This document shows, piece by piece, positions 1-64,000 of a stretch of 64,000 nt of DNA; the stretch's first letter is position 1; every line of letters starts with the position of its first letter. The position numbers and the translations under genes were made by a program. Location of the stretch: NCBI GenBank assembly GCA_973895155.1, contig OZ316896.1, positions 22,339,722 to 22,403,721 on the forward strand, given 5' to 3'. The stretch is from Marsupella aquatica. Taxonomy: Eukaryota; Plantae; Marchantiophyta. Under the pieces are notes generated by a model. That model made no database searches. It was not told the origin of the DNA and saw only the letters and a list, made by a program, of their open reading frames with translations.

Positions 1-2
1 CA

Positions 3-2693
3 AGTAATCTTAATAAGTTAGCAACAGGTCACCGATGGAAGAAAGGTTCTAGACTAATTTGTCAAGCTCTATACCAGCATGGGGGAAGAAATGTGGTTGA
101 TTGTTTAGCAACCAACATGATTGGACCTAGTCTAATTACTTTATAGAGAGACCGTAGAGGGATGTCTGAATTTAGAGCTGGTGTCCATGCTCAGCAATTT
201 AAATTCATTGTTGACATCTATGGCAAGATCAAGACTAGCATTGGCATGCATGGTCCATTGCCTTGCTATTTAGCAGAGGATGAAACCTGTGTGAAGAGGA
301 CAGTTAGATGGTTGCCAAAGCATGACACACTATTGGGTTTCCGTGGAACAAAAACAGATCATGTTTGCATTCCAGGGTTGGAGATCAAGGTAGGAGAGGG
401 TGATGTGGGTTTCAATAATGTACTGAAAGCATTTGAAAACAATGTGGTGGGATGGCAAGTCCGCTGCATTATGGTGAACCCTTTGCATAAAGAGTTTCCA
501 AGACTAAGTATGGTGTGCATGACAACTTGCAACACATTTGATGCTCCATGGGTTAGAAAACAATGGAATGAGATTGATGCTCTCTGGACAGAGATTTGCT
601 CTATGTCAGTTGGGCCATTGTTGGGTCATGCCAGTGATGGAGATTCACGAAGACGGAAGTTGATGTTAGAAGATTTTGTAGGGACAAATTCAAGTCCAGG
701 AGTAACACACAGACGCCAAAATGTTGGATGGATAGGGTGGCCATTGAGCCATTCTGTATTACAGGTGGGAGACAAAGTTTATGCTCATAGATTACATGAC
801 CAGGATTACATTCATAATGCCAAAAAGTTAATCAATCCATTGGATTCTGCTGCAAAGGTATTGAAATTGGGTGCTACACTTGTTAGCTTTAGTCATGTTG
901 AACAGGTAAGTAAAACATACTCTATTGCAGAGCATGGTTTAACCCTAGAAGACATGTCTAGAAACGAGAGACAAAATTGGACAAGTGCTCAAAGAATCTG
1001 TAGCAGAAAGGTAATTCTGTGTATGAAAGAGTTGAGAAGTAGAAAGGATGCAAGATATGAGCAATGTGCCGGAACAGAGGTCTATTTGTCGCTGTGTGCA
1101 GATTATGTTGACATTTTTGCCAACAAAACACTTACTCTGAGGGAAAAAGTGGTTCTTTGTGGAAAAGTTTCATTTTTATTGAGATTGTGGCGATTATGGG
1201 TGTTCTATGGAAATCACCAAGTAGGGGGTAACAGACAGCAGATTACTATGAGCAATATGGTCTCTATGCAAACATTCTTGGATGTTCAAATGTCATTGCA
1301 CTTTGCAGTGCTTCTCATTATCCAATTTTGAGATCATTTCCCTGGTTTACCTATCCCTTTGCATTTAACCGACTCAGATAGTTGTGAGCAATTTTTCTCC
1401 AAAGTGGGGGGAATGAAAGGAACATAACGCTGTTATGATGTGGCTGAATTGGTAGATTGCGCCACATCATTAAACCGCTTAGCAGAAATGGATTTAACTG
1501 ATGGAATCCATGGTATTGGGAAGAGTCATAAAAAACATAAAAATATTTGGATGAAAATACATTTTTCAGAGGGATATCAAGATGCAGATTTCACAGATTA
1601 TAGTGGCATCAATACCAATGATGAGATAGTGATAGCATTGAAAGAAGGTTTTTCTTTGGCCCAAGATGCAGCTACTCTAGTTCAAATGAACCCCTCCACA
1701 TCATGCAGAAATTGTCTGTGGTGGACATCACCTTGGGCAGTAGAGGCAAAGGGAAGGGACCAAGGAGGTTGGTGTGACATTATAGTGGAGACTTTGCCTG
1801 TGGAAGACCAACCTGAATCAGAGCAGCAGCCACATCTTGTGGTGGGCTCCTCTGCTGCTGTTATTACAGAGGATATAGTTGAAGGAGATGGGGTGGTGGA
1901 TGAAGTTATTGCCCAAGGAGAACTCCAGGGAACTATCCGTGAATTGTGTGCTGAGTTGAATGAAGGTCCAGTAGTTCTTGGACAACCCAAATGGGTTCCC
2001 ATGGTTAGTTGTGATAATTGTTATATATACAGAAGTACATTGGTGAGTCAACTAACTGGAAATCCTAGTCTTAGTAAGGATCGATTAACCAGGGTGAAAC
2101 AGAGTGTTTATTTCAATAATCTGGTTGATAAACGATCAGATCAAGAAGGGGTTCCAACAATGTTCATGTCTTATGGTATGGACTGTGGAGTGTATTTTGT
2201 AGCAGATCCACAACCTGGTAAAGAAACCAGGTCTCAAGGTCTACTGAAAGCATTGTCAAGGAACGGAAAAGGACAACCTACCTCAACCACTGGAAGAAAA
2301 GTTTCAAAGAAGGGAGGCAGAGCTGAAGCTGTGTCTGTAGGATCCATTCCAAGAGTGGAAAAGTATGTTTGGTGGATTGGAAGAATTCAAATGATTCGGA
2401 AAAAATATATCAACAAATGGGGAAGATGCAGGGAGTTACCTATTGACTTACTTGATAGGTCTGGCAAAGTGGATGATGGATCAGCTGCGTGTGAAGTACT
2501 GTTCAATTGGTTCAGTCCCTGTAGTGGGAGAACAAAATTTTGATATGATATGTGTGATCCTCAATGGATTGATTTGGACTGTGTTATATCCACAGTGAGC
2601 CTTTCAGTAGCTCCAGCTATTCCTAATGTGTTTGTCTTGCATGATCATGATGCAAGTTTACTTGATGATTTTGTAAAGAACAAGATCATATGA
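3..2693 (+). pseudogene. Decayed DDE transposase, P-element/THAP9-like; 5' end runs off the window
   Basis: ORFs 162-1331 and 1440-2543 share one frame that runs from 3 to 2693, broken by 4 in-frame stops (TAG 144, TGA 1329, TAA 1425, TGA 2541) and no frameshifts. Motifs in order: GHRW...GPSLITL (HTH-like), LAEDET (D1), HASDGD (D2), QDYIHNAKKLINP (DxxH), DSCEQFFS (E). No introns. Confidence 0.65.
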
Positions 2694-3765
2694 AGCTTAT
2701 TCACCAATGTATTGGCGAGTCACTTTTTTTTGATTGAATTTGCAGTCATTTGATGTCAGTGTGACATGATTTCATATGTAAACATGTAGCTGTAGTATTG
2801 CACTAAGGACATAAATCAACATTTAATGCCCAAAACTCGGTATTCGATTCCATGGAAGAACAAGAAAGGAATGATTTTCTATCATTTAACACTTATGAAT
2901 GACTAAGGTAACAAAAACACAGGTTTGAGTCTTTTACTATGATTGCCCAGCAAGGCATAGATTTGAATGTTTGCTTAACATTGTAAATGCAATTAATAAA
3001 ATGGAAACAAATAACAAAACACAATGAAATCTTGAGGTATGATGAGAGAGTCTGGAAAACACCAAGGTAACTTCTCATCAATACTTCATTTGATGTGATT
3101 TTGGTGGTATATCCGTAAGAACATTTCTGGAATGGATTACTGTACTAGGATGATTACTAAAATGCCGTCAACACGTCTCAACTTTTCCTTCCAAAGGTAC
3201 TCAGAAGAAACTAGTAATCAATCACTTCGATATCCAGTCGGTACTCTGAGTCACGAATAATAAACACCATCATGATCAAATTGAAGTCACATGTAATTGG
3301 TGAGTAACAATCTTTACATCCCATGCACAAGCAATGTCACGCCAAAAACTATGCATCAAGAACTCAAGAAGATGGGTTGTCACCACTTAAGGAATCTATT
3401 CCCTCATACTTCTGAGATTCAACTTCATACAAGTAATTTTACTTCAGTGATCTAAACTCTCAATCATTCAGACCAAGGAAGGGAGAAGAATTCCTTTTGC
3501 ATTTGCAAGCAAAGGTGATTCCAGTGCTGCAGCACATGCCACATGCACTACTTTATTTCTTCACACTTGAAAATGACACAAATTCTACTTCATATAGGCT
3601 AGCAGGAACCCAAGGAGACTGAGATACTGAAAGGACATGCCCTTTCATATCTAAAGGGTCTTGAATAAACTTAATGACAGTCATCCTTGAAAAGTGAATG
3701 GACAATGCTGAAAGTGTCAAAGCGTCGGTGTTTTTTCGGTAAAACTAATAAACAGTGATCTTAAT

Positions 3766-4405
3766 CTAATTTTAACTTCTAAACTAAAAGTCGGAATGAG
3801 TTGAAACTTTTCTAGGGTACTCTACTACATATAATCTCTATGCTGACAAAGTTTCAGACTTTTTTGAGATCTCTAAGTGCCTCAAATAAATCGGTAAAAG
3901 TGGCGCGGTGTTATAAAAGTGTGAAAAACGAAAATATTTCTAAGTGTCGGGAACATAGTGGACGCTTCAGAAAGCGTCCAAAACTACAAAGGACTTTTGT
4001 GGACGCTTTAGAAAGCATCGGCTGAATTTCGAGGTTTTGGTCGCAGCGTCCGTCTTTTGGTCTTCGGGCGGGACGCTTCAGTGGGCGTCGCAGTGTCGAT
4101 GTCGCCTTCGGGGTAGCAGATGCTTCTGTGGGCGTCGCTCCTCATGTGGATTGCAGAGCGTCGGAGTACAGCTGGTTGGGTGGCGGACGCTTCAGAAAGC
4201 GTCGTGGTCTTGGGTGGACGCTTTTCAAAGCGTCCAAAAATACAAAGGACTTTTCTCAAAGCGTCGGCGAAGTCGTGGCTATGTAAAAAATAGCTAAACT
4301 AAAATAATTTTAACTTTCAAACCACAAGTCGGTTTGAGATGAAACTTTCAAGGATGATTCTACTACGTAACTACTAACTCCTGAAAAAGTATGAGACTTT
4401 TCTGA
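3766..4405. repeat. Cluster of palindromes GGACGCTT-n-AAAGCGTCC bracketed by a diverged ~100-bp direct repeat; likely transposon subterminal region
   Basis: Palindromes at ~3959-3980, 4001-4019, 4185-4203, 4215-4236 and a degenerate one at ~4247-4265. TAATTTTAACTT...AAGTCGG..TGAG.TGAAACTTT...TCTACTAC...AAAGT.T.AGACTTTT occurs at ~3766-3870 and ~4304-4405. Confidence 0.6.
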
Positions 4406-5063
4406 CCACTTTAGCTATTTAACTAAAATAACAGAGATCGGCTGATTGTGATAATTGCACAGAGAGCTCATTCTTGCTGAAGAAGTGTTTTGGAGTCCGG
4501 TTCTTGAATCTTCTAGTCTGCATTGCTTCTCCAATGATGTCCAGTCTTCTTTCTTGGTAGCATGTAAGGAGCAAGGATTTATATTGGCGATCCTTGTCCA
4601 ATATAGGCAATAGCCTCCGATGAAGCATAACATTAGGTAAAGTGTTCAATTGATCTAAATTGCTACAAAAGGTAACTAGAATGCACCTTTGAGTTAGAAA
4701 AAGTTTAAAATTTATAAAATTTCCATCATTTCTAACTAATGTACAACATTACAGTAGCATTATATTGTTGCAAACTCATGATGTGCTGTCTCAACAGATA
4801 TATTACAACAACCAGGAAACTCGAATGGTGTATGAAGTTAGCATTCATGAAATTGCACCTGATCTTAAAGTGAGTTGTCTCAATTTTGTTTATATTTATT
4901 GTATTCTTTATGAATGTTTAAGCTCATCTCTAACATACTCTCCTAATTTTTTGCAGCATACGCAACAACACAATATCTGGTGTAATAGTTGAACATCATT
5001 TGCAACTGATGTGTAGTTTAGGGACTGTCACTAGTCTCCAAAACAGGTGCATGAGTAGTCCAT

Positions 5064-5228
5064 AGAACTTGTGTAACATCATCACATGTGCTTTGATAAT
5101 ATCTGTAGTGTAAAACTTGTGCAACATCATGACATGTGCTCTGATAATATCTATGTAGTGCAGTGTAGAACTAATTGTGCAACATCACCACATGTGCACT
5201 TGTTAATTATCTTTGTAGTGTAGTGTAA
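5064..5228. repeat. Three imperfect tandem copies of a ~50-58 bp unit
   Basis: AACTTGTG(T/C)AACATCA...CACATGTGC...TAAT.ATCT.TGTAGTG occurs three times. Confidence 0.75.
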
Positions 5229-6004
5229 GGATTAATAGTAGTCCATACATTGAACAGATGAAATAGTAGTTGTAGGATACATCATATAAATATCCCATAG
5301 TCACAAGTACAAGTACACTCATCATGTGTCCTTACAAGCGGCATTTTATAATGAAACAAGGGTATTTTTATTGAGTGTCAAAAGTACTTATAAACTACTC
5401 AAGGGAGTTTTTAATGGATGAAATTTTTATTATTATAATTTTCAAGGATATTTTAAATTTGTAATATGAAAACTAATAAGGGGTACTCAACATGGAAGTG
5501 TTCACAGGGGTATAAGACATTTTAGCCTAAGTGATTCCCCAGGGTTCCCAGCATTAATGGCCGTACAATACGAGAGGTCCTTAAATACCGGGAGTTGCGG
5601 TTTAACAAGGAAGTTATCAAGTTAGTTATTAGTCATTATTTATTATATGAAAAATATTTTTATAAATCTTTGAATTTAAGTTTTAAAATTGAAAATGTAA
5701 CTAAAATGGTTACATAGTGACAGTTTTAACCGTCTTGCTCTTTGCATTTTCAATGTTTTTACTTTTCTTTTTACGGCACGGCGTCCCAAAATTTACACCC
5801 AAATTGACACAAACACGAATGAAAACTATAAGTTTGATTCACAAAATCGACGAGTCTTGTTTGTTACGGTTGTTGTTGACATGGCACGCTGTGGTGCCAG
5901 GAATTTTGGAAGGGACCTCTAGTGGGGTCCATAATGAGCCATACTACCAGTTCTTGTGTGGACCCTTACTGTATGTTGGGTATATTCCTTATCCCAAGAC
6001 ACCA

Positions 6005-6258
6005 TCTACAACTATAATAAGGGATCCCGTCATTTTTCGTCCTTCGTCCTTCGTCCCCATACAAACAAGTTTCTGGGCGGGAAAGATCCAAAGCTGTTGG
6101 ATTCGATTAGTTGTTTTTGCTCACCATTGATGAGAGAAATATACACCCCTAACACGTATTTGCTTCCCGCTGCCCCGTAATGCCCCTGGCCAATCCGTAT
6201 GGGCCTGCCCTCCTTGCACAATGCAAAGCACTGGCATAGGGCTCGTGCACATATAAAT
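6005..6258 (+). mobile_element. ~250-bp dispersed repeat, copy A; Helitron-5'-end-like
   Basis: Begins A|TCTACAACTATAATAAGGGATCCC. Its reverse complement aligns by eye with 12423-12680 across several conserved blocks. Confidence 0.5.
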
Positions 6259-6861
6259 ACCATACAAAGTAGTCGACACAACGAGTATGTGGTTCACCTC
6301 CCGACTGAAGCTACGTCCACGGGAAAACAAGAGACCTTTACTTCTCTCTTGTTCCACTCCAACAATGAACTAAAGATCCACCAAGGGCTGACATCAGCCC
6401 TGGTTATATACAACATGCATCTTTGCTAATCTTAGCTGCTAAATCTTAACCTGAGTTATCCTAACTGCGGTTAACCCTAGAGTCATAAGACTAAGAGCAA
6501 TACTCAACATTGTAGTCACCACACCCAGTCCACCACTCTTGTCGCCATAGTCTATCACAGTCACCCAGTCCACCACACTCATTGTTGTAGTCTGTTTACC
6601 GTGGTTCATCAAAACTTGTCGACGGGTTTATTAATAAAGACACAATTGATTACGTCAGGTGTTTCGGGGGTTTAGGGCTGTCGTCAGGTCTCCCTATCAT
6701 TCTTGGTGCAATTGAAATTTTCTGCGTTGCACATGGGAGCATTGTTGTTTTGGTCGATCATTTGTCGGACATTTTTGTGGCTGCAGCTTCAGGCAGCAGG
6801 CAGACCCGCAGGTTGTGAAATGTGTTTGGCTGCGGTCCCAAAAACTACAGGAGGTTCAAAA

Positions 6862-7500
6862 ATGCCATTATTTAGTTAGATTACACTGTACATACCCATC
6901 ATGATTGGTACTTACACCGTAAAGTGGCCAAACACTACAGTAGGTTCACACCGCCATCATATTAGAGTTAGTTTACACTGTACATACCCATCATGACTGG
7001 TACTTACACTGTAAAGTGGAAATGCATCACAGTGAGACTCAAAAACTCCCGCCAGATATATATAGTCAGATTACACAGTAGTACCCAGCATGACTGGTAC
7101 TTACACTGTAAAGTGGAAATGCACCACAGTGAGACTCAAAAAACTCCCGCCATATATAGTCAGATTATACTGTACGTGCCCATCATGACTGGTACTTACA
7201 CTGTAAAGTGGAAATGCACCCCAGTGAGACTCAAAACACTCCCGCCATATACACTCAGATTACACTGTACGTGCCCATCATGACTGTTACTTACAATGTA
7301 AAGTAGAAATGCATCACATTGAGAGGCAAAAACTCCTGCCATATTTAGTCATATTACACTGTACGTACCCGTAATGACTGGTACTTACACTGGAAAGTGG
7401 AAATGCACCACTCCCGCCATATATAGTCAGATTACGCTCCCGTCATGACTGGTACTTACAGTGTAAAGAGGAAATGTAACACTCTCAGACGCAAAAAGGC
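6862..7500. repeat. Tandem array of about 7 copies of a ~95-bp unit
   Basis: Core CATGACTGGTACTTACACTGTAAAGTGG at ~6900, 6992, 7089, 7184, 7279, 7373 and 7444; the intervening sequence is also conserved. Confidence 0.9.
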
Positions 7501-8358
7501 GTCACCAGCTCAAAGTTCTGGGAATTGTGTTTTCGTCAGCTGCGAGGAGTCGTCGGCGCTTCAGGGAGTTCTCCGATTCGTATGGTGAGCACGTGAGCTC
7601 TTCGGCTGATGATGAGAGAGCAGGATTCGGGAATTTATTAGCTCGAGACGTTTCATTCATTCCCGGTGGTGGTGGCGGCTGGACCGCTGGAAGCGCGCTG
7701 CAGAATGGTACTCTGACGGCTTGTCGTGAGTCTGGAATTCTGGATGGAAGCTTTTTGACATGCTGGCGAAAAAATTTCGGTTTAGATAACGGGACTGGCT
7801 TCTTGACAATCATGACAGGAGATTGGCGAGGTGTGAAAGAATGATTGCCCTCTGCTTTCGTAGAAGGAGCAAACCAAACAGTACGCCCTTACGCAGAAAG
7901 ACGCAGACGAGAGGAGACTAGCGTTACCGTAGGCAGAGGACAGGAGAGAAGGGGAGCACATTATTATTATTAGTTTGATGGCCAAACGAAGTTGGGGTAC
8001 TTTCTTCCCTAATTTCCTGTGGCGCCACTTGTCCTCGAGCATTTAAAACGAACCGTTTGAAAGAGAGCGAGAGAGAGAAGTGTTCTCAAAATATGGGCAA
8101 GTGATCGTTTGTGACAACTTGCTGAAGGAGAAAGAAGCAAGCGAAGTGAAGTGAAAGTGAGGTGAAGTCGAGCGACGTCTGGCGGAAGTAGGTTAAGCTT
8201 GTGTTTGATTTTGAACCCGAAATTTGAGATAGGAGGTAAATCACTCAACATAGTTCGCGTATCATACCGCATTGTGTGATAGGCACCACATTTTGGTCGG
8301 ACATGTGCGTGAATTCTATAGAAAGTCAAGAGGGAGGAGAACATTTCGTGAAGGCAGG

Positions 8359-10704
8359 ATGGACGACGGGCTTTTCGAACAATTGTTGAACAATTTCTAT
8401 CGGCAAGGACTCAATGCCGAGAATGGGCAACCACGTCCTTCTGAAAGGAATTCTGGGCGCTCAACGCGAGTGAAAAAATCAGGACTAGATAGAGACACTT
8501 GTGTTCAAGCCCATGATGCCTTCCGAGCGCTGTATGCGTTGCAGGTGAGCTCCCTCCCTTTCAGTATGACGACATCATTTGTGCAGGAGTCTCCGACCGC
8601 ATCAGCTCCGCTCGCAAGCTTGAAGCCCATAACGCTACAACAGCTCATTGTCGGCAAGCGGCATTTTGGAAGAGTTTTGCACGGGCGCCTTTGTGTCAAG
8701 CCCTTCCGGGTGTCGGCCATCGTATCTGTCCTTGAGGACGAAGCGGGGAATGGTGTTCGACTCACTATGTACAACGTCTTATCAGCAGCGGCATCTCTCC
8801 AAGAAATTGAGGCTCGTTTCCCTTTGGGCATGAGAGTGATCGTCAAGGAGCCGTTCTTCAAATTAGCTGCAGATGGAAAGACTGCAATTCGGGTGGACAA
8901 TCCAGCAGATATTGCTATCGACGAAACTTGGAAGAAGGATATCTCTCCGCGTGAGTCGTGCGATAATGCCACTCTCTTGGCAGAACTCGAGGTGATTCGC
9001 TCTGAAGGGAATGAGCTGTTTGGTGCACAAAATTGGATCGGAGCTGTGAACAAGTATTCGGAGTGCATCGATAAAGCTATCGGTATAAGCGGAACGCAGA
9101 ACAACAAGACGATGCCGGACCAGTTCAATCGGGTTGTTATGTTGGCGTACTCCAATAGGGCGGAAGCCAGGTTGCGGCTCGGACGTTACGAAGATGCTCT
9201 GAGTGATGCCGACAAGGCCCTCGAATTTGATCAAAAGCATATCAAGACACTAGTCCGCAAAGGGAAGGCTGCTTACGGTCTCGGATTGTTTGAGAAGAGC
9301 TGCGCGATGTTTAAAGTAGCTCTGGAGCAATCTCCGAATGAGGTCTCCGTATTGGACAATCTCAAAGCTAGTAAGATTGCCCTTGAGCAGTCTCGGACCG
9401 GTGGATACGACTTATCGAATTATTACTCCAGGAAGTGCACTGATGATGTCCCAGCCTGCGCTGATTTCGTTGGACCAGTGGAAATCGGTCGAGTACATCG
9501 TGGCTACGGGCGACGGGGCCTCTTTGCCACGAAGAAAGTCGAACCAGGCCAACTCCTTCTCGTGAGCAATCCACTGGCCATCCGGCGGTGTAACGAGGAG
9601 TTGTTGAAAGTAAACCTCAGCTTTCACTTCCAGAGAAGAGGCGGCCACAACGGTGGTATTAACACTGGCGTTCAAGTTGATCTTCTGGCTGAGCTCGCAG
9701 ACCAGGTCATGAAGTCGAAGCGCAAGATGGCTCAGCTGCACAGTCTCTCAAGCTACGGAAAGCTCGAGATGGAAATCCCTTCCATGGAATTGTTTAGACC
9801 TGGGAGCGAGTGGGTTCCACCTGGCTCCGAAAAGATGGAGGTTGACATGGCCCTCATTCGTGCAGTTGCAAAATTGAATGCATTCGGAAACACTCCCGGC
9901 AACTTCCACGAGCTCATCGATCGGGCAGCCCAGAAGGATACCCCAGTCAAAGATGTCTGGTCCGGGATATGGGCTCTTCCTTCGTTTGCGAACCACTCTT
10001 GTGCTCCGAATTGCATGCTTACCTTCGTTGGAGATGCCATGTTCATCCGCGCGGCTGTACACATTGTCGAGGGTGAGGAGTTAACCGTCCCATACTTGGG
10101 TGGCCTCTTTGAAGATGTGGAAAGTCGTCAAGCCCGCTGCAAGACCTGGTTTTTCACCTGTAAATGTGAGCGATGCCAATTGGAGGAAACCCTGAAGCCG
10201 CAGCTGGCCAAGATCTGCAAGGCCATCCCCAATCTCGTGAAGGCAGCAGAAGCCGAAAGTCATGCAGAGGGCCAGCAGAAGCGTCAGGCGGCTAAAGAAC
10301 TCGCCAAAGTTGCAGATGAAATTGAAGCACTGATTCAGTCGCGTGATACCAAGCTTGGCCCCAGACAGCAAGGTTGGATTCGAGGGGCGTTCATCGCTGC
10401 GTACTTTGCAAAGTTTAGATTGGCAGTGGACGAATACGACTCTCAGTCTAGAATTACGACTCTCAAAGTGATTGTGGATTCGATGGCTTCTGTCTGTGTA
10501 ACGGATATAGTTTTAAAGCTTGCTGGCATACTGCTTCGAGAAGTCGAGCAAAGGTATTTCAAGCATAGTCAGTCTTACCGGCTGACCCTGGATCGAGTGC
10601 TGGGCATCTACAGAGTCGTGTTTGGCAAGCAGCCCAACAGCCTCCTTCACAAGCTCATCAGAGCTCGCTGGGAGCCACTCGGTCCTGAAGACTTTTACAG
10701 ATGA
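8359..10704 (+). CDS. Intronless TPR + SET-domain (SMYD-like) lysine methyltransferase with a fungal-type N-terminal domain
   Basis: First ATG at 8359 (MDDGLFEQ). TPR repeats (RSEGNELFGAQNW..AVNKYSECI; AYSNRAEARLRLGRYEDALSDADKAL; KTLVRKGKAAYGLG). SET motifs GRRGLFATKKVEPGQLL, ANHSCAPN, GEELTVPY. Post-SET FTCKCERC. Confidence 0.9.
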   Translation: MDDGLFEQLLNNFYRQGLNAENGQPRPSERNSGRSTRVKKSGLDRDTCVQAHDAFRALYALQVSSLPFSMTTSFVQESPTASAPLASLKPITLQQLIVGKRHFGRVLHGRLCVKPFRVSAIVSVLEDEAGNGVRLTMYNVLSAAASLQEIEARFPLGMRVIVKEPFFKLAADGKTAIRVDNPADIAIDETWKKDISPRESCDNATLLAELEVIRSEGNELFGAQNWIGAVNKYSECIDKAIGISGTQNNKTMPDQFNRVVMLAYSNRAEARLRLGRYEDALSDADKALEFDQKHIKTLVRKGKAAYGLGLFEKSCAMFKVALEQSPNEVSVLDNLKASKIALEQSRTGGYDLSNYYSRKCTDDVPACADFVGPVEIGRVHRGYGRRGLFATKKVEPGQLLLVSNPLAIRRCNEELLKVNLSFHFQRRGGHNGGINTGVQVDLLAELADQVMKSKRKMAQLHSLSSYGKLEMEIPSMELFRPGSEWVPPGSEKMEVDMALIRAVAKLNAFGNTPGNFHELIDRAAQKDTPVKDVWSGIWALPSFANHSCAPNCMLTFVGDAMFIRAAVHIVEGEELTVPYLGGLFEDVESRQARCKTWFFTCKCERCQLEETLKPQLAKICKAIPNLVKAAEAESHAEGQQKRQAAKELAKVADEIEALIQSRDTKLGPRQQGWIRGAFIAAYFAKFRLAVDEYDSQSRITTLKVIVDSMASVCVTDIVLKLAGILLREVEQRYFKHSQSYRLTLDRVLGIYRVVFGKQPNSLLHKLIRARWEPLGPEDFYR

Positions 10705-11964
10705 GTTGCTGTTACTGAAGGTTTTTTTGAGTGCCTTGCTTTTGTCCGCCTTGGCTGGAATAACTGCAAATCTGTTTGACTTACTGGAGATTCGAGAAAG
10801 GAATCCGTCGCCATTACCATTACACGGAGACGATACACCACCCATCCAAATCCTTTCCTCCTACCTTTCTCGGCGACGTTATCTTACCTGCCTTCTGCAA
10901 TCCTCTCTACAGCGAAGATGCTTAGATGACCTATCTTGAAATTTTGGAAGTTTTGATCGGTAGGCCAGCAGAAGCCTGCCACCTCGCCGATGTTTTCTAC
11001 GGAGTTGCAAGGTTGAGGGGGATTCTCTCTTTCAATCATCGGACGGTCAAGTTTTGTAGGTGTACATATTACCGAACGAGTTTTTACCAGATTTTGTAGT
11101 ACTCTTCGCTTTCAATCCCTTCACGTCAGGCGTTCCAAGTTTTGTAGATGTATATGTTCCAAACGAACTTTTACCGGATCATATAAGTTTTTGCTTTCAA
11201 TCAGTATCCCTTGACGTCAAGCGCTGATCGACTTTGCCTGAATCTCTAATGTCTCTCCATAATCATATGTCTCAGTAGGGATAGGACAGTCTTGCAAGAA
11301 GATATTGATTTTTACTTGATGTTTTCCTTGGCGTTTTCCATAGTTCCACCTTCCACCTTGCCCATCTTTCAAGATAGATTCAGCTTGCTAACGCTAGATG
11401 CGAAACTAGAAAAGGATGATGTTCGTGAATGAGCAATTTCAATAGCGCCCAACTGCAGATTAGACCTTGCATGCTCGATCAACACGGAATCCGGGGCAGG
11501 AGCCAATCCGGAGACCATTGCAGAATGGAGGAAGAAGGGTTTAAACTGCCACTTCATCCATTCATCCAGGACAACAGCCTCGTCTATCGCATGCTATGGT
11601 TCCAAAACAGATGTAAACAGTCACGTATCCAGGATCTTCTTTTGTGGAGGCGGGAAATTAGGATTCTATTGATAATAATTTGTGATCAATAGACGTGCGC
11701 ACTCCGCTGAGAGAAAAATGCTCATGAGACATGATCTTCATTGAACTAAGTAGAACAGATATACGGCATGTGAAATCCGAGAGAACAGCGAAAAGCAAAA
11801 TGCTCACGCGACATGATCTTTACTGAACGAGGAACGACAGATATACAGTATGTTATGTCCGAGAGAAGAGCGAAACGAATGCCCAACTGAAATGTCCACT
11901 CGAAGCGACAGATTTTCAGTACCTGAACTACTGTAGCGCCTTACACTCAAACATGTGAAATCCC

Positions 11965-12370
11965 CTTAACGGCGCTACTCCTCCACCTTAACGGCGCTAC
12001 TCCTACACCTTTTTTTATGCTGAGACACTCTTCACCACAGGGGACAGGAATGCGGAATAGTGACTTTTACGTGAGACACTCTTCACCGCAGGGGACAGGA
12101 ATGAGTTTGATGCTGAGACTCTTCACCACGGGACAGGAATGAGGAATAGTGACATTTATATGGGCAGGTGTGGTTTATGCATTGATTTTACTACCCACTT
12201 ATATAGTTGTGTAACTGGGGGTTTTATATGGGCAGGTGTGGATTCAGTGGAGCAGGGCATTGAGCAGGGCATTGATTTTACTGCCCCCTAGATAGTTGTG
12301 TAACTGGCTTAGAGCACATTGATTTTACTGCCCCCTAGATAGTTGTGTAACTGGCTGTAACTGGCCCAGA
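11965..12370. repeat. Mosaic of short local duplications
   Basis: CCTTAACGGCGCTACTCCT x2; TGAGAC(AC)TCTTCACC.C.GGGACAGGAATG x3; CATTGATTTTACT.CCC.CT..ATAGTTGTGTAACTGG x3. Confidence 0.75.
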
Positions 12371-12422
12371 GCACGCATGGGAACTGGCCTGAAAGAAAAA
12401 GGGTTGATAAGTGTGTCTTTCT

Positions 12423-12680
12423 ATTTTATATGAAAACGAGCCATATGCAGGTGCGTGGCATGGCACAAAGATGGCCAGCCCATAGGGAGTCAGGCCGGGC
12501 CATTTATGGGGCAGTGAGAGTACATATGCACCAGGGGTGCCTGGTGCCCATTTATTCTATCAATGGTCAAGGAAAACAACCAAACAAATCCAATGGATGT
12601 GTATCTTTCCCAGGAGCATTTTTGTATGGGACAAAGGACTAAAAAACATGGGATCCTTTATAATAGTTGAGGCAAGATGC
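12423..12680 (-). mobile_element. ~250-bp dispersed repeat, copy B, inverted relative to 6005-6258
   Basis: Blocks shared with the reverse complement of copy A: ACGAGCC.TATGC, GCCCATA.GGA, ATCAATGGT, AAAACAAC, ATCTTTCCC, TTTGTATGGG, GGGATCC.TTAT.ATAGTTG. Confidence 0.5.
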
Positions 12681-12813
12681 AACCTTCACCTGGATCTAGT
12701 ACAACTCTAGCACAAGTGTCATTTGAATGATGAGACTATCAGACCATGCATTCGCAGGGGTCACATTCTTCATTCTCTGACGACAGCTTCTTTCATGTCT
12801 GATCAGTCAATCT

Positions 12814-15800
12814 TCATGGTCCAGTAGAATTGAAGAAATTAAAAACTTGTCTTAAGCTACCTCTGCTTGGCCGGGCATCACTATTGAAAGATGACAAATA
12901 AACTAGACGTTCCCTAACATCAGACTTTGTGATCACTTTGTCAGTCATCAAGGTATCTTCCAATTGCCCTGCAGCAAGCCAATAAAACACAATTTCGATG
13001 TTCAGCTTTCCCCCGTGAGTACATGTTCACATGCTTCTACCTAAGACGAAAACCATGAATTCTGACTCGGTGCATGTGCAATGCCTCGCCAAAGGGACTA
13101 GAAAAAAAAAACAATGCATGGCTTCGACACAGAAGACAACAAGTGGATAACTGAATGAATACTTGAAACATGAGAAGGCACTAACCATGAGGATCGAAGC
13201 AGGACAGAAGAACACCTAGACAGACACAAACACTAATATCCTCTCCTGCATTATAAAGGAGCAAGCCAGATTTAGTACTAGCTGAAAGAAGAAATCAAAC
13301 AACCTATCTTCTCCCAAAAGAAAGCATTGTCCTGCCACAGCATGTAGTGTTTCACCTCAATAGCCCATACGTTTTTGACGACTACCACCATCCCTTATAG
13401 CTCCAAACTTGCAAAGTGAAGGAAAAACAGATCTACACAAATATTCTTACGAAGTGGTGGCGGACCAGAAATGTACCAGTTGAACAGCAAATGAAGACAG
13501 TTGATCCGCTTATCAATTTTTGCCTGGCAAATGCTACAGCCTTTGGCAGATGATTTTGCACAGAATGGCGGTCAATTTTAGAGGCCTGCAGAACCTCACC
13601 CAACATCCTTACAATGAGAAATTCACTCCGGAGGGCAAAACGATGACAGAAAAACTCACTGAATGCCACATATCCACCTAACGGAGGCTCCGTTGTAAGC
13701 GAATGATTATTGCATCACAGTCAACAAACAAAGGACCAATAACAACTTATCTGTCTAGCTTACCACAATTGGCAAATAGAGAGATGACTCAGTTTGACTG
13801 CTTGAACTCAAACTCGATGATGTGCCACAATTGATGATACAGTCAACGACTTCATGTATAGAATCCCTGTTCACTGTATGAACGCAGAAACACTTTCCAT
13901 CTTATTGACAGAGTTGAATTGAAGGAAAATGGAATCGCTAATGAACTCCTGGAAACGAAATCTCATGGCCTGAACACCGGGACAAAAAGAAAACGACTTA
14001 CCGCAATCAGCATTGCCTACGGCAAGCCCAGTGTTACCAATCCAGTGAACACCACGCATATTATCCCGACGTGTTGACTTAATAACAGGATCTCCAGTAT
14101 CCTCAAGTCCACCCTCATTCACCTTGATTTGCAAGCTCGGAATACTCTCTGATGGCGTTACTTTTCTGTCCCCGTTACAGAAAGACTTAATGGCCAAACC
14201 GGGGTTGTCGTGGATTTCACGTTCATCGCTGACAAAAGATGAAGAGACCGCCTCTCCAATTTCTACTTTTTGGGGAACTGCTTTAGCCCGCACTTGAGGT
14301 GCATAATGCCCTCTGACAGCTTTATACACCCGATCTTTTTCTACTATATCAGCAACTTTCCCATTGCAAGTACTAGGGCCACCGCTTATAATTTCTAATG
14401 AGTTCCTCCAGAAATGGTCGGGAGTCAAGCCTCTTGCCCAGCTTTCTTCGTCATCAGCAGCCCCAGGTATATAGCTCCAACTAAACTCTGCGTCAGTGAA
14501 CCGTTCGGTGAACGCTGACGGCCTAGATGCAGAAACAAGAATGATTGGAGTGAAATCCCAATCTTCCAGGTCTGGAACTTCATTCAACCATATTACCGTC
14601 TTTTGCGATACCCACAAAGGCCTCAGGGGCTTCTTCAGCACTTTCGCCAGAGCAGCTAAGTCAGCACCTGTTGATTTTAAGGATTCAACCCAGCCGTCAA
14701 TCCGGCTCTCTATGTTGGCCTTTTCCACTTTTGAGACCCATAAGGGTAGATGGAGAGTACAATCCCAATCTTCGCTGAATGCTGTTTCCTTTTGCAGGTC
14801 TTCACGAGAGATGAAATCCTCAGTTTCTTTCGCAGTCTCTCTCTTAGAAGATAGTGAAGTTTCCTCCCGCGTGCGAGGGCGAAAGTCAGCAAGGGCTCGA
14901 TTCAACACACAGGCCCAAATTGGAATGGTCTTGGACATACTGTCAGGAAAACGCTTGCCTTTCCGTGTGGCATCAACAATACAGCAACCCCCTCTTTCAG
15001 CTGCACTCATCCATGCACTGTACCAGACCCATCAACCTCTAGCTATAAAAATAAATGACAGCTATGGACCCCTCAAGTTCACATAAGGTAGTCTCGTCAC
15101 TTACCTTGGACATCAGAACGACAAGAATGTTGCCCACCGTTTGAAAACGCTATCAACAACAGCATCCCTAATAAACATCAGAATGTGTAATACTTTTGCC
15201 CTCAGCGATGACTTCTCTTTAGGAAAACAGCATCCCTAATGGACGTTACCATGGTTATTTTTGCATACAGTTATGACTTGCTCTCTCATCAGAAACGACA
15301 TCCCCGTTGAACGTCAGTAGGTTATAATTTTGCCTACAGTGATGACTTCCTCAAATGAAACACAAACTCCTGATTAGACATCACACTGGTTATAATTCCC
15401 TTACAGGTATGGATTGCTATCATCAAAAGCAACTTCCGTATGATGCACAGCACTTCGGCTATACGATTAAAGCTCTATAGGCATTTGTAGTTTGCTCTAT
15501 AGCCAACAGAGATGCATTTGGATTCGGAAGTGTCAGAACACTGATGGTAAGTGTTGAGAAATCACTGCAAATAGGGAAGACGGAGAGAGACGGAGAATGA
15601 ACCTGCAAGAGTGGCGACGTGCATATTCAGGCGGATGGTGCTAAAAGACCAGTTCCCATTGTGACCGTCCGTGGACTTGAAATAACAAGTCCCATCAAAT
15701 TCGGGAGCATACCACAACCCGCATCGGAGGTTTGCGAGCAGAGGCACATCCCTCCATAGATGCTGTATCTCCAGCACGAACAGAGAGTCCTCGTAGATGG

Positions 15801-15873
15801 ACCGCAGCGCATTGTACACGGTCTGCTCCGTGCGCTTGATTCTCCGAGCCACTTTGTAGATGTTCTCCGCCAT
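12814..15873 (-). CDS. RIT1: Initiator tRNA A64 2'-O-ribosylphosphate transferase (RIT1-like), about 6 coding exons
   Basis: Exon 1 15603-15873 (NALRSIYED, NLRCGLWY, CYFKSTDGH). Exon 2 14002-15000 (IVDATRKGKRFPDSMSKTIPIW, YIPGAADDEESWARGLTP). Later exons at ~13764-13873, 13477-13586 and ~13185-13244. Last exon has ARPSRGSLRQVFNF and stop at 12814-12816. GT-AG junctions. Confidence 0.92.
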
Positions 15874-17597
15874 TGCAATTCCCAAACTAATTATGCCTGA
15901 TCGCAATCCTCGCTCTCTATTTACTGCCCTACACCCTAAACCTTGAATCCTTCCCTAAACCTCAAAGCCCCCATTCGCTTTCCCTGCCTCCCTTGCTTGA
16001 TCTTCGCCGCCATAGTCTCCATCTCAGCTGACTTGCAGAAATCTTTCTCCATTGAGAAGACTCGCACTGAGATCTCGAGAAACTAGGAAAACCCTCATTA
16101 CTGTGGTCGTTTCTACTGAGGAGGTGGAGACATATTGGTGGAGACATACAGTACAGTTCAAACAGCGACTCATTCACCTGCAATAGGTGACACAGTGGCA
16201 GATAAAGTGGTGACATCAGCATGAGAGTCTGATTCAACTTTTGTCAAGGGCAATCAAATGATATTGGACCAATTCAAGAACACCTTACTTCAGGAACGAC
16301 AGACCGGAGTTCTGCTTATGAATTACCTGAGTGATTTTCGAAGGCGCAGAAACTAGTGGAGATTTCGACGGGGAGGCCTCCGAACTAGACATTATCTTAA
16401 GGGACCCCCTTTCGCGACTTCAACAGACTTCACACGGACCTTCGCTTGAAGCCCGTCGACCTTTCACTGGAGTCGATCGGCCCTTCAAGTAAAATTCCAG
16501 GACCAATTGTCAGGTATTCCTCATCTAGTACATCCGTTAGTTCGACTGCTGGAGACACAGAGCTCCTGAGAGCGCTTTGGGCAAAGATTTCCTACAGATC
16601 AAAAGACCTTCAACGTCGTGAACCTGCATAATTATGGCCGCACCAGCACACGTCAAGAAAGCTATGCCGAGACCTAGCTCAAACGCAATGGAGAATTGTG
16701 CTCCTATTTGGAGCCAAGAATTTAGAAGACTCCAAAAATTCCCTTCAAGATGTCCGAACCCTTCAAAAAGCCAAGGGATTCACACAGCAAACTCTGTGCG
16801 CGTAAACCTGCTCGTAACGAGCCGCCTTGGGCTGGATCAGTCGTTCGGAAGAAAGGAACACGTCGTGCAACAGCTGACGAGAGCGAGACCCAGCACAGAA
16901 CATAAGTTGGCGTCCACTAAACTGTGAAGAGGAAAAACTAATTGTGAAGTCTTTGAGCGGACAGTGAACAAGGCAGCGGACGGCTACTGGAGTGGGCCCA
17001 CGGCCAAGTGGGATTAAAATCTACTCCATTCGGTACCTCGCAAGAGATGCCACGCTTTCACCCCACAAACTCCAGCAGAGGTCAAGAACTTTAAGAAGCT
17101 TATGGGCGTTACTTTGAAGCACATAAAGTACCTTTGCATGAATATTTAAAGCAGTGCGAAAGGTAAAGGGTTCCTAATCCATTAGTGGGAAACGCACGAG
17201 GGTACCTTTCATAATTTTTGCAAACAGTTGCCACCGCTCTATACTCTACCTCAGACCCACCACCAAAGATTCAAGGCGCCATCAAGGAGCCCTTGATTGC
17301 GGTGTGCAGAGATCAGACATGGAATCTATTCCGGGCAACTATTTTATTTATGATTGACGGTAATCTACAATGCATTGGATTATCAACTCGACCATCAAAG
17401 TCATCGAGAAACAACCTGAGGTGTGCACGAATTCATATCACCACCAAGAAACCCAGCAAAACCTTCATTTGACCCATTGTCTCGCAAAGTTCTCTATCAA
17501 CCTGCTGGAATGCAGGCAATTCATACCACATTGCCTAAAACAGTTCTGTAACTCAATACTGTATTGTCCATATTGATGACTTTTGAACTAAAGGTGC

Positions 17598-20500
17598 TCA
17601 CTTGGAAGTCAATTGGACACTGACTTCCCAGAGCTGCTTGGCTGCCTGTTCATCTTCAGCCAGACGACTTTGAGCTTTTGGATCATACTCATTAGAGTCC
17701 ACAAAGTACTTTCCACTGACTCCTTTCAAAGATGGATGAAGGGCTACATAACAAGTGGTTGCGGCACCCTGCATGAACGTTTTGGAGCGTCAGCCTCTAC
17801 ATAACAAATAGGAATTTCGTTCAATTGTTTCCAATGCAACCGTGTACCATTAGCAAAGCTGTGGTGGAATGGTCACGGCAGAGAAGCTGCAGGATTCCAG
17901 TTCGATTGTCATGTTCAGCCATGTGACCATTGAATGCACCAAGAGCAACAAGACAACTGCAAACTTGAGTCGGTGCAAAAAGCTTGCAATCATATGGGGT
18001 TTTTCTTGTCACGCATTGACATGGAGCAGCATCACTTGCCTGAGGGATGCTCTTCCAAAGCGGGAAGGAGATGGCATGCATCATGCCTGTGGAAATTAAG
18101 AACCCCAAAAGGGTGTCAGAATAAGAGTGAACAAGACAAGTTTAGATGCATTCTTTGGCGTTAATTACACAACGCCTTCACTCGGGGCTCTAGGTCGTTG
18201 CATATGGCCAACAGATTGAGACGCATAGTCCGCACAGTATTGTGAGACTGCACATCTTCGAGGGAGCCTCATAAATCCAAAGCTAGCATCCATTGAAATG
18301 GCGTTTTGTTTGGATAATCAGAGGAACAGGCAGAAAAAGCAGAAATTCTGAACAAATCACGTCAATCAATCGTTAGAGCTCTAGTCTTGCAGGAACGATG
18401 GAAAAGTAAGAAGGTAGTAGGAGAGTTGCCAGATCACGTACCGACAAACCACTTTGCATGCCTGGATATATTTGTATTAATCACGCCAGGATGAAGAGAA
18501 TTTGCGGTCACATTAGTCACCCCTTCTCCCTGTTCTTGTCATGCAACACAAGGGTCATTCATGTAATAGGTTCCCCAAATATCCTTCTATGCTGAGAAAA
18601 CGAGATGTCAAAGAGAGGATTCCCTTAAAAATCTGAATCTCATGGATAGTGCTTGAGCAACGTTCAGTGACTGCTGGCATACCTGCAGTCTCCTTGTAAG
18701 CTCTTGGGCATGATAAACATTTGCAATCTTGGATAGACCATATGCCTTGAGCCCTGTGTATCTGTTGCAGATGGTAATGTTCAAGTAGTCAGTTTCTAGA
18801 GTTAGCTCGACAAGGAGACCAGAGTCATTTAGATATCAACCTCACGACATGACGATTACCCTTCCTCTTGATTGAAATTTTTCCACGTGATGGCGTCTTT
18901 GGTTGCGTATCCAATTGCCATGGAGGAAACATTAACGATCCTGCTTTCGATTCCTGTCTCGTTTGCTGTTTCTTTCAGCTTGTCCGGGAGAAGGTTGGTC
19001 AGCAAGAAATGTCCTGAGCCCATGATATGACAAGAACAGCCACATGAAAAACTGATAGTTGGACACAAAACCCCAAGGCTCTTTTGATTGAACGACAATC
19101 AACCCTAATGATAGAGACGAGAATACAGTGAGACTACCTGTTTTAAACAAACTGAACATAAATTGGGAAAGCATCGCCATACCTATATGGTTGGTGCCAA
19201 AATGAGTTTCAATCCCATCGTCCGTGAGCCTGTATTTAGACACCGCGACACCTGCATTGTTTCTTCAAAACATGGATACAGACCAAGTTGTGAGCCCATC
19301 CACAGAACCTTGCAGTGATCAAGGTGCTAAGGGCAGCACACCTGATGACAGCATCTCAAACGCTTGACATATTAGTTTGAACCGCGAAGAAGCCGCCGTA
19401 GATGATCTACAAAAACGTATTCCTCGATTCTATGGGGAATACTGGCATCCAAAAACAAGACAATCATACTTACATCAGTAGGTTCAAAGGCTGGCCTAAG
19501 GCGAGGAAGCTTTCAGCACATTTCCTGACAGATGCTTGGGAGCTGAGGTCCATGGGAGCTAGCATGTCCAATTTGGCATCAGGTAATTCTTTCAAGATGA
19601 TGTTCTTGATTTGTCCGACTGATTCTACGCTCCGGCCAACTAGGTAGACATGGGCACCTCGTAATGCAAGCACTCGTGCTGTCTCTGTTCCAAGTCCACT
19701 TGTAGCACCTGCAAAGTAGCCACCCCACAGATCATGACACAAATGCTACCAAGTCTTGAATAGAACCAATCTCTGAGACTACAGCAACTTGATCCATCGA
19801 ATTTACACAGTAGTGCAAAGGAAATAACCGTTGGATATTACGGTAGTCTTGTCCATTTTGCGGGAGATATTTCATGCTTTAAATCAATGCGCTCATGAGC
19901 TTGATTTTAGACAAAAAATAATTTTATATATATAAAGATGGACTCTGATTTTTCTCGTTCACCGGACTGTCATCCATTCCGATCTATCTGCACTCTGTCA
20001 GATGGCCTTGGCAGTTTCCAATTCATTATCTTTGGTGGAACATGGCAATAGATATTGGCGACCTGCTTGCAATTTTGTGAACGTTAATTGAACTGAATTC
20101 CTGCTAAGCTCAAACGATCGCTTGAGTTAAGTCCAACAGAAGCAAATATCCATGGACTCAAATGCACTCTCTGATCTATTCAGTCCTAACGGCTATAGAC
20201 TTTTATATGGATTCCGCCTCTCCAACCAATGAAAGCCCTGCCCAAGCCCTCACTTTCATGAAGTCATCGAGTATGGAGGCAATTCCAAAGATGACATTAA
20301 ACTGAAAGCCGCAGTGAAACGACCTTCTGTGGACCTCTATATCTCAACCTCAAAGCTGTCCAGTGACAGAGTACAGCCCATCTCTGTGTCAAAGGTCGCT
20401 GGCAATGTGTAGGACCGCTTCGGTTAACACCAAGGTTTGACCGCACATCGTTATCGAAGTTCCCCATTGGCCTGCTGTACTCGCTGCCCAATTCAAACTT

Positions 20501-21095
20501 TCATGTATTTTCTCCTATCACCTTGTTATGCTCCTATTTACCGCAAGAGAACCTTAGGACTATCTGGCCCCGTGACTCGGAATGGAATCCAGACGACCTA
20601 GAACTCAATTCAATTATTCTCCGGCTACGAGCGAGATTTGCATCTGAACTCATTCAACCATTGGATGCAGCCGTCATCTCTGATATCTATGGAGTGCTTT
20701 TGAAAATCAATTCTATGGTCAATCCATCTCCTTGTTCTGGCAATTCAAGAGAACTAATTATACCATCAAGGCTGCATTCCAATAATGTCTGGGACAATCC
20801 ATATGGGTACCTCAAGCAGAACGAATCTAGTAAAGATTTGAAACCCAGAAGTCCTCAAGTTCCGGATTGTCGCCAGAATGCAGCGGCTACGGAAAGAGCT
20901 CAAGAATTGCAATGAGGGTCTCCACTGCTTCCAATTCCGAGCTCTTCTAGAGAGCCAAGTGCTTCGGAGAGAAAGAACCAAGCGGTCAAACTCACCCGTA
21001 ACAATGGCTGTGAGCTCCGAAGCATCCACTCCCTGCGTCACCTCCTCGGCAGTGCTCCTGTATTTAAACCCTGAAGACTTCGCACCCTTGCCCAT
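17598..21095 (-). CDS. Short-chain dehydrogenase/reductase, TIC32-like, 8 exons
   Basis: MGKGAKSSGFKYRSTAEEVT..TAIVTG|ATSGLG (TGxxxGxG), NNAG, HFGTNHIG|HFLLT, RIVNVSS, catalytic YGLSK (YxxxK), NSLHPGVINT, GAATTCYVALHP..SGKYF; stop at 17598-17600. Confidence 0.9.
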
Positions 21096-21678
21096 GATTG
21101 ATACAACAGCACCTCCAAATGGAATCGATCTTTGCAGAAAGACTGCTCAACAAGACTCGAAGCTGAGCCGAGCAATGTCACAATTCTTCTCAGATGTCAA
21201 TAAGGCGTCTGAAACCTCTGAGTTTTGCCTCCCGTCAAGGTCAAGGTTGTTTTCCGAGAACTAAAGTGGCTGATACGAAAACTGCACACTTGCGACCGCA
21301 GACCAAAACTGGCACTTTCGGGCCAGGGATCCTTTTGCAGACCTGAAGGTTTGAGAGGCCCTAATGAAGCAGAGTTCAGCTCGATCTCCACTCTGGATAA
21401 ATTGTCGATCACGACGCTAATTCGCAAAAGTTTCATTTGCAGTCGTATAACTTAGTGTGGCCTTTTTTACTTTGTTTCACCAAAGCAAACTGGAAGGCCA
21501 CCGTTGTTCTCAAGATTGACTCCAGACCAAACATCTATTGCAATGAAATTAGATAACTGCAAATCCTTAGAATACAAAGGAGCCCAAGCTTGGAAATGTT
21601 TCACTAAGGGTGATAGAGAATCTAGAATTCTAGAGAAAATAAAGCACCCACCGCTTGACTCGGGACTATATATATATA

Positions 21679-21805
21679 TTATTGGGTATGTATGCCTGTG
21701 AGGTCCCTCCATGTTTGGCCCTTTTGTCCTTTATATATATAACAGAGTGCCAAAGGACAAAAGGGTCAAACATGGAGGGACCTCAAAGGCATATATACCC
21801 AATAA
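21679..21805. repeat. Near-perfect hairpin with 54-bp arms and a 19-nt loop (MITE-like or small-RNA precursor)
   Basis: 21679-21732 is the reverse complement of 21752-21805 with 3 differences; preceded by a (TA)n run. Confidence 0.85.
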
Positions 21806-22727
21806 AGCGACGGAGTAAAAGGGAAAAGATCCCAAATTGTGGGCCCTCACATGATTCAGGCGAATCAGGCTTGATAGTAAAGCAAAGACTATGTCTCAGT
21901 CCGTAACATAGAGATCTCAGTCTCTCGGCGACATTTGCTACTTAGGGAAACGTTCAATCTGGAAGTTGAAGTGCCTTTACAAACGTTATCCTCTAAAACT
22001 AATTCCACGCGAATCGAAAGTAGCATCAAATCTTTGCGTCTATCCAGCTACATTCTCTGAAGAAACAGTACAGGTCATGGTTGTCCGATAGACGATTCGC
22101 CAAAGGACGAACGCGAAAACTGTAATCCAGTAATGCACTTGTAATCCTCGATAGGATTTGACCGTCTATAGACTAATTCGTCCTTTATAAATTCAAGGAA
22201 CTCAAAGAAACCGTTGCCTAGAAACGAGAGGAGTTACTATATTCTTTCCATCTCTTAAGAAAAACTGTCAACAATAATTATCTGAACAGTTTTTTTGATA
22301 ATAATTGTTGACAAGCCTTTTTGTCAGATAATAATTGTTGATAAATCTTCTTCTAGCCTCTTCTTCCAGCGTCAAGGGCGATTCCCTACCTGCGGGGACC
22401 ACTTTGTATTTCTTAATTACCTTTGAATGTTGAATAAGAAATGAAGGCCTTGGTCATTCTGTGTGTTGGTGCTCTTGCCTTGGTTCTCTAGCCTAGCCGA
22501 GATCGGCCCCAGTGTGTTACTTAAAGTAGCATCGTGTGGCGCTTGACGGGGTCCCCGGCTCCTACTGCGCTTGTGTGCGCTCAATTTTTTCGTCGGATTC
22601 CATAGAGCGTAGATAAGAGGCGAACCGAGCTTCGCTGGATGTACGGTGAGAAGAATTCACGGAGAGAAACAGACCTCTGAAGCTAGTACAGGACAGAGAA
22701 ATCAGTGAGCTGCAAAGTCCTCAGGTG

Positions 22728-23939
22728 ATGGAGCGGATTCAGGCAGTCGTTGTGGGGCTCGCACTACTCACAATCGGATTGGGAATTTGGATCGGACAGC
22801 CTGATTACATTTTTGGTAACTCTGCACAACACCAACATGCGAAGGACGACGGGGGCCGCTGCTTTCCAGCTCTCTTCAGCTTTGGGAGCTCAGTAGCTGA
22901 TAGCGGCATGATGAGGACCGCGTTTCCAGCTGGAGAACAGGGGAAAGTTCTGTACGGCTCAACGTTCTTCGGCAAGCATTCCAAGCGCTACACCGATGGC
23001 CGCCTGCACATAGATTACTGGGCAACGGCATTGAAGATACCATTTCTGGACCCTTACTTCAAAAGTGTGGGCTCAAATTTTCGAAGAGGGGTGAATTTTG
23101 CAGCGGCGGGAGCAACTGCTCGCAACGTTACTCCGTTTTCTCCGTTCTATGTTTCCATCCAGCTCAATCAGTTTCGTGAATTCAAGCGGGATGTGCTCGC
23201 CATCCTCGAAGGTGGACCCACTGCAACAAAGTGTGATGTTGAGAAGCTTCCCCGAAAAGAGTACTTTGAAGATGGTCTCTACATGCTAGCAATTGGCAGC
23301 AACGACATTGGCGATTTTATCTTACGTCAGGGCGTGTCCTTCGAAGATGCTCCATCTAGAATTCGAGACATTTCGGATGAAATTGCTCGGGTGGTGGAGG
23401 CACTTTATGTCGAAGGAGCACGGTATATATTGCTAGACGATGTGTTTCCTATAGGATGTTCCTCTACCGTTATGACAGCATTTGCAGGAAAATTCCCTGA
23501 TCAGCTAGATGATGCTGGATGCTTGAAACCCATTAATGATATTGTGCAACTTCACAATGCCTTGCTCAAGAAGCGTATAGCGGAGCTTGCGAAGCGGCTT
23601 CCAGGTGCTTCAATCGCAGTTGTTGACACGTACAGCAGACGATATGAGATCATTGCCAACCACGATCAGTATGGGTTTAAGGAGCCACACAAGGCATGCT
23701 GTGGAACAGGAGGACCTTACAACTTCAGACCTGATTTGCTTTGCGGCCGTAGCAAAATGGAAAACGGAGTGCTGGTCACAGCAGGCATGTGTGACAATGC
23801 TTCTAGTCATGTTTGGTGGGATGGGGCTCACTACACGGATGCCTTCAACCATGCCACCATGAAGGCGATCTTGAAGGGAGATCATTTCGAGCCCAGTTTT
23901 GATCTCTTTCGCAATGGTTGTGAGCTTGGGGAGATTTAA
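22728..23939 (+). CDS. GDSL/SGNH esterase-lipase, intronless, with N-terminal signal or anchor
   Basis: Block I FSFGSSVADSG, RYTDGRLHIDYWA, GVNFAAAGA, block III IGSNDI, ACCGTGG, block V WWDGAHYT (DxxH). Confidence 0.93.
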   Translation: MERIQAVVVGLALLTIGLGIWIGQPDYIFGNSAQHQHAKDDGGRCFPALFSFGSSVADSGMMRTAFPAGEQGKVLYGSTFFGKHSKRYTDGRLHIDYWATALKIPFLDPYFKSVGSNFRRGVNFAAAGATARNVTPFSPFYVSIQLNQFREFKRDVLAILEGGPTATKCDVEKLPRKEYFEDGLYMLAIGSNDIGDFILRQGVSFEDAPSRIRDISDEIARVVEALYVEGARYILLDDVFPIGCSSTVMTAFAGKFPDQLDDAGCLKPINDIVQLHNALLKKRIAELAKRLPGASIAVVDTYSRRYEIIANHDQYGFKEPHKACCGTGGPYNFRPDLLCGRSKMENGVLVTAGMCDNASSHVWWDGAHYTDAFNHATMKAILKGDHFEPSFDLFRNGCELGEI

Positions 23940-24715
23940 TACACTGATATCATCTGACTCTGGACTATTTTCTCTGTAAGCTTGTACTTGTACTTTGTTT
24001 GGGGTTTTTGAAGAAAGCTGATCCATATTTGCCTCTCGACTATCTAAGCTGTCACCAGCCAAAAAGCCAGTGGGTTCAGTTGACGTTTTGCGTCATATAT
24101 AGACAAGTGGACCAGATCTTGACTTATCCATCTGTTTCCAGAGTCACGGGCGATTTTCCCCACATTCTGGGCGGTTTTACTATGTCTTCATCGCTTTTTA
24201 TGCCTAGTTGCTTGAAAGAATCAATAAACGTATCGTAGTAAGAATATAATGGTGTTGGGAACCTGATTGTTTTCTACCATTGTTTGTGGGCAGATCTTCT
24301 CTGCCTGTATGTCACTTAAAAGGCGGTATCTCACTGAGGAGAGCTTGTCCCCTGGTCCTGTTGAGCTTGTGTGGCCCATACAGTTCTGGTCGGACTACTT
24401 GTATCGAATTTGAGAAAAAAACATTCTAGGATCCAAAAGGAACCCGGCCAGCTTTCGCGGATTTCAAAAGGATGTCTCCTTAATGGACCATGTTATGTGT
24501 TTGCACGCCTTTCCTTGCTACGTTACCATGCTATGGCAGTTTGAGTCTCTGTTGTTTGTGGGCATTTGAGGTCCTGTCCTTTGTAAGCTTGGGTATATAC
24601 TTTATAGTTTTTAGCTTTTGGGGGAAGGGAAAAGCCCTTCCTATCAGATTGCTTGAAAGATCGAGGACTGGTAACTCTTTACAATTGAGATCTGCCACCA
24701 TACTTTTGGGTCGGA

Positions 24716-25255
24716 TTTCAATGTAAAGCTAAACATGTGGCAGCTAGCTTGATACTGTAGCTTGTTCGTGGCTGGCCAGGACCTCCTCGCTAAAGATCTT
24801 TTCCCTTCATAGCAGTATTCTACACGAGGGAATTGAGCTCACGTGACTCTCATATTCAAGGATCATATGGTTCGAAAGAGTACGTCTGAACTTACCAATT
24901 TTGGCCACAATAGAACGAGAAATTGTTGTTGACTATTTTTAACTTTCCATAGTAGTCGATACTTGAAGCGATTGGCATTCACTAGCCAGCTTTTTCTAAG
25001 ATTTTAGTTCTGACTCCAGGAGCCACTCCAAAGTTTCAAACAAGCCCTTGGTCACATCCTGACACCAATCCCAGTTCTCTTGAGTATTCCATCCTCATCC
25101 GTCAAATGTGGTGCAAAACTAACTTCTGCTGGAGAGATTGGTGGTGATACGTACCGACTAAACAAGAGAGAGCTTACGTTCCAGGAGCTCGAGAAGAAAC
25201 AACAGATCAGGGTAATGAAACCTGACAAACACTCCAAACCCAGCAATCGTTTTTC
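24716..25255 (+). repeat. Left arm of a ~530-bp long inverted repeat
   Basis: Reverse complement of 34679-35203. ORF 25052-25246(-) and the 3' part of ORF 34556-34882(+) translate almost identically. Confidence 0.92.
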
Positions 25256-25267
25256 TGCTGCATGTCA

Positions 25268-25577
25268 TGTTGGAGATCAGGATAAAACAGATCTATATTA
25301 CCCTTCATCTTTCCCTTAGATCTCGCTGACCTCTTGATTAAATTAGCCAGCGACTTACCGTTGGCATTAGCTCCTGTTGATTAGCCAACGACTTACCGTT
25401 AGCATTGGTACTGCGGCAAGGGCCGCTGGTCCTTGTCCTCCCTTCAGCTACCTCACTTATGGTGTCCCCTAAGATTACGGGCTCACCTAATTTATCGCTC
25501 AACTAGCGTAATCTCCTTGTGTATATTACTCTTCCCTTTTGGGAACTTTATTCAAGCTTTCTATTGAAACTTCCACA
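25268..25577 (+). repeat. 5' LTR (310 bp)
   Basis: TGTTGGAG...CTTCCACA; about 7 substitutions relative to the 3' LTR by eye. Confidence 0.96.
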
Positions 25578-25590
25578 TGGTATCAGAGCC
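25578..25590 (+). promoter_or_regulatory. Primer-binding site for initiator tRNA-Met
   Basis: TGGTATCAGAGCC immediately after the 5' LTR. Confidence 0.95.
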
Positions 25591-25629
25591 ACTAAAATCT
25601 CTGAAGTCTTGCTGATCTAGTTAGTCACC

Positions 25630-28600
25630 ATGTCGTCTTCAGATACTACGAAGATCTCCTTCTCAGATAGTGATAGACTCGTAGGAGCCCTGAATTACAT
25701 TATCTGGGCATTCCATGTCGAGCAAATACTCAGAGAGAAAGGATTGTGGTACATCGTCGATCCCCTTACCCCACTCAGCAGTAGTGGCAGCAGCGGACCA
25801 TTGCTACAGTGGCAGTGTCTCCTGCTCAATCTGGATCAACGACTGCTGGAAGCACTGGCGCTAGCAGTGGAGCTGCTACTGGAGCCGCTACTGGAGCCGC
25901 CACTAGAGCCACAGTCACCGCTACTCAAGCAGACATTCAGAGGGATAGAGAAAGGGTAATTATCATTTTTACCAAGACTATTTCTACGTCTATATTTCCG
26001 ATCATCTATAAGCTTCGTACTGATCCTGCCAAACTTTGGGTCACGTTAAAGAAGAAATTTGAGTTGACTGCTATCCAGCACAAGCTGGACCTCAAGACCT
26101 CTCTTATTGAGCTCCGCATGCACGAAGGCACACCAATCGAGGACTATCTTAAGCGTGTCAATCATCAGGTAATGGAGCTCGCGTCTATAGGGGAAGAGAT
26201 TCCTGATAAGGAACTCATCCAAATGGTGCTACGTAACCTTCCTGACAATTGGGCTGCGTTTAAGTTAGTCTATGGAGTAATGTACTCCAAGGATACACAG
26301 GCTACCTTTGCAGATCTTGAAGAATATCTGCAAGCAGAGGACTTCCGCCGTAAGCCCCGTGGGGAGAGCTTAGAGCACTCCTTACCGGCAACTCCAACTG
26401 AGCAGAGGCGTGACTTCAACAGAGGTCAAGGCCGTGGACGTGGCAGAACGAATAGGTGGACTCCAAGGCGTGATACTGCAAGGGCAGTTCCCAAAAAACG
26501 AGAGTGTAGCGCGCTGCAACTACTGCGGCAAGAGAGGCCATTGGGAGCCGGATTGCTTTGAGATGAACGCACACTCAGAGATGAAGTCTATGTCAGTTGC
26601 TCAGATGCGAGAATTAACCCACAGCATTCAGAGCATCAAAGGTACTGGCTCCAAATCCTATCTCGTTGTTCACGGTGACATTGGAGACAGCGACTCTGAG
26701 AAGAACGGCAGCGGCAGTGAAGGCCAAGCATCCGCTCTCACTATTGAGGCAATGCTTAGCAAGGTTGACATCCAAGGTACCACTAGTCAAAACTGGATCA
26801 TTGACAGGGGAGCCTCGACACACATTAGTCGCAATAAGGCTAGCTTTGGTGCACTAAGTAGTACCCCGTCCACGTCTGGTGTACTGAGCGCGAGTGGATC
26901 CAAGATGCCAATCCTTGGGTCTGGATGTATTCCCCTTTCACGCAATAAATCGATCACCGATGTTTTGTATGTGCCGAGTATCACTAGAAATCTTCTCTCA
27001 GTCGAAAAACTCACTGACCAGGGTCACTCATTTTTTTTCAATTCCTCAAACTGTTATGTATTAAATAGTCAACGACCATTCAAAGTCTGTCTTAAGGGCA
27101 CTCGCGACCCTGCAGCAAGCTCTACAACATTTGTCTACCTGATGTGGCCCTCAACGATGAGCATACTATACCAGTCAACAACAAGACCCAGCTTCACTCT
27201 ATTGTTCTATCTCAGTGCCACCTTGCTGAACCTCGACTCTCGACTCATCAACTCTGGCATCAACGCTTGGGCCACTCCAGCTCACAGCGCCTTGTTCACA
27301 TGACCCGGAATGAGCTCATCACGAGGGCTCCATGCTCTCCACCGATCAACACATTTGCGAGACATGTGTACAAGGCAAGCAGACCAGGAGTCGAATTCCG
27401 AAGGCAGCTACGACTCGGGCAACAAGGCCACTTGAACTCGTGCACTTTGGTCTTTGCGGACCACTACCTACAAAATCACTCACCGGAGCCAGGTACATTC
27501 TCTCTTTCACAGAGGACTACTCCAGATATACCTGGACCGTCTATGCCTTGAAGCTCAAAAGAGAAGCCTTAGAAAAATTTAAGATCTTTAAGCAGAGCGC
27601 CGAGGTCACACTTGGCCACAATCTAGCCTGCTTGCGTAGTGATAAAGGAGGAGAGTACATGTCAAACTTATTCCAATCCTTTTGTCATGACCACGGCATA
27701 GCTCGACAGCTCACTGTAGCTAGAACACCTCACCAAAATGGCGTAGCAGAAAGAAAAAATAGGACCCTCCTTGAAATAATTCAAACTCTCTCACTTGGGT
27801 CCAATGCTCCGTCCTATCTTTGGGAGGAAATTCTACGCACAGCTAACCACATCAACAATCGCTGCAGCACCCGGTCCCTTCTTCTATCCACACCATTTGA
27901 ATGCCTCCACTCTATTATACCTGATGTTGGCCACTTTCGCATCATCGGCAGTACAGCTTACGTTCATATCCCAAAAGAGCTTCGGAATAAACTCGGGGCC
28001 AAGTCAATTAAGTGTGGATACGATAACCAGAGCAAAGCCTACAAGTGCTTTGATCCGACAAACCGTCATATTATGATCTCTCGCGACGTCATCATCGACG
28101 AATCCACTCCTGGCAATTTTTCTTCTTCAGCTAGTACTCTCCCACGCGAAAGCCTTTTTGATCTTTGCTCCTTTTTTGATAGTCCTATGGACTCGGGCAG
28201 CACTACCCCTGCCATTGAATCTTTACCATCTCCACTTATGGACCTTAGCGGTCCTCTTGAAACACCCAAAGTTTCTCCTAGCATTTCTCCATCTGAGCCT
28301 GCGTCTACATCTCCTACTGCAACACAACCATCATCTCCACCACCACAGGTTCGCCGTGCTCGCCATTGGCCTCTTGAACGCACTCGACCTCCATCTGGAC
28401 GTGTCACCACTTTGCCATCTAAGTATGATGATTTTCACATGTCACTAACTACAGAGTATGTTGACGCATGCATCACACTCATTGCTGACTCTACCAATGA
28501 CATTCAACTAGGCGCAGCACTATCCGATCCAAGGTGGGTGGCGGCCATGCAACTCGAGCTCCTTGCTCATGAAAAGAATGGCACCTGGGATTTGGTCTCT

Positions 28601-30133
28601 CTTCCCCCGGGGGAGAAAGCACTATCTGCTCGATGGGTACTACGTGAGAAGATCGACCATACTGGCACCCCCAAATTCAAAGCTCGAGTAGTAGCAAGGG
28701 GCAATGAGCAACGTGAAGGTCTGGACTACGACGAAACATTTGCACCAGTGGTCAGATGGTCTACCGTCAGATTAATTGTAGCAATTGCTGCTGCACTCGG
28801 CTGGCCGTTACTGCACATGGATGTGGTAATTGCGTTTCTTAATAGCACTCTCAAAGAGCTTATTTACATGAAGCAACCACCTGGCTTTCTCGCTGCAGGA
28901 CAAGAAACCTTAGTCTATAGACTTTGAAGGTCCATTTATGGACTCAAGCAGAGCCCCAGAACTTGGTACGAGGAACTAGATGTCTATCTTAGATCAATTG
29001 GCTGCATCAGAAGTTCACTGGATCCCAATCTTTATTTTCAACACAACGAAGGCAAGATTGTCATCATAGTACTGTTTGTTGACGATCTACTTATTACTGG
29101 AAGCTGTCAACACAAGATCACAGATCTCAAGCTACAGCTACAATCCAAATACGAGATGAAGGATCTAGGCACAGTGCGACGTTATCTTGGCATCGACTTT
29201 CACCTCGCAAACAAAGGCATTCTCTTGCATCAACAGTTTTATGCCAACCAATTGATACATGAATCAGGAATGGATGATTGCAAACCTGCGTCTACACCTC
29301 TATCGGAAGGTCTAGAAGTATCTGCTGAGACTGGTACTCCTGAATTTGACGTCACTACTTACTGTCAACTCGTAGGCAAACTTATATACCTTACCAATAT
29401 TCGGCCAGATCTTTCTTTCTCTGTGGGATTAGTCAGCCGGTTCATGAGTCAACCACAACAAGCTCATTTCGATGTTGCCATGCACATAGTCCGCTACATC
29501 AAAGGTACCATGGACCTCGGTGTGTTTTATAAGAAAGGCGGATCACTCTCGATCCAAGGATACACTAATGCCGATTGGGGAAACTCATGCCCCGACACTC
29601 GATGGTCCACGGGGGGATATGTTCATAAACTTGCCATGGGGCCCATTGCCTGGAGCTCCAAATGTCAGCCTACTGTCTCTCGCTCCACTACTGAGGCCGA
29701 GTATCGAGCTCTCTCTGACGGCGCTCAGGAAGGTGTCTACCTGAAGCGACTAGTGGAAGAGTTACAACAGCACACTATTGGACCTGTCGATCTAGCAACA
29801 AACAGCCCTGACATTACTCAAGACCTGCTCAAGGCCTCCACTCCTACAACTCAAGACCTCCACATATTCTGCAATAACATGAGTGCTATTAAACTGGCTA
29901 AAAATCCGGTATTTCATGCTCGAACAAAACACCTTGAAATTCATCATCACTTCATAAGAGAGAGAGTATTGGAAGGCGAAGTTTCTATTCAGCATGTCAA
30001 ATCTGAGGACCAAGTAGCCGACATTCTTACCAAAGTACTTCCCAAAATTAAGTTCATCAAAAATCGGGACCAGCTGGGCATGAAATTCCTAACTCAGCTT
30101 AAATCCACTACAGCATCGTGTGTAATACGGTAG
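25630..30133 (+). pseudogene. Copia gag-pol with frameshifts and a premature stop
   Basis: Gag NYIIWAFHVEQIL..GLW; zinc knuckle CNYCGKRGHWEPDC; protease WIIDRGAS; LWHQRLGH; integrase LRSDKGGEY and PHQNGVAERKNR; RT FKARVVARG, YDETFAPV, GLKQSPR, FVDD; RNase H TEAEY, ADILTK. Frameshifts near 25800, 26480, 27110 and 27330; stop at 28925-28927. Confidence 0.95.
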
Positions 30134-30481
30134 GAAAATCGGCTACAAGAACTTTGGGTACTCGTGCTCCATGTTCACTCTCAAACTAGCGACTCGGGGG
30201 TCTCACTATATGGAGACCTCCCCATCACCTGCGACGTTTTTAGGCCCCGGACCCCCTAAAAATGTAAGAAAATATTTTTATTTTTTAACCCCTATAAAGT
30301 TTGGAATATTCCAAAAATTGGATTAAAAAGACCCTAATGTTCTTATAAGTATCAAAATTGAATTAGAAAGACCCTATTGTTCTTCTACAAAAAAATTTAA
30401 GTCTTCCCTTAGAACCAATAAAATGACCCTATCCTTTGTCGCACATGATATGTCAGTTTTGTGGAAGTGAAACCCCCGAGA

Positions 30482-30976
30482 CTAGCGAAGTCTGACACTA
30501 TTACGAACTATGTAAATCTCAGCCTCTTCCCTAGTTCTGAACGACTTGAATTTGTTCCCTCGGAACCCACTAACCAGTGGCTCCACCTCATCCCATGAGG
30601 TGTATATTCCGGGACGCCTACCCCTTGCAACAGCATAGTATCGGCGCGGTAGCTCCACTGAATTATCAGCCTGTAGCTCAGCATATGGCAATCTCATCTC
30701 ACGTCTCACTTCCGCCACATTCGACAGATTCTCAGCACTCCGGTCCTCCTCACGCAGACGACGTTCTTCCAGTACCACTGTTGCAACTGGCCTTTCGTCA
30801 TCTGGAAGCACTAGCCCTGGAGGCTGCGTTGGAGCCTCACCTTTGGACTCTTGTGAATTGCCATGGCGACACAACAGAGAATCATAGCAGAAGCGAGCTA
30901 CAATCAAAATGAAACCCAGCATCACAAGCAGCAAGTCCAGAACGGACTCTCGCAAGGAGACCACCTCTTGCACCAT
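30482..30976 (-). CDS. Retrotransposon-borne antisense ORF (164 aa from ATG): N-terminal hydrophobic helix plus C-terminal RNase H1 N-terminal hybrid-binding / caulimovirus viroplasmin (Cauli_VI) domain
   Basis: VLDLLLVMLGFILIVA is a putative TM helix. YYAVARGRRPGIYTSWDEVEPLVSGFRGNKFKSFRTREEAEIYI fits the HBD consensus (Y/F)YAVxxGRxxG(I/V)(Y/F)xxWxExxxxVxxFxxxxFKxFxTxEEA. Lies between the pol stop (30133) and the PPT. Confidence 0.85.
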   Translation of the reverse strand: MVQEVVSLRESVLDLLLVMLGFILIVARFCYDSLLCRHGNSQESKGEAPTQPPGLVLPDDERPVATVVLEERRLREEDRSAENLSNVAEVRREMRLPYAELQADNSVELPRRYYAVARGRRPGIYTSWDEVEPLVSGFRGNKFKSFRTREEAEIYIVRNSVRLR

Positions 30977-31063
30977 CACTCTGACTTACTTCCACTACCA
31001 TTGTTTTAAACTCCGCTGTAAAACAATATATACTTTCTGTGTGCTAGCTAGCAAGACACGGTC

Positions 31064-31075
31064 AAGGGGGGGGGG
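31064..31075 (+). promoter_or_regulatory. Polypurine tract
   Basis: AAGGGGGGGGGG directly before the 3' LTR. Confidence 0.92.
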
Positions 31076-31385
31076 TGTTGGAGATCAGGATAAAACAAAT
31101 CTATATTACCGTTCATCTTTCCCTTAGATCTCGCTGACTTCTTGATTAAATTAGCCAGCAACTTACCGCTGGCATTAGCTCCTGTTAATTAGCCAACGAC
31201 TTACCGTTAGCATTGGTACTGCGGCAAGGGCCGCTGGTCCTTGTCCTCCCTTCAGCTACCTCACTTATGGTGTCCCCTAAGATTACGGGCTCACCTAATT
31301 TATCGCTCAACTAGCGTAATCTCATTGTGTATATTACTCTTCCCTTTTGGGAACTTTATTCAAGCTTTCTATTGAAACTTCCACA
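31076..31385 (+). repeat. 3' LTR (310 bp)
   Basis: Direct repeat of 25268-25577, followed by the TSD TGTCA. Confidence 0.96.
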
Positions 31386-31501
31386 TGTCATAGATGTCTT
31401 GTTTCCTCTCCTCCCGGTCCGATGCTATCAATTCTTGAGCTCAACCTCGACGAGCTCCTGGCGAAATAGAACCAGATGACCCAGCTGAACTGAAGAGATG
31501 A

Positions 31502-32152
31502 GCACCCTGAGCAAAACACCCCTATTTTTTAGTGTGCTTTGAGGGGTGTTTTGATCAGTGTGCCCCTATTTTTTAGTCTTCAAAACTGGCTCCTGCTAAG
31601 TGTAGGTAACCATAATTAGCCCCAAGGGGTTTTATGGGATGTACTTCCCAATGAAGGTGATCCTGAGGGGCTTACACCCATGAACCCCAAGTGGCCATGG
31701 ATTAACAAGCATAATTCTCGAGTGTAGTTTACTCTATTTATGACCTGGAAATTCCACCTGAAATTGGGTAACCCTTCAGGTGGGCCAATCAGGGGGGGCT
31801 AAATCTCATAATTCCCAGCACAAACCCTGAGTGTAGTTTTACTCTATTTATGACCTGAAAACTGCACCTGAAATTGGCTAACCCTCCAGGTGGGCTAAAT
31901 TAAGGGAAAGGTGGGGGGGGAGGTGGTAATGGCTCATGTACAAGAGGAGTCTACGCGGCGGGTAACCTGCCTGGAGGGGTTATGGATTGGCATCCCCAGG
32001 ACAAGTGAGGGGGTCACAGCCATGGGTTAGGGTGCGGGGGGGTGGGGCGTTATGGCTCATGTACAAGAGGGGTCTACGTGGAGGGTAACCGGCCTGGAGG
32101 GGTTATGGGCTGGAATCCCCAGGACGAGCAAGGGGGTCACAGCCATGGGTTA
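31502..32152. repeat. Short hairpin followed by two pairs of direct repeats (G-rich)
   Basis: Hairpin GCACCCTGAGCAAAACACCCCT / AGGGGTGTTTTGATCAGTGTGC at 31502-31563. ~70-bp pair at ~31720 and ~31828. ~120-bp tandem pair at ~31910-32030 and ~32030-32152. Confidence 0.7.
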
Positions 32153-32509
32153 ATAAGCATAAACCCAGCACTTGTTTTCACTTAAAACATGAAATTTCTG
32201 ATTTGAGACTTGGAAAGACTGGCAGAGGATTATGAGACTTGGACATTTTCCACACCCAACCTGTATTATATGCAATCCAGCTCTTTCTTTTTGGCATAGT
32301 TTGTTTTCAAAATGTCTGTGGTGGGAAACCTTGCTGGCTGTTGGATTATGGTGTCATTTTTTTTAATCATGAGATGCACCTAAAGGTGCCATTATGCACC
32401 TTTTGTACATCCAACCCATCACTCCCCCCCCCCCGACTTGCACATTCCTTGAAATCCAATTGCCAGGCTGCCTTGCCAACTCTCATCAAGGTCAGACTGC
32501 CTAGCAATC

Positions 32510-33075
32510 TCACTTATGTTTGATTACACTTTCACTCTACATCAATTTCTATTGGCAATACACTTATGTTTGACAACACTTCAGTTCAATATCAATTATT
32601 ATGGACGATATACTTGTGCTCAACATCATTTACTCTTGACAATACATTTATGTTGAGAACACTCCCACTCAACATCAGTTACTATTGACAATACACTTAT
32701 GTTCAACATCAGTTACTATTGACAATATACTTATGTTTGATGACACCTCAGCTCAACATCAGTTACTATGGACAATACACTTATGCTTGAGACCACTTTA
32801 CTATGGACAATACACTTCCACTTCAGCTCAACATCAGTTACTATAAGCAATACAGTTGTGCTCAACATCACTTATTATTGATAATACATTTATGTTCCAC
32901 AGCACTTCAGCTACTATGGACAATACACTTATGCTAAACATCACTTACTATTGACAATACTCTTCTGCTCAACATTGATAATACACTTTTAGCCACTATG
33001 GACAATACACTTATGCTAAACATCACTTACCATTGACAATACATTTATGTTCCACAACACTTCACATCAGTTATC
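32510..33075 (+). repeat. Degenerate tandem array built from GACAATACACTTATG and CTCAACATC(A)GTTACTAT modules
   Basis: More than 10 imperfect copies; the same modules recur at ~34170-34300. Confidence 0.85.
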
Positions 33076-33109
33076 ATGTGGTATAGCCCAATGCCCGTGT
33101 GTTGCACAG

Positions 33110-33800
33110 AAGATGTCGAGGTGAGAAAAAGATGTTGAGATGAGAAAAGAATGTTGAGGTGAGAAAAATATGTTGAGGAGAGAAAAAGATACAACATGAG
33201 AAAAAGACGTTGAGGAGAGAAAAAGGTGCGAGGAGAGAAAAAGATTTTGAGGTGAGAGAAATATATCAAGGTGAGAAAAAGATGTCGAGGACAGAAAAAA
33301 GTTGTTGAGGTGAGAAAAAGAGGTCGAGGAGAGAAAAATATTTTGAGGTGAGAAAAGATGTCAAGCTAAGACAAAGATGTTGAGGAGAGAACAAAATTTG
33401 AGGTGAGGAAAAGATGTTGAGGAAAGAAAAAGATGTGGAGGCAAGGCAAATATATTGATTGAGGTGAGAAAGACAGGGAAAAAGATGTTCAGGCGAGAAA
33501 ACATGTTAAGGCCAAAAAGAGATGTCAAAGGAGGGCAAAGACATTGAGTTAAAAAATGATGTTGAGGCAAGAAAAAATATTGAGGCAAACAAAGATGTTG
33601 AGGCAAGAAAAGATGTCAAGACGCAAAAAAATGTTGAAGCAAGGCAAAGAAGTCAAGGTGAAGCAAGAAACTATAGGCTTTGCAAGGTATACATTGAGGC
33701 ATGTGATGTGTCATTGCAGGCAAGGCAAAATTGTTGAGGTGAGGCAAAGATGTTGAGGTAAGTTTAGACTCATGTTGAAGTGAGGTAAAAATGTTGAGCC
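33110..33800 (+). repeat. Degenerate purine-rich ~19-20 bp tandem array (GATGTTGAGGTGAGAAAAA)
   Basis: More than 20 imperfect copies. Confidence 0.85.
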
Positions 33801-34434
33801 GAGACAAAGAACTGTCATCCACCAAAGAAATGTAGACAATGCAAAGAAATGCAAGTAGGGCAAGAACGTTGTTTAAACATCTCAAATGTTATTGCGACCA
33901 TGTTGTCATTGTTGTGATAGCTATGTTGTTGAGGAGAGCAAGGATGTGGGAGGGTGAGAGGGAGTGCAAGAGAGGTGATGGCCCCTCACATAAGAATCAT
34001 GTCATGTACTCTGTATTCTACTATAATGAAAAGTATATCACTTGACACTCCTGGTCAATCAATCCAAGAATACACAAAAAAATTTAAAAAAATCTGAGGG
34101 TTGATTCCCTCCATTTTCAATTTTGTAAGGAGACTAATGAACTTTTTGGCTGCATTGCATATAATAGAAGTAGATGGACAGTACACTTATGCTTGAGACC
34201 ACCTGAGTAGAAGTAGATGGACATAGATGGACAGTACATTTACGCTTGAGACCACCTGACTATGGACACTACACTTCCACTCAACATCGGTTACTATCCA
34301 CCATAGTCATATATACACATGCTAGACTACATTTCCACTCACCAGCACTTTCTGTCGACAACAGTCTCCAACCCACACACGCATTGGGCTAGCGTGATGT
34401 ATAAATCAAGGAAGAGCCGTGTGAGACGGACACA

Positions 34435-34437
<3 letters not shown>

Positions 34438-34472
<35 letters not shown>

Positions 34473-34505
34473 GAGAGAAGAGAGCAGAGAAGATGAGAGA
34501 AGAGA
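34438..34505. repeat. (GA)n microsatellite and purine tract
   Basis: AGAGAGAGAG... run of about 25 bp decaying into GAG/GAAG units. Confidence 0.85.
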
Positions 34506-34678
34506 TATGCCAGGGCAGTGCAAGGCGGTGGTCAATGGCCGACGGAAGGATGTGAGTGGAATTTCCTCTTCGCGGAATTCCTGGGATTTTTGACCTGGAA
34601 TTTATGACCTGGAAACAGCCTTGCCTTTTCGCGGAATTCCTGGAATTCGCTACGAAAAGGCCTCAGCTCGCTTGCTAC

Positions 34679-35203
34679 GAAAAACGATTGCTGGGTTTGG
34701 AGTGTTTGTCAGGTTTCATTACCCTGATCTGTTGTTTCTTCTCGAGCTGCTGGAACGTAAGCTCTCTCTTGTTTAGTCAGTATCTATCACCACCAATCTC
34801 TCCAGCAGAAGTTAGTTTTGCACCACATTTGACGGATGAGGATGGAACACTCAAGAGAACTGGGATTGGTGTCAGGATGTGACCAAGGGCTTGTTTGAAA
34901 CTTTGGAGTGGCTCCTGGAGTCAGAACTAAAATCTTCAAAACAGCTGGCTAATAAATGCCCAATCGCTTCAAGTAACAATTGTTTTGAGAAATTGAAAGT
35001 AGTCACCAACAATTGTGGCCGAACCGGTAAGTTCAAACGTACTCTTTCGAACCATATCAACCTTGAATATGAGAGTCGCGTGAGCTCAATTCCCTCGTGT
35101 AGAATACTGCTATGAAGGGAGAAGATCTTTAGCGAGGTCCTGGCCAGCCATGAACAAGCTACATTATCAAGCTAGCTGCCACATGTTTAGCATTACATTG
35201 AAA
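34679..35203 (-). repeat. Right arm of the ~530-bp long inverted repeat
   Basis: Reverse complement of 24716-25255. Confidence 0.92.
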
Positions 35204-35427
35204 CCCTAAGTTCAAACGTACTCTCTCGAACCATATCAACCTTGAATATGAGAGTCGCGTGAGCTCAATTCCCTCGTGTAGAATACGCCCTCGTGTATGC
35301 GCCTCCTGCTGGTGCGCCCTCCTGAGTGCGCTGCTAGTGTGCAGCCGAGGAAGAGGACGAAGAGGAAGAGGAAGTCAAAAGTAAAGGGAGCGGTGAAGCT
35401 GGGGAGGATCAATAGTGCAGAAGAATA

Positions 35428-37605
35428 ATGCAGTGTTGCATTCGGTGTACATGCGTGTCGGCATGGTTCCACAGCTATGATGACCTCCAAACTGGCGCTA
35501 TTGTCCTCCTCTACTTTCAGGTAGGTCATTCATTGCTCGCACCTTGCCGCGGCAACACTTCTACTTTTTCAAGTACGCTTACTATGGCTGGTTCTGTCAT
35601 TCGGTGGGGTGCTACTTTCGAATTCAGATTCCCACTTCAGTAGTTTCAGTAGGAGAAGAAGATGGAAGAAGGCAGTAGTTCGTTCTTCGCCTGCTTCTGC
35701 TAGAATGCTCTGTATACGGAGATTGGACACTGGAGACCAAATTACGGCTCTGGTTGCAGATAATTCGCCAGGGTTGGCCTCGTAGTCGACGAATCCTTCT
35801 CCAGACAGGTGAATTTAATGCGTTTCGTTTTGCCAGTGACCTCTGCTAGAGAGTCTATGAACAACTCATGAATTCAGAAAAATTGACGCAATCCATGATG
35901 ATGATAGGTTGCTTGTTCGTTGATTGGCTCATTGGGGGCATTTTACACGGGAGTGCTGGTGGCAAATCTGGCCTTTGCTCTTTTTGGGTTGGTGGCTATA
36001 GCAAGTGGCAGCCAGACACTGGGTCGAGCCTATGCAACATTGTTAGCTTGCACGCTGCTGGTTGACATTGCGTGGTTTATCCTCTTCTCTGAAGAAATAA
36101 GGTACTCTTGCCCTCTTTCAGTCTCGTCTAAACTTAGGTTGTGGATCAAATCTGAGTTGCTTCGTTCATTCCTCTTGAAACCCAGTGGGTCACCTCCAGA
36201 TTCCTCATAAATCTGGATGGTATGTTGTCTTTACGGAATACTCATATAGAGAATTTACTTTGATCCCATACATATTTGCAATGTTTCAACGACAATAAAT
36301 GAGGAGGTCCTAACAAGTAAAAAGAAATTTGAAAGCAAAGTTATATCTCATAATAGAACACGCATGATTGGAATAGTAACTTTCAAAAATCATCAAAGGT
36401 ACTCGAACACCTGTAAAGGAAGCAATTTGATATATGTTTGGATTGAAATTCTGTCAGGAAATTTTCTAGTGGGTTGAGAGAACTCCGGCAAAATCAAGAT
36501 ACATTGGAGTAATAACATACAGAAATTTGTCACCTTTCTGCAAGACACCCTAAAACGAGTTTCGTTGAAAATATAGAGATGATATGACTGAGATACCATA
36601 TCCTGGCAGAATTTGGGTATAAAGCTAGAAGGACTCGATTTTCATCTCCGACTGAATTAAACAATGTAGTATATAATTCCAAAAAAACAAACCGTTTAGC
36701 TGGATCCAGATTATCCCTCTCCCCAGAAATCTTAAAGTACGCACGAATCCTTTTTAAGACTTATCCCTCTCTTTAAGACTGTTGCGAGGATGGTAAGTAC
36801 AGTACTAGTAATTTATAAGATATTATAGGGCTTTTTGAGGTAATCCATAGGAGCTTGAATGTACTTTGCGTCTTCACGTTGAATGCAGGCATGATCCCAG
36901 TTTTCGGGAGTTCTCTGTGTTTTCAGTTTGGATTGTTTTCTCGATGCAAGTTGCGAGCTCTGCTCTGCGGTTGCTCTCGAGCGTATTTTGGGTGCAAATG
37001 TATCGACTGGGAGCTCAGACAGACACTTCAGCCATGTACCAACCAGTGGATTTCCAGGGGAGAATTTCAACATTTGGACTGGCCAACGATAGACCTTCAC
37101 CTTCCCATGCTATATCTATGAGTGAAGAAATTTTAGGAGGGTCCATCTACAACCCAGCCACCTTTTCAAATAGCTTCCAGATCATAGAAGAGCCATATTT
37201 TGGTACCGAGGTATTTTTCCTACAATTAAGCAACTTATCCTTTCATTTCCTTGTATTTTCCGCTGGAGCTTCCCTCAAGCTTAGTTGCGCTGCTATCGTA
37301 TTCTTTGAAACTTAATAGTTTATTAGTTGTGACGAGTAAAGGCTTTTGAAGAAAAGAGTCATTTTGAGTTCAGTCAATGTCGCGGCCGTAGGTTCTTTCA
37401 TTGCATTTGCATCCTTGTTTTTAGATTTTCAGCATCTACTTCGATGTATCTTGTAATTATCTTGCCGTCTTTTCCAATCTGACACAATAGAGCTCTAAGA
37501 CATCGTACCGGCCTTCTTTCTTAGGCTTATAATGAGACTCACAAACAGACATTGAACGGACCGAACTTGAACGCTGACTCTCAGTCATCGGACTCCCTGG
37601 TGTGA
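35428..37605 (+). CDS. Conserved uncharacterised plant multi-pass membrane protein; 3' end uncertain (37605 or ~37742)
   Basis: Exon 1 35428-35520 (WFHSYDDLQTGAIVLLYFQ). Exon 2 from ~35908 (SLIGSLGAFYTGVLVANLAFALFGLVAI..QTLGRAYA..DIAWFILFS). Exon 3 to 37210 (WVQMYRLG..EEILGGSIYNP). Resembles a conserved land-plant TM family recalled from memory. Confidence 0.8.
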
Positions 37606-39437
37606 AACAGCTATCCCTCTTTGTGAATTATGGATTCTTAGTTTACTCTGTTGTAAGCTAAACAATTATATTCCTTCATTTAAGTTGGTGCTTGTTTTCT
37701 GAAGCTTTCACATTTGATGTGCAGTTGGTGCAGGAGACTTAGAGCATTCAAGGCAGCTGAGATATATAGATTTCAGGGTACTCAATTGTTGTCTACTTGT
37801 TCCAAGTAAATGGAACTACAGGTGCAATAAGGAGAGGCAGGTGGCGCGTCAGACAAGCTCCTTAATGGAGTCTTTGGTAGCCGTGGTTGACTTTGGGTGC
37901 CTGGTGCGGAGTTTGTGAGCACACTGAAGGCCTCCGACTTCTTATCACCAACACTAAGGTCTCATATTCGATTACATGCCCACTCATTTACGGCCCGCAT
38001 GGGTGTGTGTAGCGCACATGCCAGGTGGTAGCCTAAGTATATTCCCAGATTTGAGAAAGGAGTCAACGGCTGAGACTGAACTGAGATCTAGTCAGTGGCA
38101 GAATCTGCTGTAGCTTCCCAGACGTAGACAAAAGAATTGAACTGAATCAAAATGAACGAAACTGGATATGCAATCAAATTAGGCAGACACCAGTTGCCGT
38201 TCCGATTCTTATTTTCCTAGTATCGGGCACATTGAGTAGCATTGGTCGATGCTTTGGCACCATAGATGTGTTCTGATGTCAAGTTTCAAAAGGAGATCGT
38301 TAGGACTCCAGAACAACGTCTCGGGGAATCTGTACCGATAGCTTCATAGGATCAGTGGCAGAACCCTGGCATGTGGTGTAGTATATTTCATTGGAGTGAA
38401 GTAAGAGTGATGAATCCTCCAGGTTACCTGAGCTGCTCTTGACTTTGGGGACCTCGCACAATTTCCACGTGAGAAGTCATCCGGATCAGTAGTCATTGCA
38501 GTCATCACTTCCAATATTCTGGTCTGTGATGTTTACCTTGTTTTAGTCCCCGAATACTTATCCATCAACATGTTCATCGACATCTTCACGTAATGCAACA
38601 GTCAATTTGACCATTCTTGTCTTGTAATATACAGGACACAGATCTTCAGGTTTGTTACCTAATTCACGCGTTGGATGGGGAAGGTTTTAATTTTACTCCA
38701 GTGGCTGCTTGTAGTACTGTGCTGCATTATGTAATAAACCCACCATAATGACTTCATCCACTCTTGGCCTGTCAGATCCTGCCACATCAATATTTAATTT
38801 TCTCTATTGGCTGCCGCAATTCCAGCAATGCACTAATCAAGCGTATGAAATTTCATGTGACCTCTGGTATAAATAGCACTCAAAACGAGCGCGTAGGTCA
38901 CAGCCTTGCAGTAGAAGATTTTTAGCCTTGATGAATCCTTTCTGTACTGGAAACAATTTTAAATTCCTCGAGGGGAAAAACCACAACTGTACGTTTGTGT
39001 GAATGTTATCACCTCTCCTTTACTTGAGGTCAAGAAAATTTGTTCGGAGAATATCCAAGTTTCACTTGTCGAGTTCGGAAGGATTAGACCGAAAGTATGT
39101 AATTGTTATGGCTAAATATGATAAGCGACGTGGATGACTCACTGTCGACACACCTAGTGGTACAGGTACACATCGAGAAGAACTTGTGAGACTATTATAA
39201 TTGAAGGAAAGGAATTGTTTCAGGTGAATGTTAAATACACCGCAGGTTTTACTACATCCACACCAAACACCAGCCGTCTATCCTAAGATCTCGCTCAAAA
39301 TATCATTCACAAGTTCAAATTGATCTACCCAGAACCACCCTCCGAAGGGCAGTTACAACGTTAGGGCAGTATATTGCTATCAAGACTACAACACAAGACT
39401 AATGGGACCATCCAAGCTAAATTGCTCCAAGAATCCC

Positions 39438-42400
39438 TCATCGCAAATAAGACCCAGCAATGAAGAGTAGAACTGATGTAGTAATGGTCACAAACAGTTC
39501 CTGTAACAACGTATTGCCAAACAAGTTGAAAACGAAAACGTTAGCATTGGTGAAACATTTTAAACAAAAGGTCAAGATGCTGGCATCCGGGCTTATTAGA
39601 AGAATTTGGCTTGCCTGGCTATTGATGACTGCCCGTGGAATGTAGAGTCCAAGAAGCTCATATCCGTTCAATATCCCAGTAAAAGCCTGCAAGTTTCAGC
39701 AATTGTAATCTACGAATTAGGCCAGGCCTTCAAATTTGTTTCCATGTCTTCAGTCCTCTGTAGAAGTACAAGAAGAGGAAGCTGGATCCAACAATACAAA
39801 AGCGTTTTACATCAATGATATCCAACGATAGGTAGTTATATCCTACTGTGGTGAGTTGTCAATCGCAGCCAACAGACAATTCAACCTAGATCTGATAGGC
39901 TCCCATGACCAGGTTGTAGTCCATCACGGCTACTGCACTTCCTCATTCGACAACTTACAGTAAGCAATCACTCAAATACTACTCGATGTGCTAGCGAATG
40001 ACAGCAGGCTTTGTTTCCCATCCAAACATGTTGCTGAACCTATGCATAACCAAACAATGGGAATGTGTTCAAATTAGACCTCCAGCCTTAACTCACAGTT
40101 TCCCATTCTCCCACCTCACACAGCCACGGGACAGTTTCTTCGACAGAAGTAAGAAGATTGAAATGCATACCACGGAAGCAATTGCCACACATCCGAAGAC
40201 AAAAGAAAGAGTTCGCAGGAGTCGCTTTCCCGTTTTCTGTCTCCTCGTCGTATTTTGCTCTTCGTCGTCCTACAGCCAAAAGACTAGTCTCAATCACTTT
40301 ACAGAAAATGGCTACGACCAAACGTTTCAAAAGATTCATGCTAAAATTAGAATAAAATGTCCTTCAAATGACTTCAATAACATTAACATTCGCATTATAA
40401 GACAACAAAGGTTCAACATATCTAATATCCCATATCCTCCAGAATCAAAATTGGTCTTTTCCAAGCTGATAAACACGGACGAAGCGGCTTGCCAAAAGAT
40501 GTTTACCTCAGCGAAGGAACTTGGAGAACTAGAAGGGGTGTCAAAATTTGCAAGTTTCATGAAAATTCGCCATACATATCCAAAGAGCAAAAACTGCAAT
40601 GGCTTCCACTCTGCTTGTTGTGATACATACATCCAAACAGCCTGACATCACCAAAAAAATTGAACAATTTAGCCTGAACGTCTTCAGGTCAGATTTGATC
40701 AAATCTTTGAGAATGTGGTAGTGTATTATAAGCTCCGGGATCATAAAGTCAAGGGAGCTGCAACTACATGAGATTCCATATCCAAAACCCTTACCAGTGA
40801 ACCCTTACGTGTTCGTATATTTTAGGGAAATAATTCGAAAGAAAGGGATTCCAGTTCAGTCCTAGCCACGAGCATGAGTTCATAAGGTCTGCTAGGATGG
40901 CGGCGTTCCCCAGTAAAAGTAAACGAACATAACAAGAAGACAAAAAAGTTGCACAATCATATTAATTTTCGGACGAAGCCAGAAAATTTAGCAAAAGCAT
41001 AACACGTTAACTCTTCAACAGACTTCCTACAGATACTCACAATTGCTGTAGAGCAAACAAAGTTGATCAGGATGTCATTTCTGGAGGAAACTGCAGACCT
41101 GCAACCACAAAGCACATAAAGATCATCTCGTTATTGTACCTTGTTGTTAAAAGTTGACCTGTGTTTCAAAAGCCAGGAATCAAAATTTGACCAGTAAGAC
41201 CGATAATGAGAAATTATGAAGGTCTTCCCAACATAAAGTTGAAGATAGATGGATGTTTTATTTCGGGTTTCTTTCTAAGCTTTTGAGATGGAGGGAACGG
41301 GGTTGACGTCACTCGGCCATAGAACAATCACTAGAGACCCTGGTTGCTTAAAACCTTCGTATACAGAGGCCCTTGGACTTCCAGAGTAAAATCCACCAAC
41401 AAGTATCCAAAGCAGTTGTACAGCGATGCTGATGGGAGAGCAGACATACTTTGGGCCCCATGGAAACCAAGCTCGCTTATCGGCATATTTGATCTCCTTT
41501 GAAACCTGATTTACCAAAGTGAAAGACACGAGATCCATGTCACTAAACAAAACAGGTCATGTAACTTTATGGATTTAACATCCATAGAAATGGCACTGAC
41601 AACTTACTAGGACTTCCCAGCAAAGATCAGGTTCTGGGCAGCAAATACAGGAGACTAAGCAGACGGCAGCTAACCTCCCGCCTGATTTCTACTCACTTAC
41701 CGACCGACTATTGATGTAGCCTTCGATAAGATGCATTCAAACCATGAAAGCTAGGAATGCACACGACAGGACCAAATCAGAAACGAATACTCAAAAGGTA
41801 GTTTGTGCGGCAGACCTCTTGCAGACTATAGAAGTATAGAGGTTACCTCAAAGTCCCCAACAGTTCGTCCCTGTTTTCGGTTTCGTAGTTGTGCCATCAA
41901 GAGTTGATCGTAAGCTCCTTCTAACTGAGAAACGAGAAACGAGATACGAGATACTTTCTTGAAGTTCCACTCTTAACAATGTATGCCAGAAACCGGACTC
42001 AGACAATAAAACAGAAGTCGCAAGTTTTTGTTTATAGCAAAGGGCATCCACAAACAAAGCGTGCTGAATATTTTGAAATGGGAGGGCTCGCAATGCACCT
42101 ACTCGGGCCATGGCAGCCTCGTCACCTCTTCTCTCAGCATCTCTATGCTTCCTAGTGTAAGCCGCCTTTATATTGTCAAACTTCTCAAAAGGAGTAACAC
42201 CGAGCACCTGCATCAACGGCAGATTTCCACATTTTTACCTCCACTTCGATCAGTTCACTCATACAGGTGATTCTCTGACTAAGAGATTGTTGAAGCGTCT
42301 AAAGTCCCTCGGAGTGATAGCCAGTCAGGTGCATCACGCACATAAATGTGTAAAATTGAGGCAAACTCAACAGGAAAACTCTCAGACAGAGAAGCACCTT

Positions 42401-43343
42401 TGCTCCCGTCTCCGCTGAGTGACGTTGTCAATTACCTGATAAGGGCTCTCGTCGGACCCTGCTGGTGGGTTACTTGCAGCACCGCCAGCTGCACTACAAG
42501 TTATCGTCAAAGGCCTGCATTGAACTTGACCACACCTGCGCCAAACGAAAGAAACGGAAACGCTCGTTTATAAAGCTCATTGTCCGGCGTACAGGATCAA
42601 AGCCTTGACCGTACTTGAAGGGCAAATTGTTCAACAAAATGGTGATACTTGTCCCTTGCCCAGAATGCCTCTTTGCAGAGACACTACTTCGGCATCGGAC
42701 CTGTTTCATGAAATCTTTCTTGGTGTCCATCAATGTAGCCTGAGGCACCATATTATACCTTTGCATCGTGGAGTTTGTTTTCTAGAATCAGCCTCTTTGG
42801 TCCTCGTTGTGGACTATTTTGAGACCATCTCAAGTGTTCTGTTTCCATCCTTTATTTAATAATCAGTGCTGTGCATTTCTAGCCGTGTTGCGATTCCACT
42901 TTAGCAAAGGATGGGAATTAGTAATAATGTGCAGAGCAGATCACAGTCAACCTACCAGCATTCGACCTTCAAGGAAATGTCTCAAGCATCAAACCGAAGA
43001 AGCCTTCCTGATTCTTTCATCACTTTCATCACGGAACAGAGACCCATTCACAGATCAGAAATTCCCCAAAAATAAATCCTGCATAGGTCAGACTCTAGGG
43101 TTTGGGGTTTAGTGAGCATAATGGAATAGAGCGGTACCTCAAAGTCCTCGTGGCATGCAGGTGGGGGAAACCGCTGCGCGCTTGAATCTGCAAGGGGGAT
43201 GTTGTCGCCAACCCACAGGCTCGAGTATACGAAGTCAAGAGCTGGTTGTGATGGTGGTGACCGACAACTGGTCCTGATTGAATACGCACCATTTCTGAGT
43301 GCGCTGAAATTCTGGATGCAGCAGCAGCTATCGAGGCGGCCAT
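39438..43343 (-). CDS. CJD1: Chloroplast J-like domain protein (CJD1; CPP1/DUF3353 family), about 10 exons
   Basis: Transit-peptide-like exon 1. DESPYQ|VLGVTPFEKFDNIKAAY..AERRGDEA, LEGAYDQLLMAQLRNRKQG, VSKEIKYADK..PWGP, AEWKPLQFL, GKRLLRTL, ELFVT..GSYLR*. Confidence 0.85.
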
Positions 43344-45403
43344 GGCCCAATTAGAAAGTAAATGAAGCCAAATCTCTCCCCCTCTCCTGCCTAATTGACT
43401 ATCACAACAATTGTGGACAAAGGTGGCAAAGAATTGTCACACATTTCTCAGGCTCTGATGAGGCCTGACATGGCCTTCCTCACCACCCCCATCATTCTTA
43501 CAGAAAAATGGAGACGAGGAAAGGATTTGAGAGTGAAGAGGAGAGGAAATGGAGACGAGGGGAATGTGAGAGCTACGAGAGCGCAAAATTGGTGAGGTCT
43601 GAGGAGAATTCAGGACAGACCTTCATAATCTACGAGAGAAAGAAACTATTTTTTGGCAGAAGAGAAGAGAAGAGAAGAGAAGAGAAGAGAGATTCCACAA
43701 TAAGAGGATTTGGATAAATCTCTACCTGACGGTTCATGGGCACTGGTGGACAGATAGATTGACGTAATCGACGGTTGCATGAGATACAGAATGATGACTC
43801 TTAGAGATTTCAACCTGGGCCGTTGATTGTCCTGATTGAAATCTACAAAGCATTGTTTTTTAGAAGTGTTAAATACACCCCTCTAAGTGTACTCAACCCA
43901 AATCATTAAATCACCCCACTTTGATTGTGTGTCAGCTTCTTGCAAGTCAAAGTCGATGAACCTGCTCACTCAATGGCTGGGCTTGTTTTGATGTGTGTTA
44001 AGTAAAACTATGGGGTGGACTTAACACTAGCCCAAAATACCCTTGCGTATGCACGCAAAGGGCAACGCTAGGCCTAATACCCTTGCATATGCACAAGAAG
44101 GGCACCTTGTACTCAGACTCTCAATGTCCATCCCTACTCAAAGACACAATCTAAACATCAAAAAATTGTTGTCATGTCAATCAAAGCCTATTGCTTCACT
44201 CTATGGAGTAGGTCGCACGCGCATGGTAGAAGTCCATTGCAAATTACTATATAGATTCCCCATTTTATGTCACTAAGACAATCCAATGTGTGGAAGATCA
44301 AATTTACAGCATCTCAAACCAGAGTCTCCCTGTGGAGTTACCTGATTTGAGTATACTCAGGTTGTGGGGAGAGTCTATGGGTCTAAACTTAGGTGGGGGG
44401 CTAGGCTTTGATCCATCCAGTGGGGCACGACTTATGGGTTTTGACCAGCTCAAAGTTCCCCTCCTTTTCCATTCTTGACCTTGATGGAAGGCATATTGAC
44501 ACAATGTAAGCTCACAATTCCTCCGGGTGTGCGTTCCATCTCAAAGGTGTCTCCCATTTCCCGTTCAAATCACAAACAAGTACAGTTAGTCATGCAGAAA
44601 GAACCAAATGTGACTAGTTGTGTTTTTGGCAAGGCAAAGAAAAAGAGTTAGACCCCATAATTAATAAGAACACAATGGAAACCTGAAAAGTAGCACTTCA
44701 AATAAACAAAGAAAGGGGTATAAAAAATAACCTTGGATGGGTTGAGATGACAGGATGCAAAAGTCCATAATTTGAACACATTTGTATGTTTAGTAGCCTG
44801 AATGTCCAAGCTTTGCTCATAAATAGAGGTGAATACCAATGTGCCCCTCACAATCTAGATGATTCACTCTAGACCATGCTATATTAAGATAGATTGAGAT
44901 TTTGTCCAGGTTATAAAAATCTTGGTTGTGAAGGATGCAGGAACAGTATTCAAAAGACACCATGCATCCTTCTTTTTCCAAGAAACAAACACAATAGTTT
45001 TCATTAATTTGGGGGAATATATTGAAACAATGGGGTGTGTTTAATATTTTCTTACAAATTCACCATGGTGGAAAATTGGAAATCACACTTCCCATAGGGA
45101 AAATGTTTGACAAAATATATGGACAGATAGCCAAAACTGGCAACATTCAGGTGTACCATCTTGAAATGCTATTTTTACTCACCGTTTTTAAGTCTGCATT
45201 AGTTCTTTTGTTTCTTTGTTTCCTAGCCTTTTTTGGCCCTTTGGTTGTCCCCCCTTGATTGTGTCTTTCGCCTTAGGGATCATGTCTCCGGGTTGGGCGC
45301 CCTTTTTGCCCTTTGTTTGGATCATGTGTCGGGGTTGGGTGCACTTTGTTTTTGGCCCTTTGTTTTGGCAGTTTGAAATGCAATTTGAAATATATTGCTC
45401 GTA

Positions 45404-45623
45404 TGAATGCTTAGTCCAAGTCTAAAAAAATGTTTGGTCCATGGACCATGGGAGCCCTGAACCTTGAGGCTTAAACCCTAAGCCCTAAACTGAATGCTTA
45501 GTCCAAGTCTAAAAAAATGTTTGGTCCATGGACCATGGGAGCCCTTTGATCAGACATGTGGTCCATCCAAGCACGAACGTCAAGACAGCTGAACCTTGAG
45601 GCTTAAACCCTAAGCCCTAAACT
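45404..45623 (+). promoter_or_regulatory. Locally duplicated promoter segment with two telo-boxes (AAACCCTAA) upstream of RRP5
   Basis: A-B-A-x-B arrangement; AAACCCTAA at 45473-45481 and 45605-45613. Confidence 0.6.
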
Positions 45624-45976
45624 GCGCACCAGAGTAATAATGAAGGCCGAGAAACCTTTCAGCACTCGTGGATTTCTCCGTGTGTGTAGACGAAGACGAA
45701 CGGGAAGACGTCCAGAGAGAAAGACATTCACGATGTCGAACTTCTTGTCTTGAATGTGTAGTTCGGAAGACTGTTCTAAAATTCAATATTGTGTTGATGG
45801 ATTTCACAGGAGGTGGAGTTTTCCCATGTTTGTCTTAAGAATGATGTGAGATTCAGCATTGTTCTGAAGGATCTGACCTTGCTGAGAAGAGCAAGCGCTT
45901 TCAAACATCTCTGGTACATATTTCATTTGCAAAGCTCTTGTACATTCGTGACGACGGAGGTGAGGTACTGCGTGCG

Positions 45977-48900
45977 ATGGCGGTGAAAAGGAGAAAGGAC
46001 GAGGAGCTGCCTCCTGCCGGACAGGAAAGAGCTGCAAAGAAGGCTCACGTCAAAAGTAGGGCTCCGGCAGAGGCGGCCAGTGAGAATCCCCGCAAGAAAG
46101 CCACTCATACAAGTGCCGCAGACGACGGAGACGAACCTGACTTTCCCCGAGGTGAGTTGCTCGGTTTTGAAATTGTATATGAACACCTTTTGCTGTTTAT
46201 CATTTGTCATAGTCCTTCTGAGATTGGAAATTGGACGTCACAGGACTGAGACGCTCTAGAGAAGGAGAGGTACACAGACGCTATACTGCTGACTCCCGCC
46301 CTCTCCTGCACCTGGAATTGAACAAATTGGTCGTGATAATTTCTATTTTTGCCTGAAATGAGGAAACCAATTCTACTGTAATGTCCGCCATTTGTTTGAG
46401 GATTTTGTACGATGAGTGTTCACCAGCTAGTCGATCCGGACCGTGTCTGTTGTTAATTCAGGTGGTGCAAGTGCATTGACCCCAGCGGAAATCAGGGAGG
46501 CCCGTTTACAGGCCGAGACTGAATTTCAGCAGGAAATTACTAAGAAGCCAAAGAAAGGGAAAAAGGGCCCACAAAAATCCAATGCAGCTGGATCAACAGG
46601 GGTGGATGAACCCCTTTTTGGGGTCGATGGAATCGCAGGGAAGCTCCCCACTTCTGCAGAGATTCTTCGATACAAGGTGTGTTCTAAGATGTGGTGTAGA
46701 GCAGTCTGGTCTTGACCTGATTACGTCTGCCCGGCAAATGCCTTTGATGTGTCACTCTCACTCATTTGCGGAGAATTGACATGGTTGACTCATTAGTGTT
46801 CTCGTCAAGTGCCTCATAAACCTTAAACATCGCAGTCATATTAAGTGCGGACTCAGACGACGTGGAGAAACTATGATTTTTACTTATGTGAAATCTAATA
46901 AGCAACGTGCTGGTTATGCAGAATCTTAGCGTCGGCTGGAAGATTTGGGGGGCAGTTGCTGAAGTGAATCACAGGGACCTTGTTGTTAGTCTTCCAGGCG
47001 GTTTACGTGGATTTGTCCGAATTGAAGAGGCATCCGACATTTTGTCTGATATCTTGAAAGAAAATGGTAATTCAAAGAAGGTGACGGGGAAGAAGCCGAA
47101 ACGGAAAGAGAAGGAAGATTCAGTGAAAGCGACCGAGAACGAAGTAAGATAACGGGTTCGAAATATTGAGATTCTGTTACTGATTTAATTGTTCGGCGTC
47201 ATTATAAGAATCTCTCAAAGCAGACGTTAAACTTTCCACACGAATGCCCTTCTGAATGACCTCTTCGACTTCGTTGGCAGGATGACGAGGACGATTCTTC
47301 AGATGAAAGTGGTGGGGTATCTCTGAAGGACTACTTTTCAGTAGGACAGTTGGTGACTTGTAGGATAAATACTCTTGAAAAGCGAAGAGCAAAAGGAGGC
47401 AAGTTGAAAGATAGCAAGCGCATAGGACTATCTCTTCGATTGAGTTACCTTCATGAGGGTCTCACTATCGATGTCCTTCACGAGGGCCTGGTAATCATTA
47501 CTTTTTATCGTTCCCTGCCCATATCCTCTTTCTGAGGATTTGATAGCATGGTCTTGACAATCATTGCATCTTCTCTATATCCGTTTACTGATTACTAGAG
47601 AAGTGTTGTAAGGAGAACTCAAGGGGGTGATGAACTTTCGAATATCTACTCAGGACAGGACTAAGGCCATATCCCAAATATTTTCAAATTCATAACGAAT
47701 TTTCTGACTTATTTCCAGTAGGATTTAAGGTTTGACCAATCCCTGATGTCTTCCGGGCCATAACATTTGGATTCACGAATGGATATGATGTAGCTTGGGG
47801 CACTGTGACAAGATGCATTGTAATTTGTTTGCCTAATGGTGATGATAGGAGTTACGGCTTCTGTACTTCCCATGTTCAAGAGCTGGACTGTCTCACACGT
47901 CGTCTAATTGTTGTCCAACATTTCACAGCCAATCACAGCTTGCGTCAGCAGTGTTGAAGACCATGGTTATCTTCTGACGTTTGGGGTCCCTGGCATCTCT
48001 GGCTTTCTTCTACATCAGAACCGTAAGAATCCATTACTCAATTGGTAGTCGCAATTGCTATCCTTTGCAGCCTGTTGGCGAGATGATGCGGAAAAGCTCT
48101 GGGTATGTCTTGTCAAGTCTCAACTCTTGCTGACAAACTTTACTTGAGTTGTGAAGACGAGGAGAAATGCAAACTGAAAAGAGGACAGCTTATTCAAGGA
48201 GTTGTACTCTCTGTTGATAAGAAGCGGGGAACAGTGTCACTGAAAGGGGGCCAAAACGTTGTGGTCGGAAGCATGGTATTGAATCTTCATTTCTCAAGTT
48301 GATCAAGAGACATTGTCGTCCTGCCTGCTTCGCACTCTTTCCTTCTAATCTGGTCTTGGTGTTGGCTGAACGTTGATTACTTTGCACTGTGTGTAGATAC
48401 GAGAGCAACAAGGCCTTACAATGGAGCTTCTACTGCCAGGCTCATCAGTCAATGCACATGTTCGTGCGGTTCTCCGAAATGGTCTTCTGCTGTCTTTCCT
48501 GACATACTTCACTGGAACTGTAAGATCTTGTGCTCGTCAACAGACTGAATGGCTCGCTAGTGACTGATGGCCACGGTTTTTCTTATAGTGTGTGTGGGAT
48601 TCTGTTGTTTTCCCTTGCTCTCTTCTGTGCTTTTGTTTGAATCCTAGAAGAGTCCATCCTTTGTGGTGTCGCTGTTGTGGCCAAGAGGTGATATGCTGAT
48701 TTCTCCTCGATGATTTGAATCAGGTCGACATGTTTCATTTGGATAGTGCTCTGCTTGGATCAAAGTGGAGTGACAAGTACACAGCAAACCAACGAGTAAG
48801 GCTTTACTGCTCCAGCGACAAATGCTGACATGCTGTTCCTACATTAAGGTGGCTGATATCCCAATGTGAGATGTTAACTGTTGAACGTGATTGATCTAAA

Positions 48901-51900
48901 CTGTGTCTGCAGTTAAAAGCGAAGATTCTTTACGTTGATCCTGTCACGAAGTCGGTGGGGTTGACGGTGAATGCGGATCTCCTCCATAACAGAGTTCCCT
49001 CTTTTGTAAGTATTAGTGGATTTCGTGGTTTGTGTTGTATTAAGTTGGCAAAATTACGATCTGTCTCGTCTTGTTTTCCACTGTAAATGTCAAGCAGCCC
49101 AGCCCAAAACTATGAAGAACAAACTTTGAAATCTGAAAAGTAACCATTTGCAGAGAAATCTAATTTATTTATTTTAAAATTCAGCTGCCAAACTACAGTA
49201 ATTTTTTAATCCTTTTACAAAAACAATAGATGGTGGACATGGGGGTTACTTTCGACAATGCCATTGTGCACCGAGTTGATCCTACTTTGGGCCTTCTTCT
49301 TGAGCTTCCATCGAAACCCACTCCAACGGCTGGTTATGTACATGTAAGGATTCCACTTCCTTTATCCTAGTAATCTTCAACCGCGAGAACGTTGTCGTGA
49401 TAGTGGTAGCAGTTCTAGGTTGTTCATCAGACTTTCCCTGTATGTCATGATACAAAAGTACCCTGTATATCATGATACAAAAGGTACCCGGTGCTTGACC
49501 CTGCTAACTTACTGGTTACCGGATTAACGTTCTCGTGTCCTCTGTGTAGATCTCGAATGCTTCGGATGAACATATCGAGAAGTTAGAAAAGAAGTTCAGT
49601 GAAGGAAGGAAAGTTAAAGCAAGAGTCACTGGATTCAGGATGATGGATGGCCTCGCCACTGTCAGTTTGAAGGTCAGAACTCAAGCCTGGCACAAAGCTC
49701 CTTGCTCACTCTGCTCTTGAAGAATCATCTGCATATCGATAGGTTCATGCGGTTGTCAGGAGTGCATCGGGTGTTCTCCTTTATTGTTGCAAAATTGGGA
49801 AGTATTCATTATTCCGTTTGTCATCGTATGCCTTCAATAGGAGAAAGCCGAAATGCATCGTTTTTTACTTCTTTATGTTTTTGGTTTGGTGTGTGTGTAC
49901 GCGTGATTGCATTTTTACTTCTTCTGTACTTTCAGTCCACCAGCATGCACATCAGTCTCCATCTGCTTAACTGCCTTCGACAGAAATTCAGAGTGACGCT
50001 GTAGTCCTTACTTGATGGCCTTTGTGTTTAATTGTGAGCAGAAAACAGTGTTGGATCAGCTACTCCTAAGTCATGCTGATGTCAAGGCAGGGATGGTGGT
50101 ACATGGCAACGTTACAGCTGCGGAACCGTTCGGTGCAATTGTCCTACTGGGTGAAAGTCTGAAGGCTCTCTGTCCACTACAGCACATGTCTGAGTATCAA
50201 CGGGTTGCACCCAGCCCTAAATTCCAGGTAACGGCAGTTGTGAAGCTACCTTAGTTACAATAATTTTGTTTAAATTTATATTGAACAATGTTCTACTTTG
50301 TAATAGAACCCATCACTCACGTTTCTCCATGCCATCAGGTTGGTGCGAGACTTAAGTTCAGAGTGTTGACATCCGATTTGCAGTCGAAGAAAATTACGCT
50401 TACACACAAGAAAACTCTTGTAAGCATTATACCGTCTATCTTTGTAAATTTGTATTTGGGGCCACTTTGATGGAAAGGATTTAGTGCTCGTTTTCAAGAA
50501 GTTAGAAAGGATATCTTTGTTTAAATAGTCATTTGCAAATATATTCTAAAGAAGTTTGCTCTGATATAATTGTTTTTCACGATACGCAAATCTCGTTAAA
50601 GGGTCCTTCGTGGTCAACGTTGTAGAAGGTGAAGACTGAGGATGGAGGTCATTTTTAACTAACCCAAATTTGAGCTCACCAAGCTTCAATCTAAGTTTAC
50701 AGCAACAAACTGGTTATTCATCGGCGGCATCATTCGGTGATTTTCCATGCAGGTCTCTTCGAAGCTTACTCCCATTACGAGTTATGATGATGCAGTTGAG
50801 GGTCTGGTGACACATGGGTGGATTACAGGCTTTGCAGATTTCGGATGCTTTGTGAGCTTCTACAATGATGTTAAAGGTCTTGCTCATAGGTAAGGCAAGT
50901 TGTTAGTACTTCGGTTCATTTTCCGTCGTACTTTTTCAAACAGATGAGGAGTTAGCCACATCTGATTTTATTTGTGAAACTTAGGAGCATCTCTCTGAGC
51001 ACCTTGAGAACACCGCTTCATGATTCCTTTGAACTTGTAATGATTCCAGGACAGAGCTAGGTATTACTCCAGGCACCAAAGCGGAGACTGTGTTTCAACT
51101 TGGACAGTGTGTGAAGTGTCGGGTTTTGAGATCAGACTCTTCAGTTCAGCGATTATCTATCAGCTTTGTCACTGTTAAGACAAGGTACTTATCCGTCGGC
51201 TTAAAGCGACGAATTCATATTGTTTGCTCAGGACCGTTTTAGTGCTAGCAAATGCAAGGGTAGATCTTGAAATTACATGTTTATTATCGTGTGCTCGTTT
51301 TAGTTAATTATCTAAACTAAAAGAGTCCCGGAAGTATATCACCTTCGAGTTTCTTGGTGCCTTGGTAGATTCTTAAGTAATAATAACTATTATTGGCGTG
51401 TAGCTAATTTACTTCCTTAAGTAATCATAGTGCAATTCGCTTCCAGGACGAATGACGAGACCGAGGTGGAAGATGATATAAAACCAGGGAGTATAGTGTC
51501 TGGGACCATTGTGCACATGAAAGAAAAGTCCATAATTCTTGATGTGCTTCTTCCCCAAGGTTTCACCAAGGGTGTCCTTACACACAACCATTTGTCGGAC
51601 AATCCAGGTTTGTGACTTTGGAAACGCACTTTCTGAAGTGTTTCGTCAGTTTTACTGACTAATAATTCATATGGACATTCTCAGCAGTTGCAATGCGGGC
51701 TGACAGGACGTGCTGATTGTGCAGGTCATGTTGATCAGCTGAAGACCTTGTTGAAGTCGGGCTACAAGTTTGATCGTCTACTAGTCCTCGGTATAACTCG
51801 CTGCTGGCACAAGCATTATCTCGCCGTCTTTATCTACTTTTACTTTTTTTTTACACTACGTATCTGTTTGGCTATTAAAACATCAGGGAGTACCTGAAAG

Positions 51901-54900
51901 TCGAAGGAGCTTTTGGATGTCCCAAACCATTTGTTCTGTAGTAGAGCACCTTTGAGCAGTTTGTTGTGTTTGTTGCAATGCAAATCACTCTTCCGCTAAC
52001 TACACGAGATTCGAGTGCTAATTATGCAGAGAAGGTCAACAACAAGATGATTCTATCAGCCAAATTTTCGCTCCTGCAAGCATCAAATCTACCTGCAGAC
52101 ATTTCGCAACTTCATACCAAGGCTGTTTATCAGGTGAGCTCAGGAATTGATTTGATCTTGTACAACCGTGCACAGCAGAGTGGTTGTTTAGCTGAACTGG
52201 TTCTAAAATCTACTGGTTTCATTCAAGTTCAAAAGAGTAGTGATGCTTATATCAAATAAACATATCTGCGAATTGTCGGGGTAAGGATCCACCTGAATTA
52301 ACGTGAATCGGTGACAACTTTCGTACTAGCAAGATATTTCTTTCTTCTTTCATGGTCTGTTTTCTATTTCTTGTTATTTGTTGGCCTTTCTAATCTTCAT
52401 TTTCGAATCGCAGGGATTCATTGCGAGCATCACTGAAAATGGATGTTTTGTGCGATTTCTTTCACGACTTACTGGACTGGCCAGCACACCTCAAGTATGT
52501 TGTCGATGTGTTTCATCTGGTTTGAGCCAATTGTCTAAACCTTGGCGTTAATAGATGGATTGCAAACCATTACTGTGCTGCCCAATGAAGCATCCTATAC
52601 GGTTCTTAGCAATGGAGATCGATTTTGCAGTACTTGAGAACTTTCCTTTTCAAAGTGTAATTCTGCTGTAGAGGAAATTCGTTTAATGTCATTGTTTATT
52701 GTGGGCAGGTTGCAGATACGTTTGTTGCTGATGCTTCTCAATTTTTCATTGTCGGTCAGAGCGTCCGTGCTCAAGTACTTGAGGTAAAGGTTATTTACTC
52801 TGTTGAGTTGTCGATAGGTCTCAAACTATGTTGCGGTTGTGTAATTTCCAAATTTCTTTGAATCTGATGCGTCACTTGCATGTAACAGTTCTCAATCCAG
52901 GTGTGCTATTTGCCTGTTCATGAGTTCGATTTGCGATTTCTCTCGTTACGAGGAAAGTTGGTCATGATGATGAATTGTTTTCGTAAACATCGAATGTCTC
53001 TGACTTCCTACACCTGTTATAAATCTCCTGTCAAAAGCCCTTTTTGTGGTTTATTCTTCTAACAATTCTCTCATCTTTAAATGGTCACTGAAGTAGGCTG
53101 ACAATCGGCATGCCCAGGTGAAAGAGGACGTGGCCAGATTTTCTCTCAGCTTGAAGCATTCAGTTTGTTTTTCCACAGACGCCAGCCTTGTGGAAGGGTA
53201 TTTCATGGAGGAAGAAAAGGTAACATAAAGCAGCTAGATACTGTTTGTTAGGTATTTCAATATTGTTGCAATTGGCGTTGGCGAGAACAAAGCAGGCCAT
53301 ATCCTGAAAGTGTCTAAGGTCTACTCTAAAATTGGCATCTGCAGCTCTTTGAATTGTCTCCAAAATCAACAGCCAACGCGAAAGATGAATGGTCAGAGGA
53401 TTTGAAGATTGGAAGTTTTGTTGAAGGCGAGATCCAGGACATCAAAGATTATGGTGTCATCATGAACCTCTACAAGCACAAGGAAATTGTTGGTTTTTTG
53501 ACTCATTATCAATGTAAGAATTTTTCTAGCGTTCCTCCGGAATGCCCTACAAGAGTCTCTGCAAACTCTTTCTTCACCAAGTCTCCTTTACTTGAGTGGA
53601 TTCACTTACCGTTGTGGTTCTATGAACCCGAGTTTATATTGCGAGCCATCTCTGCTGCTTCGGTTTGCTTAATTGCCCCGTCAGTCCAAGCTCAGACGGT
53701 ATTGCAGTATCTACATCGCAGATGCTTCTCTTTTGAATAAGAATTTCTTATGTTGAGTAGAAATTGGATTTACAGATAACAATCCCCTTTGTAGAAGGTC
53801 ATCTGATATGTATGGTACTTCAAATGTGCAGTAGGCGAGACTGTGGAAGTTGGCAAGAAAGTCAAAGCACGAGTGTTAGATGTCGTGAAGGCAGATGGTA
53901 TTGTGGATCTTACCCTCCGACCAGAGCTGTTCCAGCCAGCAGAATTGTCATCAACCAAGAGCAAGAATGCTGAGTCGAAGGTTCCTTCTTTTCCTAACCA
54001 TAAAAGTCAGTTTCTAAAGTTATATACTGATTTTTAAATAGTAGTCCTTTGCAAGAAAAGCTTTCTTTCATATTTTGCCATCAAGTGTCTAGATGTCTCT
54101 GAAATTGCCTTCATTGTCCTTGTCGCACTGCTTATTTGACTGACACTGCCAACCAAGAGAACTGAGGAAACCGAGCTTCATAGAAAGGTGCTCCTGTGTA
54201 CCTTCGTGGTAGACTCGAGCACTCTTCATTTTTTCCACATCTGAAAAATATGGCTGAAGACGTGCCAAATTGTGTCGCAATTTTGCTGGATGGACTTGAG
54301 ACTTCCATGGAGGATCTCGTTCATCAATAAAATTCCTACATCAATGATGGCTGTCGATATGTCAACAAGCGAACTTTCTAAGTACCTATGTTTTAAACAC
54401 CTTGCAAAACCGCTGCTTCATAAATTTGGCTGATCAAGAGTTTCTGAGTTGGCCCTATGGAGGAAAAGGAGGGCCCTACGTACAAAAATAGGCTTTCGTG
54501 ATTGGTACTGCCTTTCTGATGGTCAGTCGTTATTTGAGATCAAATCGGCTTTTCATACCTGCATGGATGGATCTTACCCTCCGACCATATGTATAAGGGC
54601 CGGTACTTGAGCTATTTTGAATGTCTGTTGTAAGCCTCCCGTTCTTCGGCCGACTAGAGTCGAAATGTGTGTCGCTGTAGTATATTTAGCAGATTAATGT
54701 CTTTATTATTTTTGTTTGCGTGCCGAAAGCAGAAGCGGAAACACGCAGAGTCTCATACACCGGAGCTTCAAGCACAGGTTACAGCATTGGTGGAGCTTGT
54801 GAAAGACGAGTATCTGGTACTATTCGAGCCTCCTGCTGTCAATAATAGTACGCTTTAGTTATTGTCTTCGTTGTGGGTAAAAACTTTCTGGATTCATTCT

Positions 54901-57900
54901 CTTGCAGGTCGAAAATAAGGGCTACACTGCATGATTCTTTGTGTCATGGTAATGACCTTTTTCATCATCACAGGTCGTGTCACTGCCGGATCATGAAAAT
55001 TTGATTGCTTTTGCATCTACCCGTGATTACAACTTGCGCGTACTAGATCCACACCAGCTTTATCAACCTGGGCAGAGGTACATCCTTCCTTCTAAAGGTT
55101 AAGTGATTGACTTCATTGTACTTTCCAATTCATTTAAGGTAATTCCGGTGTTTACCTCAACCACTTGATTTTTCGTCTGGAGGCAGTGATGGTCGGCAAA
55201 ACTTTTTCTAGTGCAAGCTCGATATGGTTTTGTGTCTTCAATCCAATGTGAAGTTGTGCAAGCTGACTGCGGCTTACTGTTGATTTTGAGCAGGCTTACA
55301 GCAACTGTTCAGAATCTGCCCCAAGCATCCACAGGTGGCAGACTTCTACTCCTCCTTGTTAACACCAATGAGAACGTAGCACCGGAGAGAAAGAAGGCAC
55401 GAAAGAACTTCAAATGTGATCCTGGCTCTGTAGTGGAAGGGGAGGTATATGTGGCTTCCACAGCTAAACTTACTCTGCCTTCTAGGTCGTGATTGTGCTG
55501 TTCTGCGGTATCTAGTTGTAGACTTGACTCTCTGTTGTTTCTTCATCGTCTGATCGGATTGGGGTGTGGAATCGTTAGGTTAGAGCTCTTATTGATGACC
55601 TGCTGGGCTTGTTTCTTCAGGTTATCTCTGTCGATTCTTCAACCCTGACGTTGGCTGTGGGGAGGAACTTTAAGGGTACAATCCATATCACGGAGGTAAG
55701 ACTTTCAGAAACCACACATCCAAGAGATTTACGTAAAGGTTGAAATGGATCAGCAGCAATTTTCTCGCGTTCGCTTCGATTTTGAAACTGAACCCTGTTG
55801 TGGATGTTGCGAAAACACGAAGAGCAAAATGAAGGGTCAAATACAGTTCAGCAATATAATGTGTCCCACCAGTTCTCATTAAAGTTTTAGCTGCCTAGCC
55901 CTTACCTTGAAGCTTGCTGTACTGGCTCCTTCTCCTAGGTCTGGGATGACTTTCAAGAAGGACATCCATTCAGTAGTTATCAAGTTGGACAGACCGTGAC
56001 AGCAAAGGTGTTGGCCAAAGTACGAGTTCCAAGAATCAAGGCAGGAAGTGGATATTTCCATCTTGAACTCTCTGTTCGCCCTTCCGAACTTGCAGGTTTT
56101 TAGCCATTCCTCCTATTAAATGACTGGTTACTCGTACAGTTGCCATCGTTGCTGCCTCATATATTTTTGTTCCAGGAAGATGAATGCATAGTGCTGCAAC
56201 GTTGGTCACCGCATTTGTCTACTACCATGAGAACCTGGATCTTCTCATTAGCAATACTCTTTGCCATTCTAACGTCTCAGATGTCTTGGCACAGTTGAAG
56301 ATTATGTGGAGGCTGAGAAACCTGGTGGCCGCCCCTCGTTTGACACGGTTACAGTGGGGCAATTGGTCACAGCTTACGTACAAGAAATCAGCGAAGAGAA
56401 AGCTTGGCTGCTCATTGGGCCCCATTTGCGGGGTCGTTTGTTTGTCCTGGATTCGTCGACCGACCCGTCAGAGCTTGCCCGGTTCAAAGATAGGTTTCAA
56501 GTTGGGAATGCTGTGCTCTGCCGTGTCTCCGGAAAGGACATGGGAAGAGGGACTTTAGATTTGTCTTTAAGAGATGTTCCGAATGGCGCAGAATTATCCA
56601 GCAGCTCCGATGGACAGATGCTTGACGGCAAGCATAGTGAGCCTCAGATGACGCTAAAGCCTGACATGATTCTGGGTGGAAGAGTAGCAAAGATATTTCC
56701 AGAGGCTGGTGGGCTCAGTGTGCAACTAGGCAGTAATTTGTTTGGGAGGGTCAATATCACCCATTTGTCTGACATTTGGAAGGATAACCCAGAGAAAGAT
56801 TTTCGAGAGGGTCAATTCGTCCGATGCGTTGTATTAGAGGTGGGGACTTCCTTTGATGGAAAGCCACGGATAGACTTGTCGTTTAGGCCTTCTTTGGGAG
56901 GTCGTGGAAGTGAAAACTCGAAAAGCAGCCAAAACCTTACGTATGTGCTTCTTTAAGCATTTCCTTCTTATAGCAGACTGAAGATCTGTTTATGTGTGTT
57001 GTGAAGTTAAATTTGGCTTCCCTTTGCATCTTCCGCATGTTGTGGCTTCCGGAGAGTGACTTTCAAAAATAATTACCTTGACCCTCGTAAAATCGACCAC
57101 TGATTTGTGTTTCTGTACCACTTGCAGGGGAGAGATAGCTGCATCAATAGAGACTTTGGAGGACCTGTCACTGGGTCTTTTAACACAGGTATTTTCTATT
57201 CTTTACAGGGGGAGAGTAGAAGGTTACAAATGAGTATTCTGTTATATCTATTCTGGTGTTTTGCTGAAGATTTGTATTTAATGTAGATGTAGATTGCTGT
57301 GTTGGGATTCATGATTATTCGAATGTGAGATTCTTCCAAACTGAGGTCTTGGTCTTGTTGGTTTCAGGGTTATGTGAAGAGTGTCTCCAAGAAGGGGTGC
57401 TTCGTAACGCTTTCCCGAACAGTGGATGCGAGAATTCTTCTTTCCGAGTTATCAGACACATTTGTGGCTGACCCAATTCAAAGTTTTCCACCCGGGAAGG
57501 TGGTGAAGGGCAGGTACTGGATGCAAAAGAAATCATCTATAAATCATGTCGTACAATTTTTTTCACTACTTCAGCTTAGAAACATCTAATTCTACCATCT
57601 TCTTACTTCGTTGTGGGTCACTGTGGTGCGATAGCTCTGTCCACTAGAAAGCTGACGACGTTTGTGATATAGATCAACTACGCTCAAAAATATTTCTATA
57701 AATCCGAAGAATGGGGACCTAAGACTATTGAAAAGAATCTTCATAGAATTGTTCTCATTTTCAGTTAAGTCGTGATCTTGTCGCAAACAATGTGAGAGAT
57801 TGGGAAGTTTGTGATTTGCAGACGTTCCCGTACAACGCAATTTCTAGCTGGACTTGCACTGTGCATCTTAGCTTTGAGGCATGTATTTGCTTATATCTTT

Positions 57901-60900
57901 GCTCTCATTTGCTTCAGAATAACAAGTCTTGAACCCCTTTCGAGACGCGTGGAGATGTCCTTAAAGACATCTGCCTCTCTCACTAAAAACCCAGGAAAGG
58001 GTAAGATTCTTAATGAAGTTCGCCTGGAAGATATTAACGTTGGAGATATACTCAATGGTCAAATCCGTCGAATTGAGAACTTTGGCGTGTTCATCACGAT
58101 TGAGAGCAGTAGCCTGGTAAGATGCTCACCCAACAACTTTTTTCCCCCTTACACTAGGTTAAGTATTTTCAGTATTTTGCTTTCAACGCCTGAAACGTCT
58201 TCACGTTGTAAATATTAATTGGCCTTATTTTCTTGTATGAAATCTAGGTTGGGATGTGCCATGTGTCTGAGCTTTCAGACGGCTACGTAAAGAACATAGA
58301 GCAACACTTCAATGTTGGGCAGAATGTTCGAGCAAAGGTGGTCAAGGTAAATCCCCAATTGATATGTGGCAGTCGATTAATGTGAGAAGCAACCCCGCCA
58401 AGTATTTGGCATTCTCAAAAACATCAAAAAATTAAAAGAGAAACGAAATAAGGTGAAAAGTTGAAAATCATTTCATGGATGGGCATTTACCCTGTCTGCT
58501 TGCCATTTTCCGAGTAAGTCTAGAGCTGGAAACTGACTTCCGGAAAATGTTACTGGATAGGTCGACTTGGATAACAAGCGCGTTTCTTTGGGATTAAAAG
58601 AGTCGTATTTCCAAGATCTGAAAGAAACCAAGGAAGTTGATGAGTACGGATCTCAAGGCCCTTCAGATGCAGATGCCAGTGACGATGACGAGGATGATAG
58701 AACTCTGGGTCATAACGACGAGGATGATCCTAAGGATACCGTTGTCACAAAGATTGACGACTACGTCGATCAGGAAAATGATGACCTCCATGTTCTGGTG
58801 GCTAAGAAGAAATCAGACACCACTAAACTATTAGACGAGGTACCTCCTTTACAAGTTGAGTTGGATCTAGATGAGAATGAACCTGAACCTAAAGAGACTG
58901 GGGATGGCGATGAAGATGACCTCGAGGTGGAAGAAGATGGCGATGCAACAGCCAAGGCAAGCCTACGTGCCAAGAAGCGCTTGAAAAAGCAGAGGTGCGG
59001 ATGAATAGTACTGCTTTTGAACTTTCAGATGAGTGGTTTGTTTTCCTTTAGATTTGGAAACTTAGCCATTTATGTTGGCTTCACAAATTGTTACCTCAAC
59101 CCATCTGTGAAGTCTCAACATTTTAACTTGTCTTCAGCACGTGTTTCGCGAAGCACTTTGCAAAATCCTTATTTTGGTTTAAGACCTTATAAGAATCCAT
59201 ACGGCTTGGAAACTCTCGTATTTAGTTTGCTGCTTGATATTTTACAGGGAAGCTGAAATCAGAGCTGCAGAAGAGAAGAGATTGCAACAGGAACAGGCAC
59301 CTGAAACAGTTGATGAGTTTGAGCAGTTGGTACGAACATCCCCAGACAGTAGCTATGTGTGGATCAAATACATGGCATTCATGCTTTCTATGGCAGATGT
59401 TGACAAAGCTCGGGAAATTGCAGAGAGGTAACAATGATCTTTTAGTTTGAAGTCGTCTGTGTCATCACTTTTCAATCCTTTCTTTGACTCCAAATTGCTT
59501 GTGAGCTCCTGTAAAGTTTAGAAATAATCTTTTAGGTCTTTCCTTTCTTTGACTCCAAATTGCTTGTGAGCTCCTGTAAAGTTTAGAAATAATCTTTTAG
59601 GTCTTTCACTAGGAAGATTCGTTGACCCGGCTGATTTATCCTACTTTAGGTAGATAAGATATCATCTCAAAAATCAAAATAAGAGTCAGACTAGCGTACT
59701 TCTCCAAAACCTCTTTCAGGCAATTCGATTGATAAACATTTATTCATGAGGTGAAAATCACCATTCACATATAGGGGATATCAGCAATCAAAAACCAGAG
59801 AATCGTAATCTTAAAATTGTAGATATTTCGAATTTGTTTTGACTGAACAAAGCTATGCCCATTTTGAATTGTCTCAAAACTAAACCTTGGCCTGGATTTT
59901 ACCAGGGCGCTGCAAATTATAAACTTCAGGGAGGAGGGGGAGAAGCTTAATATCTGGGTGGCATACTTGAATCTTGAGAATGCATATGGCAATCCAAAGA
60001 AGGTAAAACGATGAACTCTTTCTGGGATGAATTGATCTTCCAGACTAGATGCTTGCTACTAGTTTCGGCAGCCTCCAGTTCTCTACATATCTCTTGAGAG
60101 ATCCTGCCTATCCAAATGACGTATTTAAATTGTTCGGGAGGCCACCATGTAATCAGGCTGTTGGTTGGAGCATGCAGGAAGCGGTCTTGAAGGTCTTTCA
60201 GAAGGGCTTGCAGTACTGTGACCCAAAGAAGCTTTACCTGGCGTTACTTGGAATTTATGAGCGAACTGAACAGCATGACATGGTGGATGAGTTATTAAAG
60301 ACATTGCTTCGCAAGTTTAAGTCATCAGCCAAGGTTTGATTTCCCACACTACTATTTATCGGTATTGACGGCAGTCATGTATGCGCAGTGTTGCCTGAGC
60401 TGAATACCCATATTGTGATTGTTCAGGTCTGGCTGAAAACAATCCAGAACCTACTGAAGAGGGGTCTAGAGGATGGAGCTCAAAAGAATTTTGAGCAGTC
60501 TCTTCTTAGCCTACCCCGGAGGAAACATGTGAAGGTTATAAGTCAAGTTGCAATCATGGAGTTCAAGGTTGGCTCACCAGAAAGGGCTCGCACCATTTTT
60601 GAGGGAGTTGTTCGAAATTACCCCAAAAGAACTGACCTCTGGAGTGTTTACTTGGACCAGGTGACCTCTTTGTTTGAAATTTTGGAGCGGATGTTCGTGT
60701 GAGTCGTTGGAGTCTTCATGAATTCATTGTGTCCGGACACCCATATTCTGTTACAAGGAGGCTGACTTGTTTTACGCTGGTGTATTGCAGGAGATCCGCT
60801 TAGGAGATGTGAATGTAGTTCGGGCCTTGTTTGAGCGAGCTATATCATTGGAGCTTCCACCGAAAAAAATGAAGGTAACTTTCTTTGTTGCAATCATGTT

Positions 60901-61461
60901 TTCCCACAAACTAGGGGAGGGACATTATGTGGTCCTTCTGGAAGTTCAGCAGTTTAAGGTAAACCTGTTAGAATGCCTTGGGCTTCATCATCTTGAGAGT
61001 GCTGTACCTTCCTTTAACTTCACACATTTCATGAATTTCATCAAATTGAACACATCTTTATGCAGCGTTACACAGTTCTGCAAAGAGGGACGTGTCTTTG
61101 TGTTGTGTAACTTGGATCATTCGTAAGATTTATCAGTAATGTTTGAAAGATTTTTACTTTCTCTCGAACTTCGTTAGTGTGCACAGTTTCAATTTTGGTT
61201 CTGTTTCATGAAAATTCCAGACACGGATAATCTTTGAGCGAAGTGAAAGACAAGTAAAGTAGTAAAGATGTGTAATATCGAACCTCGTTGTTCATTAGAA
61301 TCTCTTAACGCACTGTCACTGTTCCTAATGTGATGAATCTGCTGAACTTTCAGTTTCTGTTCAAGAAATACCTGGACTTCGAGAATTCTCACGGAGACGA
61401 CGAACGCGCCAAGTATGTCAAGAGTAAAGCCATGGAGTATGTGGAAGCTAAGCTCGCATAA
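45977..61461 (+). CDS. RRP5: rRNA biogenesis protein RRP5 (many S1 domains plus C-terminal HAT repeats), more than 30 exons
   Basis: ATG 45977; PDFPRG|GAS; S1 repeats ([46 protein letters not shown]); HAT region ([63 protein letters not shown]); stop TAA at 61459-61461. Confidence 0.95.
59476..59607. repeat. Perfect 65-bp tandem duplication inside an RRP5 intron
   Basis: TCCTTTCTTTGACTCCAAATTGC...TTTTAGGTCTT at 59476 and 59541. Confidence 0.9.
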
Positions 61462-64000
61462 TCAACCAATGGCTCGAATTTGCACAAGGTACTACTGGCA
61501 AGGGAACATCGTACCAAGTGCCTACCTTCGTTTATTAGAGCATGTGTTCCCTTCTGGAGAGTACTCGAACTACTAAGGTGGCTCTCGATCGCTCAGTGAT
61601 CATTTGAGATTTTCCCTGACAATTTTGGTCTCCGCCACTTGTGGCAAACCGTCATGTCTAGCAATAGCAAGTAAGCTACAGCTTCCGATTTAATATTGGT
61701 GTGTTCCCACTCGGGAATTAGTGAGAGGTGAGGATAACGAGAGTGATGTCAACTGGTACCTGCATAGCTTGCCAGGTGGTTGACATTGAAACGAATGCTT
61801 TGTATGCAGCTTACTGACGATTACTGATATTTAGTGAAACAATACAAACGGATGCGTAAATTGTGCAGAATCCTGAAATGTTTAAGGATAGCTAAAATTA
61901 TGGGAGAACAACTGCAAACGCGTAGTACTTTTACTTTGATCTTTAGTTGGATGTGGCGGATTCTCATCAGTCAATTACATGGTCGTGGGGACTTTTGTGG
62001 CATTGATCTTTCCCCAGGCATTCGATATGACCAAGAACCTCGTCGTGTATTCATATCATCCACTCTATACTACTTACCAGTTCCCTTCCCCTACGCCTTC
62101 CTTATTTCCTTCTGAGGATCTTCATCAATAAGGGCTATTACAGTGTCCTCCCACCTCAAATCTCCAAAGCCCTGACGAATGGAACTGGAAGCTGTAACCA
62201 TCATTTAAATCTCAGTGTTAGCTATGTGGCCTTGGACAGGAAGTGAGATCGTTGCTTATATGCCAATGGACCCCCCGAAACCCAAATTTTGCTTTTGATG
62301 TCAAAACATTGTCACATGTTTATAGAGCTATTCATCAGATTAAAGAAGATTTTGTGGTGGTGGAAGATCACTGTGTGTGACCAGACTCAAGCATACGAAA
62401 TCAGAGGACTTAACTGAGGACTTAACCACTAATACAGTAACTTATGCAGCATCTTATTTCGTTTTGTGAAAACTGTTAACATATTTGTCCCATTGGTCCC
62501 TTGGAAGAAGGGAAGGACTGCTATTTCTCAAGGTGGTTAGATTTTGCTATCGCCACTATGTGAGCAATCACTACATTTTGTTATTTTTCGCAACGAGAAA
62601 ACTTTCTAATCCGGAAACTCATGACATTTTGTACTGTAAGTGCTTGATTTTGAAAAACTTTGGGAAATTGTTTTACCTCTATTTGGTTACCAAATAAGTT
62701 GGCACTCGATTGTTCATGTCTCCAGGTTTGTGCCCTTGGGCACCGTGATATATATTTCTTCATTCTGTGTCACTTGTTGTCAAAAGCAGTCCATTCAAAA
62801 GAGTGACTTGTCATCCTAGGTTAAGCAAGGTTGTGGATTGGTTCCTTTTAAAATGTTTTGGAAAAATTGCACAAAAAGAGTCACAACCTTTGCAGATAGG
62901 TCTAATACCATATGTTTTTACTCATATTGAGAAGAAACTCTGGGAACAAAACTTGGTTTCAAGTATCTTAATTTTAGTGTCATTTTTTTTCATGAAAACC
63001 CAACTTTCGGATTTCTTTTTGGGCTAGTGAGCATTTGGAGTCTTGCAGATACACTAGAATCTACCTCTTAAAAACAGCTATACATTTGTAGAGGAGGACG
63101 GAGGTAATATATATACACCATGGGAGGCTAGCAACCCTGCTGCAAAGAGGTGCCCCAAAGACTTTTAAATTCACTGATGGACTGCTGTGACTCACAAGGA
63201 ATCGGATTTGCCTGGCTAGCAGTACTTGCTGGCAATACTTGCTGGAAAAATCCCTGTTTACTCACATCTTACAACTTCAATTTTTGTGCCTGCAATGGGG
63301 CTTAAACTGATACCTATGTGTCACCACTCATGTTAACTTTCACTGGGCTGGGCCTAATTGGTGGCCAGCTCTCTTCACACTCTTATCCATGGGCAATATC
63401 TTGGGGCTTATCACTTGCCGCATCAATTTACAGCAGTGTTGGCCTTCATCTAGAATAAGAGGTCACCCCGAGGTGTATGCAAGACTGGAACTGTCTCTCG
63501 GCATTGGAGTGGGGGAGTAAGGGCCATAATGACAGATTGGCCACATGGAACCAGATTCAGGACAGGGGGTGGGTGATGTGGTGTGCGTTGGGAGTGGGGT
63601 AGACTGCCAGTGAGAATTTGGAGTTCCATTGATGAATTTGGAGGGCAGCAATCCCCCACCCCCACCACAATACTTGCAAAACAGACAAGCAAGTGTGGAG
63701 GTGGGATTCAAATCTCTGATCTCCAGAGTGCTCGTAGGCTGTCAAGTCATTCAATCCCTTTCCTTGAGAAAGCCAGCTCAGAACCTTAAGTTGGGTATTT
63801 TGAAATGTCGTAAGTAGTCAAGGACTTGGTGAGAGTAGGGATGTCAAGGCTAGTGCTCTTAGAATGTCAAGTCATTATCCATACTCTCCCCAAGTCCCAA
63901 CTACTTAGGGCATTTCCAAAACCCAAGTTAACCTCTACTTCACAGGGTTGTCGAGTAGTCAACCGCTCTGGATGGAAAGGTCACTTCTGAATATCTCAAG

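What the first reader, a model, noticed from the sequence alone, without database searches (positions are those of the whole stretch)
30482..30976. Copia retrotransposon carries an antisense gene for a membrane-anchored RNase H1 hybrid-binding (caulimovirus P6-like) protein
Seen: inside a TSD-bounded copia, between the pol stop and the PPT, is an uninterrupted minus-strand ORF. It has a ~17-aa hydrophobic helix, a charged linker and a clear HBD/Cauli_VI motif in the last ~50 aa, but no RNase H catalytic domain. Established: this domain binds RNA:DNA hybrids and dsRNA in eukaryotic RNase H1, and it lies in the miniTAV region of CaMV P6, an inclusion-body protein and RNA-silencing suppressor. 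Extra ORFs 3' of pol are known (sense env-like in SIRE, antisense in Tat/Retand gypsy), but I do not know of a TM+HBD antisense ORF in copia. Inference: it may be an element-encoded accessory factor, such as an anti-silencing dsRNA sequester, a decoy shielding RT intermediates from host RNase H1, or a membrane tether for replication particles. It would be transcribed from an antisense promoter in or near the 3' LTR. Caveat: intactness alone is weak evidence of selection, because gag-pol has only about one disabling lesion per kb.
Basis: partly seen in the sequence, partly recalled or inferred. Interest (0 to 1): 0.85.

Follow-up and report, generated by a model that had tools for sequence, protein, structure and literature searches.

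The report
Copia lineage's membrane-anchored RNA-duplex gripper gene
A lineage of jumping genes, likely of liverworts and mosses, carries an extra backwards-facing gene for a small protein that joins a predicted membrane anchor to the RNA:DNA-gripping domain of RNase H1, which likely holds the element's own double-stranded nucleic acids at a cell membrane.

Summary
Confirmed and extended. A complete but decayed Ty1/copia element (25268-31385) carries a 164-codon antisense ORF between pol and the polypurine tract. It encodes a hydrophobic helix, an acidic linker and a PF01693 hybrid-binding domain (E 1.5e-19), with no nuclease domain. It is not a one-off. Seven further database proteins share helix and domain around a variable linker, one from the liverwort Calypogeia fissa; their contexts are unseen. 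An 80%-identical copy has the same layout. Among 80 metagenomic copia loci, only the one inside this element's RNase H clade (47% identical) carries an antisense hydrophobic-helix-plus-domain ORF. Substitutions are mostly synonymous. The three other copies seen in context are broken in this ORF, two demonstrably also in pol. Most of the gap after pol is a later hAT-type MITE. Expression, membrane insertion and binding are untested. Best reading: an element-encoded accessory factor that tethers and masks duplex RNA or hybrids at a membrane. Ten literature searches found no such ORF in copia. Earlier unchecked scan notes report the same domain with algal and fungal copia in other layouts.

The parts
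25263..25267 (.). Left target-site duplication TGTCA
   Evidence: repeated at 31386-31390
25268..25577 (+). 5' LTR, 310 bp, TG...CA
   Evidence: 7 mismatches to the 3' LTR
25578..25589 (+). Primer-binding site, full tRNA-iMet type
   Evidence: sequence; its match to the 3' end of tRNA-iMet is recalled, not tested
25630..30133 (+). gag-pol in copia order (gag, zinc knuckle, protease, integrase, RT, RNase H), broken by 4 frame changes and 1 stop; the RNase H has a lineage-specific long loop
30185..30192 (.). Left copy of the 8-bp duplication made by the MITE; right copy 30481-30488 holds the ORF's stop codon
30193..30480 (.). Later high-copy MITE, 14-bp terminal inverted repeats (13 of 14 match), 8-bp TSD (hAT-type, by recalled rule); not part of the ancestral element
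   Evidence: contig depth 19,000-63,000 against 11-16 beside it in run X1, and an X4 contig joins across it
30482..30976 (-). Antisense accessory ORF, 164 aa (P0001)
30515..30643 (-). RNase H1 hybrid-binding domain (PF01693), residues 112-154
   Evidence: rmsd 0.6 to 3BSU, predicted model
30653..30868 (-). Acidic, predicted-disordered linker, residues 37-108; 48-72 aa across the family
30887..30943 (-). Hydrophobic core of the family-conserved N-terminal helix, residues 12-30; predicted membrane anchor and/or oligomerisation helix
31027..31032 (-). TATATA 51-56 bases upstream of the ATG; candidate antisense TATA box, unproven
31064..31075 (+). Polypurine tract
31076..31385 (+). 3' LTR, followed by the right TSD 31386-31390

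Best explanation
A lineage of Ty1/copia retrotransposons, likely of bryophytes, carries a conserved antisense gene whose product joins a predicted membrane-anchoring helix to an RNase H1 hybrid-binding domain, and it likely gathers and masks the element's own duplex RNA or RNA:DNA intermediates at a membrane. Shown: the gene, its domains, the same position and orientation in relatives, conservation of both ends around a free linker, and excess synonymous change. Inferred: (1) it is transcribed from an antisense promoter at the 3' end; (2) the helix inserts into an endomembrane and packs against copies of itself through a conserved small-residue face, giving the avidity a single domain lacks; (3) the basic domain on its flexible acidic tether catches base-paired genomic RNA, sense-antisense duplexes or hybrids, concentrating them where particles assemble and hiding them from Dicer-like enzymes. 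That would make it a minimal, membrane-bound analogue of the N-terminal third of caulimovirus P6. My odds: selected accessory gene 0.9; binds duplex nucleic acid 0.7; this tether-and-mask role about 0.4. The window copy is dead as a transposon.
For: Family: P0002/P0010, P0004, P0005, P0011 and P0012 align over 96-99% of the query (P0002, P0004, P0005, P0011, P0012; P0010 is a P0002 cluster member). A profile of the helix alone, built from 6 members, found 2 held-out proteins, P0114 (E 1.5e-10; Calypogeia fissa CAM6101554.1) and P0129 (E 4.6e-8), plus P0002 and P0009 of the training cluster, and nothing else among 167 domain-bearing proteins. For these five relatives, identity to P0001 is 29-44 of 52 in the domain, 7-20 of 31 in the helix and 3-16 of 72 in the linker. 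Context 1: a 1385-bp X2 contig (same length and depth) carries pol RNase H at 80% identity, then the antisense domain 129 bases on (130 in the window without the MITE), then the helix. Context 2: L001, RNase H 47% identical, has a 152-codon antisense reading between the pol stop and the PPT, with a KD 2.9 helix and PF01693. It is the only one of 80 copia loci with the domain and the only locus inside the window's clade (FastTree 0.93, 184 sequences; UFBoot 82 with the shared loop removed, 48 sequences). 58 of the 80 loci had 700 bases or more after pol. Selection: 9 of 15 substitutions to copy B are synonymous (expected fraction 0.33, P 0.03) and 8 of 10 listed in two diverged domain copies (expected 0.24, P 3.5e-4). 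Binding residues: the W43 equivalent is kept in 8 of 9 and the K59 equivalent is K or R in 8 of 9; domain net charge +1 to +5; W43A and KK59/60AA abolish hybrid binding in the human domain, and one domain alone gave only diffuse signal where three in tandem gave foci (PMC10639055, passages). Helix: small residues at positions 18, 21, 24 and 25 in most members; AF2 helix 8-42, pLDDT 94-95 over 11-30. Precedents: Ty1 particle assembly starts at the ER and antisense transcripts trigger silencing (PMC12786077, passages); P6 has an N-terminal self-association region and this domain at 136-182 (PMC5670102, passages).
Against: No expression, localisation or binding data. All three other copies seen in context are broken in the ORF: copy B by two 4-bp insertions and a 16-bp deletion, the X2 contig by a 59-base shortening that is not a multiple of three, L001 by two stops. 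Copy B and L001 are also broken in pol; for the X2 contig that is not known. The contexts of the seven intact database proteins were not seen, and the C. fissa protein is 173 accessions away from the pol relative on the same scaffold. L001's helix does not match the family helix profile better than shuffles (25 of 200 reach it) and its domain does not group with the family in a 45-column tree, so it may be a separate capture. The K60 equivalent is S or A in 9 of 9. P0004 has Glu in mid-helix and KD only 1.09; the flanking-charge rule favours a cytosolic domain in only 5 of 8. The 8-of-10 count uses 10 of 29 differences, from pieces selected at 80% likeness, so it is biased towards conservation. 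The same domain binds the protein TOR in P6.
Confidence: 0.42

Rival explanations
1. The helix is a soluble oligomerisation helix like the P6 leucine zipper, not a membrane anchor; the protein is a multivalent duplex binder acting in cytoplasmic bodies or on nuclear R-loops (silencing suppression or integration guidance).
For: AF2 gives one 35-residue helix, longer than a bilayer span; the uncharged run is only 13 residues in P0001 and 10 in P0004; P6 D1 holds a predicted leucine zipper (PMC5670102); the Grande antisense protein is nuclear (PMC7264820).
Against: KD 1.9-2.5 in 7 of 8 full-length members and uncharged runs of 17-26 residues in P0002, P0005, P0011, P0012; low hydrophobic moment 0.17-0.30; L001 has KD 2.9.
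Confidence: 0.2
2. Self-restriction factor: the protein (or its antisense RNA) limits the element's own copy number by capturing hybrids or genomic RNA away from reverse transcription.
For: Near-identical copies are few, one or two per run; antisense RNAs restrict Ty1 (PMC12786077); the antisense RNA must overlap the genomic RNA.
Against: Low copy number is common without such genes; the window's MITE separates the two convergent ends without a visible cost.
Confidence: 0.12
3. The domain works as a protein-binding module that recruits a host regulator (such as TOR, as in P6) to a membrane.
For: P6 residues 136-182 interact with TOR; ANKLE2 carries a TM helix and a Cauli-VI domain (PMC9380164, one figure legend); K60 is not kept.
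Against: W43, K59, Y29, F53 and a net positive surface are kept; closest solved fold is the RNase H1 domain bound to a hybrid.
Confidence: 0.14
4. A captured host or microbial gene fragment carried along without function for the element.
For: All three other copies seen in context are broken; intactness in the window is expected 58% of the time.
Against: Two separately conserved ends around a variable linker at 32-56% identity, synonymous excess, and the same position in elements 20% (DNA) and 53% (protein) apart.
Confidence: 0.07
5. Decoy that shields reverse-transcription hybrids from host RNase H1, or a trans-acting processivity subunit for the element's own RNase H, docking on the lineage-specific RNase H loop.
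For: The long RNase H loop (31-42 residues against 17-19) marks the same clade as the ORF; in RNase H1 the domain serves the nuclease (10.1101/572842, passages).
Against: Hybrids form inside the particle and a membrane-anchored protein is poorly placed to enter it (inference); no interaction was tested.
Confidence: 0.05

Closest known systems
Antisense additional ORFs between pol and 3' LTR (aORF-3R) of Tat/Retand, Ogre and Athila gypsy elements, e.g. Grande gene23 (PMC7264820, main text read; PMC6317226 supplements 4 and 5 read)
   Same: Same position and orientation; kept across a lineage; function unknown.
   Different: Here the carrier is copia; the ORF is small (141-173 aa in most members) and carries PF01693 and a hydrophobic helix; none of the 12 eORF domains listed in REXdb is PF01693, but that survey used a 250-codon cut-off.
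Hybrid-binding domain of RNase H1 (PF01693; PDB 3BSU, 1QHK)
   Same: Sequence, predicted fold (rmsd 0.6) and most tested contact residues.
   Different: No nuclease domain; K60 replaced by S or A; fused to a hydrophobic helix; encoded by a retrotransposon.
Caulimovirus P6/TAV (PMC5670102, passages)
   Same: Accessory protein of a reverse-transcribing element with this domain and no nuclease; N-terminal helix region, then linker, then the domain; top Foldseek hits among viral models.
   Different: P6 is 520 aa with further RNA-binding and self-association regions; similarity beyond the domain is not shown (rmsd 20-37 for long alignments); P6 is not known to me as membrane-spanning (recalled).
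env-like ORFs of SIRE copia elements (PMC7264820, PMC6317226)
   Same: Extra ORF 3' of pol in a copia, with transmembrane character.
   Different: Those are sense-strand and at least 250 codons in the survey; no PF01693.
Captured nucleic-acid domains in other mobile elements: Pleurotus Helitron capE with PF01693 (PMC4289320, passages); arthropod copia MBD (PMC6673714) and orchid gypsy AlkB (PMC9289625), abstracts in search listings only; bdelloid ORF3s (PMC5408684, abstract)
   Same: A mobile element keeps a host-type nucleic-acid domain.
   Different: Other element classes or domains; capE is in one Helitron copy, not a lineage-wide antisense gene.
ANKLE2/LEM4 (PMC9380164, one figure legend)
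   Same: Transmembrane domain and Cauli-VI domain in one protein.
   Different: Large animal protein with LEM and ankyrin domains, absent here.

Membership tests
Ty1/copia LTR retrotransposon | gag-protease-integrase-RT-RNase H order | tested here: met
Ty1/copia LTR retrotransposon | TG...CA LTRs, 5-bp TSD, PBS and PPT | tested here: met
PF01693 hybrid-binding domain | Score above the Pfam cut-off and RNase H1 N-terminal fold | tested here: met
   70.4 bits against 21; Foldseek 3BSU rmsd 0.6
PF01693 hybrid-binding domain | Contact residues W43, K59, K60 | tested here: inconclusive
   W43 in 8 of 9, K59 basic in 8 of 9, K60 in 0 of 9
PF01693 hybrid-binding domain | Binds RNA:DNA hybrid or dsRNA | not testable with these tools
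   needs a binding assay
RNase H1 enzyme | Catalytic RNase H domain after the hybrid-binding domain | tested here: not met
   the ORF ends 10 residues after the domain; no RNase H match
Caulimovirus P6/TAV | PF01693 domain without nuclease | tested here: met
Caulimovirus P6/TAV | About 520 aa with regions D2-D4, in a caulimovirid genome | tested here: not met
   164 aa inside a copia
Caulimovirus P6/TAV | N-terminal self-associating leucine zipper | tested here: inconclusive
   leucine-rich helix predicted; homology not shown
aORF-3R of Tat/Retand/Ogre/Athila | Antisense ORF between pol and 3' LTR kept across a family | tested here: met
aORF-3R of Tat/Retand/Ogre/Athila | Gypsy carrier and Transposase_28, PMD, DUF390, SMC or Athila ORF1 domains | tested here: not met
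aORF-3R of Tat/Retand/Ogre/Athila | Own antisense transcript | not testable with these tools
   no RNA holder listed
SIRE env-like ORF | Sense orientation 3' of pol | tested here: not met
   minus strand
Bryco copia lineage | Half-tRNA-Met PBS | tested here: not met
   Bryco 100% half-tRNA-Met; this PBS is the full tRNA-iMet type (identification recalled)
Lyco, Ale or Gymco copia lineages | Placement with REXdb reference domains | not testable with these tools
   the REXdb FASTA supplement could not be read; named relatives outside bryophytes are only 31-45% identical
Single-pass membrane protein | Hydrophobic span of about 19 residues with consistent flanking charge | tested here: inconclusive
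   KD 1.9-2.5 in 7 of 8; charge rule 5 of 8; no trained predictor available

The most novel reading that the evidence does not exclude
An undescribed bryophyte copia lineage, spanning elements 47% identical in RNase H, has kept a dedicated third gene: a membrane-anchored, self-associating RNase H1 hybrid-binding protein that builds a membrane-bound replication and anti-silencing platform. It would be a retrotransposon counterpart of the caulimovirus P6 factory, and one of several independent recruitments of this domain by copia elements in algae, fungi and land plants.
Probability: 0.3. Interest if true: 0.88.

Novelty: new variant of a known kind. Interest (0 to 1): 0.72.

Why it matters
The function of antisense accessory ORFs in plant LTR retrotransposons is stated as unknown in PMC7264820, largely because their products resemble little that is characterised. 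This one carries a small, structurally solved domain with published loss-of-binding mutants, so the question becomes directly testable in a liverwort model. It also suggests that copia elements, surveyed as nearly free of antisense ORFs under a 250-codon cut-off, hide small accessory genes, and that reverse-transcribing plant parasites (caulimoviruses and copia) converged on the same duplex-binding domain.

Tried and rejected
No whole genome is held, so no genome-wide copy census. No RNA holder listed: says nothing on expression. Scans with the family alignment found nothing in viral or metagenome contigs; pol queries found nothing useful in viral contigs (one search gave 4 weak hits with no domain) or prokaryote genomes. 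The protein atlas gave no answer. The homodimer prediction gave no verdict and is not used either way. The representative search was dominated by multi-domain repeats; 34 of its 150 hits were scanned and none was a gag or pol fusion. The domain tree (382 domains, 45 columns) makes 9 family members one group (0.986) but cannot name a donor; no host RNase H1 or P6 sequence was in it. Adjacency of the C. fissa protein to pol was tested by accession numbers and not found. P0003 and pol P0168 share a longest-contig length of 2904: suggestive of one contig, not shown. P0006, P0021 and P0014 have a domain and (first two) a hydrophobic helix, but their link to the family is weak (3 and 4 of 200 shuffles reach the score) and their context unknown. 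An out-of-frame ATG 25 bases upstream (31001) was noted and left uninterpreted. Host-gene capture unique to this copy was rejected. Literature searches; none showed this domain in a copia accessory ORF; two searches were swamped and uninformative. The structural paper on the human domain was not held. REXdb supplements 1 and 3, bioRxiv supplements, Repbase and subscription journals were not seen and could hold a prior mention.

Full report
OBSERVATION. The minus strand of 30482-30976 is one 164-codon frame. Residues 112-154 match PF01693 at E 1.5e-19 and nothing else in Pfam matches. The best solved relatives are the hybrid-binding domains of human and yeast RNase H1. An AlphaFold2 model from an 8-sequence alignment gives a helix at 8-42, a low-confidence linker at 40-105 and the domain, which superposes on 3BSU at rmsd 0.6. 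Hydropathy peaks at 2.52 over residues 12-30. The frame lies in a complete copia at 25268-31385: 310-bp LTRs with 7 mismatches, TSD TGTCA, PBS, PPT and the copia domain order. gag-pol has four frame changes and a stop, so this copy is dead, and an intact 495-bp ORF is expected 58% of the time.

A CORRECTION TO THE ANATOMY. Bases 30193-30480 are a later MITE with 14-bp inverted ends and an 8-bp duplication. Contig depth there is 19,000-63,000 against 11-16 beside it in run X1, and an X4 contig joins across it. The ORF's stop lies in the duplicated target, so it predates the MITE. Originally pol and the ORF converged with 52 bases between stops.

A PROTEIN FAMILY. Two word-based searches returned 7 and 21 proteins and the profile search 9509 at E 0.001, of which the best 150 were listed. 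Seven clusters besides the query have helix, linker and domain: P0002/P0010, P0004, P0005, P0011, P0012, P0114, P0129; P0003 and P0077 match without the helix. A profile of the helix alone recovered P0114 and P0129, which were not in its training set, and no unrelated protein among 167. P0114 is CAM6101554.1 of the liverwort Calypogeia fissa; the rest are unnamed. Conservation is high in the domain, moderate in the helix and low in a linker of 48-72 residues. The nearest named pol relatives are also from C. fissa (56% and 48%). An earlier scan note calls this genome a liverwort; I checked that only through these relatives.

THE GENE TRAVELS WITH THE LINEAGE. Laying public contigs on the region showed a 1385-bp X2 contig, recognised in both calls by length and depth, that carries pol at 80% identity, the antisense domain 129 bases further on and then the helix; the window spacing without the MITE is 130. 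A metagenome scan with an RNase H alignment kept the best 80 of 533 confirmed loci. Only L001 carries the domain (E 2e-16; next best 25). It sits on the minus strand in a 152-codon reading between the pol stop (1136-1138) and the PPT (1675), with a KD 2.9 helix. In an RNase H tree of 184 sequences (75 unique ones from the window and loci, 109 of 120 proteins; short or duplicate pieces dropped) L001 is the only locus in the window's 28-member clade (support 0.93). With the shared loop removed, a 48-sequence tree keeps window and L001 together apart from the 12 other loci included (UFBoot 82; two further proteins join). 58 of 80 loci had enough sequence after pol to show such an ORF. This is one positive, so the claim of clade-wide presence is likely, not proven. 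L001's helix and domain could not be tied to the window's family by profile or tree.

SELECTION. Against copy B, 9 of 15 substitutions are synonymous where 33% is expected (P 0.03); in two diverged domain copies, 8 of the 10 listed (of 29 differences) are synonymous where 24% is expected (P 3.5e-4), a count biased by the 80% likeness filter. Against this, the three other copies seen in context are all broken in the ORF. Two are broken in pol too, which fits decay after insertion.

MECHANISM. The domain keeps the W43 and K59 equivalents and a basic surface but not K60. In the human domain W43A and KK59/60AA lose hybrid binding, and one copy gave diffuse signal where three gave foci (PMC10639055, passages). 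A lone domain therefore likely needs avidity. The conserved helix has small residues on one face, as self-packing membrane helices often do (recalled). I infer a membrane-inserted oligomer that presents several domains on acidic tethers. Its likely ligands are base-paired genomic RNA, the sense-antisense duplex that its own transcription must create, or hybrids. Ty1 particles nucleate at the ER and antisense RNA provokes silencing (PMC12786077, passages). A TATATA lies 51-56 bases upstream of the ATG, but no RNA data exist here. Rivals are a soluble P6-like oligomer, self-restriction, a protein-binding role as with P6 and TOR (PMC5670102, passages), a passenger, and an RNase H partner; odds are given in their sections.

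COMPARISON AND NOVELTY. It works like the antisense additional ORFs of Tat/Retand, Ogre and Athila (PMC7264820, main text) but is not a member: copia carrier, different domain. REXdb lists essentially no 3' antisense ORFs in copia (SIRE 1%; the Bianca and Ikeros rows are ambiguous as parsed) and no PF01693 among 12 eORF domains (supplements 5 and 4), but counted only ORFs of 250 codons or more. It shares one domain with P6 (PMC7102451, passages) and is not a P6. PF01693 was reported in one fungal Helitron copy (PMC4289320, passages). Ten searches found no copia accessory ORF with this domain; unread supplements and closed journals may hold one. Unchecked notes of this scan describe the domain ahead of gag in an algal copia polyprotein and beside a fungal copia gag; none matched this protein by sequence. 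They hint at repeated recruitment and are not support.

VERDICT. A real, selected, lineage-associated accessory gene of a likely bryophyte copia group; a new variant of a known kind, with a testable function. Interest 0.72.

Noticed in passing
window 30193-30480: Very high-copy MITE with 14-bp TIRs and an 8-bp TSD inserted between the two convergent stops; an X4 contig shows the empty site.
   Followed up: yes
window 24713-25255 and 34679-35286: Long inverted arms (94-96% complementary) enclose the copia and tandem arrays at about 32490-33800: the copia seems nested in a long-TIR DNA element.
   Followed up: no
window about 29750-29880 (RNase H): The clade has 31-42 residues between two RNase H motifs where other copia have 17-19 (measured in 70 of 184 sequences); a lineage marker of unknown role.
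   Followed up: partly
window 29642-29900: Two catalytic aspartate positions of RNase H read Asn in this copy while relatives keep Asp: a further sign that the copy is dead.
   Followed up: no
window 30482-30976 against copy B: Copy B differs at 2 of 353 bases in the domain half but 13 of 143 in the helix end, which may reflect recombination between subfamilies or contig collapse.
   Followed up: no
window 22650-23939: Intronless GDSL lipase frame just upstream of the nest.
   Followed up: no
window 8254-10701, 13874-15031, 56273-56953: Host genes: TPR plus SET domain protein, Rit1-like, RRP5-like. Long frames at 147-1328 and 1428-2540 match no Pfam family.
   Followed up: no
proteins P0066, P0101, P0049: Hybrid-binding domains fused to a PIF1 helicase (two proteins, one with G-patch) and to MoaE among the representative hits.
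   Followed up: no
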